Source of the DNA: Hormiphora californensis
Taxonomy: Eukaryota > Animalia > Ctenophora
Direction: 5' to 3'
NCBI GenBank assembly: GCA_020137815.1
Contig: CM035350.1
Span: forward strand, 7,068,001 to 7,132,000
Length of the DNA stretch: 64,000 bases
The notes beneath the pieces were generated by a model, which worked only from the letters and a program-made list of their open reading frames with translations, had not been told where the DNA came from and did no database searches. Made by a program: the position numbers and the translations under genes. Position 1 is the stretch's first letter; every line of letters starts with the position of its first letter. Positions 1-64,000 of this stretch are shown in pieces.

Positions 1-1473
1 CTCAATAATCCAGGTCATGTCAATTGTTGTCTCACCCCTTACTCAATAATCCAGGTCATGTCAATTGTTGTCTCACCCCTTACTCAATAATCCAGGCCAT
101 GTCTTGTTGTCTCACCCCTTACTCAATAATCCAGGCCATGTCAATTGTTGTCTCACCCCTTACTCAATAATCCAGGTCATGTCAATTGTTGTCTCACCCC
201 TTACTCAATAATCCAGGTCATGTGTTGTTGTCTCACCCCTTACTCAATAATCCAGGCCATGTGTTGTTGTCTCACCCCTTACTCAATAATCCAGGTCATG
301 TCAATTGTTGTCTCACCCCTTACTCAATAATCCAGGTCATGTCAATTGTTGTCTCACCCCTTACTCAATAATCCAGGTCATGTCTTGTTGTCTCACCCCT
401 TACTCAATATCCAGGCCATGTCTTGTTGTCTCACCCCTTACTCAATAATCCAGGCCATGTGTTGTTGTCTCACCCCTTACTCAATAATCCAGGTCATGTC
501 AATTGTTGTCTCACCCCTTACTCAATAATCCAGGCCATGTGTTGTTGTCTCACCCCTTACTCAATAATCCAGGTCATGTGTTGTTGTCTCACCCCTTACT
601 CAATAATCCATGTCTTGTTGTCTCACCCCTTACTCAATAATCCAGGTCATGTCTTGTTGTCTCACCCCTTACTCAATAATCCAGGTCATGTGTTGTTGTC
701 TCACCCCTTACTCAATAATCCATGTCTTGTTGTCTCACCCTCAATAATCCAGGCCATGTCTTGTTGTCTCACCCCTTACTCAATAATCCATGTCTTGTTG
801 TCTCACCCCTTACTCAATAATCCAGGCCATGTCTTGTTGTCTCACCCCTCACTCAATAATCCAGGCCATGTCTTGTTGTCTCACCCCTCACTCAATAATC
901 CAGGCCATGTTGTCTCACCCTCAATAATCCAGGTCATGTCTTGTTGTCTCACCCCTTACTCAATAATAATTCAGGTCATTTGTTGTTGTCTCACCCCTTA
1001 CTCAATGATCCAGGCCATGTCTTGTTGTCTCACCCCTTACTCAATAATCCAGGTCATGTCAATTGTTGTCTCACCCCTTACTCAATAATCCAGGTCATGT
1101 CTTGTTGTCTCACCCCTTACTCAATAATCCAGGCCATGTCAATTGTTGTCTCACCCCTTACTCAATAATCCAGGCCATGTGTTGTTGTCTCACCCCTTAC
1201 TCAATAATCCAGGTCTTGTTGTCTCACCCCTTACTCAATAATCCAGGCCATGTCTTGTTGTCTCACCCCTTACTCAATAATCCAGGTCATGTCTTGTTGT
1301 CTCACCCCTTACTCAATAATCCAGGCCATGTTGTCTCACCCCTTACTCAATATAATCCAGGCCATGTCTTGTTGTCTCACCCCTTACTCAATAATCCAGG
1401 CCATGTCTTGTTGTCTCACCCCTCAATAATCCAGGTCATGTCTTGTTGTCTCACCCCTTACCCAATAATCCAG
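1..1473 (+). repeat. Intronic minisatellite, 39-41 bp unit (ctcaccccttactcaataatccaggtcatgtc(aa)ttgttgt), about 36-37 copies, running off the left edge
   Basis: Direct tandem repetition with no unique spacers. It ends exactly at the CAG acceptor (1471-1473) of the SH3 exon. Confidence 0.95.
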
Positions 1474-3968
1474 GTCAAAGTATGGGCCAGAGTATGGGAA
1501 GTATGGATGTGAGTTCCCAGTTTGTGGTTGCACTTTACACATATGACCCCACCACGGACAGCCCTAACGACTATCCTGAGTTGGAACTACAGTTTAATGA
1601 GGGAGACATAATCAAGGTAACTACTTGTTAAATCATCATTAATTAATTAACTAATTGTTAAACCATTATTAATTAATTAATTGTTAAATCATCATTAATT
1701 ACCAAAGGGGAATCGAACCGGAAACGGTACAGGGAATATTATAGTGCCCAATAGTAATCCAAGATAATGTTCAGAAAAGTATCCAAAAATTGTGTCTCGT
1801 TTCTATAAATTGGAGGTAAAATACCGCCAACTCTCAAACCGGAGACGTGTCAGTTTACCAAACATTTAGGATCTAGACCAGCCAAATGCTGAGTAGAGCA
1901 GGAGTTTGGAGTTTTATCAAACTCTTCTTTCCACCTACTGAACTGTCTGATTTCCAGAACAGAACTAATCCTTGTGTTTTACTAACACCCTCAACTCCCT
2001 CCAGAAACTAGGAGACACGATGTCAGATGGGTTCTTCAAGGGTGAACTCAATGGAACTACCGGTTTAGTACCATCCAACTTTGTCCAACTGCTCCTGGAC
2101 CAGACGGAAAGTGCAGCAGGGGGATCCTATGAGCTGTCGGGGACCTTCCCCCGCAACTATGTGGCACTATTCGATTACAATCCAGCGGAGCAGAGTCCCA
2201 ATGATAATCCGGAAACTGAACTTTCCTTCCATGAAGGAGACCTAATTACTGTTACCGGGCCAATGGACGAGGTATGTGTGACATGATAGTGTGTGTAACT
2301 GTATCACAATGTGTAACTGTAACACAATGTGTAACTGTAACACAATGTGTAACTGTATCACAATGTGTAACTGTAACACAATGTGTAACTGTAACACAAT
2401 GTGTAACTGTAACACAATGTGTAACTGTAACACAATGTGTAACTGTATCACAATGTGTAACTGTAACACAATGTGTAACTGTAACACAATGTGTAACTGT
2501 AACACAATGTTACAATGTGTGTGTGTGTGTAACACAATGTTACAATGTGGTGTGTAACACAATGTGTAACTGTAACACAATGTTACAATGTGTGTGTGTG
2601 TAACACAATGTTACAATGTGGTGTGTAACACAATGTGTAACTGTAACACAATGTTAGAACATGTGTTGTCATATTATTCCTGACTCTCTCTCCTTCTCTA
2701 GGACCGCTACTACCCGGGAGAGCTGAATGGCAGGTACGGACTCGTCCCCTCCAACTTTGTCAGGGAGGGCACCCAGCAGGATACCATGGCGAGAGAGGAC
2801 AGCACTGAGGCTACACTGGCCATGCTTACTGACCGAGGCAGCAGCCAGTGTGTCCAATACCACACCTGCCGGAGAGGAACAATGTTCCCAGCAGCCAGGA
2901 ACTCCGAACATTTAACAGGTATTTAACCAGGGCCTGAGATGATCCTTTTTTTCAGTTATGAATTAAATCAGTTTTCATCTTGATTAATTCAAATTAGCAT
3001 GTGTTTGATTCCCCCTCCCCTTTTTCCAGGAGGCGCTGGTCCGGCAATGCATACCCCAATATTTTCGAACTCCGCTAATTTTACCCAATTCTCATTGTTA
3101 TTTGATTGATTATTAAATTGCGTTCCGAATTATTAACCAGCGTGTCTTATGTTAGCAATCTACTTTATCTAATATCTCTTTCCCTCTCCCTATCTCTTCC
3201 TGTTTCTTTCTCTCTGATCTCTCCCAGCTCCCTCTCTCTCTCTCTCTTCATCTTTCCTCTATCTATGTTTCTTTCTCTCTCCCTTTCCTCCCGATTCTTT
3301 CGCTCTCATAAATAATGGATCCTGAGAAGTATTTACCATCGATTGGTAGGTTATTTATGTTCGTGTAGCATAAAATTCAAGAAGTTCAATCTGGATCCCT
3401 AGAATTTCTAGAACTTCTTGAATTCTAGTAGAATTTAATATTGTCAGAATTCTCATGATCACGACTCATTCTACGGAACAGCCAGTAGGATAAAGTACTG
3501 CCATAAAGCTATAATACTGCGGGATCTGTCAGAGCATTGGCCTGACCCATTCTCGCGAGAACTGTGGTCAGAGCATTGGCTTGACAGTGCGGGATTGAAC
3601 TCGAGCCGCTATGTTAAGAATAATAAACATTTATACAGCTGCAATTCTGTCAGTTATTGAACTTACTGAATATGGCCTTCTCAGTTCTCAATACACACCA
3701 CCATCCATTAACGTCTTCGCTCAAAATGCTACAACATTTATTACATTCTTCTTTCATAGCACTATACAGCAGTCCGAAATGCTACATGTTATAAAGCATC
3801 TTTCGAGTACTCTCTTGCCACTTGTTCCCCGTTTTTTAACCCCCGGATTTCCCCCCACACAGTGAACCAACAAAGAAAAAGAAGAAGACCAATGCCATAG
3901 CTAAACTGAAGGTGTTCAAGAGGTTAAGGAAAAGCCGGGAAGATGTGTCGAGGATACAGGATGGTTAA
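1474..3968 (+). CDS. RIMBP2: 3' part of a RIMS-binding protein (RIM-BP)-like gene with two C-terminal SH3 domains. Exons 1474-1616, 2005-2271, 2702-2918, a probable exon from about 3030, and a terminal exon 3863-3968.
   Basis: GT-AG joined translation gives FVVALYTYDPTTDSPNDYPELELQFNEGDIIK|KLGDTMSDGFFKGELNGTTGLVPSNFV and YVALFDYNPAEQSPNDNPETELSFHEGDLITVTGPMDE|DRYYPGELNGRYGLVPSNFV. The YDP..SPN...EL.F.EG insert is typical of RIM-BP SH3 domains. The terminal exon reads EPTKKKKKTNAIAKLKVFKRLRKSREDVSRIQDG*. The junctions between 2918 and 3863 are not fully resolved. Confidence 0.75.
2290..2655 (+). repeat. Intronic minisatellite, 18 bp unit (tgtgtaactgtaacacaa)
   Basis: Tandem copies start just after the donor at 2272. 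They explain the spurious VTQCVT and CNTMCN ORFs. Confidence 0.95.
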
Positions 3969-5355
3969 CAGGATGGTTAACAGGAACTTAACAGGAACTG
4001 TCCATGGCCCTGCCGAATGCCGATATTTGAGCGCAAAACGGGGACAGAATAACACCGGATATATTGGTGACATCGTTACCCTGTATTGAGATACAGTTTA
4101 GAGATGACAATTCTGAGAGACAATTTACCTTATTATTATGAGTGAAGTCGAAGAAAATATCGATAGGTTTGATCTGATGAGATATTGAGTTAATTAATAC
4201 ATAGTTTAATTAACTTAATGATATGAGTCATGATATGTCGATATGATGGATCGATAATCTCTTGAGTATTTCTTACTTTGTGTATTTCTAATTATCTGAG
4301 TAAAATATGGACGTTTTACCTCTTATCTTTTGTTGACTTTTAATAATTAATTAAGCTAACGTGTATTTTGTTTGCGCTCGAGGTGGTTAGTTTTAGAGGT
4401 ATTTTGAGCATTTTAATTCACTCTTGGTCTTTTTAACTTAAAATTTACTGAATCTTAGTAAATAAATTCTGTGTGTTTTAAAGAGAAAACTTGATCTATA
4501 AGCTTGTTTTGAAATTTCACCTCTTATTAAATTGATGTTTTTATTATGTGTCCCAGGGAACGGTTCCGAAATCAACTTCGAAATGCAAGCTGTAGCTGTC
4601 AGGCCAATGCTCTTACCACGGTTTCCCCACGGTTCTCGGGCGAATATAATAGGGTCAGGCCAACAATGCCCAGAGCAAGCTGGAGTGCTATTTTTAGAGA
4701 CAATGCTGTATATTTAAGGTGTCGTTTCCAAATTCTAAAGGCTCTTGGTCACCCACATCCTCTCTTGCTCTCGTACCGGCCTATACAACACTCCAAGCGT
4801 GCCATGTACTGTCTTATCTGGCGTTAATGAGTAAGGGGTGGGAACGATCTGAGCCCACTGCATTGAGAATCAAAACGGCCCCGGGTCTGGCTCTGCCGGA
4901 CAGCCCATGTATGGCTGTGAATCGCAGGTTGGAATTCGGAACCCCTTTCAAACAGAGTAAAAATATCAAACACAAATCTAACGATTGGAAAATTTAAAAT
5001 ATTACGAACACCAATAAAATCAGTAAAGATCGTGAACTTGATAATCATGTTTCACGAGTGCCATCTTGCTGAAAATCTTGTACAAATAGTCGACCGGTCA
5101 GATTCTAAAACGTTCTTAAATAACACACTCACACACAGACAAACAAACCGACAGACACGAACAGACAGACATACAAACTAATTATCTGGCGGCGCCAACC
5201 CGATCTGAGCTGTCCTCAGTTTTGAGAATCAAAACGTGGTCTGGCGCCGCCATACAGCAAACAAATAAACGGAACGTCTTTGATTGAGATCCATGTGCAG
5301 AAGGAAAGTCCCTATCAAAACAACTAAAACAATCTAAAACAGCTTCCCACGCGTA

Positions 5356-8300
5356 TCACCACAACTTCTTATTCACATTCAAAAAAATTGTCTGCTCAGT
5401 CTGCTTCAGTGATTGAGTTCGAAGTCCCTGGATTTTGTGATGGTCCGTCACGAGGACCGTCTGGACTGGTGACCACCCCAGTGGCAGGGCCAGGACACTT
5501 TTGGCGAGGGTGGCAAGTTGGGAGAGAGGTGACCACCTCCAGTATTCAGCAAGTTGAGTTGTCTCTGGGGCTGGAGGTGCTGCCATGTAATCCCTTAGTT
5601 CTCGTTCCAATGAACTGGCTGGGTTTTGGTCGTAGTCAAAGAAATAGGATAGTAGGCGGAGTTTGAGGCGCTTCGAGTCGGGCTCTAGTTGGTCTGAACT
5701 TGCATCGAACAATTCACTGAAAAAAAGAAGAGTAAAATCCAAGAATTGGTCAAAGACTCGTTGGAAAACAGTTGCTGGGGGGAACAATCTAACTTGTCAA
5801 CTCACATGGACTGATATGTTTTTATTTTATTATCTCACCTTTTCACAGAGGCAGGAACGGGAACAGACACACCGTTAGTAGAGGGTGTTATTTTGAGGCC
5901 TACCAACCTCTTAACTTCTTCTACAACCTCATCCTCCTGTGTCTTATCTGTACACCACACTAACTTAAACCTGGCGGAGGTAAAATTAGGGTAAAATGTC
6001 CGTGGCGCCTTGCATTCTATGCATTGTAAAATCAGAAAAAGTAGTAGATCTGAAACCAAATTAAAACTAACCTAGGATCGAGGAAAGTGGCAACACGGTA
6101 AATAGGACTGTCAGTAAAAACTTTAATCTGCTCCCGAGCCTTTTCCGCCATGGCTCCATCCATCAAGATGCGTCCCAGAGATAAGAGAGAAGGAATGGCT
6201 ACCGATATGAGTTCTCCTTTTGTAACGATGGTGGTTAGCTCGGAGAAGGGCTCCAGGGTAGAGTGGTTAGGGTCTGTTGTGCTAGATAGTTCGTAGGTCC
6301 ACCTTGGGAACTCTAAAAAGAAAGGACTTTTATTACCAAGTTTGAGTTAATCACCCATATTTTCTTCACCAACTTATTGTTCCTACCAAGGTAGATACAG
6401 TCGGACCCCCATTTAGTGGCATCCTCGGGGGGAAAAATCCTGCCACTAAATCGGGGTGCCACTAAATCGGGGTCAAATAATGTTATTTTCCTATATCGGG
6501 GGAAAACAATCCTGCCACTAAATCGGGGTGCCACTAAATCGGGGGCCACTAAATTGGGGTCCGACTGTAGTTATTTTCAATATAACTAATCGTGTTACCT
6601 TTTCCGTATGGAACTTCTGAGGATGGAGTTGGTATGGAGTTTAGGGCTGCTATCTGTGTCACACTATCAACTAGGCAATCAAACCTCTCTGAAGGGGAAG
6701 ATTGGGTTATAGGTTCTGTCAAAGCACTGGCATGACAGGTTAGGTTTGGAAAGAACTCTTGACATTTATTATGACGGATGGGGATGTATTAGGGGAGTAC
6801 CAATTAGTTGGTAGTTAATTAGTTGTTAATTAATTAGTAATATACCTGTTGACGCTGGTAACACTGTTGTAGTTGATGCAACTGGTGCTGTAGAGGGTGA
6901 GAGAAGGGACACATTACTGCCGGGATGGGCCTCTCTGACAACAACCCTTGCAACCTTACCCTCCAACCCAAACCGTGTAACGGTATCCAGTAGCGCTGTG
7001 TAGGCCGCGGTGATAGAGGGATGGTGAGACACTGACAAGAGGTGATTCTGTAGCTGCCAATCCTCGCTGAAGTAGTACACAGTACTAGCGCACAGGAGTG
7101 AGCCCCCTCCACCGTTATCTTGGTGTGTTAGCACGATGTTAACTGAAGGGACGTCCTTTAGCTTCGTTGTGATGGTCTTGGTAACATGGGAGAGACAGGT
7201 AGGAATCAGGAAGTGCTGAAGAAGGGGAGCTGATAGCGAGGCTGTCGAGGGGACTTCTGAAAACGGGAATTGGTTAGATAAAGAAGGGTTAGATTTATTA
7301 AAAAATTTTAAAAAAACCGGGTTTTCTAAGTTTTCACAGACCCGTTTTCCCCCGGGGTTAAAATTACTGGGAAATTTTTGACCACCTGCAAAACACTAGT
7401 ATTATAAAAAAAAAATACCCTTCAGTGGGAAAGTGAAAAATTAAACCTTTTTTTCACACCACCAGTGGAACATTAAAAAAACATTCAAACTGAGTGAACA
7501 GACGAGAGAAAGAGAGGAGAGAAAATAGAAAGGAAAGGAAAAAGAGAGTAGGGGGAGTTGGAGAGAAAAAATTTTTTTTTTTTTTGGGGTTAGGGGTGGA
7601 AAAAAATCGAACAGAGGGAAACAAAACGGGCGCTCTTTTTTTTCCCCCACCCCCATCACTTTCCTTTTTCGGGGGGTGGGTTTGGGTGTCTTGTGCGTAT
7701 GACTACTGCCCGCCTCTCTCTCTCCCCCTCTCTCTCTCTCTCTCACTCTCTCTCTCTTTTCCTCTCCCCCCCTCCTTCTTTCTCATCTTCTCTTTCTTCT
7801 CTTCTCTCCTCTCTCTTTTCTCTCACATTCTCTTTCTCTCTCTCTCTCACTCAATCTTTATCTCTTTCACTCAGTTTGTTTCCAAAATCATCTAATAAAA
7901 TTAGATGACTGCTTTTACATGCTCTATTACACAACAATAATGTTAAAGATTCTTTCACTTTTAGGCCTCGCAGGCTCGGCCCAAAAGTACAACTACAGAG
8001 CTCGCAGGCTCGCTCAGTAGTTACACTTAGCTTGCCTCGCAGGCTCGGCAGCTAAGTAAAAGGATCTACCTCGACCTGTCGGTCTCGGTTCATTATTGTT
8101 GTATTTAGAGCACTCGGCCTTCGGCCTCGTGCACTAAAAAGTAATAGACCATTTTAACCAGTCATCTAATCATATAACAAATAAGTAGGTGGGACAAGAT
8201 TAGATGCCACAGGGATATTTATCAAGATGTGACAGTAAGACAGCATGACAGACAAAAAGACAGACAACATGACAGACAACATGACAGACAAAAAGACAGA

Positions 8301-9308
8301 CAAAAAGACAGACAACATGACAGACAACATGACAGACAACATGACAGACAACATGACAGATACATACCGGAGATGAAGGGCTGGTATTGATATTTAGAAG
8401 GGCCGCTAGGGAGGGACTACTGGCTGTTTCAATGGGTAACAACTCCTCAACAAGAAAGAGAAGCAGGTTCTTCATTTGCAGTAACGCCCTCATTTCACCC
8501 CCGTTACAGCTCTCGTCTGGCTCCTGGTGTAAAGAGAGAATGGAAGTTTAACACACTGCCGATATAATCATGGTTATCTACGTGACAACACATGATGTAG
8601 TTTCCCCCAGATGTTTAGTCATAGTGGTATTGCTCACTGGGGTTTTGTCTGGGGTTTTGTCTGGGGTTTTGTCTGGGGTTTGTCTGGGGTTTTGTCTGGG
8701 TTGTGTCTGGGGTTTGTCTGGGGTTGTGTCTGGGGTTTGTCTGGGGTTGTGTCTGGGGTTTGTCTGGGTCTTGTCTGGGGTTTTGTCTGGGTTGTGTCTG
8801 GGGTTTGTCTGGGGTTGTGTCTGGGGTTTGTCTGGGGTTGTGTCTGGGGTTTGTCTGGGGTTGTGTCTGGGGTTTGTCTGGGTCTTGTCTGGGGTTTTGT
8901 CTGGGTTGTGTCTGGGGTTTGTCTGGGGTTGTGTCTGGGTTTTGTCTGGGGTTTGTCTGGGGTTGTGTCTGGGGTTTGTCTGGGGTTGTGTCTGGGTCTT
9001 GTCTGGGGTTGTGTCTGGGTCTTGTCTGGGGTTTGTCTGGGGTTTTGTCTGGGGTTTGTCTGGGGTTTTGTCTGGGGTTTTGTCTGGGGTTTTGTCTGAG
9101 GTTGTGTCTGGGTCTTGTCTGGGTGGGGTAGTACCCAATGGGTACCCAACTATGCAGCAGGATCTACCTGTTTGACGGATGTAGTTGTGAGAGTATTGTC
9201 CTGAGTTACTGGGCTGGCTGCCATGCTGTACTGAGGTGTGACATTCTCTAGCCGCTGGATGAGGGAAGAGGTGCTCTGTAGGAGAGCCATACCAGGACTG
9301 GTCAGCTG
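5356..9308 (-). CDS. Multi-exon hAT-transposase-derived (ZBED-like) gene. Exons about 9308-9168, 8523-8368, 7256-6846, 6757-6599, 6312-6072, 5970-5839 and 5716-5356. The 5' exons probably lie in the low-quality 9.4-12.3 kb region.
   Basis: The spliced translation shows hAT motifs in the right order: LLLFLVEELLPIET; LIPTCLSHVTKTITTKLK..TVYYFSEDWQLQNHLL..FGLEGKVARVVV; LTCHASAL (CxxH site); FPRW; LEPFSELT..SVAIP; YRVATFLDPR|FKLVW; and a C-terminal dimerisation domain LERELRDYM..LAEYWR..LATLAKSVLALP..EQTIFLNVN. Introns are GT-AG. There is one phase mismatch, between the 8368 and 7256 junctions (sequencing error or a missed exon). Confidence 0.75.
6398..6567. mobile_element. Tc1/mariner/pogo-type MITE in an intron of the hAT-derived gene
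   Basis: TIR cagtcggacccc...ggggtccgactg is flanked by TA on both sides, with internal gccactaaatcgggg subrepeats. A related copy lies at 20058-20140. Confidence 0.8.
8245..8360. repeat. Intronic 12 bp minisatellite (atgacagacaac)
   Basis: Tandem copies abut the minus-strand donor at 8367. Confidence 0.9.
8638..9123. repeat. Intronic G-rich minisatellite, 11-12 bp unit (gtctggggtttt / gtctggggttgt)
   Basis: About 40 tandem copies between two exons of the hAT-derived gene. Confidence 0.95.
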
Positions 9309-12300
9309 CTGCGAAAATATGGAATTAGATTGGCACCACAGGGGAATATAGAGGGAGAGAGAGAGAAGAGAGGGGAAAAGGAAAGAGAGAGAAAACACCT
9401 GTGGTGGGGGTTTAAACAAGGTTTACCAAACCCTGTTTAAACCCAAAACCCAACTCTCGAAAAATTCTTTGTTTTGGGAAGACCCAAAATGGAGGTGAGC
9501 CACATAATGATGAATGGAGCTGTTTATGACGGCAGGGTTACCAAAACCCGTGGTACTCAAAAAAGGGTTTTTAAGAAAATTGACCGGGTTTAAAGCTTTA
9601 GAGGGCCTTTGGGGGGGCCTTGCCGGGGTATATAGGGTTTGGACGGCACCCCAATGTGCCTCTCCGCCTTCTTTCTCTCCCAATCGAGCTGTTTTTCTCC
9701 GGTTTTGGGTGCAATCCTAAAATTTCCCAGTGAACTTTTTGTATCACTGGTTATATTAAACCCTCTGAAACCGGTTTTTTACCTACCCTTCATCCCCCTT
9801 TTTTAATTTTCTAATCAAATCGGCCCCCGAAAAGGGGAGAGAGTGGGGAAAGAGGGGGGGTAGATAGGAAAAAAGGGGGGGGGGTGGGGTGAGAAAAAAC
9901 CCGTCCTTGTTTCTCGCCCTTCTCTCCCTTCTCTCCTCTCCTTCCCCCCCCTTTTCCCTTCGCCCTCTTTTTACCCCCCCCCTTTACCCCCCAAAACCCC
10001 CCACACCCCCAACCTTTTTTTTGGTAAATTATTAAACCAAATTTAATTTAAACTCCCGGAAATCCACAAAACAGGCTGATCAAATCCCAATCGTTTAAAA
10101 ATCGCTTAAACCAGACTAAGAAAACAATTTTGCCAATTGTAGACAGAACAAAAACTTGCTTTTTCTACAAAAAAAAATAAAAAACCCGAAATTTTTCCTT
10201 GACAAGTTAAAAATTTTGGATTGACTTGCGGGCCCCGGATGTCTGCAGCATTTCCCCCCTTTCCCATAACCACCTCGTGTCCTTACCTGATTACATTTTA
10301 AACATCATTAGAAATCAAGAGGGCCCGCCCGGGGACATACTCAAAAAACCTTGGGAAAGGGGCAGTGTTTTTAAAAGTGATTATTTCGGTAATTATTAAA
10401 TGCTCTATTTTTAGCTTTAATGGTTAGGGGGTTAGGACATGCAGAGAATTATAACGGGGAATGCTATTAGAATTTCTTTTTTCAATTCCCATTTTAAAAC
10501 CAAACGTGCTACCGTTTTTTTCTGGGAGCCTTTTAACCCAATAAACCAGGGGAAATGGGAAAGTGAAAACAGAATTGGACCCAAAACCCCCCGAGGGGGC
10601 CAGCGATGGTAATTTTTTTTGGGTGGTTTGTTTTTGGTTTTTGGTGTTTGTTACCCTGTACAATACTGTAAACTCCATTCTCTCCTTTTTCACCATCTCC
10701 TGTGGGATAATTTGTCTGAAAAAACTGCTCCCAGATAATTTTTAGCAAAACTGAAGTACCGATAAATTTTTTATTTGCATTGTCAATAAAAACTGAGCTG
10801 ATGGCAAAAAGAGGACAACCGATCCCAAAAAAAAAAAACAAAAGAAATATCAGGATCGATTCCACACACTTAAAAAAGAATTGGCAATTAAATCAATTAA
10901 CTAAGCTATAACTAACGTGGGACTGCACTGTGTTGGAATGCCCTGTTTAAAGTGGCGTTTAAAACTCCCAAAACAGTGTTACTTCTCAGACAATATTGAC
11001 GTTCTCATAATTAATTACAAGGATCAAAATCTGCATACGGATCCATAACCACGTCTTTTCCTAATCTCTAACAAAACCAATCCGGCTCGAAAAAACCCAA
11101 TAAAATCGTGGCTTACTTAAAAAAGGCATTGCCGTTACGAAAAGGGAGCTATCTGTCTGGGATTTGTAGAGGAAAAGAGAAAAAAGAGGGGGGAAAGAGA
11201 GAAAAGAGAGAGAAAACTTCTCCTCTCCCTCCTTTTCCTCTACTCTCTCTTCTTCTTCTCTCCCTCTCTCTCCCTTTTTCTCTTCTTCTTCCCTTCTCCA
11301 ATTTCCCCTCTCTTTTTCCCCCGGGCAAAAATTGTCCCTTTTGATAACGAATCAAAAAATTTCCCCAATTTTGGAAAAAGGGGTTTTGGGGGGGGCTCAA
11401 AGAGGGGAGGGGGAAATTTTTTTGCACAAACTGTATCGGGGGCCCCTTTTTGAAGAAAAACCCCGGAATGGGGAAAAACAAAATTAAATTTTTTCCGGGG
11501 TGGGGCTGGGCTGCTTTTCCCCCCCCCCTTTTTTCCCCTACTCAAAATTGGGGGGAAAGAAGAAAGCAACTGAGAAATAAAAAAACGGAAACCAAAAATT
11601 TAAGAGAAGATATATAATGATAAAGAAAAAAAAAAGGGGGGGGGGGTTTTTTTTTTCTGTCTCCTTTTTTTCCCCCTTTTTTCTCTCAAACCACCGTGAC
11701 ATAGATAAATGGCAACATATATTAATGACTACTGTGAGCTCTCTCTCTCCCCCTTTCGGGAGGGGACGGTTTAAAAGGGTCCTCTCGTCCCTCCCCCAAA
11801 ACCTATTGGGGGTTTTGGTCCAATGAGGAGAGAGGGTGGGGGTCATGTGACCTTCTCCGTTGTAATTAAAAGGGGAAAAAAAAACATTTTTCCCTGGGTC
11901 CCCAATTTCGAAGAGGAGAGGGGATAGCTGGGGGGTTTTTTGGGGGCCCCAAACCCCGTCAGAGCTGCTGGGGAGACCTTTTAACTCCGATCTGACAGCC
12001 TCTAGATGACCCCCTGCAGCGAGGGGGAGAGAGATATAGAGAGCAATCGTTTGAGTGAGGGGTGAGAGAAATCATTTAACAGACATTTTACCATCTGTTA
12101 CACCAATGGGACAATTGCTCTCATGGACCTCCCAAGAAATCCATTGCCCCCAGGCAGTAACTCTTTAGAGAGCAACAACTTCAATCGGTCGATTGTAGAG
12201 AAGGTCCTAAGGACAACTAAGTAAATCTGGAATGGCTGGCAGATTAGATTGGTAAAATTAATCTTACAAGGACGGGTAATTGCAAACCGAGGGCAATCAT

Positions 12301-13399
12301 CGAATAAACCCCATGGTAGAGGAGAGTGGGAGTCGCTTGCGTTCGCGGCCCTGGTAGCTCTTCTAAACTCTTTATCTCCCTCGCTTCGGCCGGACTAGTA
12401 TCTCTTTCTGTTGTCCTCCCCCCTCATTCCGCATGTCACAGCTTTTTACAAAAGTTGTTTTCTTTTCGATTGCTAGTAATCCTAAACCCCTTAATTCAAT
12501 TTCCCATCTTTAATCCGTGATTGTTCTTTCCGTTCCGATTTTTAATTCCAATCAGTACTAATTAGTTAAAATAACTGTTTCTCTTTAATCTCTTCTATCT
12601 CTGTCGCAGAAAATTGCAAAGTAGACTGGAAATTGACGGTCGTAGAGAGATAAATGTTCACAGATTTCAGGTGGGTCACAACAGAACAAAAGAGATCCCC
12701 ACCCAATGAGGGGGAGATTACCCAAATCGAGATCGCGTTTCAAACGCAATGTACCACAATGGCTCTCTCCCGCTTACTATTAGTGTTTACAATTACAAAT
12801 TAATTGATTCTTTGGGCAGTTTATGCCCTATAAGGTTGGTGTAAGGGACACCCGATACTACGATTACTGTACCGTCGTACCGGAGAGAGATTGTTGTATT
12901 AGATAGAGAGAGAGGAGGTACTCTCTGGTTCTGCGTACCAAAATCTGCTCCCGCCCTCTCCTCGGATCGCTGTTCGGGTGGGCCCCTCGTTCGGTCTCGG
13001 TCGCTACGCGCTCTCTCGCGCCCCGCTCCTCGCCTCCTCTCCCCTTCTCCTCTCTCTCGCTCCCGTATGCGCCCTCTCCGCCCCCCGCCGCGTCTCTCTC
13101 CTCCCTCTCGCTCCCCGCCTCCCCCGCTCGCCGACCCCCGGGGGAGGGTTGTGTGGCCCCCCGGGGGCGAGAGATTGGGGAGATTAGTAATTTGACCATC
13201 TCTCTCGCATTGACTCAATGATTGAGAAGAATATCCTTTAATTCAACTATGTACCTTATTACCTAAATATTTCGCAGCCTAAAATCAAGAATATCGGGAA
13301 AAATATTCTTAATTTTACAACTAATTATCTTTAAACTTTTCAATTTTCATTTTACTTTATTCTAATTTCGCTACTACCGTCCCCGGCCTTTCTCTACCC

Positions 13400-13979
13400 G
13401 GTGGGCGGACTCTAGTGCTAACGGACTCTTTATCTAAATCCAAGGCGGACTCTATATCTAAAAACGGACTCTTTATCTACAGTTAGATTTTGAAAAAAGT
13501 TTAGATAAAGAGTCCTCCCTGTGTAGACTTTTTAGATAAAGAGTCCGCCTTGTGTAGACTTTTTAGATATAGAGTCCTCTAGTACATTTTGGCGCCAAAT
13601 CCTCCAACCCGGACTCTATGTCTAAAATCCTAACCCAACCCAAAACCTAACCCTAACACTAACCCTCACCCTAACCTCGAACCCAAATAACGGCCCTAAC
13701 ACTTCTAAATTAGTATAGGGGTAGAGCAAACTCTCGTTTCCGGCCTAACGGCCGAAATCTCGAGTTCGCGGCGAAAGGCGGACTCTATATCTAATTTAGA
13801 TTTATGTAGATATAGAGTCCACTTTGTTTAGACTTTTTAGATAAAGAGTCCGCCCTGTGTAGACTTTTTAGATAAAGAGTCCTGCTAGAGTTTAGAATTA
13901 TTTGGACTCTTTATCTAAATCTAAATTTAGATATAGAGTCCTCTTTAGACTTAGAGTGTAGCACTAGAGTCCGCACACC
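13400..13979. mobile_element. Non-autonomous TIR element (MULE-like) with a 10 bp TSD
   Basis: TIR ggtg(g/t)gcggactctagtgcta...tagcactagagtccgcacacc. The direct repeat ttctctaccc lies at 13390-13399 and 13980-13989. There are many subterminal ggactct(a/t)tatctaaa repeats and a central degenerate (ccctaa)n tract. Confidence 0.85.
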
Positions 13980-14721
13980 TTCTCTACCCAAACCACCCTT
14001 CTGATCACCTAGCATATAACCACTGACGCGACCCGGAAGAACAGCCACCCTCCTTCTGAAAAGAACAGCCAAGCCACCCACATCCATAAAATACCTTTTA
14101 CTGCCCTCCTAATTACCAATTCAAGTTCAAGTATACCATATATCTCGCAGGACAGTGTGCTCAGATCGGGTCGGAGCCGTCAGACTGACACTCAACAGGA
14201 ATCAAGATTAAAAAAGAGCGTACATGGCTATGGTCCTTTATGAGCTGTATGGCGGCGCCATACCCCATTTGATTCTCAAATACCCCATTTGATTCTCAAA
14301 TTGGGCGCGACAGTGCGCTCAGATGGGTCGCGGCGCCAGACAGTTTATGAGGGTGAAGCATATATGAGCAAATAGAGTAGAGGTAGGGAAAGGGAAGGGG
14401 GTACAATTTAATGAACAATAGTATCACATTTAGTACTGTAATTACGGTAGTAGCATCTGTTATAACTGCAGCTCCCCTTGACTTCAGTAGCTTTACTACT
14501 AGAGTAACGCTGCGAACTGGTTTACAAAATACAAAAAGTAAACCACAATTACTAACCTATAACTTATTATCAGGTGTTGTGCTGTTAACTGAAAGTGGAA
14601 GGTGAGATACCATGATCACTGCAGCTTCTCTGGGATCTTGCCAGTCGTCCATGGCCGGTCCCTTACTTTTACAGAGTCATGTAGATCGTTCATGGGTCCC
14701 AATTAATTTTGCAGAGTTATA

Positions 14722-16915
14722 ACGTGTTGGGCAAAAAAAATGTCCCCCCTAGACTAGCATAGTTCCAGATATCGTAGAGCTCTAAAATTTTACACAATTA
14801 CTCTATGGGACAAATAAATAAGTTCCACAAAATTTCAGACTTTTAGCTCAAAGTTCATTTTTTCGATAGGAATGAACATTGCCATTCATTCCAAAAAACA
14901 TATTTTTTCGGTCCAGAAGTCAAACGATTGTCTTTGGCTCTCAATTTTCTTTCAAATGCGACCAATAAAAGCCAAAACGGACAACCACACAGCACACAGT
15001 GGTCATGTTTCTGACTTGTTGTTGTTGTTGTATGCGCCTCCGCTTCCAATCCTCTACTTGTGATTTTATCCCGTCCGGCAGCCAGTTCCTCACGCCCGAG
15101 AAGGACGGAGCTCAGGTTCCAGAGTTTCCTCTTTCCCCCGGGAGAGTTTTCTTCCTCCGTCTTATGTCCATGGTTTTGGAGATAAGGGTGGAATCGTCTC
15201 CCATAACTGTCTTGACAGGTCCCATGAAGAGGACCGCACCAGCACTGTTTTCACATTGTGCCAGTCTCGGATATCTCCAGCGATCCTTGGTGAGTGGCAT
15301 CTCAGCATTGATCGCTTTAGATGTGGCCTTGGCTAGGACAATTCGGACGCTCCATTGACTATGGCACCTTTGTAGATTTTGCGCTGCCAACCTCTGATTT
15401 GTAATCAGTACTCTATGTGGGTTCATGGAACATCACTTTTTGTTCGTGATGCAGATGCAGCGTCCGGCCGTTCATGGGGTAGTTAGGGCAGGTTCCTTCC
15501 CAATTAACGGAACTCTGGCGTGTGAAATGTTTAGTGGGTTAGGTATCTATGTGCGTCACTCATAGAAATTTGTTTTGTAGCATGGGATAGTGGTTTGTTC
15601 TGTTTGTTGATCAGGTTTTTGTGGAGGCTTGTTTGTTGGTAGAGAGTGATGATGTTGGTTTGTTACCTTCATCGTTTGGGGGGTAATCGCCATTTGGGAA
15701 TCTCCTACGCTTCTCATGGACTTTTGAAGAAGCGTAGGTAGTAGCGAGGCTACTGGTTAGTGTAGTTTCTCCCTGTTGGGCTACGGAAACACCCCTTGAG
15801 TTTATCTCGACCTCGGCGTGGGAATTTTGCCGAGAGTCGGTGGTAGCTAACCAGTTATGACCTAGCTTGTTAGACCTTTTATACCTGTCCAGAGGCTAGG
15901 TGGACAGAAGGTAGAGGGGGGCCAGTTGAGATTAGACCTCCTCCAGCCTGGACTTTTGCTGGAGGACGGTTTGGCCGGTATATAGCCAGCCTACTTTGGC
16001 CCAGTGCACAAGGCTGGGGAGATGGTGTAATACCGGCCGGGGGTATCTCTAGTCAGAGAGAGATGAGTCATGAGCGGATTGGAGAAAGGAAGAGAGAAAA
16101 ACACACCACCCAAGGAGGGCAGCTCTGTTTCCTTGGAGTGGTATGTGAGATGCTCCAGGCAGTTTTCTGAGCTTCATGGCTTACCCCGGGGTATGCCGGG
16201 TCACCCTTGAAGATTCCCTGCCTGGTCTGTAGGACACTATTGCTATCTAAAATAATAGACATTAGCCGCGGCCTGCATCTCAAGGGCGTGGGAAGGAATC
16301 TCACCCTCCAGTTTCTGACTGTTAGTCAGGTCATGTGATCCCCGCCGAATCGTGTAAGTTATTCAGAGTTGCTAAATCATGCTTAGTGGTGGAGAATCAC
16401 GTATCACAGCCGCTAATGAGGGATGACGATGACGATTGGTCATGAGATCCGAATCTCATTAACAAGTGACCTCTTTAGCCAAGTACTCTCGAATCACATG
16501 TCGCTTTTTCGATACACATCCCTCATTAGCGGCTGTGATACGTGATTCTTCACCACTAAGCCTGATTAGCAACTCTGAATAACTTACACGATTCGGTGGG
16601 GATCACATGACCTGACTAACAGTCAGAAACATGACCACTGTGTGCCTTGTGGTTGGCCGTTTTGGCTTTTATTGGTCGCATTTGAAAGAAAATCGAGAGC
16701 CAAAGACAATAGCTTGACTTCTGGACCGAAAAATCATGTTTTTTGGAATGAATGACAATGTTCATTCCGATCGAAAAAATGAACTTTGAGCTAAAAGTCT
16801 GAAATTTTGTGGAACTTATTTATTTGTCCCATAGAGTAACTGTGTAAAATTTTAGAGCTCTACGATATCTGGAACTATGCTAGTCTAGGGGGGACATTTT
16901 TTTTGCCCAACACGT
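14722..16915. mobile_element. Long-TIR foldback MITE (TA TSD, Tc1/mariner-type) whose left arm is interrupted by a retroposon
   Basis: Termini ta|acgtgttgggcaaaa...ttttgcccaacacgt|ta. Segments 14722-15016 plus 16321-16425 mirror 16517-16915. Confidence 0.85.
15017..16310 (-). mobile_element. Non-autonomous or decayed non-LTR retroposon (RTE-like) with a (CAA)n tail and 10 bp TSD
   Basis: The TSD gtttctgact occurs at 15007-15016 and 16311-16320. The intact mirror arm of the host MITE shows the empty site. The minus-strand 3' end is caacaacaacaacaa. There is no intact long ORF, so the RTE assignment is an inference from the tail and TSD. Confidence 0.7.
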
Positions 16916-17726
16916 TAGATCGTTATCTTCCGATTTCTTCTGCCTGGGTAAAAAAATATGATCGTAATATGCTGATGGAGCCGGGAGCGACCTGCGACGC
17001 CTATGACATAATCAAAACGGGATCACAATTCTCACCTCAGTGCCATGTTTGTCTTGTCATAGTATTTCCAATGATATATCTCTATTCACTTCGCATTCAG
17101 TGTATCACCGCTAGCTTCTATAGGACCTATATTAAGAGCAGAGATTTCATTATCAGTGGGTTAAGTGGGTTAAGGATAAGATCGAGATTTATAATATTGT
17201 TAGAAAGGCGTCGACAAGCAGGCGAAATTTGTAGATTTAATATACTAACGATCAGCCCAGTAACTCAGTCTTTATAATACTCCAACCGATATACCCGATA
17301 CCCGGATAAGAAAAGAAGCGTCAGATACGAGAAGCATACATATATATACATGTATATATACATGTATATAGGTACAGCTAATGTGAATTGTATTTGATTT
17401 GTAACCCAATTTCATACGAAGAGTTAGTGATTGCCGTAAACCAATGACTATACAGCAGTCAGAGCAATATTGGCCAGTCAGAGCAGTATTGACAGTATAG
17501 AACTAAACGTAGCATCTAGCTGCCCATACTTTTGTAACACATTCATTTGTCTAAATCGTCCAGACAGTTCCAAGCTGCAAGAGAGATATTTGGCCCAACA
17601 TGAACACATGGGAAGAGGTGAGATTTCCGCAGACCTTCCATCGCCAGCAACAAACTGAGAATTATTTAGATTCCATTGTTTACATAGCAGAATGGAAAGA
17701 GGAATCCGGATAGAAAAATAGAAAAG

Positions 17727-17839
<113 letters not shown>

Positions 17840-18830
17840 AAGAAAGTTGATCAAATTCCCATTCGATCCATCCCTCTACTGACACGTTGAGATCAGAAGC
17901 TTTAACCAACCGACAGCTTATGCTTTGTTGTAATTTTTTGCTTTTGCATAAATTGTAAATTTGTCAGGCGAATGCTCTGACCACGGTTCTCACGCACTCT
18001 GCATGCAGAACTGAACATTAAAGAATAATGAGAATAGGGCCAGGCCAAAGGTTTGAGCCAGACAGTAAATTGGTTGACTTCTTAATCCATGAAGTAATTT
18101 TAATAGGGCTCCGCGAAGAATAGGCTCCCGCCCTGTGGACAGCAAGAACTCACGTGCGCGTGATGTAAAGCACGTTTTCAGCAAATCCCGCGTGACAGAC
18201 TGTTTTGGGAGACCTTTTTAGCTGACCTAGCACTACTCAAACGTCAATTACCGCCTCATTTCTCATCGTGATAAATCGGCATTCGGCGGGTATTTTCCCA
18301 TGCTCACAAGGCCATGACGATTCACCCAGTACCCGCAGATTGTCCCAGGATCGAATAGGAGCTTGCAGCCAGGTCTTTAAAGAATTGCCCATGTTTAGAG
18401 TCAATTTTGACCCACTATTCCTCAAATACTGATACTCGCGGGTATTTTCCGTAAAACTAGAGACAATTATCTGCCAGTGGCAACAAACAAGATGCAAATC
18501 GGTTCAGTAGTTCCTTGCAGCCAGGTCTTTGAAAAAGTTTGCTCTAAAATCAATAACAGGGCGGAGGCCTGTATGTGAGATCGATCTCAGTCGCGCGCGA
18601 CGTCGATCTCACTCAGGTATCAATGTGGCCAAGGGGAGATCTTGGTGAAGGAGAGATTGATTGATTGGATAATGAGATATTATGTCGATCTGATTTAATT
18701 CTTGCTCAGATCTCATAATTCATAATATTATTCATTATTTGCGGTATTTGCGATATTATAAATTCAGTGATCTGTGATAATGATAATTCCCCAAGGCACC
18801 CCTTTGAATGATCTTGGAACAGTCCCGTAA

Positions 18831-19011
18831 CAGTGCTGCTTGTAGTCGTATTACCGTAAGGGAAATACAGTAATGAGACGTGCACGTTGCATAACGCGCT
18901 GCAAAAAGTGCATGTGTTCAGCACGTACTAGCGCCCTGATTGGCCACAGTTGCGTGTCGTCTTACTGTATCTCCGTTTTCCATTACCGTTTTTCCACTAC
19001 ACGCGACCGTG
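18831..19011. mobile_element. About 180 bp MITE with TAA flanks (PIF/Harbinger-type target), copy 1
   Basis: A closely similar copy lies at 59322-59502. Both are bounded by taa|cagtgctgcttgtagt...actaca(c/a)gcgaccgtg|taa with imperfect TIRs. Confidence 0.7.
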
Positions 19012-20057
19012 TAACTCCCATTCTTAGAGAACTAGGGGTGCGTTGTTGAGTAAGGGGGTGTGTGCATTAAATTCCCCAGTATTCCTGTATTCCCAAGCTT
19101 TATAGTAGCAAGTTAATCTAATACTAGCTACAACACCCTACCCAGTGCTGCACGCGGTTCCTTCAAGACAACTATATAGCTATTTTTGATAATTCCATGC
19201 GCTCCTTATTACCTGTAGCACCTCTCTTTCTCTGCTGCAGCCCCTTGCTTTAATATGACTTGATACTAACCGGCTGCCAATTACTCCTTGTCAGTAGACT
19301 TGTGTCTACACTGTCTGTATAGTGCTTAGAGAGTCAAAATTACGTGATTTAGGCGGCCTATCCCCTGCACAGTGTCCTGCACTTCAATACAGTCCTTCAA
19401 TACAGTCCTTCAATACAGTCATTCAATACAGTCCTTCAATACAGTCATTCAATAATCTGTTACATCAGCTATAATGAACAACTTATTGTTTTGTACTGTT
19501 CTTTACCTAGCATGGATACTTCTTCTTCATTTAACTTCACGACACTTTCATACGCATTTCATCAGGAATTCTGAGTGATGTATGTAAATTATAGCATGTG
19601 TTGAGTGCTTTCTCATCACTGATACAACTACTGGCTTTCGTCACATTAATATTCTTTCCTCACCCTCTCCTTACTTCTATAATCTCTCCCTATACCAGCA
19701 TACCACTCTTTTGATTATAAGTAACATATAATAACACTGTCTCCCTATATAAGTGAGCGAATACACTGCATGATTTACCCTTCCCCCAAGCTAAGTATTT
19801 TATAAACACACAAATCACAGTTTAGATAGTTTCGACGTTTCCCGGCTACTTTTCACATCCCAGTGCTGCAAATATTCTCATTCAGTTTATGAATTCTAGA
19901 ATTATTTGGCGATTACTTTTATTGCTCTTTATGCAGGTTATATTATGTAGGTATGCAGGTTCGGTAGGATATGTATTACATGTCCTGTATTGATTCGGCA
20001 GACAAAAGTATGTGACCCTGCGAGTCTCCCCCTCCTATAAGGAGTCTAGACAAAGTA

Positions 20058-20140
20058 CAGTCGGACCCCGATATACCGGGATCCTCGGGGGAAAGGGTTT
20101 TGCCAGGTAAATCGGGGCCCGGTATATCGGGGTCCGACTG
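20058..20140. mobile_element. 83 bp TA-flanked MITE, same family as 6398-6567
   Basis: ta|cagtcggaccccgatataccggg...cccggtatatcggggtccgactg|ta. Confidence 0.8.
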
Positions 20141-22243
20141 TACAAAGTATACAGGAACAGTTTAGCATGAAGTGTCTCAGAATATAGCAAGATAAATATG
20201 TTATCTTCTGAGGAACTTCATGATATATCAGTGCCAGTCTGTTTCCACACAACGTTCACATTATGTCTCTCTCATTTCTACACACCTTCGCCCGGCCCGA
20301 TTGTAATTGAATTTCGGTGCCACCTCTCTCTCTCTCCCTCCCTCCTATAACATGATGGTGTTTAGCGCTGTATCACTCCTCCAGTCTTCCCTTGTTCCTA
20401 CGCCGCCCCTCATTTCATACTCCTCAGATTATTTATTTCTGTGCTGGTTTAATATACAGCGAGGCAACTTTCATTAACACCTTCTTTGCTAAAACAGTAA
20501 ACTCTGCATTCTCTCGCTCTAAAACCGTCTTCCCTCGCTCTAAAACCGCTCTAAAACCGTCTTCTTCGATCTATTTTGAGGCGGTTAATAGCACGGATAT
20601 ATAAACGAGCACTCAGTTCCCATTAATTCATAATTCCGCTCCTGGCATTTAGTGTTATGAGAGATAGAGCTTGTTATTTCGCATGCAATATCTTTGCTCA
20701 ATCACAATATTTCGCAGCTGACACCAATTGCTGTGTGATTGTTTGGGGTTACCTCAACTCTCTTGTCTGCTGCACAGATCACGCCTTTGTTTATTGTGAG
20801 CTCTGTTATAAAGTTGTTGTAGTGCATTGCAATTTGTGTTGCTGGAGGAGGCGGGGGCGGAGGTGTGACAGATATCGCAGCTTAGACGCAAATAGTTTTC
20901 CTGTGAAAATGGCGTGCCTTCCTCTACCTCTTCACACCTTCTCTCTCTATCTCTCTCTCTCTCTCTCTGTCACTCTCTCTATCTCCCTATCTCTCTCTTT
21001 CTCTCTCTCCATCTATCTCTGTCACTCTCTCTATCTCCCTATCTCTCTCTCTTTCTCTCTCCCTCTCTCTCTCTGTCTATCTCCGAACTGCTTCCGTTTT
21101 TTAGTCTACTCTTCGCTTCGTCTACAAATGCCAACAATTACTGTATATTTTGCCTGCTGCAGTTTGCCCGGTATATTGATATAAGATATGGCATTACATG
21201 GTATGGAAGTGCCAAGTGTCAGAAAAACTGGTCCAGAATTTTTTGTTCAAACCCTAAAATTATTTTTTTCTGTGCGGGGCCCGTGGGAATGGACTTTCGT
21301 TTCATTCCCACAACGTGATTTAGTCTGGATAATCATATGATGTGCATGTGAAGCTTATAAAGGAGCAGTTGTTCCACGGTGATCTTTCTAGTTTTGCTCA
21401 TATTTTGCTCAGAAACGACATAATAAAAATTTACAATTCGGGAGAGGGGGTATTTTCATGCGGATTCTTCATCGATATAATCATATTCACAGTATCGAAT
21501 GGAAGCAGAAATGTTTTTCCTTCATAATTTACAGGAGCTGCCCCTGCCAGGCAATAAGTTTATTATCTATCCAAAGAAATATTCTGTATAATAGTCAGCG
21601 AGGGAGCTACAATTAATTGCCTAGATTAATATTGCTGCATGCTACTATAATACTTTATCTCCCCGATTATTCGGTCCCACAGCAAGGGAAATCTTCAAGC
21701 TTTTATTGTTGGCCTTTTATTATTACATTACCTCGAATTACTATGTAAAATAACATTCTTCTCTAGCTCTCACGACTCATATTACCGACCGCTTAACTCT
21801 TTGAGGCTACCGGGTGATGCTGGGTTTCTGTTTCTGCTTTTCGTTAGCAATACCCTTGTAGGTTACAGATTGCCGCCCCCCCCCCTGTGCTAAACTTTGG
21901 TTGGTTTTGACTTTATGTACATTTTAGAATTGTGTGACATGAGAGGGACATGAGCGGTTGCATGGAACAGGTTTTATCAATATCGCTTCTACTCCTGCTG
22001 TTATCGTTGTGTTCAGCTGAACCAGTGAAGAAACCAGAAAAACCAGTAAGTTAATTGTACTTGTATAATACAAATAATGTACTAAATATACTTTTCGAGA
22101 ATATAGAAGTGTTTCTTTGTACATCGTGTCCTTTATCTAGAGTGATAAATTGCACTCGCATATATATTAGGTGGCATTTCAAAGTGAAAGGTGGTAAGAC
22201 AATTCTTAAATTTACTGGACTACCTTGTACCTACAAGTTCCTA

Positions 22244-22999
22244 ACGGGTGACAACTAAAAATTGTTACTAATTTAAAACAGCTGTAGAATTTTTCCCTTT
22301 TGAGATACAGCTTCGGGCCAGTAATAGAACGATTTTTCGGACAATTTTGAATCAGAAAAACATAACGGCGATGACTAAAACGTTGATTCTCATAGCGATA
22401 TTGGATCATTTCCTCTTGCCCCACCAAAGCATATAGTCCGTGAAATCTACACGTTTTTCTAGCGCCTCTAGCGCCTGTTCTAGTCGAAATACAGCTTCGG
22501 GACAGTGATAGAATGATTTTTCAGACAATTTTGAACGAAATTAACTTTGCTTCAAACTTCATAAATCTCAATTTCCTGATCAGAATCTTCTGTAACAAAG
22601 CGTAGTTTACAGGTAATTTGAGAAATCGCCATTTCGACATCTCTCGAAACATTAATAACCGTGGAAACCCAACTTCCCAATGAGCCAAAATCTTCAAACT
22701 TGGCAGTTATATTGGTTATGGCATGAACAACCAGACTTCCAATTATGAGAATTCTATCTCATCGGGAAGGTCGTTTCTGATAACATAGAAATTTCAAATC
22801 TCCGTACTATATGCTTTGGTGGGGCAAGAGGAAATGATCCGATATCGCTATGAGAATCAACGTTTTAGTCATCGCCGTTATGTTATCCTGATTCAAAATT
22901 GTCTGAAAAATCGTTATATCACTGGCCCGAAGCTGTATCTCAAAAGAGAAAAATTCTACAGCTGTTTTAAATTAGTAACAATTTTTAGTTGTCACCCGT
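22244..22999. mobile_element. MITE with TIRs of about 195 bp and a TA TSD
   Basis: Termini ta|acgggtgacaactaaaa...ttttagttgtcacccgt|ta. The mirrored arms give near-identical ORFs on opposite strands (22212-22427 and 22816-23025). Confidence 0.88.
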
Positions 23000-23402
23000 T
23001 ATGCATCCCCCTCCGGAGTAAATAAATAAAATTAATTAGTGACTAATTAAATCTACAGCTGCTAACAATTCTGTTTCTTCTAGAAGTTTTTGGTGCCTAC
23101 TTCCCTAATCGATATTCCCCGGGAACAAGTAGACGGTTATGTGTTTGGGAGCACAGATGCAGTGGCGGATGGAGAAGATATAGAAGACAACACCGTCCGA
23201 CGTGGACAGCGTGACCAAGTGGTACGTCTTGGAGTTGGGATACAATGTAAACCGTAAAGGTGCACGATCGCTATCAGAAATTGGTGACGCAGTCACCCCT
23301 ACACTAGCCGCACGCAGCGCGGCTAAACGAAGCCTGCGAAGGGGATTTCATCACCAATATCAGAAACCTATTTCATTAACGTTTCTTCTGTGTTTCGTAC
23401 AG

Positions 23403-26400
23403 TGTGAAAGTCAGGCGAACCGGGGCTGCCAGGAGAGATGTGTGGGATATGAAGAGTACTGCTTTTGTGCGACCAACCGGAAAACATTCCGAAACCAATG
23501 TGAAATGGCGTGCATGAGGAAAGTGGAGATGACGGTGATTAACTGGCTTCACTTTGGAAAATGCGAACAAGGTGAGCACTCATGATGTCATAATTACATG
23601 TTCGTGTAAACACTAGGGGATATGTTGAGTCGCTAAAAAGAAAGTATGAATAATTCAAGGGATATGTATAATCTCGGATAACCTGGATAGCCCAGATATT
23701 TTCGTGATAGCCGGAAAGTCAATTATACATATCCTTTACCGTTTCGCGTCTAATAATTCAATGTAATCTCATCAGGGGGACTTCGGGTAAACTCATAGCT
23801 CATGCTTAATCCCGCCCTTTCACTTCTTATCCGCATTCCAAAGATCTGTGCAACCTCGGCCGTGTGTTGTAGGGCAGAGCATACCAGGAAGGGCATCCAG
23901 CAGCAGAAATCGATGAGGCAAAGTAAAGAGGCTTTCAGACTGAGCGAATTCGATCTTTTGGCGAGAACTGCTAAGGAAAAATGCACACTGGGTCGTTACC
24001 GTAGAAATGGCAGCCTTTTGCCTCTTACCAGATCATAATCCTTTTCCCGGAACAATACAGGAGACATCCCCCATGTTTTGTTCAACCCCGCGAAAGACAG
24101 TCTAGCTAGGCAAATGGCGATAGTGTTCTGTAGTAGTGATTTGAAATGAGCGCATTCCAACCTCACAAAAACTACTGAAAAAATGAGGCAAGATGCAATG
24201 AATTGTATTTAGCGTGTGTGTGATGTGTGTCCATGCCCACAATAAGCCACCTCCATTTCCCATAAGGCCCATTAGTAACGGAAGCACCGACTGTGGATTC
24301 CATTGAGACAAGTGAGTTAGAAGCACCTACTGCAGCAGTGGAGAGAGAGAAGGAGCTGCATTGATTAAATATATTACAAAGTGGGAGCTTGCTGATCATG
24401 TTGTTAATCTGTGTGTTATAGTGTGACATCCTGTAATACCCGGTACGGGGAGCTAACCAACACACGTGTTACAGCGTGCCCGAGGGAACGATTGGATAGC
24501 TACACGGCAATGACGAGGGAACTACTGGTAGTAGAGTACCTCAAACGTAACCGAAACAATCGAAGGTACATATTATTATTTCATAAACTACTGCACCTCA
24601 TATATTTGCCTTGCTCGGATACCGGATACAGAATTTGTAGTTTGTACTATGCAATTTTTCATTCGTGATGAATTATTCCCCTTTTTAGGTGCTCCAAGTT
24701 GGTAAGCTGCGATCAGCTAAATCGGGTCCTGAAACACACCGAAGGAAGTCAATCAATAAACGAATGTCTGAATGCCCTTCCGGGATTCTTCCTCTTTGCT
24801 GGACTTGACTGTACCAAAAGTAAGGTCCAATTTATGTGTGTGTTTATTACTTGTTTGTGTGCTGGGTTTCTTAAGTTGCAAACACATGCATTTACATACT
24901 GCAGGCAGCGAGATAAGGGAATTGATGGCAGAGCCTAGTCCTTTAGATTATGTGCTCCAAATTTTGAAAAGTCTCTCAGCAAGTTCGTAAGGAGCATGAA
25001 AGCATTTCAGAGCACTGATTTCAGCACTGTTCAAAAGCAATAATCGTCGCTCTTGCATTACAAAACAATCGAGTCAAGTATATTATACTTGCGATCATAT
25101 TTTTCATTATCATTTCAGAAAAGAAAGGCATTTGGCTAAACAGTTTTCAAAAGAAAACAATATCAAACATAAAGCATAGCATAGTGCCCTTGACTGGCTA
25201 AAATTCCCTTGTCTCGTGATTTTGTAATGCAAAAAAGCCAAATGCATGCGTTCCTTGGAAATTCCTTGTTGACCTTGTTTTTCTCTGACTACAGCTATAC
25301 TTTTTTGTAACAGGTGAAGTGAATGATAAATTGAACGCAGTGTTCAATTCTGAGCCGGTGATTCGGTGCAAACAGGCCGAGACTGTCAACAGGAAACTGT
25401 TTAACACAAAAAATTGTGCCAGGGACCAAAATGGTACGTAAAAGCTCTTTAAAAAGTTAAATTCCCGAATCAGTCTAATTATATTTCTGTCCACTCTCAC
25501 TTTATATGTTTGATAGAGAGAAAGAAATAAGTTTGCTTTCTGAACCAGAATAAGATTTTTAATATCTTCTCTGGCTGCTAATCTCACTTTCTCTCACACA
25601 TACATGCTTTTCAGAACCAGATCTACAGACCTTAGTGAGGTGGACTTTCGACCATTTCGACAATGATCACAACCTCAAACTGGATACCGATGAATTAAGT
25701 GTGAGTGCTATCATTATTTGTTTTCATTTCCATTCTTCTCTCATTCCTTCCACTCGAAAACGATCTTTTGAATTTCAGGTGCTAACGAAAATACCCTACC
25801 AAGACTGTGGAGAAGCATTTTTCCGGTCGTGTGATAAAGATTTCAATGGGATTCTCAGGGAAGACGAATGGGCGGAATGCCTCGGGTGTGCAGGTCGGTG
25901 ATATTTTAATAATCAGAACTCGATATATAACGTGCTTTTCAGAAGACACACGGCACGGTAAACCATCTATTGACAAAACAATCGCTTTTTGCTACTCTTG
26001 ATATAATATCTCGATTCTGTCAGGTTGCCACAGGCCATGTCAGGTATTCCGAAGTGAACGGAAGGACAAGGACAGGAACACTCGATTCGTGCAGAGCATA
26101 GTCCAATGCGAGGATGATGGGACGTGTGCAAAGAAACAATGCGAAAGACAATTCGGAAGACATAAACTCTGCTGGTAGGTCAATCAGCGGTCAGAGCATT
26201 GGCCTGACAGTCAAACAGCAAACGTTTCATTCAGTCGAAGTCGATATCAAGTGCCTTAATTTTCTTGCTCGATCGCGGACCGTTATAAAGGAGGAACATG
26301 ACAGAGCCTTATCTGAGGTGGGCCTAGGACTATGTAGCAGCTACAGACGTAGCCGTTTTTCCTCAACTTCCATTTCCTACAGGTGTGTGGACGAGAGTTG

Positions 26401-26446
26401 CAGGAAGATAGAAGGAACGAGTTCTTATGCAGCGATAGAATGCTAG
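23403..26446 (+). CDS. Testican/SPOCK-like SPARC-family protein (Kazal/FS, extracellular Ca-binding EF-hands, thyroglobulin type-1). Exons 23403-23571, 24475-24565, 24689-24819, 25314-25433, 25615-25700, 25779-25893, 26024-26174 and 26383-26446. The 5' exon(s) were not resolved.
   Basis: All junctions are GT-AG and phase-compatible. Kazal: CFCATNRKTFRNQCEMAC..LHFGKC. EF-hands: WTFDHFDNDHNLKLDTDELS and CGEAFFRSCDKDFNGILREDEWAECL. TY domain: PC...QCEDDG...KQC...CW|CVD...IEGT...C*. Confidence 0.8.
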
Positions 26447-27679
26447 ATGCATGTGCTAGGAACTGTTTTTACCTTATTTCACGCTTTCTATTTATTTAAA
26501 CCATCTACAGTCAAATATCATTATATGTCTTCAGCTTCAGTCAGTTTGTGTGAGCCGGTTTTTTGGTTCAATTTGTCAAATTGTCGTCACGTAACGGTAT
26601 TCCAAAACAGTAAACACTGAGAAGTGTGAATGCCGTAGACTTTAGTTGCACCGGGTACAATAATCGTGATGCGTCCCCTAAAATAAATTCTTTTCTAGTT
26701 TTTTTTCTAGTTTCTTCTTTAATTTTCCTGGTGTATATGGACGGACAATAAACACAGTTTTTAATATTATTATTTTCTTGATCCCAGGCTAAAGCAGCCC
26801 TGGTATCCTACCAATCAAAAAATAATTTGACTATCTCTGAATCATTGCACATCGATGTGAGCCGTGAGGACAATGTTATATGCTATGATCGTTTGTATGT
26901 TTTCAGTTGCATGTTTTCGAAACTAAGTGTTCTTATCTATACTAACCATGATCTAGCGGGCCTTGACCAATCGCTACAATAATGAACAGGGTGCAGGTGT
27001 GGTAGCAAACTGGCAAAAAATCCCTCGCACACACCACAGCTGCTACTAGATAGATTTCTCCCGGACGACTCAGCGATCCAAACCAAACCACTTTTTTTAT
27101 TCCTGATATTTTCTCAGCACTACTATCGTTGAGCCGGGAGCCCCCTCTCCACCCCTACTTACTTAAAATGGCTGGTAATGAGGTGTTGGTCTGGGCTCGG
27201 TGTCGTCATGTCGGGCAGCGGGCTGTGGTTCGTTGCGACGTTGCCTTGGGTTCATCTATGTGTCAGTCACCTGCAGCTGGGTGTTTAAAGGCCTGTCATG
27301 TTTACAGTTTACACACTGCCAAAAGAAGTAACCTATCTAAAACTTCTAACCACTCAACCGTTTTGGCCCTAACCCTAAAAACCCGTGAGTGCTCTGTGCT
27401 GACACTCGTTTCCCGGCTTTTCTTCGCAACAACTTTTCTTCTTCTTTTCAGCTTCGCGCGTTACGTATAGTAATCGAAATAAACAAAAAACGGATTGTGC
27501 ACTGCGTATGAGCGCCGCGCGGTCAGAGCATTGGCATGCGCCGCGCCTGACGCTAAAAATTGCGAGGTTTAAAAAATTTTAAAGTCCATTTTTTTTCAAC
27601 TGTTCACCCCCCAAAGTCGTGCGCGGAATTGTTTTGCGCGTTTATCACATGTTAACGTGTAGCGTAAATTAAAATATCG

Positions 27680-29675
27680 GGTAAGTCGGAAGAACGTGTC
27701 CGTTTGTCTCATGAGGCCTCATGAGGCGCCTCATGAGACCTCATGAGGCACTCATGAGGCGCCTCATGAGGCCTCATGAGACATTTTCAGCTGTTTTAGT
27801 GCCTCATGAGGCCTCATGAGACATCATGAGGCGCCTCATGAGGCACTCATGAGGCCTCATGAGGCACTGCTCATGAGGCCTCATGAGACATGTGTACGGT
27901 GGCAGATTCCGGCCAAGAGTTTTTTTCAATCAAGTGAAATATTTTTGTTTAAAGTTTGATAAAAATTTTATTTCAAAATAAAAATAAACATGTCGTTAAA
28001 ATTATTGGCCGGAATCTGCCACGCGGGTGGCAGATTCCGGCCAAGATTCTCAAAAAACCTTGGCCAGAATCTGCCACACACGTGGCAGATTCTGGCCAAC
28101 CAACTAAAACTTGTTTATATCAAAGCGAAAACGACAGTACCCGACTAATTTTGATACGCTGAATCACGTAAGATACTTTTCCAATCCCTCAGAGGTCGGG
28201 AAAGTGTCATAATTGACCATAATTGGGTCTAATTGACCCCATTTACAACTTTTCGCCTTAAAACGATAGTCGCTTATGTGAAGGCACTTATCCGACTAAT
28301 TTTGATACGCTCAATGACGTAAGCAACTTTTCCAAGTCCTCAGAGATCGGCAAAGTGCCCTAATTGAGCAATTAAGGCTAATTAGACCCAATTATACCCA
28401 ATTAAGGCATTTTCCCGACCTCGGAGGACTTGGAAAAGTTGCTTACGTGATTCAGCGTATCAAAATTAGTCGGAAAAGTGCCTTCACATAAGCGACTATC
28501 GTTTTAAGGCGAAAAGTTGTAAGTGGGGTCAATTAGACCCAATTATGGTCAATTATGACACTTTCCCGACCTCTGAGGGATTGGAAAAGTATCTTACGTG
28601 ATTCAGCGTATCAAAATTAGTCGGGTACTGTCGTTTTCGCTTTGATATAAACAAGTTTTAGTTGGTTGGCCAGAATCTGCCACGTGTGTGGCAGATTCTG
28701 GCCAAGGTTTTTTGAGAATCTTGGCCGGAATCTGCCACCCGCGTGGCAGATTCCGGCCAATAATTTTAACGACATGTTTATTTTTATTTTGAAATAAAAT
28801 TTTTATCAAACTTTAAACAAAAATATTTCACTTGATTGAAAAAAACTCTTGGCCGGAATCTGCCACCGTACATGTGCCTCATCCCGACTTTGTTTTGATG
28901 TCTCATGAGGCCTCATGAGCAGTTTTGACATGAGGCATGTCTCATGAGGCCTCATGAGGCATATCTCATGATACCTTAAGGTAGTATAGCTATAGGATTG
29001 GGGTTAGGGTTAGGGTTAGGGTTAGAGTTAGGACCGGGTTTCGGTTCCAGTTAGGAGTACGAACCTAACCACTAAGCCCTAACCACTAAGCCTAGGGGTT
29101 AACCCCAACCAATAGGCGTAGGCCTAGAAGTCTATCCTTAACCCTAACACTAACCCTAACCTTAATCCTAATACCAACCTAAAGTTAGGGTTAGGATTAG
29201 TGTTTGGGTTAAGGATTGAACCCTAGGCCTTGGACCTAGGTTTATCATATTGTCATTAAAGTTTGGGGTTAACTAGTAGTTAGGCTCGTACCCCTAACTG
29301 GAACCGAAACCCGGTGCTAACTCTAACCCTAGCCTTAACCCTATGGCTATACTAACTCTAAGGTGTCATGAGATATGCCTCATGAGGCCTCATGAGACAT
29401 GCCTCATGTCAAAACTGCTCATGAGGCCTCATGAGACATCAAAACAAAGTCGGGATGAGGCACATGTCTCATGAGGCCTCATGAGCAGTGTCTCATGAGG
29501 CCTCATGAGGCCTCATGAGTGCCTCATGAGGCGCCTCATGAGGCCTCATGAGGCCTCATGAGGCACTAAAACAGCTGAAAATGTCTCATGAGGCCTCATG
29601 AGGCGCCTCATGAGTGCCTCATGAGGTCTCATGAGGCGCCTCATGAGACAAACGGACACGTTCTTCCGACTTACC
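27680..29675. mobile_element. Palindromic non-autonomous DNA transposon with GG..CC termini and an 8 bp TSD (Merlin- or MULE-like), carrying (ctcatgagg) subterminal arrays and a telomere-like core
   Basis: TIR ggtaagtcggaagaacgtgtccgtttgtctcatgagg. TSD aaatatcg at 27672-27679 and 29676-29683. Degenerate ttaggg/ccctaa tracts at about 28997-29345. Confidence 0.85.
27895..28870. mobile_element. 976 bp near-perfect palindromic MITE with TACGG..CCGTA termini and a 6 bp TSD (IS3EU-like), nested in the previous element
   Basis: TSD catgtg at 27889-27894 and 28871-28876. The empty site is visible in the host's mirror arm near 29451-29475. Identical 68-aa ORFs occur on both strands. Confidence 0.85.
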
Positions 29676-31381
29676 AAATATCGCACGCGCACGAGTTGAG
29701 GGGTGAACAGTTGAATAAAAATGGACTTTATTGCAGACTGGGGTTGGAATGCGCTGCAGCCCCCTCATGCGCGCACCCCCGCAACGAGGGGACTGGAGGG
29801 AATGCCGCGCGCGCGTTTGGCCTGAGCCCGGCTGGGTCGAAAATAACTTTGCGGTCGAAAAAACGGCGGTGCTTATAACTTTGGCCCCTGAAGTCCGTTT
29901 TGCTTGATTCTTTCACTAGCTGTTAGATCTGACAATTATCTACCTTGCTGTTTTTGAGAGAAGTTAATTGGACTTGAGGAGGCTGAGCAATAGCCGTTCA
30001 AAGATTGGTTGTTTTCAAAAAGTGACGTCACAGGTCCCTGCAGGGACACTTTGTTTCAAATTTGAATTAAAATCTCGAAATTTTTTATTTTACCGCACTC
30101 GATTTTGCGGAGTTTGGTTCATATCTCCTGTTCCTGATAAGATAGAGACCTGAAACCGGTTGCATTTGAAAGCTGTTATCTTCTTCTTTCCAACGCTACC
30201 AAAACGATTTCTGTACCCTATCTGGAACCGGAGATATGATTGATTATGTATTCCCCCCCCCCCAGGCCCCAGCGCGGTATTCCCTCCAGGCCCCTTATAT
30301 TATATTATAAGGGGCCTGCAACGTATGCCAACTTCTGGGGCTCCTCGCGGTCTCCCAGCGCCTCTAAATGTGGTTTTGATTTATCTTGATTTAAAAATTA
30401 GCAGCACACTCGGGACTAAGAGCTGTTTTGATCTGTAATTGGTCGCCGTGCTCGACCTGAACATTTCCATGGTAACTCATGAACTGTCTGGGCTCTCGCG
30501 GGGTCGACCCGGCTTCAGATTTGAGCAAACTTTCACGTGTTTTAAGAATCACAACGGGATCTGCCGCCGCTAAAAAAGAAGTTAGTCTCTTGTCCCACCG
30601 CACCGGGTGACGTTCGGCACTACGCAGAGCGACGTCAGCAATCGGATCACGCTGTGATGATTTGTCCTCTATTATGCTTGGATCCACTGTGACAGATCTC
30701 TGGTCCACAGATCTCTGATCTTATTAGTACCGTTCTGTAAGATAGGTGGTGCTTCATGTCGATGTTATGTTAGCAGCACCTCCGTAGGAAGTTCAGCTTC
30801 CTCTGCGAATTGTTTATACTACTGCACAGTCGTAACGGCACTGTTGATATAACGTGCTTCTTTTTATCTACGGACTACGTATGGCGTGATTATTTGGGTG
30901 AACCCTCTTCTTAAATGAACTTAAGTACAAATCAGGGTGTTCATATAGCCATCAAATTTCACGAGTCAATGTTCTCCCGTTTATGCCTTCCCCAATATCA
31001 CAGTACGGGGTTAATAACTTTTAAATCACGTGACTAGCACATGTGATGTCTCCGCTATATTGTTACTGTGGATATTACATACCTTCCCTCTCCGCCTGCT
31101 GTCGTACCCGAATATTATATTCCCATTATTCACAAGGAGTTTAACTCTCGTGTCTCTCTCTCTCAGATTCTTCTGAATGATATTCTATCTGGCTAATGTC
31201 GAAATTTGATTCTTCCTTATCTCCAGCAGTTTTGGATTTCTTTTTTGTACCCGAACCCTTTGTTTGTTTTCCGTGTTCCACCACGTATCCTCTCCCTATT
31301 GCCACATTGTTGTTTCCACCCCGTCCGCCACAATATATTGTTATTCTATTCACACTATTCTTTCTAATTCTTTCTCTAGCT

Positions 31382-32047
31382 ATGGTTGTTACCCTAGGGT
31401 ATTGGGGTATCCGTGCACTGGGTGAGCCTGCTCGACTTATTCTCCGATATGTTGATGCAGACTGGACTGAGACGACCATCCCGCCTACCAAGGAGGGTGC
31501 TGGTATGTGGTTTGGGGGCTTGAAACAGAGTCTCGGCCTCGACTTTCCCAACCTCCCCTACCTGATCGATGGAGAGGTGAGGTTAACTGAGTCGACAGCA
31601 ATATACCGGTATCTGGGTAGAAAGTACGACCTCATGCCTGGAGATGTTATACGAGGCGACCTGGCAGAACAGCTTGTCACTGGACTGCGAACCTACATAA
31701 CCAAGATAGCGTATAGTGGGGAGTTTGAGAAATCAAAACCTCGGTTTGTTACCCTCATCAACACTAGACTTGCTGAGTTTACCAAGTTCCTGGGCGATGG
31801 CCCCTTCCTTTTCGGAGACAAAGTCACCTACGTAGATTTCATGGCTTTTGAGTTTTGGGATCAGTGTCGCCGATTGAGTCCCGATAGTTTTGAAGGGATG
31901 AATGTGGTAAATGGGTACTTGGAGAGGGTTGCAAACCTGCCTAGAATTAAAGAGTGGATTGAGAGTGAAGACTGTACGAGGAAGACGTACAGCATCAATT
32001 CACCACTTTGCGCATGGCCTGGCTTTCCCGAAGAAGTAAACAAATAG
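31382..32047 (+). CDS. Glutathione S-transferase, mu-class-like, copy 1 (intronless)
   Basis: MVVTLGYWGIRALGEPARLILRY, LGLDFPNLPYLIDGEVRLTESTAIYRYLGRKY and GDKVTYVDF. The likely ATG at 31382 follows a pyrimidine-rich AG. Confidence 0.93.
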   Translation: MVVTLGYWGIRALGEPARLILRYVDADWTETTIPPTKEGAGMWFGGLKQSLGLDFPNLPYLIDGEVRLTESTAIYRYLGRKYDLMPGDVIRGDLAEQLVTGLRTYITKIAYSGEFEKSKPRFVTLINTRLAEFTKFLGDGPFLFGDKVTYVDFMAFEFWDQCRRLSPDSFEGMNVVNGYLERVANLPRIKEWIESEDCTRKTYSINSPLCAWPGFPEEVNK

Positions 32048-32221
32048 ATGTTAATCAAATTTTTAATGTTTCATCGTTTTTAATTGTTTGATTTTATGTT
32101 TAACTTTTGTTGCTGATTAATTTTATGATAATTAGTAAAGTATTATGTAATGATTTATAATATATTATTTAATGTTTAATACCACATCTTAAAGTTGTTT
32201 AATATAGTCTCTAACACCCAA

Positions 32222-33574
32222 TAGGCCAGTCATATGACGTTGTGAAATGGAACTAATTGATCTAAAAGTGATTCCACTTCCAGGGCACTTCAATGGGTCT
32301 CTACAACCACCAAAAAAATTTACCGCGGGTACTGCGATGGAGAAATCGGTCATTTCCGGGTTTATTTTGCACCTGCATAAAGATAGCCTAGGACGAATGC
32401 GATATACGGTAAAAACCGTCTTTGGAAACAAGTAGAAAAGAAATCAAGGGCACTAAAGTGTGTAGCGTCCTCGCATTAGTGGGGGTAGGTGCTGGAATTA
32501 AGTCTCTATCTTATCACGTTAATTAGATAATTGGATAATTAGATGCGCACATAGCCGTTTTATGGTTATACGGTAAAAACCATCTTTGGAAAGGAGTAGA
32601 GAAAAAACCGAGGGTACTAGAGTGATCAGCGTCCTCGAATTAGTGGGGGTAGGTACCCAAATTAAGTTCCTATCTCATCGCGTTAATTAGATAATTGGAT
32701 AATTAGGTATGCGCATAACCGTTTTTAGGTTACATGGCTATAGCCACTTAGGAATGGTTTAGAGACTTTTCATTGGTGCCATTTTGTAGGCAATAGCCAA
32801 GTTATGGGGGGTCGAAGTCGGACTTTTAAGCTCTATATTCAACCATTTAGCCGTTATATGGCTTTAAAGGTGCTCAAAATCGGTCTTTTTACCACTTTTT
32901 TGCTCATTTTGAGCACCTTATATGCCAAATAACGGCTAAACGGTTGAATATAGAGCTTAAAAGTCCGACGTCGACCCCCAATAACTTGGCTATTGCCTAC
33001 AAAATGGCACCAATGAAAAGTCTCTAAACCATTCCTAAGTGGCTATAGCCATGTAACCTAAAAACGGTCATGCGCATACCTAATTATCCAATTATCTAAT
33101 TAACGCGATGAGATAGGAACTTAATTTTAGTACCTACCCCCACTAATTCGAGGACGCTGATCACTCTAGTACCCTCGGTTTTTCCTCTACTCCTTTCCAA
33201 ATATGGTTTTTACCGTATAACCATAAAACGGCTATGTGCGCATCTAATTATCCAATTATCTAATTAACCTGATAAGATAGAGACTTAATTCCAGCACCTA
33301 CCCCCACTAATGCGAGGACGCTACACACTTTAGTGCCCTTGATTTCTTTTCTACTTGTTTCCAAAGACGGTTTTTACCGTATATCGCATTCGTCCTAGCC
33401 TATATTTATGCAGGTGCAAAATAAACCCGGAAATGACCGATTTCTCCATCGCGGTACCCGCGGTAAATTTTTTTGGTGGTTGTAGAGACCCATTGGAGGG
33501 CCCTGGAAGTGGAATCGCTTTTAGATCAATTACTTCCTTTTTCAGCGATATATCGACGTCATATGACTGGCCTA
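32222..33574. mobile_element. 1.35 kb palindromic MITE with TAG..CTA termini and a 3 bp TSD (Academ-like)
   Basis: caa|taggccagtcatatgacgt...acgtcatatgactggccta|caa. The uninterrupted site aacacccaaccatccc is present in the duplicated unit at 34561-34576. Confidence 0.85.
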
Positions 33575-33729
33575 CAACCATCCCTTTGAAATATCAAATA
33601 TCTAACACTCCCATCTTTCTCTCTCCAACTAATATCTCCATCCCCCTATTGCCACATTGTTGTTTCCACACCTTCCGCCACAATATATTGTTATTATATT
33701 CTCACTATTCTTTCTATCTCTCTATAGCT

Positions 33730-34395
33730 ATGGTTGTTACCCTAGGGTATTGGGGTATCCGTGCACTGGGTGAGCCTGCTCGACTTATTCTCCGATATGT
33801 TGATGCAGATTGGACTGAGACGACCATCCCGCCTACCAAGGAGGGTGCTGGTATGTGGTTTGGGGGCTTGAAACAGAGTCTCGGCCTCGACTTTCCCAAC
33901 CTCCCCTACCTGATCGATGGAGAGGTGAAGTTAACTGAGTCGACAGCAATATACCGGTATCTGGGTAGAAAGTACGATCTCATGCCTGGAGATGTTATAA
34001 GGGGCGACCTGGCAGAACAGCTAGTCACTGGACTGAGAACCTACATAACCAAGATAGCGTATAGTGGAGAGTTTGAGAAATCAAAACCCCGGTTTGTTAC
34101 CCTCATCAACACTAGACTTGCTGAGTTTACTAAGTTCCTGGGCGATGGCCCCTTCCTTTTTGGAGACAAAGTCACCTACGTAGATTTCATGGCTTTTGAG
34201 TTTTGGGATCAGTGTCGCCGATTGAGTCCCGATAGTTTTGAAGGGAAGGATGTGGTAAATGGGTACTTGGAGAGGGTTGCAAGCCTGCCTAGAATTAAAG
34301 AGTGGATTGAGAGTGAAGACTGTACGAGGAAGACGTACAGCATCAATTCACCACTTTGCGCTTGGCCTGGCTTTCCCGAAGAAGTAAACAAATAG
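33730..34395 (+). CDS. Glutathione S-transferase, mu-class-like, copy 2 (recent tandem duplicate of copy 1)
   Basis: Nearly identical to copy 1, differing at only a few residues (R/K, MN/KD, N/S). The flanks are also duplicated. Confidence 0.93.
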   Translation: MVVTLGYWGIRALGEPARLILRYVDADWTETTIPPTKEGAGMWFGGLKQSLGLDFPNLPYLIDGEVKLTESTAIYRYLGRKYDLMPGDVIRGDLAEQLVTGLRTYITKIAYSGEFEKSKPRFVTLINTRLAEFTKFLGDGPFLFGDKVTYVDFMAFEFWDQCRRLSPDSFEGKDVVNGYLERVASLPRIKEWIESEDCTRKTYSINSPLCAWPGFPEEVNK

Positions 34396-34617
34396 ATGTT
34401 AATCAAATTTTTAATGTTTCATCGTTTTTAATTGTTTGATTTTATGTTTAACTTTTGTTGCTGATTAATTTTATGATAATTAGTAAAGTATTATGTAATG
34501 ATTTATAATATATTATTTAATGTTTAATACCACATCTTAAAGTTGTTTAATATAGTCTCTAACACCCAACCATCCCTTTGAAATATCAAATATCTAACAC
34601 TCCCATCTTTCTCTCTC

Positions 34618-34800
34618 CAACTAATATCTCCATCCCCCTGATCTAGCGCCCTCAAACTAATATCTCCTTCCCCCTTCATCTAGCACCCTCAAACTAATAT
34701 CCCCCCTATCTAGCACTCTCTAAGTTCAAACTAATATCTCCTTCCCCCTGATCTAGCACCCTCAAACTAATATCTCCTTCCCCCCTGATCTAGCATCCTC
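34618..34800 (+). repeat. Tandem repeat of about 36 bp (caaactaatatctccttccccctgatctagcaccct) just upstream of the third GST
   Basis: About five degenerate copies, each with ctaat, a pyrimidine tract and TAG. Confidence 0.8.
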
Positions 34801-34809
34801 CTCTACACC

Positions 34810-35457
34810 ATGGAACTTGGATACTGGGCACTTCGGGGGCTAGGGGAGCCCAGCAGGCTGCTCCTCAGATATAAGGGTGTCGAGTTTAAGGATGCTACCA
34901 TTCCCCTGACTGACGAGGGAGCTGGAAAGTGGTTCGGTGAAACTAAGGAGAATCTCGGTCTGGACTTTCCCAACCTTCCCTACCTTATTGATGGAGATGT
35001 CAAGATCACTGAGTCCCTCGCCATTATCAGGTACCTGGGCCGCAAGTTTGATATGATGCCGGATGACCTTGCCAAGGGAGACATGATGGAATTGGTGATC
35101 CAGTCACAGAGGATGGACCTCGGTAAAATCTCGTACAGCGCTGATTTTGAAAACCTCAAAGAGGGGTTCATCACAAAGTTGAAAGTCTTCCTGGAGAGGT
35201 TTGCGAAATTCGTTGTCAAGCCTTTCATCTTCGGAAGCAAGGTCACCTACATTGATATCTTGGCGTACGAGTATCTGGATCATATCCGGGCCCTGACTCC
35301 GGAAAGTTTCACTGGTGAGGTGAGTGAGTACATGCAGCGGGTTGCAGATCTGCCCAACATCGCTGAATGGTTGAAGAGTGAGGAGTGCACCAACAAAACC
35401 TACACCATCAACTCTCCTAAAGCTCCCGGCTGGCCTGGCTTCCCCAACAAGGCTTAG
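34810..35457 (+). CDS. Glutathione S-transferase, mu-class-like, copy 3 (older paralogue)
   Basis: MELGYWALRGLGEPSRLLLRY, LGLDFPNLPYLIDGDVKITESLAIIRYLGRKF and GSKVTYID. Confidence 0.93.
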   Translation: MELGYWALRGLGEPSRLLLRYKGVEFKDATIPLTDEGAGKWFGETKENLGLDFPNLPYLIDGDVKITESLAIIRYLGRKFDMMPDDLAKGDMMELVIQSQRMDLGKISYSADFENLKEGFITKLKVFLERFAKFVVKPFIFGSKVTYIDILAYEYLDHIRALTPESFTGEVSEYMQRVADLPNIAEWLKSEECTNKTYTINSPKAPGWPGFPNKA

Positions 35458-36675
35458 AGAGGACTGTATTATCATGTTTAGCGTTCTGTATAACTCCGTT
35501 GTTTAGGAGGTTTTAGTCACTTTGTGTTTATTGCTATATTTAGCAAGCTTAAATAGGTTCAGAAGACATCTTTTTATGTGTGCATTATAATTCAATCTTC
35601 ATTTACTTAAATTTAAGACACATTTATCGAACAACTTAGTTTTGAATTGTATCCACACAATAGCGACATAACTAACTCCTAACACCTGTACAACCTCTCC
35701 AGATGAATGTAGTGGTGATGGTGGTCCTCGTCCTGCTCTCCCTATTTCTCCTCCTGTGTTTCACACTGTTCCTCTTCCCGACTCTCCTTCACAGGCTCCA
35801 TATGCCACCCTCACTCCACTTTGCGGCACATCGGGGTGGCGCTGGGGAGCGGCTTGAGAACACAATGGCCGCATTTGATAATGCCGTTAGTTTGGGGGTG
35901 GATATGTTAGAGATAGATGTACAGTTGACCCTAGATGGGGTAGTTGTCGTTGCCCATGACAATCAACTAGGTAGAATCACGGGACAAGTCGGTCTAATCT
36001 CAGAGACAGAATTCACTGATTTACCCCCCTTGAACAATAATTTACGGCTCCAGTTTGATTCTGTGACATGTTTAAGTCCTCAAGAGGACAGGTCGTTCTG
36101 TACTTTAGATGCTCTATTCACCCGGCACCGTGATATTACAATCCATATAGACACCAAGGGAGGGGAACGGGATTTGGTTGAGGCAGTTTCAGATCTGGTT
36201 GAGAAACATGGTCGCTATGGTAACACAATATGGGGTAACATGAGCGAGAAAGGAGCTGAAGTTGGGAATGATGTTAACCCTCGTGTTTTAGAATTCATGT
36301 CTATTAGACGGGTGATCCTCACCTACATTTCCTTCTACACTGGCACTCTTGGTCTGGTTCCTATCAGGGCCTGTGTAATGGACATTCCTTTACCGGCGGT
36401 TGTTTTCAGACAGTTTAAAGACTATCTTTCAACTCCACAGCGAGTTTTACTTCACGTATTGGGTTTCCTCCTCATGAACAGGGTCCTCTTCTGGCATCTC
36501 AGGAGACGGGGGATCAAAGTTGTGGTGTTTGTTCTTAATAGGGAGGAGGAGTTTAAAGAGGCGGTGGGATGGGGTGTTGATGGGATTCAGGCTTTTCGGC
36601 ACTACTTTAAACAAATTAATTTGAGGACGCAATGTTCTTGGATTAACAGCCTGTTTTAGCCATGGAGTTTTAGGA

Positions 36676-38136
36676 ATGGTTGTTAACAACGCCTCCAACA
36701 TGATTCTAGACAACACACCTCTAGAGGAAGTCTTTACCAGGGTATCATCGCCCGTGTTGGAGAGGATTATACAGATTGTACAAAAGGAGCTAGAGAGGCG
36801 TAAGAGAGATGGAGTACCAGAAAAGGATCCGAATCAGTTTGTTACCCACCACGGGAGATATGTTTCTGATGAGGACCTCGAGATGATGAAATGGGAAGTA
36901 GGAGGATTAACTGGCAAGAATACCTGGCTAACTAACACTGGGTGTCCCTACGGGTGGGCCAATGTGGACCTGGCACCCAAGGACATAGCTAAATACCCGA
37001 ACATCGATAAGCTGATGGGGAGGATTAACAAGGAACAAGGGACTGAGTTTAACTCCTGCCTAGTCACTAGATACAGAAAAGGGGACGGCGTGGGATACCA
37101 CTCAGATTTCGAGACTTCGCTGGTGGACAACTCACCCATCACCGTCGTGACCGTCGGCAACGACGGTGCTGTAGATTTCATTCCCTACCTTGGAGATGGC
37201 AGGATGCGGCCTAAGCTGTCTATAACCACTAAGGATGGTGAGGCGTACACCATGAAGCCAGGGTGCCAAGAGCACTTTAAGCACCGTGCGCAAAAGGTTG
37301 AGCATGGCGTGAGATATGCCCTGTCTTTTAGGAAGAGGCACAAAACATCGCCTCCAGAACCAACTCCACCTGCACCAACCCCAGCTAAGTCCCAGAAGGT
37401 GCCCCAGTTCGCAGTACACCCGTCTCGGGTGGAAGCTCCAGCATCACAGATGACTTTGTCGCCAACCTCGCCGCCTGCCGTAGATGGGTATCAGGAAGAG
37501 AACTCTGTACTCCCTACCAGATCGCCCCTTCTACCAACACCAACACTGCCGAACCCCAGACCGACACCAAGGACACTTCTACTAGGAACCAGTATGACGA
37601 AGTGGATCCACGAGGACCCGGCGCTAGTGAACATCTCGATTTCAGGGGCGAGACTTTGTAGGCCGAATGAGAACTGGAGGGGGAGTTTGGCTATGGATAT
37701 GTTGAAAGGACTGGAAGTAACGCACCCATGTCTAGAGGTTAATAAGGTTATTTTGGCGTTTGGGACCAATGACATCAGATATTGGGGAGGGTTTGTAAGG
37801 TCGAGTAAGGGAAAAGGGAGTGTGTATAAGGCATATGTAGATTTAGTTAGGGAGGTTAAGAGAAGGTTTGGGGAGGATACCGAGATCGTTCTCGCTACGG
37901 TTATCCCTCTCAGACCTGATAGTGGTTGGATAGCGAGTAACGTGTTCATGTTCAATCGTATTGTGATGAGTGTAGGAAGGTCTTTGAATTGTGTAGTTTC
38001 GGATTGGACAATTGAGTTTTTAAATAATGAACTTAATTTTAATAGTGTTTTATTTTCGGAGGACGGAGTACACCTCAACAGTAATGGGTACAATGTGTTA
38101 AATGAGATTATGTATGAGGAGTTAGTTTTTAACTGA
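36676..38136 (+). CDS. LINE ORF1: short helical/coiled-coil N-terminus, AlkB-like 2OG-Fe(II) dioxygenase, Pro-rich linker and SGNH/GDSL esterase
   Basis: AlkB motifs: FNSCLVTRY, GYHSDFE (HxD), ITVVTVG, CQEHFKHR (distal H) and RYALSFR (Rx5R). SGNH blocks: LLLGTSM, ISGA, FGTND and EDGVHLN. Confidence 0.85.
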   Translation: MVVNNASNMILDNTPLEEVFTRVSSPVLERIIQIVQKELERRKRDGVPEKDPNQFVTHHGRYVSDEDLEMMKWEVGGLTGKNTWLTNTGCPYGWANVDLAPKDIAKYPNIDKLMGRINKEQGTEFNSCLVTRYRKGDGVGYHSDFETSLVDNSPITVVTVGNDGAVDFIPYLGDGRMRPKLSITTKDGEAYTMKPGCQEHFKHRAQKVEHGVRYALSFRKRHKTSPPEPTPPAPTPAKSQKVPQFAVHPSRVEAPASQMTLSPTSPPAVDGYQEENSVLPTRSPLLPTPTLPNPRPTPRTLLLGTSMTKWIHEDPALVNISISGARLCRPNENWRGSLAMDMLKGLEVTHPCLEVNKVILAFGTNDIRYWGGFVRSSKGKGSVYKAYVDLVREVKRRFGEDTEIVLATVIPLRPDSGWIASNVFMFNRIVMSVGRSLNCVVSDWTIEFLNNELNFNSVLFSEDGVHLNSNGYNVLNEIMYEELVFN

Positions 38137-38264
38137 TATCTTGATTTATAATATGAAATTTAATGATAACAATTCTCTGGGGTTTGGGGGCCGAGTTTTC
38201 ATCATTGTCCCCCAATTTCCCCATTTGTTAACCCATTCCTGAACCCTAAACCCATTCCCATTCA

Positions 38265-41200
38265 ATGATCAGTGTCGAACAATACAGAAAAGCTATTGGG
38301 GGTTTTGCGGGGGGTCTGGCTGGGGGGAAAAGGATAAAAATTGACAACACCGACAATAACAAAAGACAATACAATGAAACGACAGACATACTAATCTATC
38401 ATTTCCTCATATATATTTGTTACACAATTCTAATGATAGCTCTTTTAGGAATAATGCTCAGGAGTACCCCTCCACCCGTCAAGTTCAGAAAAGAAGGCCA
38501 ACTTGTGTCTTTTGATCTAAACTCATCATATATTTGGTATGCTAATTGTGTCCTATTCCTCTTCTTAGTCAAAGGTATGAGATATAGTAAGTATGCATAT
38601 CGATGTTATAAAAAGTTTAGGATTGCAGGCATTAATTTGTTCAAAGTCAGATGCAGATATACTATACTTGTTATGTTTGTTATGTCGTTAGCGAAAATGC
38701 TACTACTGAGAAGCCATCCTGACATCATTAATCCAGGGCCTGATAAAAAGTTGAACTTAGTGTATTGTAATGTTAACGGTCTGATAAAGATGCACACAAT
38801 AGGTGGGGATCAGCCTGAATTTCAGGCCTCTAAACTTAGGGATCTAAAAGCATACTTATTCACCTACTCGCCCGATATCGTTGTTTTAAATGAAACTTGG
38901 CTGAATAAATATATTAGTGAAGGGGAACTTATATCAGATAAATATTACTCTATATTTAGAAAAGACCGCACTGAGAAGGATATGAAAACTTTTAGTAAAA
39001 AAGGAGGTGGAGGAGTTTTAATACTATGTAAAAACAATATTGGAGTTGAGACAGAGTTAGTTAAAACGAAGACCGATTTACCAATAGTTACTATTCTTCT
39101 AAAGCATAAAAATATAGCACCCATTTGTATCTCGACATTTTATAGATATGATTATTCTGGATCGGAACACTTCAAAGAGGCGGAACGTTACTATACTAAT
39201 CTTGCCAAGAAGTTTAAGAATCTCACTATTATAGGGGATCTAAACCTAAGTTCGGTGGATAACTGGGACGTCCCAGTGTCAAATAATAGTACTCATGAGA
39301 GTTTTATCAATTTATTTTTATCTCTAGGCCTAAAATCTCTAGTTAATGTACCAACGCATAGGGATGGAAATATTCTCGACTTAATACTTACTAACATAGA
39401 AACTACTTATTCTAATGTTTTGCTCGAAGAGAATAGTCTTGTAAAGTCGGACCATCTTACACTAAAATGTGAGATAAATCTCAAAAAATCACGCCCTAAG
39501 TATAAAAATTGTAAGAAATTCTCCTATAGAAAAGCTGATTGGGACTCTCTAAATGAAGAGCTTTTAGGAATTGATTGGTTAGGACAGTTCAAGGATCTGT
39601 CAGCAGAGCAGTCCCTACAAGTCTTTAAGTCTAGGTTAGACATTGCACTACGTCATAATGTACCATTAGTCAATGTAAAAATTGGATCACAGCCACCTTG
39701 GTATGATGAAGAACTACGCCAACTTAAGAAATCGTTCGATAACTCTAGAAAAGCCTTCTTGAAAAATATAGATAGTATTGTTGCTAAAGAGGAATACGAA
39801 CTCAAAGAACATCAATACAGAACACTAGCAATAGAGAAAGAAACATCCTTTCTCGAGCTTTCCTCTATAGATGAACTTACACCAAATGCTAATGTATCAA
39901 AGAAATTTTTCAAACACGTAAAGTCCAAAACGAATAGCACTAGAATTCCTGAGAGAGTATACTTTAATAATAAATTTAGCTCTTCGAGTCGTCGTAAATG
40001 TGAAATGTTCAATGAATTTTTCTGTAATCAATTCACTGAATCTAGCACCTACAAAGAAACTGTTGATATTGATAGAGATCACACTAATGATTTTAACTCT
40101 GAGATATTTAGATTTGATGAGATTCTAAAGATTCTAAAAAAGTTGGATGCGTCAAAAGCAACAGGTCCAGATAATATTGATGGTGTTGTACTTAAGAAAT
40201 GTCATAAATCCCTAGCTTATCCACTCACCCTTATATTTAATAAATCATACTCAGAGGGATGTATACCAACAGAATGGAAAACCGCGAACGTTGTCCCAGT
40301 TTACAAGAAAGGGGAACGATCATGCGTTGAGAATTATAGGCCTATATCCCTGACTTGCCTTGTTATGAAAGTTTTTGAGAAATTAGTAAGAGAACGCCTG
40401 TATAAAGCCTGTCTAGAAAAAATAACTCCCTACCAGCATGGTTTTGTACCCTTGAAATCATGTACGTCACAACTGATTGAGTTTAATTGTGAATTAGCGT
40501 TGAACATAAATAACCGAAATCAAACTGATATAGTTTACTTTGACTTTCAGAAAGCATTTGATAGTGTATCTCATGATGTAATAATAAATAAGCTGAAAAA
40601 TGAGTTTAATTTAGGAGGTAAGATGTTGCGTTTCCTAATGAATTATTTATCTGGTAGGCAACAGAGGGTTGTGTTAGATGGGGATTTTTCAGAATGGGTA
40701 GAGGTTAGGAGTGGAGTTCCACAAGGATCAATACTAGGTCCTTTCTTGTTTGTGTTATTCATAAATGATATTGTTAATGTTTTAAGAGAAGATGATCTAA
40801 CTAAAATTAGGCTATATGCAGATGATCTGAAAATTTGGCGGGTTATAAATAGTGAAGAAGATAGTTTGCAGCCCGACATCGATAGTTTAGTGGAATGGGC
40901 AAAGGATAATAAAATGATATTCCATCCTAAAAAGTGTAAGCTGCTTAGGTGTACTAAAATTATTAAACAACGTCAATTAAATTATCACCTAGGCAGAGAT
41001 GAAATCAAATTATGTGAAAATGAAGTTGATCTAGGAGTCTCAACTAATCACAAGTTGTCGCCAATCGAACACCAGAAAAATGTTGTTTCCAAAGCTTCTC
41101 AAAGATTAGGACTGGTGAAGCGTGTAGGCGTATTAGTTAAATGTCCCCTTAAAAAGAAGAACCTCTACATTAGTCTAGTTAGATCTTTGTTCGAACACTG

Positions 41201-41678
41201 TAGCCAAATATGGCGTCCACAAAGTGAGTCAAGTCTGCTTAAGTTTGAACGACTCCAGAAACGTGCCACAAAATGGATATTCGGTGAAACAGATACCAGT
41301 TATAGTTTAGATACGTATATAAAGAAACTCAGGGAGATTGACGTACTCCCAATGACTCAAAAATTTCAATATAATGATCTTAAATTGTTCCATAAAATAT
41401 TCTATGAGACGTCTCCTATAAAACTCCCATCTTTCCTACAAAAATACAATCCGGAATTACATGACAGACGTGCCACCAGACAACAAACAAAACGAGACAG
41501 TACGGACATTATATGTACCGAACAACCCAGAGTAGACCTGTTCAAAAACTGTTACTTTTATCGCTGCCACCTTGAGTGGAACTTACTTCCTAAAGAACTG
41601 AGAAATACAGCTGAACACCATTTATTTTCCTCTAGACTGAAAGACCATCTCTGGAAAGCCTTACACGACATAACTTAA
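38265..41678 (+). CDS. LINE ORF2: hydrophobic leader, APE endonuclease and reverse transcriptase (no RNase H)
   Basis: APE motifs: YCNVNGL, VLNETWL, GGGVLI, IIGDLN, ILDLIL and SDH. RT motifs: KATGPDNI, NYRPISLT, QHGF, DFQKAFDSV, GVPQGSILGPFLF and LYADD. Confidence 0.97.
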   Translation: MISVEQYRKAIGGFAGGLAGGKRIKIDNTDNNKRQYNETTDILIYHFLIYICYTILMIALLGIMLRSTPPPVKFRKEGQLVSFDLNSSYIWYANCVLFLFLVKGMRYSKYAYRCYKKFRIAGINLFKVRCRYTILVMFVMSLAKMLLLRSHPDIINPGPDKKLNLVYCNVNGLIKMHTIGGDQPEFQASKLRDLKAYLFTYSPDIVVLNETWLNKYISEGELISDKYYSIFRKDRTEKDMKTFSKKGGGGVLILCKNNIGVETELVKTKTDLPIVTILLKHKNIAPICISTFYRYDYSGSEHFKEAERYYTNLAKKFKNLTIIGDLNLSSVDNWDVPVSNNSTHESFINLFLSLGLKSLVNVPTHRDGNILDLILTNIETTYSNVLLEENSLVKSDHLTLKCEINLKKSRPKYKNCKKFSYRKADWDSLNEELLGIDWLGQFKDLSAEQSLQVFKSRLDIALRHNVPLVNVKIGSQPPWYDEELRQLKKSFDNSRKAFLKNIDSIVAKEEYELKEHQYRTLAIEKETSFLELSSIDELTPNANVSKKFFKHVKSKTNSTRIPERVYFNNKFSSSSRRKCEMFNEFFCNQFTESSTYKETVDIDRDHTNDFNSEIFRFDEILKILKKLDASKATGPDNIDGVVLKKCHKSLAYPLTLIFNKSYSEGCIPTEWKTANVVPVYKKGERSCVENYRPISLTCLVMKVFEKLVRERLYKACLEKITPYQHGFVPLKSCTSQLIEFNCELALNINNRNQTDIVYFDFQKAFDSVSHDVIINKLKNEFNLGGKMLRFLMNYLSGRQQRVVLDGDFSEWVEVRSGVPQGSILGPFLFVLFINDIVNVLREDDLTKIRLYADDLKIWRVINSEEDSLQPDIDSLVEWAKDNKMIFHPKKCKLLRCTKIIKQRQLNYHLGRDEIKLCENEVDLGVSTNHKLSPIEHQKNVVSKASQRLGLVKRVGVLVKCPLKKKNLYISLVRSLFEHCSQIWRPQSESSLLKFERLQKRATKWIFGETDTSYSLDTYIKKLREIDVLPMTQKFQYNDLKLFHKIFYETSPIKLPSFLQKYNPELHDRRATRQQTKRDSTDIICTEQPRVDLFKNCYFYRCHLEWNLLPKELRNTAEHHLFSSRLKDHLWKALHDIT

Positions 41679-42277
41679 TTCGCTGCTGTGGTGTGGGCCC
41701 CTTTCTCTTCTTTTATCTTTACAGTAACTGTCCTTCTTCCGCACATAGCTTACATTGTACTCAAATTGAAGGTTTGGAGTGGTGTTGAACAGTTTGAAAC
41801 AAGATGGTGGACCCGCACCACAGATGTGAATTATAACTGATCTTAACATCTACCCAACAGTCGACATGACGTTAAATTCGGGGTATGGTTCATGGGGGAC
41901 TGGGAGGGAGGTAGGGGATTGGGAATCAAGGGTAAGTATTAAGTATAATTGTTATTATTAATGAGTGAAATAAATTTAGCTTACAACTAGTATAAGAGTG
42001 TGTTTTAGCCTTATAGCTACTTTTTTTAAATATTTTTAAATGAGTTTTTTAAGACGTAAGCACTCGCGCCTTAGGCTGCTAAACTATTAGTAAGAGTCAG
42101 TCGGGTATTTATTTAATGTGCAATTTGTACGTTTATATAATATCTTTTCAAATCAAAATCAAATCATGACGGACTATCCGACAAAGTTGAAGGAGTTTTT
42201 GGAAAGGAGTGATGAAAATACGAGGTGTATAGAACCTGAGCAGTGAACAAATCGTGGTGTGTTATTGTTATTGATTA

Positions 42278-42499
42278 CAGTGGTCATCCGACATAATTGC
42301 CACATCTCGACGTGAACTTCGACGTGGAATTCGACGAGAAATAGCAGGCGTTTGTAGTTATGAACGCCTGCTGTGCGCGGCAGATTGGCACGTGCGGCAT
42401 GGGCAGCAGGCGTTCATAACTACAAGCGCCTGCTATTCCTCGTCGAATTCCACGTCGAAGTTCACGTCGAGATATGGCAATTATGTGGGATGAACACTG
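42278..42499. mobile_element. 222 bp hairpin MITE with TTA flanks
   Basis: tta|cagtggtcatccgacataattgcc...ggcaattatgtgggatgaacactg|tta, with arms of about 95 bp. Confidence 0.85.
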
Positions 42500-42696
42500 T
42501 TATGTCAACTTGAAATGTTAAGATTCTCTCATATAATGCAGTACATGCTATTTGTAATACATTTATATTGAATTTCGTTTACTACCCAGAGTGTTTAAAG
42601 TGTATAGTTTACTACGTGTTTAAAGTTTAAAAAGACTTGCTTGTTTTCCACTTGTATTGCACTAACCTCCATACACACTCCTAGCAGGTGAACAAC

Positions 42697-44078
42697 ATGG
42701 AGTGTCCCTACGATATCCACCTCTCCAGGTTACTAACCCGACAAGGCAGTAACCCTGACCCCAACTTCGTTCCTAACCCTGACATGGTGGGTGCCCTCCA
42801 ATCTGAACAATGTAAAATCCTGGTAGTAGGAGCTGGGGGACTCGGCTGTGAGATCATTAAATGTCTTGCCATGACTGGTTTCAGGGTAGTACACGTTATT
42901 GACATGGATACAATTGACTTGTCCAATCTAAACAGACAGTTTCTCTTTACCCCCTCTGATATCGGGAAGCCGAAGGCTGAGGCAGCAGTTAGAGCGGTCA
43001 TGGATCGTGTCCCGGGGCTCAGTTACACAGCACACTACAACAAAATACAGGATTACGGTGATGACTTTTACCTGCAATTTAACATTGTCATCTGCTGGAC
43101 TGGACTCAGTTCAGGCACGAAGATGGATGAACAGTACTATTCTAAATATAGCTCTTGAAACAGGAAATATCATCCCCTCCTGGACGGGGGTACTGAGGCA
43201 TTTAAAGGGCATGTACGGGTTGTAGTACCCACCCATACTGCGTGTATTGAGTGCACAATGGATCTCTATACCCCGCAACGGAACTACCCCCTGTGTACTA
43301 TTGCTAACACACCTAGACTACCTGAACACTTGTGTTGAGTATGCTAAGATCGTGTTGTGGCCAAAAGAGTGGCCCTTTGGGGAGGGGGTCTCCTGTGGAC
43401 GGGGATAGTCATGAACATATTAGTTGGTTGTACAGCAGGGCATTGGAACGGGCTAACAGCTACTCAATACCAGGTATAGTTTAGTAAAATGACCGGGGGT
43501 GGGGAGAGGGTATAACGGTCAGATGAGATTGTATTTTATTAATAACTTGATATATCCATTAACTAACAACTCTCCCTCCCACCAGGTGTAACATTATCGC
43601 CTAACACAAGGCGTCACAAAGCGGAATTATCCCAGCGGTGGCTTCTACTAACGCCACAATAGCCGCAGCGTGTGTTACAGAGTGCCTGAAGATAGCCACA
43701 TCCTCCTACATGCATCTTGACAATTATATGTTGTTCAATAATGTTGAAGGGGTCTACACATTCAGTTATCCGTGTGAAAAGAAGGACGATTGTCTTGTGT
43801 GTAGTAAGGTGGTGAAAGAAGTGACTAGGGATCGAGATGGTACTCTTCAGGGACTATTGGATTATCTGAGGGATGAGCATTCACTACAAAACCCCATTAT
43901 CACCACCACTTCAACCGAGGGAGAGACTAGGACTCTATACATGTCAGCTATTGCCCAGCTGAAAGACAATGCTGAGAAAAAGTTGACAGAATTGAATTTG
44001 GTAGATTGCCAAGAGATAGTTGTAACTGACAGTAGTTTGAAATCTCCTGTTGTCTTTAGATTGAAATTTAATGATTGA
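42697..44078 (+). CDS. UBA3: NEDD8-activating enzyme E1 catalytic subunit. One intron (43474-43585) and several 1-nt indels that are probably sequencing errors.
   Basis: [53 protein letters not shown], the catalytic [33 protein letters not shown] and a C-terminal E2-binding domain, read across frameshifts near 43096, 43178, 43330, 43392 and 43594. Confidence 0.9.
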
Positions 44079-44183
44079 TATTTTTTATTAATTTGTGTTG
44101 TTTGTAAACCCGTTTCGTTCTCTGATCTCTCTCTTGTCCCCTAACTTTATTCCACCACACACAACATCTTTTTAGTTCAGGTC

Positions 44184-46251
44184 ATGTTCAGGGCGGTTCA
44201 GGTACTGAGGGTGAGTTCACCCAACCTGTGGGCTACCCAGATGGCGTACAGCGCTCCACGATTCTCCTCCACGATTATTTGTAAGTTATTTTCTGGGATG
44301 GATGGTGGTGCATCCTTTGCGCTTGTCAGCTCAGTGACTTGTTGTGAATTGGTACGCGCGCCCACCCCGCCATAATAAAACCATCATATTTCAGCAGTGC
44401 GCGCGCGGCATTATGTCCCTCAGCTGTGCTGTTTTCCAGATTTCGTATGTGACTTGTGCATGCTGAATAACTGCATATATTATCAGTGCAGTGTTGTGCA
44501 TAAAGACACGATTTATGTACTCTAATGTAACATACCTTATCTTTCAGCTAGTCGGAGGTTTGATTCTAATGTTGGAGACACTGGAAACAGGATTCTGGCT
44601 AAGTTTGGAACACCACGACAACTATCCGATGGGGCTGATAAAAAGCCAAGGAAGAAGAAGAAGAAGGGCAAGAAAGATCGATCGGTGAAAGAGGTTATGG
44701 ACAACGTGAAGACGGAGCAAATTGCGGCAGCTGAGGCGGCAGCAGCAGAAGTGGCGGCAGCAGAAGCGGCAGCAGCAGAAGCCGCAGCAGCTGAGGCGGC
44801 AGCAGCAGAAGTCGCAGCAGCAGAAGCGGCGGCAGCAGAAGCGGCAGCAGCTGAGGCGGCGGCAGCAGAAGCGGCAGCAGCAGAGGCGGCAGCAGCTGAG
44901 GCGGCAGCAGCAGAAGCGGCAGCAGCTGAGGCGGCAGCAGCAGAAGCGGCAGCAGCAGAGGCGGCGGCAGCAGAAGCGGCAGCAGCTGAGGCGGCGGCAG
45001 CTGAGGCGGCAGCAGCAGAAGCGGCAGCAGCTGAGGCGGCAGCAGCTGAAGCGGCAGCAGCTGAAGCGGCAGCAGCTGAGGCGGCAGCAGCTGAAGCGGC
45101 AGCAGCTGAAGCGGCAGCAGCAGAAGCGGCAGCAGCAGAAGCAGCAGCAGCTGAGGCGGCAGCAGCTGAGGCAGCAGCAGCTGAGGCGGCAGCAGCAGAA
45201 GCGGCAGCAGCAGAAGCGGCAGCAGCTGAGGCGGCAGCAGCAGAAGCAGCGGCAGCTGAGGCGGCGGCAGCAGAAGCGGCAGCAGCTGAGGCGGCAGCAG
45301 CAGAAGCGGCAGCAGCAGAAGCGGCGGCAGCTGAGGCGGCGGCAGCAGCAGAAGCGGCAGCAGCAGAAGCGGCAGCAGCTGAGGCGGCAGCAGCTGAGGC
45401 GGCAGCAGCAGAAGCGGCAGCTGAGGCGGCAGCAGCAGAAGCGGCAGCAGCAGAAGCGGTGGCAGCTGAGGCGGCGGCAGCAGAAGCGGCAGCAGCAGAA
45501 GCGGCAGCAGCTGAGGCGGCAGCAGCAGAAGCGGCAGCAGCTGAGGCGGCAGCAGCAGAAGCGGCAGCAGCTGAGGCGGCAGCAGCAGAAGCGGCAGCTG
45601 AGGCGGCGGCAGCAGAAGCGGCAGCAGCAGAAGCGGCAGCAGCTGAGGCGGTGGCAGCTGAGGCGGCAGCAGCAGAAGCGGCAGCAGCTGAGGCGGCGGC
45701 AGCAGAAGCGGCAGCAGCTGAGGCGGCAGCAGCAGAAGCGGCAGCAGCTGAGGCGGCAGCAGCTGAGGCGGCGGCGGCAGCAGAAGCGGCAGCAGCTGAG
45801 GCGGCAGCAGCTGAGGCGGCTGCGGCAGCAGAAGCGGCAGCAGCTGAGGCGGCGGCAGCTGAGGCGGCAGCAGCTGAGGCGGCGGCAGCAGAATCAGCAG
45901 CAGCTGAGGCGGCGGCAGCAGAATCAGCTCGGAAGGCCCAAGTGATGGAAGATGCGAGAGCGGCAGTTTTGTCTGGAGTTGACCCTGTTAAAGATGCCTT
46001 TACTGCCCTCCTCAGAGATCTTGATGTTGATGCTCTTCCCGGTAAGATTCATGTTGCCAGAACTCCAAATTTTGATTAGAAATGACTACTTCATGTTACT
46101 TGTATTACTAATTAATATGTTTCTAACCCCTCTCTCCCTCCCAGGTCTGTCAGAGGAGATACTGGTGGCTCACCAGGCTGATCTGGATCGAGTTAAGAAG
46201 ATGTACGGGGATGCTGATGACATTGACTCTTTCCCTGCCTTTAAATTTTGA
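44184..46251 (+). CDS. ATP5PF: Mitochondrial ATP synthase coupling factor 6 (F6)-like protein with a very long Ala/Glu repeat. Exons 44184-44280, 44548-46041 and 46145-46251 (565 aa).
   Basis: Exon 1 resembles a mitochondrial presequence (MFRAVQVLRVSS..). The introns are phase-compatible GT-AG. The C-terminus DPVKDAFTALLRD...LDRVKKMYGDADDIDSFPAFKF matches the F6 pattern DPIQKLF.DKIRE...L.KLKQMFG..DMNTFPTFKF. Confidence 0.72.
44724..45929 (+). repeat. Coding tandem repeat, 15 bp unit encoding EAAAA, about 80 copies
   Basis: Units are ga(a/g) gcg gca gca gc(a/t). Variant units are 12 or 18 bp, so the frame is preserved. Confidence 0.95.
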
Positions 46252-47553
46252 AATTGATCATCAATAACAACGAGACTCTTAAATTATTAAAACGAACTCT
46301 GGTTTTTTATACTAACTCTTGTTGAGTGTGAGTGTGTTTAAGAATATTTAACCCATCGTTTTATGTGTGTGGGTGCATGAATTAAGGTCTGCGACACTTT
46401 CTAGGGCAAGACCACTTGCAGATATCTGAGATATTATCAGAGATGATATCTCGTGTGTTTCCGTGAAACAATCATTTTGATTAAGTATCCCTATTCTCTC
46501 TGTAAATTTTTCCCTTTGAAAATGTAACAGCCGGTTACCACAATTCTTTCATAACAAAAAGACGCTGTGTTTTAATTACCCCCCGTGTCTAACCGTTTAA
46601 TTTGATAGTGGTTGATATCTCCTAACCTCACCCCTCACCCCTCACAGCTCATATGGCATTACAGATACACGTCATCATGGTACCTAGAACCGCAACTAGA
46701 GCCAGGCCGCAACACAAGGACAAAGGTAATTATCTGTAATATACCCAATTACTGTACCCCCTTCCCTTTTTGATATGTCCCTATCTTACCTCTGGTACAG
46801 CTGGGAGTGCCCACTGCCCACCTTTGGGCGCACGAACATGAGGGGTCTCTTTCTCGAAATTTAACTGTTTTCGACGAGATTTTTCGCGGCTTCGGCGCCA
46901 ATTCCAGGAAGCAGTACAAGTGATTTCCAAACAATCAGGGCCTAGAAAAAGGTCTAGTCTATCGTTCTAGGGGGGCTCTTTTTTGAAATTTTTTTCCACG
47001 AGGAGCCCTAACGAACATGAGGGGCGCGACGTGCCCAAGTCCCCACCGTGGCCACTGGCCAATTAAAATACATGGCCACATGTAAACTCGGCTGATCCAA
47101 TTATATGGGCTTTTCAATTACAGGCAGCTGTAATAATTTTACTCAATTACTTGTGTATTTGTCGCTGTGGCTACACTACAACAACTTAGTAGTAGGTGTG
47201 TTTTCCAACATGCCTGGTAACTCAATTTTCACCCGTGTGAAATGTACCGACACACACGTCATGTACAAATAAAATATTGTCAGTGTGCAGAATGTGTCTG
47301 CTAATGTTGTTGGTTATTTACTGGCTTTGAAATTATTGAAATAATAATTAATGTGATCTCTCTATGTAGAAGGGAGGCACAGCTATAAGTAGTTGCATGG
47401 GCAGTGCCTTGGGCACATTGTCATTTTGGTATAGTTTTACTGTTTACGGTAAATGGTAAATTTCGTTACATCCGCCATTCGAGCTACAGTGGCAATGCAA
47501 CAAACACACACTCACACAGCTCAATATGCAGCAGGTGTGTGATTGTGTAAGCT

Positions 47554-47626
<73 letters not shown>

Positions 47627-48453
47627 CATCCCTCTCTTTGACCCTCTATTTATCTATCCCAATCCCGAACCGCGTCAGGAGAAGACCTTAATTTGTAATC
47701 CCTTTGTAATTTTTCTTCGTGATACTTAATAACAAAAACGGCTCTATTTTTACACGAGTATTTGCTGCTGTACTGTGTTTGTTTGCTTTGTGCAGTATCC
47801 CTAGCGCTGTATAATAATAGTGTGATGTTACAGGCTGTTACACGTGTCGCGACAACACTGTGTATAATGGCCGTGTGTGTGTCACTGGTTTGACAGGTCT
47901 TTGTGGCGCATAAATACTATCGCTTTGAAAGAAGAACCGTATTGCTGTCTATAAAATATTTTTTGCAATTTGTCTAAAGGTTTTTTGCCGTGTGTATACT
48001 GTCAGGCCAATGCTCTGACAGTGTGTATAGTACACCTCGTGTGGTACACACTACACACTGTTATGTGTACTGTGTACTACACACTACACACGACATATGT
48101 GTACTGTGTACCCCACCATTATTATGCGTTTTCACGTAGAGGGATATCGACAGAGGGTTGCGTACACACTAGAAAAGTGACAAATTGCTTGCTCTATGAT
48201 CTATGGCTTCATTGTTTTTCACACGCGTCCCAAAATTCCATGGATATTATGTGTGATATTTGTATGATACGAGATACACTCATCACGAGTTACAAAGAGA
48301 AATATAAAGTACAATTACTGAACATTTCAAACGCTCTTTTTTACTCTGTACACATTCCTGTAATTGCTAAACATTTTGTTAAAATTTATAATCCAGTCCT
48401 GTAATTTTTGTTTGTTCTGCTCTGTTCCATCCTTGCTGAATTCAAATCGTTAG

Positions 48454-50259
48454 TTATTCCGTTTCGTCCGCCACGCCTTGCTCTTGATCTATGATTGCCG
48501 TTCCTTCGTTTATCCTGCTGTCCTGCAGCAGTGACCCTCTAGTTTCCCTCTGCATGAACATAACCGTGATGCATGCCACTATTTCAACAAATATGAAGCA
48601 GTATATTGAGTACCCGAGATCATACTCATCCAGGTAGGTCGTCAGGAAGGTTCCAGCAGCAGCCCCCAACTTTCCTATCCCGTTCTGGACTCCGATGGCT
48701 GTTGCTCGCATATAGGTGGCGTAGAACTCAGGGGCATAGATCCACAGCACTTCATTATATGCTGCATAGAATATCACACACGCAAAGAGCTCAACGTAGG
48801 TCAGGTAGGAATTGAGGCACCACAACAGCAAGATAGTCGCAGCAGCACCGAAATAGATTGCCACAACAAAAGTCCACCTTCTGCCAATATACTCTGCAGT
48901 GATCGTAGCACCAAGTTGCCCGGGCATGTACATGACCGCAATAATAATCAGGAACAAGTACTCCGATTTGGTATAGACAAGGCACCCCGATGCGTCTATA
49001 AAGGTTGAATCGAACCACAGTTCCATGTCACAATAATCATACGTCATCATGTCAGGGATCAACATGCTGATACCAAACACTAGGAACATGTTACAGATGA
49101 AGTGAATGGTGATCTGAATACTACCACATGTGTGTGGTTTAGCCCAGATATCCGCATACTCACCATTCCGGACATCCTCCACATAGATATCACCCCGGGG
49201 CACCTCAACTTCATTCTGAGCACAGATCTTCTGAATCACCTCTACTGCCTCCTCCTTCCGGCCGTTAATCACCAGGTATCGGGGTGATTCCAGCATAAAG
49301 TGCAGGAATACCAGCATTATTGCCACTGGCAGGGCCGTCAGAAGGATTTGTAAACGCCACCCATTCTTCATATCCATGACAAAGAAAGCTATAACACACT
49401 CGTATACGGACCCTGCTGTCCAATAGAGTGCTAATACAAACATGGTCCAGGATCGCCGTGTGGAGGGCATCACTTCCTGGGAGTAGACGATTGAACAGCT
49501 GTAGTTGCCTCCTATCGTGAACCCTACAATCGCCCTGCACACCAGGAAGAAGTAGTAGGAGGGAGCAAAGGCGGAACATATCGCTGATATTACCAGCACA
49601 TAACTGTTGATGAGGAGGACCCAGAAACGTCCAAACTTGTCCGCCAACTTTCCGGAGGTTATGCTGCCTATGGCGTAGAAAATGTAGACTATTGCCGGAA
49701 TCATTGCCTTCTGGAAGCTTGACAAATGCCACTCACACTTGAGATTCTTTATGATGATGGTTGCCAGCCAGATCTCAGCGGCATCTGCAAAGGACATTAT
49801 CCCCATGACCAGCATCACCTTCTGTTGATACCAGCCCCATCCAGATATCTCGATCACATCATTTACATCATACAGATCGTCCGGTACCTCGAACTCCCTC
49901 CCTGCTGGTTTGGTTGGAGGTGGGGTGGGAGGCGGTTTCTTTTCATCAGCCGCTTGCGTAGAGTCTGCTTTGGTTGGTTTTGGTGTTTTTGGTGTTTTCG
50001 GTGTGCTGGATGAACTGCCTCTAGGTGGTACTGGAGGGGAAGTCCTTCTGTTGGGATTATCCTCTGATTGGTAGAGCCGGTGTCGTAGCTGTGCTAGGCT
50101 GGCCATTACCCCTCCTCCTCCTCCTCCAGGTCCCTCAGTAGCCCTGTCGACCGGGCTGTCAGGCCCCTCAAATGGTGCCGAGCCAGCTCGACTGTGTCTT
50201 TGTCGTATCAGATCAAGAGAGCTCACATTGCTGCCAGTCTCTCCAGTTCCTTCAGGCAT
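48454..50259 (-). CDS. SVOP/SV2-related MFS transporter, paralogue 1 (intronless)
   Basis: YDVNDVIEISGWGWYQ, FADAAEI, LKCEWHLS, GKLADKFGR, QEVMP..R, ESPRYL and YAPEFYATYMRATAIG, with about 12 hydrophobic segments. This is the SVOP-like pattern. Confidence 0.9.
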   Translation of the reverse strand: MPEGTGETGSNVSSLDLIRQRHSRAGSAPFEGPDSPVDRATEGPGGGGGGVMASLAQLRHRLYQSEDNPNRRTSPPVPPRGSSSSTPKTPKTPKPTKADSTQAADEKKPPPTPPPTKPAGREFEVPDDLYDVNDVIEISGWGWYQQKVMLVMGIMSFADAAEIWLATIIIKNLKCEWHLSSFQKAMIPAIVYIFYAIGSITSGKLADKFGRFWVLLINSYVLVISAICSAFAPSYYFFLVCRAIVGFTIGGNYSCSIVYSQEVMPSTRRSWTMFVLALYWTAGSVYECVIAFFVMDMKNGWRLQILLTALPVAIMLVFLHFMLESPRYLVINGRKEEAVEVIQKICAQNEVEVPRGDIYVEDVRNGEYADIWAKPHTCGSIQITIHFICNMFLVFGISMLIPDMMTYDYCDMELWFDSTFIDASGCLVYTKSEYLFLIIIAVMYMPGQLGATITAEYIGRRWTFVVAIYFGAAATILLLWCLNSYLTYVELFACVIFYAAYNEVLWIYAPEFYATYMRATAIGVQNGIGKLGAAAGTFLTTYLDEYDLGYSIYCFIFVEIVACITVMFMQRETRGSLLQDSRINEGTAIIDQEQGVADETE

Positions 50260-50409
50260 GGCCGAGAGAAATCACAAGTTTATGAGACGTAGCATATATT
50301 GCGAGTGTTTGTAAACGCAGCACAACAAGACAACACGGGAATATGAGGATGTGCTTACACACGTTCCGATTTCCCTCTCTCCCGTTATCTCTCTCGCTCT
50401 CTTTCTTTT

Positions 50410-50510
<101 letters not shown>

Positions 50511-50668
50511 CTCTCCTTCTTTCTATCTCCCAGCCTCTCTCTCTCTCTCTCTCTCTTTCGCTCGATGGTGAACATCCTTAATACAAAGGGTTTGAACAAA
50601 ACAAGGGATATTACTATCATTCACTAAAGGTTTATTTCAAAAGTTATAATCTAACAGATATCGCATAT

Positions 50669-52271
50669 TTATTCAGTCCCGGTGCAGCTCCCGTAAGTTT
50701 CTTGTGGTTCTTCATCTTGTAGTATGTTTTCACTGCTTCGAGTGTCCCACAGTAATTGTCCCATAGTTTCTCGTTTCCTAAAACACGCCGTTACACAGCT
50801 GACAACCTCCACAGCCACGTAAAAATACACCACATAATGGTCCTCGGAATCATCGAAAAACGTTGTCAGAAACGTCGCCACCGCGGCACCCAACCTTCCA
50901 ATGCCGTTTTGAGCTCCAAATGCAGTTCCTCGCATATATGTCGCATAAAACTCAATAGCGTATAGGAAGATCACCTCATTGTACGCCCCGTAAAAGAACA
51001 CACAACCAAATATTATGGTGTACATTTGGGAGATACTCCAGCAAAAAGCCAGCATCAATGTAAAGGCTGCTCCTGCGTAAACTGCTACTATGAACGTCGC
51101 CCTTCTTCCAACAGATTCAGAAAGTAAGCTGCTGCGACCAAGCATTCCTGGGAGAAACACGAGCGTTGTAACCATGAGAAACTCGAATTCTGCCTTCGTG
51201 TACACAGTGCACCCTCCTGCATCGATATAGGTGGTATTAAACCAAAGATTCATATCGCAATAGTTATGACTCATCATCAGGGGTATCAACATAAGCATTC
51301 CACTCACGAGGAATATGTTGCAGAAAAAGTGTATCGTGATCTGAATACTGCCACTTGTATGTGGCTTTGCCCAAATTTCCGAAAATGCACCGTTTCGCTC
51401 GTCTTGCACGTATAGTTCTCCTTTTATGTGTTTGATCTTATTGTCTCTACACATTTTCTCCAAGACCTTTTGCGCTTCTTCTTTTCGGTTAGTTGATGAC
51501 CAGATACCTCGGGGACTCGTCCATGAAATGCATCGCCGCCAGAATAACAAAGATGGGCAAGGCTGTCAAGAAGATTTGGTATCTCCACCCGTTACTCAAC
51601 TGCATGACACAAATTGCAACAAAACACTCATATATACCTCCCGCAGCCCAAAACAGGGCTAGGAAGAGAATGTTCCACGATCTAAACTTGGCTGGCATAA
51701 ACTCTTGGGCGTAGATAACAGAACAGGCGTAATTCCCACCTACGCAAAACCCTACAATACTCCGAACGAAAACGTAAAAGTAGTAGTTAGGTGCAAAGCC
51801 GGAGCAAATTGACGAAATAAGCAATGCGTAAATGTTAATCATAACTACCCAATAGCGACCAAACTTATCTGCAAAGTATCCCGATGTCATGCTTCCAATG
51901 GCATAGCAGATGTTAATCGAGGAGGGTATGGCCGCTTTTTGAATACTTGACAGGATCCACAGACACTCCAGGTTGGGAATTATGATTGTCTGCAGCAACA
52001 GTTCAGCACAGTCGGCAAAACAAGCAGCACCCATGACAAGGAGAACTTTGTACTGACACCAGCCCCATCCAGCCCGCTCAATGACATCATTTACATCGTA
52101 TCTAATGACCTGTGAGCCATGGGAGTCCGTGTGAATTCCCAGATACTCAGGACGGTTCGGAATTTCAGGGCACTCCTCAACTAGAGATTGAAATCTAACG
52201 TGTTTTGGATGGTGATCATGTAGTGCAGCACCGTTCGATGGTCCCGGCTGGGCGGGGGATTCATCTGGCAT
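50669..52271 (-). CDS. SVOP-like MFS transporter, paralogue 2, with a +1 frameshift near 51491 (error or pseudogene)
   Basis: Two overlapping ORFs join into a full paralogue. There is one extra base in atc aac t aac cga relative to the paralogues. The likely start is MPDESP at 52271. Confidence 0.8.
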
Positions 52272-52599
52272 CTGGGTCTCCACATAAACAACAATATAAT
52301 AACTCGAATTATATTATAGCAAAGAAATAGTTGATTCCCTCAATATACAAACAGACCCCTTATCACACGATTAACAATGCATCAAGTAGTGAGGCCATGT
52401 AACGAAATTACCCCTCGTAACTAAGACATTGTAGTAAAAAAGCCCGCAAGGTAGGGGCTGGGGTAATTTCGTTACCAAGCCATGACCCATGTTACAAGTA
52501 CTAAAGCAATATTAATCATAACCAATCCTGGAACTACAGAGCAATATAGAGTGTTTTTTTTCGAGAATTCGACTTCTTTTTTATCTTCTTCTTTTCTTC

Positions 52600-54204
52600 T
52601 TACTCTTTACCGTATGCTTCTCCATCTTCTTCTTTAATGGGTGTGTTTTCGTTCGACCTACTGTCCTGTAGATTCTGCCCTACAGTTTCACTTCTCATGA
52701 AGAGGACTGTTACACAGGCCACCATTTGGACAGCTATGTAGCAATAGATGCTGTAGGAAACATCATACTCATCCAGGTATGTTGTCAGGAAAGTTCCGGC
52801 TGCAGCTCCAAACTTTCCGATTCCATTCTGGATTCCACAGGCAGTCCCCCGCATATAGGTGGCATAGAACTCTGGAGTGTAGAGCCATAGAACCTCGTTG
52901 TAGGCTGCGTAGAAGAGGGTTGCAATGAGTAACATAGTGTATGTTACGTATGCATCAATACAGATAAGGAGGAAGAAGGTAAACAATGCACCACCATAAA
53001 TTGAAATTATAAACGTGGGCTTGCGGCCAAGGTAGTCTGCAAGCCACGTCGCCATAAGCATTCCAGGAAGATATATAACTGCAGTGATCATCATAAAGAG
53101 ATACTCTGCCCGTGTGTACACCGTACAGCCCTCTTCGTTTACATAGGTTGAGTTGAAGGACATATCTAGACCACAGTAATCGTAAGCCATTGCATCAGGG
53201 ATCATCATCGTGATACCGAACAACAGGAACATGTTGCAGATGAAGTGGATTGAAATCTGCAGACTTTCACATGTTTTCGGTTTCGCCCAAACCTCCAAAA
53301 AATCTCCACTTCGCTCGTCCTTAGCGTATAAATCTCCATTGATGACTTCTACTTTGTTGTCTCTACAGATTTTCTCCAACACCTTTTGCGCTTCTTCTTT
53401 TCGGTTGTTGATGACCAGATACCTCGGAGATTCGTCCATGAAATACATTGCCACCATCATGACTACGATGGGCAAGGCTGTCAAGAAGATTTGGTACCTC
53501 CAACCACTGTCCAGCTGCATGACACAAATTGCGACAACAGATTCGTATAGCGCTCCGAAAGTCCAATAAACTTCCAGAAGAAGCATGTTCCAGGATCTAA
53601 GCTTAGCCGGCATAACTTCCTGAGAGTAGACGATTGAGCAGGCGTAATTTCCTCCTATACAGAATCCGGCAATGGAACGAAAGAAAATGAAAGAATAAAA
53701 TTCCGGGGCCAAACCAGAGGCTATTCCAGAAAGGACAAGGGCAATACTATTGACGAGGAGCACCCAATATCTTCCATATTTATCCGAAAAATACCCAGAT
53801 ACCATACTGCCGATAGCGTAAAAGAAATAAACAACGGCCGGTATCAATGAATCTTCAGCATCAGTCAGATCCCACTCACACTTCAGATCTTTTATAATAA
53901 TTACGGCGAGAGTAATCTCAGCACAGTCTGCGAAAGACATTAGTCCCATGACGAAGAGGACTTTGTGCTGGTACCAGCCCCAACCGGCCTTTTCTATTGC
54001 ATCATTAACGTCGTAGGAGTCGTCTCCGATTTCTAACAAGTTAGGGCATGCAACCAACCCTACACAATCACCATCGTCACCAAGTGCAGCTGGAAATCCT
54101 TCCGTTGCTGTTGGAAACGTTATTTCATCTGGTGGCGAAGGAGACTTCTGCATCAGGAATTCCCCAGGGCTCTCAACCGACCGTGGAGGAGGGGTGTTCG
54201 GCAT
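52600..54204 (-). CDS. SVOP-like MFS transporter, paralogue 3
   Basis: Intact 534-aa ORF with the same motifs as paralogue 1. Confidence 0.9.
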   Translation of the reverse strand: MPNTPPPRSVESPGEFLMQKSPSPPDEITFPTATEGFPAALGDDGDCVGLVACPNLLEIGDDSYDVNDAIEKAGWGWYQHKVLFVMGLMSFADCAEITLAVIIIKDLKCEWDLTDAEDSLIPAVVYFFYAIGSMVSGYFSDKYGRYWVLLVNSIALVLSGIASGLAPEFYSFIFFRSIAGFCIGGNYACSIVYSQEVMPAKLRSWNMLLLEVYWTFGALYESVVAICVMQLDSGWRYQIFLTALPIVVMMVAMYFMDESPRYLVINNRKEEAQKVLEKICRDNKVEVINGDLYAKDERSGDFLEVWAKPKTCESLQISIHFICNMFLLFGITMMIPDAMAYDYCGLDMSFNSTYVNEEGCTVYTRAEYLFMMITAVIYLPGMLMATWLADYLGRKPTFIISIYGGALFTFFLLICIDAYVTYTMLLIATLFYAAYNEVLWLYTPEFYATYMRGTACGIQNGIGKFGAAAGTFLTTYLDEYDVSYSIYCYIAVQMVACVTVLFMRSETVGQNLQDSRSNENTPIKEEDGEAYGKE

Positions 54205-54657
54205 TTCTCAGTGTAAGAGTCACCAAGAGAAAGGCACAGCAGTAAAGTAATTGGGATCTATATATCGTATCCCCTCATGACACAGTATCGACCTCAACCA
54301 TGGGCACAGTTTACACACTTGTGTCTACATACCATTATGTATTATATTGAACTATGATTCCATTGTATCAAGTTTAGAACAACAAGGGATCTTATCAATT
54401 TTAATTCGAACATTTGTTCGAATACTTTTTCCAATGTAGAGCAATTTGTATACGAAAATTATGGTCGATCCCAGTATTCGAATTAAAATTGATCGGATCC
54501 CTTGTTGTTTTAAACTTGGTACAATGGAATCATAGTTGAATATGTAGATACAAGTGTGTAAACTGTACCCATGGTCGACTGTTGATGCCGATATTATGTC
54601 AAGAGGGGGATTCATTTTAGTGCAGTGCCTTGCTATTAGTGACTCTCACACTGAGAA

Positions 54658-56272
54658 ATGCCTAACACCCCTCCTCCACGGTCGGTTGAGAGCCCTGGGG
54701 AATTCCTGATGCAGGAGTCTCCTTCGCCACCAGATGAAATAACGTCTCCAACAGCAACGGAAGGATTTCCAGCTGCACTTGTTGACGATGGTGATTGTGT
54801 AGGGTTGGTTGCATGTCCTAACTTCTTAGAAATTGGAGATGATGACGACTCCTACGACGTTAATGATGCAATAGAAAGGGCTGGTTGGGGCTGGTACCAG
54901 CACAAAGTCCTCTTCGTCATGGGCATCATGGCTTTCGCAGACGGTGCTGAGATTACTCTCGAAGTAATTATCATAAAAAATCTGAAGTGTGAGTGGGATC
55001 TGACTGATGCTGAAGATTCATTGATACCGGCCGTTGTTTATTTCTTTTACGCTATCGGCAGTATGGTATCTGGGTATTTTTCGGATAAATATGGAAGATA
55101 TTGGGTGCTTCTCGTCAATAGTTTTGTCCTTGTCCTTTCTGGAATAGCCTCTGGTTTGGCCCCGGAATTTTACTCTTTCATTTTCTTTCGTTCCATTGCC
55201 GGATTCTGTATAGGAGGAAATTACGCCTGCTCAATCGTCTACTCTCAGGAAGTTATGCCGACTAAGTTAAGATCCTGGAATATGCTTTTTATGGAAATTT
55301 ATTGGAGTCTCGGAGCGCTATACGAATCTGTTGTCGCAATTTGTGTCATGCAGTTGAGTAACGGGTGGAGGTACCAAATCTTCTTGACAGCCTTGCCCAT
55401 CGTAGTCATGATGGTAGCAATGTATTTCATGGACGAATCTCCGAGGTATCTGGTCATCAATAACCGAAAAAAAGAAGCGCAAAAGGTCTTGGAGAAAATC
55501 TGTAGAGACAACAAAGTAGAAGTCATCAATGGAGATTTATACGCTAAGGACGAGCGAAGTGGAGATTTTTTGGAGATTTGGGCGAAACCGAAAACATGTG
55601 AAAGTCTGCAGATTACAATCCACTTCATCTGCAACATGTTCCTGCTGTTTGGTATAGCGATGCTGATTCCAAGTGCAATGGCTTACAATTACTGTGGTCT
55701 AGATATGTCCTTCAACTCAACCTATGTAAACGAAGAGGGCTGTACGGTGTACACACGGGCAGAGTATCTCTTTATGATGATCACTGCAGTTATATATCTT
55801 CCTGGAATGCTTATGGCGACGTGGCTTTCAGACTACCTTGGCCGCAAGCCCACGTTTATAATTTCAATTTATGGAGGTGCATTGTTTACCTTCTTCCTCC
55901 TTATCTGTATTGATGCATACGTAACATACACTATGTTACTCATTGCAACCCTCTTATAAGTACGCGGCCTACTGTCAGATTCTGTGGATCTACACTCCAG
56001 AGTTCTATGCCACCTACATGCGGGGGACTGCCTGTGGAATCCAGAATGGAATAGGAAAGTTTGGAGCTGCTGCCGGGACTTTCCTGACAACATACCTGGA
56101 TGAGTATGATGTTTCATACACCATCTACTGCTACATAGCTGTCCAAATGGTGGCCTGTGTAACAGTCCTCTTCATGAGAAGTGAAACTGTAGGGCAGAAT
56201 CTACAGGACAGTAGGTCGAACGAAAACACACCCATTAAAGAAGACGATGGAGAATCATACGGTAAAGAGTAA
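54658..56272 (+). pseudogene. SVOP-like MFS transporter, paralogue 4: inverted duplicate of paralogue 3 with a stop and frameshift at about 55955-55960
   Basis: Near-identical to paralogue 3. It reads ctc tta taa g tac where paralogue 3 has ctc ttc tac (net +4 nt). The remainder is in ORF 55943-56272. Confidence 0.78.
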
Positions 56273-56999
56273 GAAGAAAAGAAGAAGATAAAAAAGAAGT
56301 CGAGTTCTCGAAACAACACTATAAATTGTTCTGTAGTTCCAGGATTTGTTTTAATTAAGATTGTTTTAGAATTTCTGGGCAATACACGTTGATTTCTCGT
56401 AACCTCTCTCAGCTGCATACGATCAGAAAGTAACATATGGGTAATACCAACTTGCTACTCCGGTATCATGGGAATCAATTGACTTTGTCATTAAAAAATA
56501 ACGTGGGTCTTTAGTCTATACTAAGAGATATTTTGTTTCATTCGACTTCAAATTACTTTTATGTAAATTTAAAACTTGAGCATTCCATGAAATGATATCT
56601 CTCTGAGTCTACCAGTTCGTAAAGCAGCTTCCGATGTATTTATGTCGGCATTCGGTTGGATAGCGTGATGAGTTCCATTGGCAGCAGCCAACATGTCTAA
56701 ATATTTACTAGCTTCACATTTAAGTCAGAGTGGACTATGTGCACTGCACTGAGTGCACACGTTAGAGCAATATATGATGTTAAATGTATCTTTGTCTGAA
56801 AGTATGACCATGAAGAAGTATGTGTACTGATAGAAGGGTTAATTTAAAATCCCATACCCCATCGCGAAATGTAATTTTGTCGAAACGAAAAAGCAAAGTT
56901 TAAGAAAGATATTTTAATAACCATTTACATACTACACAATATCCTAGTTAAGAATTCATTTTATGATTTATACACAGAAGAGTACACACTTTTTAAAGT

Positions 57000-58715
57000 C
57001 TATTCCATTCCATAGGCCTCTCCATTTTCTTTGATTGGCGTGTTTTCGTTTGACCGGCTGTCCTGCAAGTTTTGCCCCAAAGTTTCACGTTTCATGAAAA
57101 GTACTGTCGCACAGGCGATGAGCTGAACTCCGATGAAGCAGTAGATTGAGTAAGTAACATCATACTCATCCAGATATGTTGTCAGGAAAGTCCCGGCAGC
57201 AGCTCCAAACTTTCCTATTCCATTCTGGATTCCACAGGCAGTCCCCCGCATGTAGGTCGCATAGAACTCTGGAGTGTAGATCCACAGAACCTGGTTGTAG
57301 GCCGCGTAGAAAAGTGCTGCACCAAGAAGTGTAATGTAAGTGAGGTATGAGTTGATGCAGAGAATAAGGAGAACGGAGAAAATGGCTCCTCCAAAGATGG
57401 ACACCACAAAAGTCATCCGGCGACCAATGAAGTCTGCAAGCCAAGTTGCTAAGATCATTCCAGGGACGAAGATGAGAGCTGTTATCATCATAAACACGTA
57501 CTCTGCCCGGGTGTACACTGTGCAGTTATCGTCGTTGACGTAGGTGGTGTCAAACCACATGTCCAGGCCACAGTAGTTGTAAGACATGGCATCGGGAATC
57601 AACATGCTGATGCTGAATACTAAAAACATGTTGCAGACGAAGTGGATTGTAATATTGAGACTCTCACAAGTGTTCGGTTTCGCCCAAATCTCCAAAAAAT
57701 CTCCACTTCTCACGTCTTGGACGCATAAATTTCCTTTAATGACTTCCACTTGGTTGTCTCTACAGATTTTCTCCAAGACCTTTTGCGCTTCTTCTTTTCG
57801 GTTATTGATGACAAGATACCTTGGCGATTCGTCCATGAAATGCATCGCCACCAGCATCACAACGATGGGCAAGGCTGTCAGTAAGATCTGGTACCTCCAA
57901 CCATTGTCCAGCTGCATGACAAAAAGTGCAATGAAGCATTCGTATAGCGGACCCAAAGTCCAATACATTTCCAGGAAAAGCACGTTCCAGGATCTAAACT
58001 TAGCTGGCATAACTTCTTGGGCGTAGACGATTGAGCATGCGTAATTTCCACCGATACAGAACCCTGTAAGTGAGCGGCAGACAATGAAAAAGTAATAATT
58101 CGTTGCAAACGCAGACAACACCCCCGAGAAGATCAAAGCATAGCTGTTTATCAGCAGCACCCAATAGCGCCCAAATTTGTCCGAAAAGTATCCAGAAGTC
58201 ATGCTCCCAAAGGCGTAAAAGATATATACAACGGCCGGAATCATCGATTTCTGGAAACTAGAGAGATCCCACTCGCACTTCAGATCTTTTATGATCACCG
58301 TTGCTAGCCAAATTTCAGCAGCGTCTGCAAATGACATGAACCCCATGACAAAGAGGACCTTGGTCTGATACCAGCCCCAACCAGCCTTTTCTATTGCATC
58401 ATTAACGTCGTAGGTTGCCGAAGAATTCTCAGCATTCTGTTCGATCTCTAGAATATCCGGGCTGAATGGCCTGCCAACCAATTGGAGTTGGTCACCATCA
58501 CCGATGCCAGGAAATGGTATTTCTCCAGGAGGTTCAAGTTCTCCGGAAGTAGGATCGTCTCGTGGTTCTTGTCTTTCTTTAACGATTGTCCTCAGGTCCG
58601 CTTGTTTTCTCAGTGTAGAGTTTCGAGCGAGACCAGAGATAAGTAGATCATCATCATCCGGAGTCAGCCGGTTGGAGGGACTTATCGGTGGTCCGGGGTA
58701 TTCTTCACCAGACAT
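57000..58715 (-). CDS. SVOP-like MFS transporter, paralogue 5
   Basis: Intact ORF with the same motifs. The first in-frame ATG (MSGEEYP) is at 58715. Confidence 0.9.
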   Translation of the reverse strand: MSGEEYPGPPISPSNRLTPDDDDLLISGLARNSTLRKQADLRTIVKERQEPRDDPTSGELEPPGEIPFPGIGDGDQLQLVGRPFSPDILEIEQNAENSSATYDVNDAIEKAGWGWYQTKVLFVMGFMSFADAAEIWLATVIIKDLKCEWDLSSFQKSMIPAVVYIFYAFGSMTSGYFSDKFGRYWVLLINSYALIFSGVLSAFATNYYFFIVCRSLTGFCIGGNYACSIVYAQEVMPAKFRSWNVLFLEMYWTLGPLYECFIALFVMQLDNGWRYQILLTALPIVVMLVAMHFMDESPRYLVINNRKEEAQKVLEKICRDNQVEVIKGNLCVQDVRSGDFLEIWAKPNTCESLNITIHFVCNMFLVFSISMLIPDAMSYNYCGLDMWFDTTYVNDDNCTVYTRAEYVFMMITALIFVPGMILATWLADFIGRRMTFVVSIFGGAIFSVLLILCINSYLTYITLLGAALFYAAYNQVLWIYTPEFYATYMRGTACGIQNGIGKFGAAAGTFLTTYLDEYDVTYSIYCFIGVQLIACATVLFMKRETLGQNLQDSRSNENTPIKENGEAYGME

Positions 58716-59321
58716 TGGAAGAACAAGCACAATCAAGAGAGCGAACGAAGTTTTGATCAATGGTTGAGAAGAATCATTGAATCAGTCTGTTGAGGTACCT
58801 CAACACTGCAATAGCAAGAGTAAAGATCTGAGTAGAGTATCTGGGTGCTCGAAAAGACTTGATTAGCGTTCCAAATCCAGCCTTCTGATCTTATTTTAGC
58901 ATTTTTGTTATCTTAACAGTATTAAGATGTTAAGTTAACACATTTCAATGTTAGTCATGGTTTTGTTTGAAAGATTTTTGAACGACCATAAGAAATCAAA
59001 TCTGTAGGACCTCAAGTTTCCTTTAACCACCTCTTTCCAAACAGTGAACAACTCAATTTACGAAGGAAAGTGTTTGAGCTACAAAAGTTGAGAGAAAACA
59101 CAATTTTTGCTCTCAAAAGACAATAAACATTATAACATGATAATATATAGGTGATCGCCATGGCTTTTTCATTACTCAAGTTATGTGACCGATAAGTCAG
59201 GTAAATTAAAAATATGAGTATCTGTACAACATACGCTCAAGCTACAAATTGGAAACTGACGCCAGGTTCCAGATGGGAGATTCCTGATCAAACACGCTGC
59301 ACGTCATCTGTTTTCATGTAA

Positions 59322-59502
59322 CAGTGCTGCTTGTAGTCAAATTACCGTATTGAAAATACAGTAAGGAGACGCGCACGGTGCATAACACGCGGCAAAAAGT
59401 TCATGTGTCAGCACGTACTAGCGCCCTGATTGGTCACGGTTGCGCGTCGTCTTACTGTATCTTTCGTTTTCCATTACCGTTTTCCCACTACAAGCGACCG
59501 TG
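59322..59502. mobile_element. About 180 bp TAA-flanked MITE, copy 2 (see 18831-19011)
   Basis: Similar to copy 1 along its whole length, with the same boundaries. Confidence 0.7.
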
Positions 59503-59671
59503 TAACACATTTCATGTGAAATGAATCAGAATAGAGAGAAGCGCTGTGCATAATGGTCATCATTCCGATTCGATTCTGGGATCTGGAAACTGACGCCAGG
59601 ATCCAAATTGTAACTGGGCCCTTCCAAAAGACATGATAGCAAAAATTTAACTATGATAGCTTCCCTACTAG

Positions 59672-61285
59672 TTAACTGTTCGACTGTTCACCTGCATCAA
59701 TACTTCCCTCCTCTACACATTTCTTAATAGATCCATACGTATGCGACAGACAGTCATCGGAGGGTCCTTGTGCCAGTTCGTCCAAGTCCCGGCCGTCCCT
59801 GAGGCGTTTCCCGACTGTTTCCTCCGCATCACTCATAAAGACGATAGTGGAGCAGGCGATAATGTTGACAAGGACAAACCAGCCTATGGAATACCGAATA
59901 TTAATGGAATCATAGTAGACGGTAAGGAATACACCCGCAGCTGCACCCAGTTTTCCCAGCCCATTCTGGACTCCTATGGCCGTCCCTCGGATGTAGGTGG
60001 GGTAAAACTCGGGGGTATAAATCCACAGGACCTGGTTATAGGCTGCATAGAAGAACACGACAATAAACACTATGATGTACGTGACGATAGTATCGATACA
60101 AATGAGCATCAACAGCGTGAACGCTAATCCAGCGAATATGTTTATCTGGAGACTCACTTTCCTACCAATTTTCTCAGCAACAACGGTAGCCCCAACCATA
60201 CCGGGTAGATAGATAACAACCATTACCAGTAGGAACCAGTACTCACTGTCAGTATACACCTCACACCCCGACAGGTTGATGTACGTGCTATCAAAGAAGG
60301 TGTCCATGCCACAATAGTTATAGCTCATCATATCAGGGATTAGCATGGATATCCCGTACAACATGTACATGTTACACAGAAAGTGAAGGGTGATCTGAAT
60401 ACTGCCCCGAGTGAGGGGTGGTGCCCAAACCTCCCATAGCTCCCCACCCGTCTCCTCCACTACGTACAGGTCACCCTGGATGGGCTCAACTCCGTTCTCC
60501 CGACACATCTTGTCAAGGACCTCCTTGCCCTTCTCCTTCTTTCCAATAGTAACCAGATACCTCGGGGATTCGTCTATCCAGTGGAGGCCAACCAGGCAGA
60601 TCACCACGGGGAGTGCAGTTAGAAGTACTTGGTACCTCCACCCGTTATTCAGATTCATCACCAGGATCGCAGAGATACACTCGAAGGCACTTCCGGCTAT
60701 CCAGAAGGTATCAAGGCACAGCATGTTCCAGGCTCTGTACTGGGTGGGGATGACCTCCTGTGCGTATATCAGGGAACACCCGTAATTACCGCCGATACAA
60801 AACCCGGCTATCCCTCGAGTGACAAGGAAGAAATAGTAGGAGTTCGAAAGGGCTGACCCAATACTCGCCGCGACAAGGAAATAATTATTTATCATCAAGA
60901 CCCAAAACCGACCAAATTTATCTGCCAGGTACCCAGACGTTACACTCCCTAAGGCATAGAAAATGTAGACAACCGCTGGGATGCAAGCCTCCTCAAAGTC
61001 ACTCAAGTCCCATTCACATGTTAGGTTTTTGAGAATTATGACGGCCAGCCATATTTCAGCACAGTCTGAGAAAGACATTAGTCCCATGACAAAGAGGACT
61101 TTGTGCTGGTACCAGCCCCAACCAGACAACTCAATTGCATCATTCACATCGTATTTGTGGTTATCGAGTGCAACAGCAGATGTGGTTGGAGATGGAGATG
61201 GTTTTATTGTCTCTGTCTCGGAGTCTGCCAGCTGGGGTAACTCCTCTTCTTGTATTAAGTTAGCTTCATCCTTGTCCCCCTGCAT
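59672..61285 (-). CDS. SVOP-like MFS transporter, paralogue 6
   Basis: Intact ORF with YDVNDAIELSGWGWYQ, GYLADKFGR, DESPRYL and YTPEFYPTYIRG. The first ATG (MQGDKDE) is at 61285. Confidence 0.9.
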   Translation of the reverse strand: MQGDKDEANLIQEEELPQLADSETETIKPSPSPTTSAVALDNHKYDVNDAIELSGWGWYQHKVLFVMGLMSFSDCAEIWLAVIILKNLTCEWDLSDFEEACIPAVVYIFYALGSVTSGYLADKFGRFWVLMINNYFLVAASIGSALSNSYYFFLVTRGIAGFCIGGNYGCSLIYAQEVIPTQYRAWNMLCLDTFWIAGSAFECISAILVMNLNNGWRYQVLLTALPVVICLVGLHWIDESPRYLVTIGKKEKGKEVLDKMCRENGVEPIQGDLYVVEETGGELWEVWAPPLTRGSIQITLHFLCNMYMLYGISMLIPDMMSYNYCGMDTFFDSTYINLSGCEVYTDSEYWFLLVMVVIYLPGMVGATVVAEKIGRKVSLQINIFAGLAFTLLMLICIDTIVTYIIVFIVVFFYAAYNQVLWIYTPEFYPTYIRGTAIGVQNGLGKLGAAAGVFLTVYYDSINIRYSIGWFVLVNIIACSTIVFMSDAEETVGKRLRDGRDLDELAQGPSDDCLSHTYGSIKKCVEEGSIDAGEQSNS

Positions 61286-61656
61286 TTCACGAAGGCAGAT
61301 TGTAAACAGATTGAGAAAACAAAAGCAAGGTGTATATCGGTGGATGTAAATGCCCTCAATTGACAATGCGTGTGTGTGTAGTGAGTTGAGTTAAACTAAA
61401 CCTGTTATACACAGACGAAGAGACAAGGTTTGGGTTTTGGTAATGAACAGAAACTAAAACAATTATTGACATATTTATTATAGATACAACACACAATGAT
61501 TATCGCTCTTTCTTCTCCTTCGACGAAACAGCCGTGTAGTTTGAAAATTGTTCTTGCTCGTTCGTTCACTCAGTTCATCAGCTCTACTGAATCGTTTTAA
61601 AACTCCACTCAAACTACATCTAAAGAAATTAAACATACATTGGATGAAAAATCAGT

Positions 61657-63318
61657 TTATTCTGAGCCATACTTCGTAACCTCCGGCCCGCCGGATGTGA
61701 TTCTACTGTTCTCGCCGACCTCCCGACCATCTTGCATGACCTGCCCCTGAGTTTCTTTCTTCAGGAAGGTCACCGTAAGGCACGAGATAATTTGTACACC
61801 CACGAAACATCCAATGCAGTATGTTATGTTCACCTCCATCAGATAGGTAGTCAGGAAAGTCCCAGCAGCAGCTCCAAACTTTCCCAAACCATTCTGGACT
61901 CCGATGGCAGTTCCCCGCATATAAGTGGCATAGAACTCTGGAGTGTAGATCCACAGAACTTGGTTGTATGCCGAGTAGAAGATGACGCATGCCGCCAGTT
62001 CGACATAGGTCACATAGCTGTTGAAGCAGAAGAGGAGTAGAACAGTGCTAACTGCTCCTCCGTACACACTCACCATCATAGCTGGCTTCCTGCCAAGGCA
62101 ATCAGCCAGCCAAGTGGCAGCAAAGAACCCGGGGTAGCAGGCCAGGTTAGTGACAATAAGGAAGAGGTACTCCGCATCACTATACACGGTACAGCTCGTC
62201 TCATCCTTCCGGGTGGTCTCAAAGAACATGCTGAGGGAGCAGTAGTTGCGGCTCATCAGCTCCGGAACCATCATGGTGATCCCGAAGAAGAGGAACATGT
62301 TACAGAGGAAGTGTATGGACAGCTGGATACTACCCCAGGTGTGCGGGCTCGCCCACACATCAACCATTCCTCCACTCCGCTCCTCCCGAATGTAGAGATC
62401 TCCCTTTAGTGGCTCTACCTTGTTCTCTTTATACATCTTGGCGATGACTCTCTGAGCGTCCTCCTTCTTGTTGTTGATCACCAGATACCGGGGTGACTCA
62501 TCCAGGAAGTGCATGAAGATCAACATGATGATGATGGGAGCTACTGTGAACATCACCTGGTACCGCCATCCCTGGTGCCAGCCCATCACAAAGTAGGCCA
62601 GGGCACACTCGAATATGGCACCAAACCCAAAGACGAGCTCAAAGAAGAACATGTTGATGGACCGGTATCGAATGGGTACCATCTCTTGGATGTACACGAT
62701 AGAGCACCCGTAGTTGCCGCCGATACAGAAACCGGTTGTTGCTCGACAGATCAGAAAGATGACGTAGGATGGAGAGAGTGCCGATGCGATGGCCGAGATG
62801 ATGAGGATGTAGGAATTGATGATGAGGACCCAATACCGACCAATCTTGTCAGCCATGTATCCCGACATCATGCTTCCAAAGGCGTAGAAGAGATACACGA
62901 TGGCGGGGATAGTTGCCTTCTCGAAACTGGTGAGGTTCCACTCGCACTTTAGATTGTTAACGATAAGGGTGGCCAACCAGATCTCTGCTGCATCCGCAAA
63001 GGACATGATGGCTATCACAATTACTGCTTTGAGTTGGTAGTAACCAAAACCGGCCCTCTCAATCACATCATTCACATCGTATATTCCTGTGTTCTCATAC
63101 CCGTCCGGTGGGGGAGTGGAGGCTGGGCTCGGGTTTGGAGTGGCTGCTGGTGGTTTCTCAGGAGGATCATCTCGCACTGCTGCCTGGAGGAGGGTCGGCT
63201 GGTCCCTAGGACTCTTGTTGGATTTGTACTGCCGTGGTTTGAGACGTGTTTGCTCGGTTAGTCCGGACAGAAGGTCATCCCCGTCAGGTGGAGTCAGCCG
63301 GCGTTCCGGCTCTGCCAT
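61657..63318 (-). CDS. SVOP-like MFS transporter, paralogue 7
   Basis: Intact 553-aa ORF with YDVNDVIERAGFGYYQ, GYMADKIGR, DESPRYL and YTPEFYATYMRG. Confidence 0.9.
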   Translation of the reverse strand: MAEPERRLTPPDGDDLLSGLTEQTRLKPRQYKSNKSPRDQPTLLQAAVRDDPPEKPPAATPNPSPASTPPPDGYENTGIYDVNDVIERAGFGYYQLKAVIVIAIMSFADAAEIWLATLIVNNLKCEWNLTSFEKATIPAIVYLFYAFGSMMSGYMADKIGRYWVLIINSYILIISAIASALSPSYVIFLICRATTGFCIGGNYGCSIVYIQEMVPIRYRSINMFFFELVFGFGAIFECALAYFVMGWHQGWRYQVMFTVAPIIIMLIFMHFLDESPRYLVINNKKEDAQRVIAKMYKENKVEPLKGDLYIREERSGGMVDVWASPHTWGSIQLSIHFLCNMFLFFGITMMVPELMSRNYCSLSMFFETTRKDETSCTVYSDAEYLFLIVTNLACYPGFFAATWLADCLGRKPAMMVSVYGGAVSTVLLLFCFNSYVTYVELAACVIFYSAYNQVLWIYTPEFYATYMRGTAIGVQNGLGKFGAAAGTFLTTYLMEVNITYCIGCFVGVQIISCLTVTFLKKETQGQVMQDGREVGENSRITSGGPEVTKYGSE

Positions 63319-64000
63319 CCTCCGGGGAAAACGCTAAAACGAGAGAGGTATATTAGGAGGAAATATATTAGGAGGAAATATCAATCAAGGGGTATATTAG
63401 GAGGAATAACAACGCTAAGCCTAAAACCAGAAGAGTGGGAAGTTTAGGATTAGGAAATACCAACACTAAATCAAGAAGGTTTAGGGGGAAATAACAACAA
63501 CAATAATTATCAAATAGAAGCTGTTTTACAGCTTAGGACAGTCATGAAACATCGTATTACACAACTCCAGAGCTGGCTGACCTGTTCTGTATCACTTGAT
63601 GGTATTGAATGTGGCACGCTGCAGCTATACACACACACTATAATGGGTGAGCGAATTGTAAGAGGATGCCCCCACCATCTTTACACACGTGGAGTGTGTG
63701 CAATTTGGGCAATTATCTTGGGGTAACCGGCCCCTTCACAAAAGATGCAGCCCCTTTGCTTCCCGGTGCAATTGCTAGTAGGTGTGGGGCCGATAATTAT
63801 CATGTCCAGATATCACGAAATAATGAAGGAGAGATAGTGTGGAAATCATCACGAAATAATGAATAGGAGAGAGCGGGGACCACATAATCGGTTCATTATA
63901 ATCGGGCAATTATAATTAACTAATTCGCTACTAAGAAGAGTGTGAGAGAAAGAGAGAGGAATTCACACTTAGCAGAAATCTTAGAATTTCAATAAACGAT

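Follow-up and report, generated by a model that had tools for sequence, protein, structure and literature searches.

Elements of the ZfL2-1 or CR1-L2 type encode a type IV ORF1 protein (ORF1p) with N-terminal helices, a poorly conserved linker and a C-terminal SGNH esterase with the residues S-G-N-D-H. As described in the reports cited, they have neither RRM nor CCHC motif and their ORF2 is of the APE-RT kind [PMC3905857; PMC4120745]. The ZfL2-1 ORF1p is reported to have a coiled coil at its N-terminus together with an Arg-rich motif, and its esterase is described as binding phospholipids but no RNA [PMC3905857]. Ty3/Gypsy (Ogre/Tat) retrotransposons of the orchid Phalaenopsis contain a fixed AlkB-family dioxygenase with intact cofactor ligands. 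According to that report, this is a recent LTR element of one orchid genus, with a separate paALKBH5-like ORF of the ALKBH5 clade and demonstrated m6A activity [PMC9289625]. AlkBs are also described in plant and invertebrate RNA viruses, parasites with RNA genomes, as compact, ALKBH2/3-like (group 1B-like) domains with lid aromatics in a replication-linked protein. Those of plant RNA viruses, of the same subgroup, are reported to repair m1A and m3C and to prefer RNA [PMC2553587]. Spliced-leader-tagged retrogenes of dinoflagellates, as reported, carry a leader copied into DNA through retroposition [PMC12014239]. The RNA of Cer1 is described as SL1-spliced, so retrotransposon RNA can be trans-spliced [PMC3315495].

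We found an intact LINE in the ctenophore Hormiphora californensis in which an AlkB dioxygenase and an SGNH esterase are fused in ORF1. This architecture is real, conserved, under selection and widespread in ctenophore LINEs. In contrast to ZfL2-1 and CR1-L2 elements, the ORF1p has a whole AlkB domain between the helices and the esterase. Unlike the Phalaenopsis elements, the family is non-LTR, has its AlkB (of ALKBH2/3 type) fused in ORF1p, and is deeply diversified in cydippid and lobate ctenophores. RNA-virus AlkBs are only 17-24% identical in fold matches; the host here is an integrating retroelement, and the AlkB has lost the residues that correspond to Arg110 and Asn159 of ALKBH2. Human ALKBH2 and ALKBH3 share the fold, the HxD..H and RxxxxxR motifs and the equivalents of Tyr122, Phe124, Glu175 and Tyr161, but identity is 21-23%, Arg110, Asn159 and the Phe102 hairpin are missing, and the domain sits in a mobile element, fused to an esterase.

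The window, by which we mean the whole stretch of 64,000 nucleotides analyzed (contig CM035350.1, positions 7,068,001 to 7,132,000), contains the following features.

35703..36584, + strand: host GDPD gene, 5' part, in the same orientation as the element (Pfam GDPD, E 3.4e-28)
36585..42162, + strand: complete non-LTR retrotransposon of 5578 nt within the terminal coding part of the GDPD gene (empty-site joint)
36586..36625, + strand: spliced leader copy of ctenophore type, placed precisely where the element begins, 36/40 identical to the Hormiphora leader
36626..36675, + strand: short 5' UTR with two mini-ORFs (ATG 36632, 4 codons; ATG 36662, 3 codons)
36676..38136, + strand: ORF1, 486 aa from the ATG at 36676, in a frame open over 36625-38136
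36721..36810, + strand: two conserved amphipathic helices (aa 16-45), heptad-like with a basic end (AlphaFold model, periodicity)
36820..37344, + strand: AlkB / Fe(II)-2OG dioxygenase domain, ALKBH2/3 type (aa 49-223; Pfam, profile, structure), with landmarks H142 (37099), D144, E146, H203 (37282), R213 and R219, and lid residues Y92 and W94
37345..37560, + strand: Pro-rich linker, predicted disordered (aa 225-295 at pLDDT<50), variable in length and sequence in the alignment
37561..38133, + strand: SGNH esterase with S306, G324, N365, D463 and H466 (Pfam, family profile)
38250..41678, + strand: ORF2, open frame of 1142 aa, first ATG 38265 (Pfam Exo_endo_phos and RVT_1), with a hydrophobic leader and a degenerate 2A-like NPGP at 38730
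~38769-39455, + strand: APE endonuclease in ORF2
~40305-40985, + strand: RT in ORF2, with YADD at 40815
41676..41833, + strand: 3' UTR hairpin, arms 41676-41700 and 41809-41833 (fold z = -3.2, 0/200 shuffles)
41760..41800, - strand: antisense spliced leader copy in the hairpin loop (match and predicted 36-bp duplex with the 5' leader)
42149..42162, + strand: short CAAA(A)T-type tail without poly(A), running into the target ATC and too short for TRF
42163..42246, + strand: displaced last 27 codons and stop of the host GDPD gene (sequence, empty-site joint)

ORF1 matched two Pfam families above their curated cut-offs, 2OG-FeII_Oxy_2 (PF13532; aa 78-211, E 1.7e-12, 48.4 bits against a cut-off of 31.2) and Lipase_GDSL_2 (aa 318-473, E 1.1e-9, 39.5 bits against 32.9). 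These were the two families expected in a preliminary description made from the letters of the window, which had placed the AlkB domain at about 36840-37335; the modelled fold extends over 36820-37344. No further Pfam family matched ORF1 at E<=0.1, which agrees with the claimed absence of RRM, CCHC and PHD motifs, and ORF1 had no match in NCBIfam. An AlphaFold model gave, in order, the two helices, the AlkB fold, a disordered linker where a Pro-rich one had been claimed, and the SGNH fold; the Ser, Gly, Asn and DxxH attributed to the esterase are all present. Modelled alone from 94 sequences, the AlkB domain reached a pLDDT of 97.5. The heptad-like hydrophobic periodicity of the helices was kept in 71 sequences, and together with the model it makes them a candidate multimerisation or RNA-binding part. 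Overall, the protein resembles an ORF1p of the esterase type into which an AlkB domain has been placed behind the helices.

The LINE had been described as intact, and ORF2 is indeed open, carries APE and RT domains, and directly follows ORF1. All traits of an APE-type non-LTR element are there: ORF1 plus an APE-RT ORF2, no LTRs, a repeat tail and an empty site. The anatomy is that of the CR1 group, with an esterase ORF1, a 2A-like NPGP before the APE domain, and no RNase H, C-terminal CCHC or poly(A), features taken to mark that group. The group consists of CR1, L2, Rex1, Daphne, Crack and Kiri [PMC13343379]. Among 14 PDB hits, the RT matches were to L1, R2 and group II only, and the anatomy makes the window LINE a probable member of the CR1 group.

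We found that the core of the dioxygenase active site is complete and that its pocket is not. The metal triad HxD...H and the RxxxxxR motif are present (H142, D144, H203, R213 and R219). In the register with ALKBH2, Y92 corresponds to Tyr122, W94 to Phe124, Y133 to Tyr161 and E146 to Glu175, and Tyr122, Phe124 and Glu175 are described as damaged-base contacts of ALKBH2 [PMC12295762]. The lid is kept across the family (Y92 in 93/94, W/F/Y94 in 94/94), as is Glu at the E146 position (139/144 AlkB domains). The preliminary description had listed all catalytic signatures as present. This stands for HxD, the distal His and Rx5R, but not for the Asn159 equivalent, which is T131 and not the N of NSCLV, or for the Arg110 equivalent, which is G80 in the register with human ALKBH2. 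Only 1/71 family members have Arg at the Arg110 position, versus 5/5 outside relatives, and Asn occupies the Asn159 position in 13/144 domains, with mostly T or S elsewhere. As reported for ALKBH2, Arg110 (pocket wall, phosphate contact) and Asn159 touch each other and 2OG, and substitution of R110 abolishes ABH2 activity [PMC12295762]. Loss of the Arg110 equivalent is therefore real evidence for a changed pocket, and perhaps for a changed substrate. The pocket appears to be remodelled family-wide into a non-canonical form, and its substrate may differ.

The ORF1 copy also lacks the duplex-intercalating hairpin segment of ALKBH2, with 11 residues there; the segment has 21-24 residues in three of five prokaryotic or phage relatives and 16 in the other two. 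This hairpin (Phe102) is described as a duplex sensor in ALKBH2 [PMC10816986, PMC12295762], so a short segment fits a single-stranded substrate. The loop at this position is longer and variable (15-23 residues) in 65/71 family members, and the argument is strongest for the window element's subfamily.

The best AlkB matches of the family profile were ALKBH2 (E 1.2e-20) and ALKBH3 (E 1.2e-19). The next AlkB-class chains had E>=0.07, and neither ALKBH5 nor FTO was among the best 60 profile matches listed. Structural ranking placed ALKBH3 (Z 20.6, rmsd 2.2, 171 aligned) and ALKBH2 (19.9) tied first, then FTO (Z 18.5), ALKBH6 (18.2), E. coli AlkB (17.6) and ALKBH5 (17.5), a lead of just 2-3 Z units over FTO and ALKBH5. 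A fold match to 3bty (ALKBH2) had Z 22.7, rmsd 2.2 and 169 aligned residues. Sequence and model support placing the ORF1 dioxygenase in the nucleic-acid-demethylase class of AlkBs. It may work like ALKBH2/3, yet it should not be filed as a canonical member because the Arg110 and Asn159 equivalents are missing.

The nearest viral folds were RNA-virus polyproteins, at the top, and giant-virus AlkBs (12-24% identity), and Atlas neighbours were phage and giant-virus clusters. Phage (6) and plasmid (17) records contained stand-alone AlkBs only (25-31% identity). Pattern matches yielded no relatives in viral contigs (0 of 10) or in prokaryote genomes (0 of 32, with a single-protein query that detects close relatives only). 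In an AlkB tree with five prokaryote/phage sequences as outgroups and no eukaryotic or RNA-virus rows, 34/35 sampled family rows formed one long-stemmed branch (99/99), with the long-branch P0185 outside; an AU test of all 35 family rows as one group gave p 0.47. Neither this tree nor the viral fold matches identified an AlkB donor.

The top SGNH match of the family profile was the ZfL2-1 ORF1 esterase 4c1b (E 3.6e-16), tied with a bacterial esterase (4.4e-16). All five S-G-N-D-H residues are present in the window copy and in 90/106 esterase domains (S in 103, G in 105, N in 106, D in 93 and H in 104).

We found that the two-domain ORF1 belongs to a large family. A word-index protein search gave 15 relatives (27-87% identity), 13 of them with both Pfam domains; across the 16 aligned sequences no substitution occurs at H142, D144, E146, H203, R213, R219, S306, G324 or N365. 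An exhaustive search of 50%-identity cluster representatives gave 680 matches at E<=0.001 (190 at <=1e-10). AlkB followed by SGNH, always in that order, was found in 109 of the best 150 of these 680, and the rest of the 150 were AlkB only (34) or SGNH only (7) by our own profiles, many of them being short fragments or having a weak Pfam esterase match. Five of the best 150 form a tandem AlkB subfamily. Residues were counted in 166 proteins, made up of the 16 aligned ones, 148 additional representatives and 2 loci, and domains only if they covered >=115 (AlkB) or >=150 (esterase) profile positions. All of H-D-H-R-R were present in 140/144 AlkB domains, including both copies of tandem forms; one of the 144, P0185, was afterwards placed outside the family. 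The AlkB domains had a median identity of 33%. In 84 proteins, distances in the AlkB and esterase trees agreed (Mantel r 0.81, 0/999 permutations), with just 29/81 splits in common.

The AlkB part is under purifying selection. Against a 9%-diverged relative from public runs X7 and X12, dN/dS was 0.15 for codons 11-163 and 0.11 (p 5e-9) for the AlkB part (codons 49-163), values from one pair that use the 40 listed of 70 differences. The amino-acid changes implied for this relative agree with P0002 (13 of its 14 differences there). The neutral decay of catalytic residues that had been considered a danger is not what these values and the 140/144 H-D-H-R-R count indicate.

Linkage of AlkB-SGNH to APE-RT was directly visible for a few relatives only. 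Two of 85 pattern matches in metagenomes were confirmed as relatives, L001 and L002. L001 has an AlkB-SGNH ORF1 (30% identical), and an intact APE-RT ORF2 (40% identical to that of the window) lies 139 nt behind it; the sequence of L002 ends too early to reveal ORF2. P0195 (1443 aa) is a fused model, AlkB-AlkB-SGNH-APE-RT, and P0134 is AlkB-SGNH-APE. A search for fused forms of 981-2800 aa returned 0 of 6045 candidates, a weak negative since P0195 exists. Among 30 proteins looked up, an organism was named for 6 clusters, two of Pleurobrachia bachei and four of Mnemiopsis leidyi. The top Atlas clusters had both families, and their recorded phylum (1-3 members) was Ctenophora. Taken with the spliced leader, these names also point to a ctenophore as the likely source of the window.

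The limits of the element were defined from its empty site. Contigs from 3/4 public runs contained the joint 36584>42163, with an ambiguity of 2 nt (AT) at the element joints. The flanks join without the element as ...GVDGIMTDYPTK..., which restores the GDPD reading frame, and the continuous end of the gene reads ...GVDGIMTDYPTKLKEF... Based on this joint and the read-through of the joined flanks, the element occupies 36585-42162 as a sense insertion in coding sequence. None of the listed contigs spanned the filled 5' junction, so the insertion is private or rare. This fits a recently active family, and the evidence for the insertion site itself is the assembly. Contigs of run X1, assembled independently, tiled 36599-36979, 36951-37080 and 37051-38346 at 0, 0 and 1 differences. 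In run X1, summed contig depth was ~30-50 in the flanking sequence, 200-300 across ORF1 and 500-900 close to the 3' end. These values do not give copy number, but the rise is consistent with a family that is 5'-truncated.

The element begins with a spliced leader. The Hormiphora leader sequence is printed in PMC8527503; the match to it lies in the initial 41 nt of the element and includes an exact stretch of 26 nt (0/100 shuffles). It has the features of a leader: 35-48 nt, ~90% identity to the published leader, the end AATTTGAG, and multiple copies. Loose contig ends occurred at 36592/36625 in 4/4 runs, many contigs shared just the leader stretch, and contigs of X1, X7 and X12 ran from the 3' part of the leader into ORF1 (in X7 and X12, that of the 9%-diverged relative). 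Most simply, the sequence can be explained by a template RNA that had been trans-spliced and was then copied all the way through the leader. The ...TTTGAG that remains could be reused as an acceptor.

The 5' leader and 41760-41800 form a predicted duplex of 36 bp with 8 G.U pairs (-42 kcal/mol, 0/500 shuffles), compared with -26.8 kcal/mol for the best pairing of the leader elsewhere on the + strand of the window. L001 had no such duplex (best -19.6 kcal/mol versus a shuffled mean of -20.8). The pairing is therefore not family-wide and is at most a subfamily trait; the antisense copy may simply be what is left of a leader that was inserted in inverse orientation. L001 and L002 share a motif upstream of ORF1 (score 70.5 versus 52, the best of 300 shuffles) that is not clearly a Hormiphora-type leader, since 62 and 2 of 300 shuffles, respectively, reach the leader-match score. 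Rfam gave no matches at E<=1 over 36500-42300.

m1A and m3C block reverse transcriptase. We think there is about an even chance that the dioxygenase removes RT-blocking adducts of the m1A/m3C type that sit on the single-stranded RNA, or on the first-strand cDNA, of the element itself. Host or read-through transcription would make the RNA, spliced-leader trans-splicing would cap it, and full-length reverse transcription would copy the leader into DNA. ORF1p might multimerise through its N-terminal helices, bind its own RNA in cis as other ORF1ps do, and coat the retrotransposition particle. AlkB, tethered in many copies along the 5.6-kb template, could then oxidatively demethylate Watson-Crick-face adducts and raise the share of full-length insertions. 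The esterase may work like that of ZfL2-1 (lipid or membrane binding, weak hydrolysis), a job separate from that of AlkB. Lesion removal is supported by the retained H-D-H-R-R, the dN/dS of 0.11, the agreement of the AlkB and esterase trees, the ALKBH2/3 affinity, the kept base contacts, the missing hairpin segment and the precedent of plant-virus AlkBs. Against it stand the lost Arg110 and Asn159 equivalents, the thin structural margin, the longer loop in most relatives, and the fact that most LINEs thrive without an AlkB.

The preliminary description had proposed either lesion repair or escape from host silencing, and repair is the better fit than m6A erasure, since both the sequence and the fold side with ALKBH2/3 rather than with ALKBH5. 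Nonetheless, AlkB might erase a host mark by which element RNA is sent into decay, granules or silencing, such as m6A or another RNA methylation, leader- or cap-linked methylation, or a methylated base on new cDNA. A similar role was proposed for the working m6A demethylase of orchid Gypsy elements in the report on them [PMC9289625]. In favor of this role, the pocket is remodelled across the family, suggesting a changed substrate, FTO comes third in the structural ranking (Z 18.5), and the element RNA likely bears a trans-spliced leader. However, the profile matched ALKBH2/3 at E ~1e-20 with ALKBH5 and FTO absent from its best 60 matches, the lid residues are of ALKBH2 type, and conservation is deep and steady in >100 lineages, and the single pair analyzed gives no hint of an arms race. 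We regard counter-defence as unlikely. Slightly less probable still is an active 2OG oxygenase with a job other than demethylation (base hydroxylation, protein hydroxylation, or repair of etheno-adducts from lipid peroxidation near membranes together with the esterase), or an RNA-binding module with a structural metal site that replaces an RRM. The lost Arg110 and Asn159 equivalents would fit either, and tandem AlkBs in 5 of the best 150 recall the repetition often seen in binding modules. The RNA-binding role is also vacant, as esterase-type ORF1ps are described without a structured RNA-binding domain and with an esterase that binds no RNA [PMC3905857]. Yet the metal ligands and 2OG arginines are near-invariant, even in both tandem copies, and purely structural domains would usually be expected to lose such ligands.

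That a single copy took up a host AlkB exon by chance, that the assembly is wrong, or that a host gene only happens to lie beside a LINE could be suspected from the unspanned 5' junction, from a depth at 36540-36566 that equals that of the empty-site contigs in X1, X5 and X7, and from the few relatives with visible ORF1-ORF2 linkage. This fear, also voiced in the preliminary description, is refuted for the architecture, and the assembly is the basis only for this one insertion site. The X1 contigs tile leader, ORF1 and ORF2 at 0-1 differences, L001, P0195 and P0134 join AlkB-SGNH to APE or APE-RT, 109 of the best 150 representatives carry both domains, and the empty site gives back the GDPD frame. 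We consider such an artefact extremely improbable. A broader reading, which we offer tentatively, is that of an ancient, diversified ctenophore LINE lineage with a two-enzyme ORF1p, whose own AlkB branch with its remodelled pocket would target some modification of the trans-spliced RNA. This modification would block RT, either employed by the host for that purpose or simply unavoidable for it. The elements would be promoterless and defined by the leader, and in one subfamily the 5' leader would pair with the antisense copy in the 3' UTR, closing the RNA end to end.

Our literature search, mainly of open-access full text, found no AlkB-bearing LINE; the orchid Gypsy element was the one retrotransposon precedent [PMC9289625]. 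AlkB is unmentioned in the main text of PMC4120745, PMC13343379, PMC3905857, PMC6431247 and PMC12859917, as are oxygenase and 2OG in that of PMC4120745 and PMC13343379. The published surveys consulted list LINE ORF1 classes with RRM, CCHC, PHD, esterase or unclassified content, none with an oxygenase. Repbase Reports or Dfam may already note an AlkB domain in Mnemiopsis elements. The novelty first supposed is thus narrower, since AlkB in a retrotransposon was known, but as a separate ALKBH5-like ORF in the orchid element as described, not in a LINE ORF1 [PMC9289625]. What is new is that an ORF1p of the esterase type occurs in this variant form and that LINEs join the classes of parasites known to host an AlkB.

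LINEs are now a third independent kind of AlkB-bearing RNA-phase parasite, after plant RNA viruses and orchid Gypsy elements, with an AlkB subfamily different from that of the orchid. The compact domain with its altered pocket may have a new substrate range, useful as an RNA-modification tool. If our broader, tentative reading is true, this would be the first LINE with its own nucleic-acid-modifying repair or counter-defence enzyme. Selection on a dioxygenase in >100 divergent LINE lineages of an early-branching phylum suggests that retrotransposition is limited by methylated or alkylated bases in the RNA template. The domain also makes testable, by one point mutant, the question of whether RNA lesions or host marks cause the 5' truncation of LINEs.

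The intact LINE, whose ORF1 joins an AlkB domain to an SGNH esterase, splits a GDPD gene and carries two copies of the spliced leader.

35703-36584 / 42163-42246, + strand: GDPD gene, split by the insertion
36586-36625, + strand: spliced leader, at the 5' end of the element
41760-41800, - strand: second leader copy, in antisense, within the element's 3' UTR

With the insertion, the GDPD reading frame loses its last 27 codons and instead runs on for 24 codons through the leader and UTR of the element. This allele is likely damaged. A short inverted-repeat element, which we take to be MITE-like, lies at about 42262-42498; it was missing from one contig of run X5, a public read set (joint 42261>42499).

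Three other features of the window were noted. A tandem of three ORFs (31181-35457), two of them nearly identical, appeared glutathione-S-transferase-like by eye. About eight intronless paralogous ORFs for multi-pass transporters, MFS/SV2-like by eye, form an array at 48454-63333. An EAAAA repeat (44526-46079) forms a 517-codon frame and is open in several frames; it may be a tandem repeat or an alanine-rich helical protein.

Among the best 150 of 680 cluster representatives of ORF1 relatives, a subfamily (P0078, P0091, P0116, P0141 and P0166) had a tandem AlkB pair ahead of the esterase; one of the five, P0078, comes from Mnemiopsis leidyi. The esterases of P0133, P0137, P0156 and P0175 gave weak matches, below the cut-off (E 5e-5 to 9e-4), to Pfam OSK, the Oskar SGNH-like domain. 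The closest non-family match among these 150, placed outside the AlkB-SGNH family, was P0185, a 171-aa stand-alone AlkB that retains the Arg110 and Asn159 equivalents.

ORF2 begins with a 160-aa leader that includes a hydrophobic stretch (38388-38462) and a degenerate 2A-like NPGP/HPGP motif (38730). We found this likewise at the metagenome locus L001 and in P0195, a fused AlkB-AlkB-SGNH-APE-RT model.

Upstream of ORF1 in L001 (~520-580) and L002 (~30-90), metagenome loci of distant family members, is a common AT-rich motif ending in TTTTAG-GT, perhaps a divergent leader from another ctenophore. Where the LINE's spliced-leader copies depart from the published sequence, several of the mismatches, read along the element strand, are A>G and preserve G.U pairs. 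Wobble tolerance could explain these, or else A-to-I editing made permanent by retrotransposition.

Reads at 36599-36670 revealed a second multicopy element with the same leader and 5' UTR as the LINE to 36660/36670, divergent beyond. It was present in read contigs of all four runs, and is possibly a sister LINE or a non-autonomous derivative.
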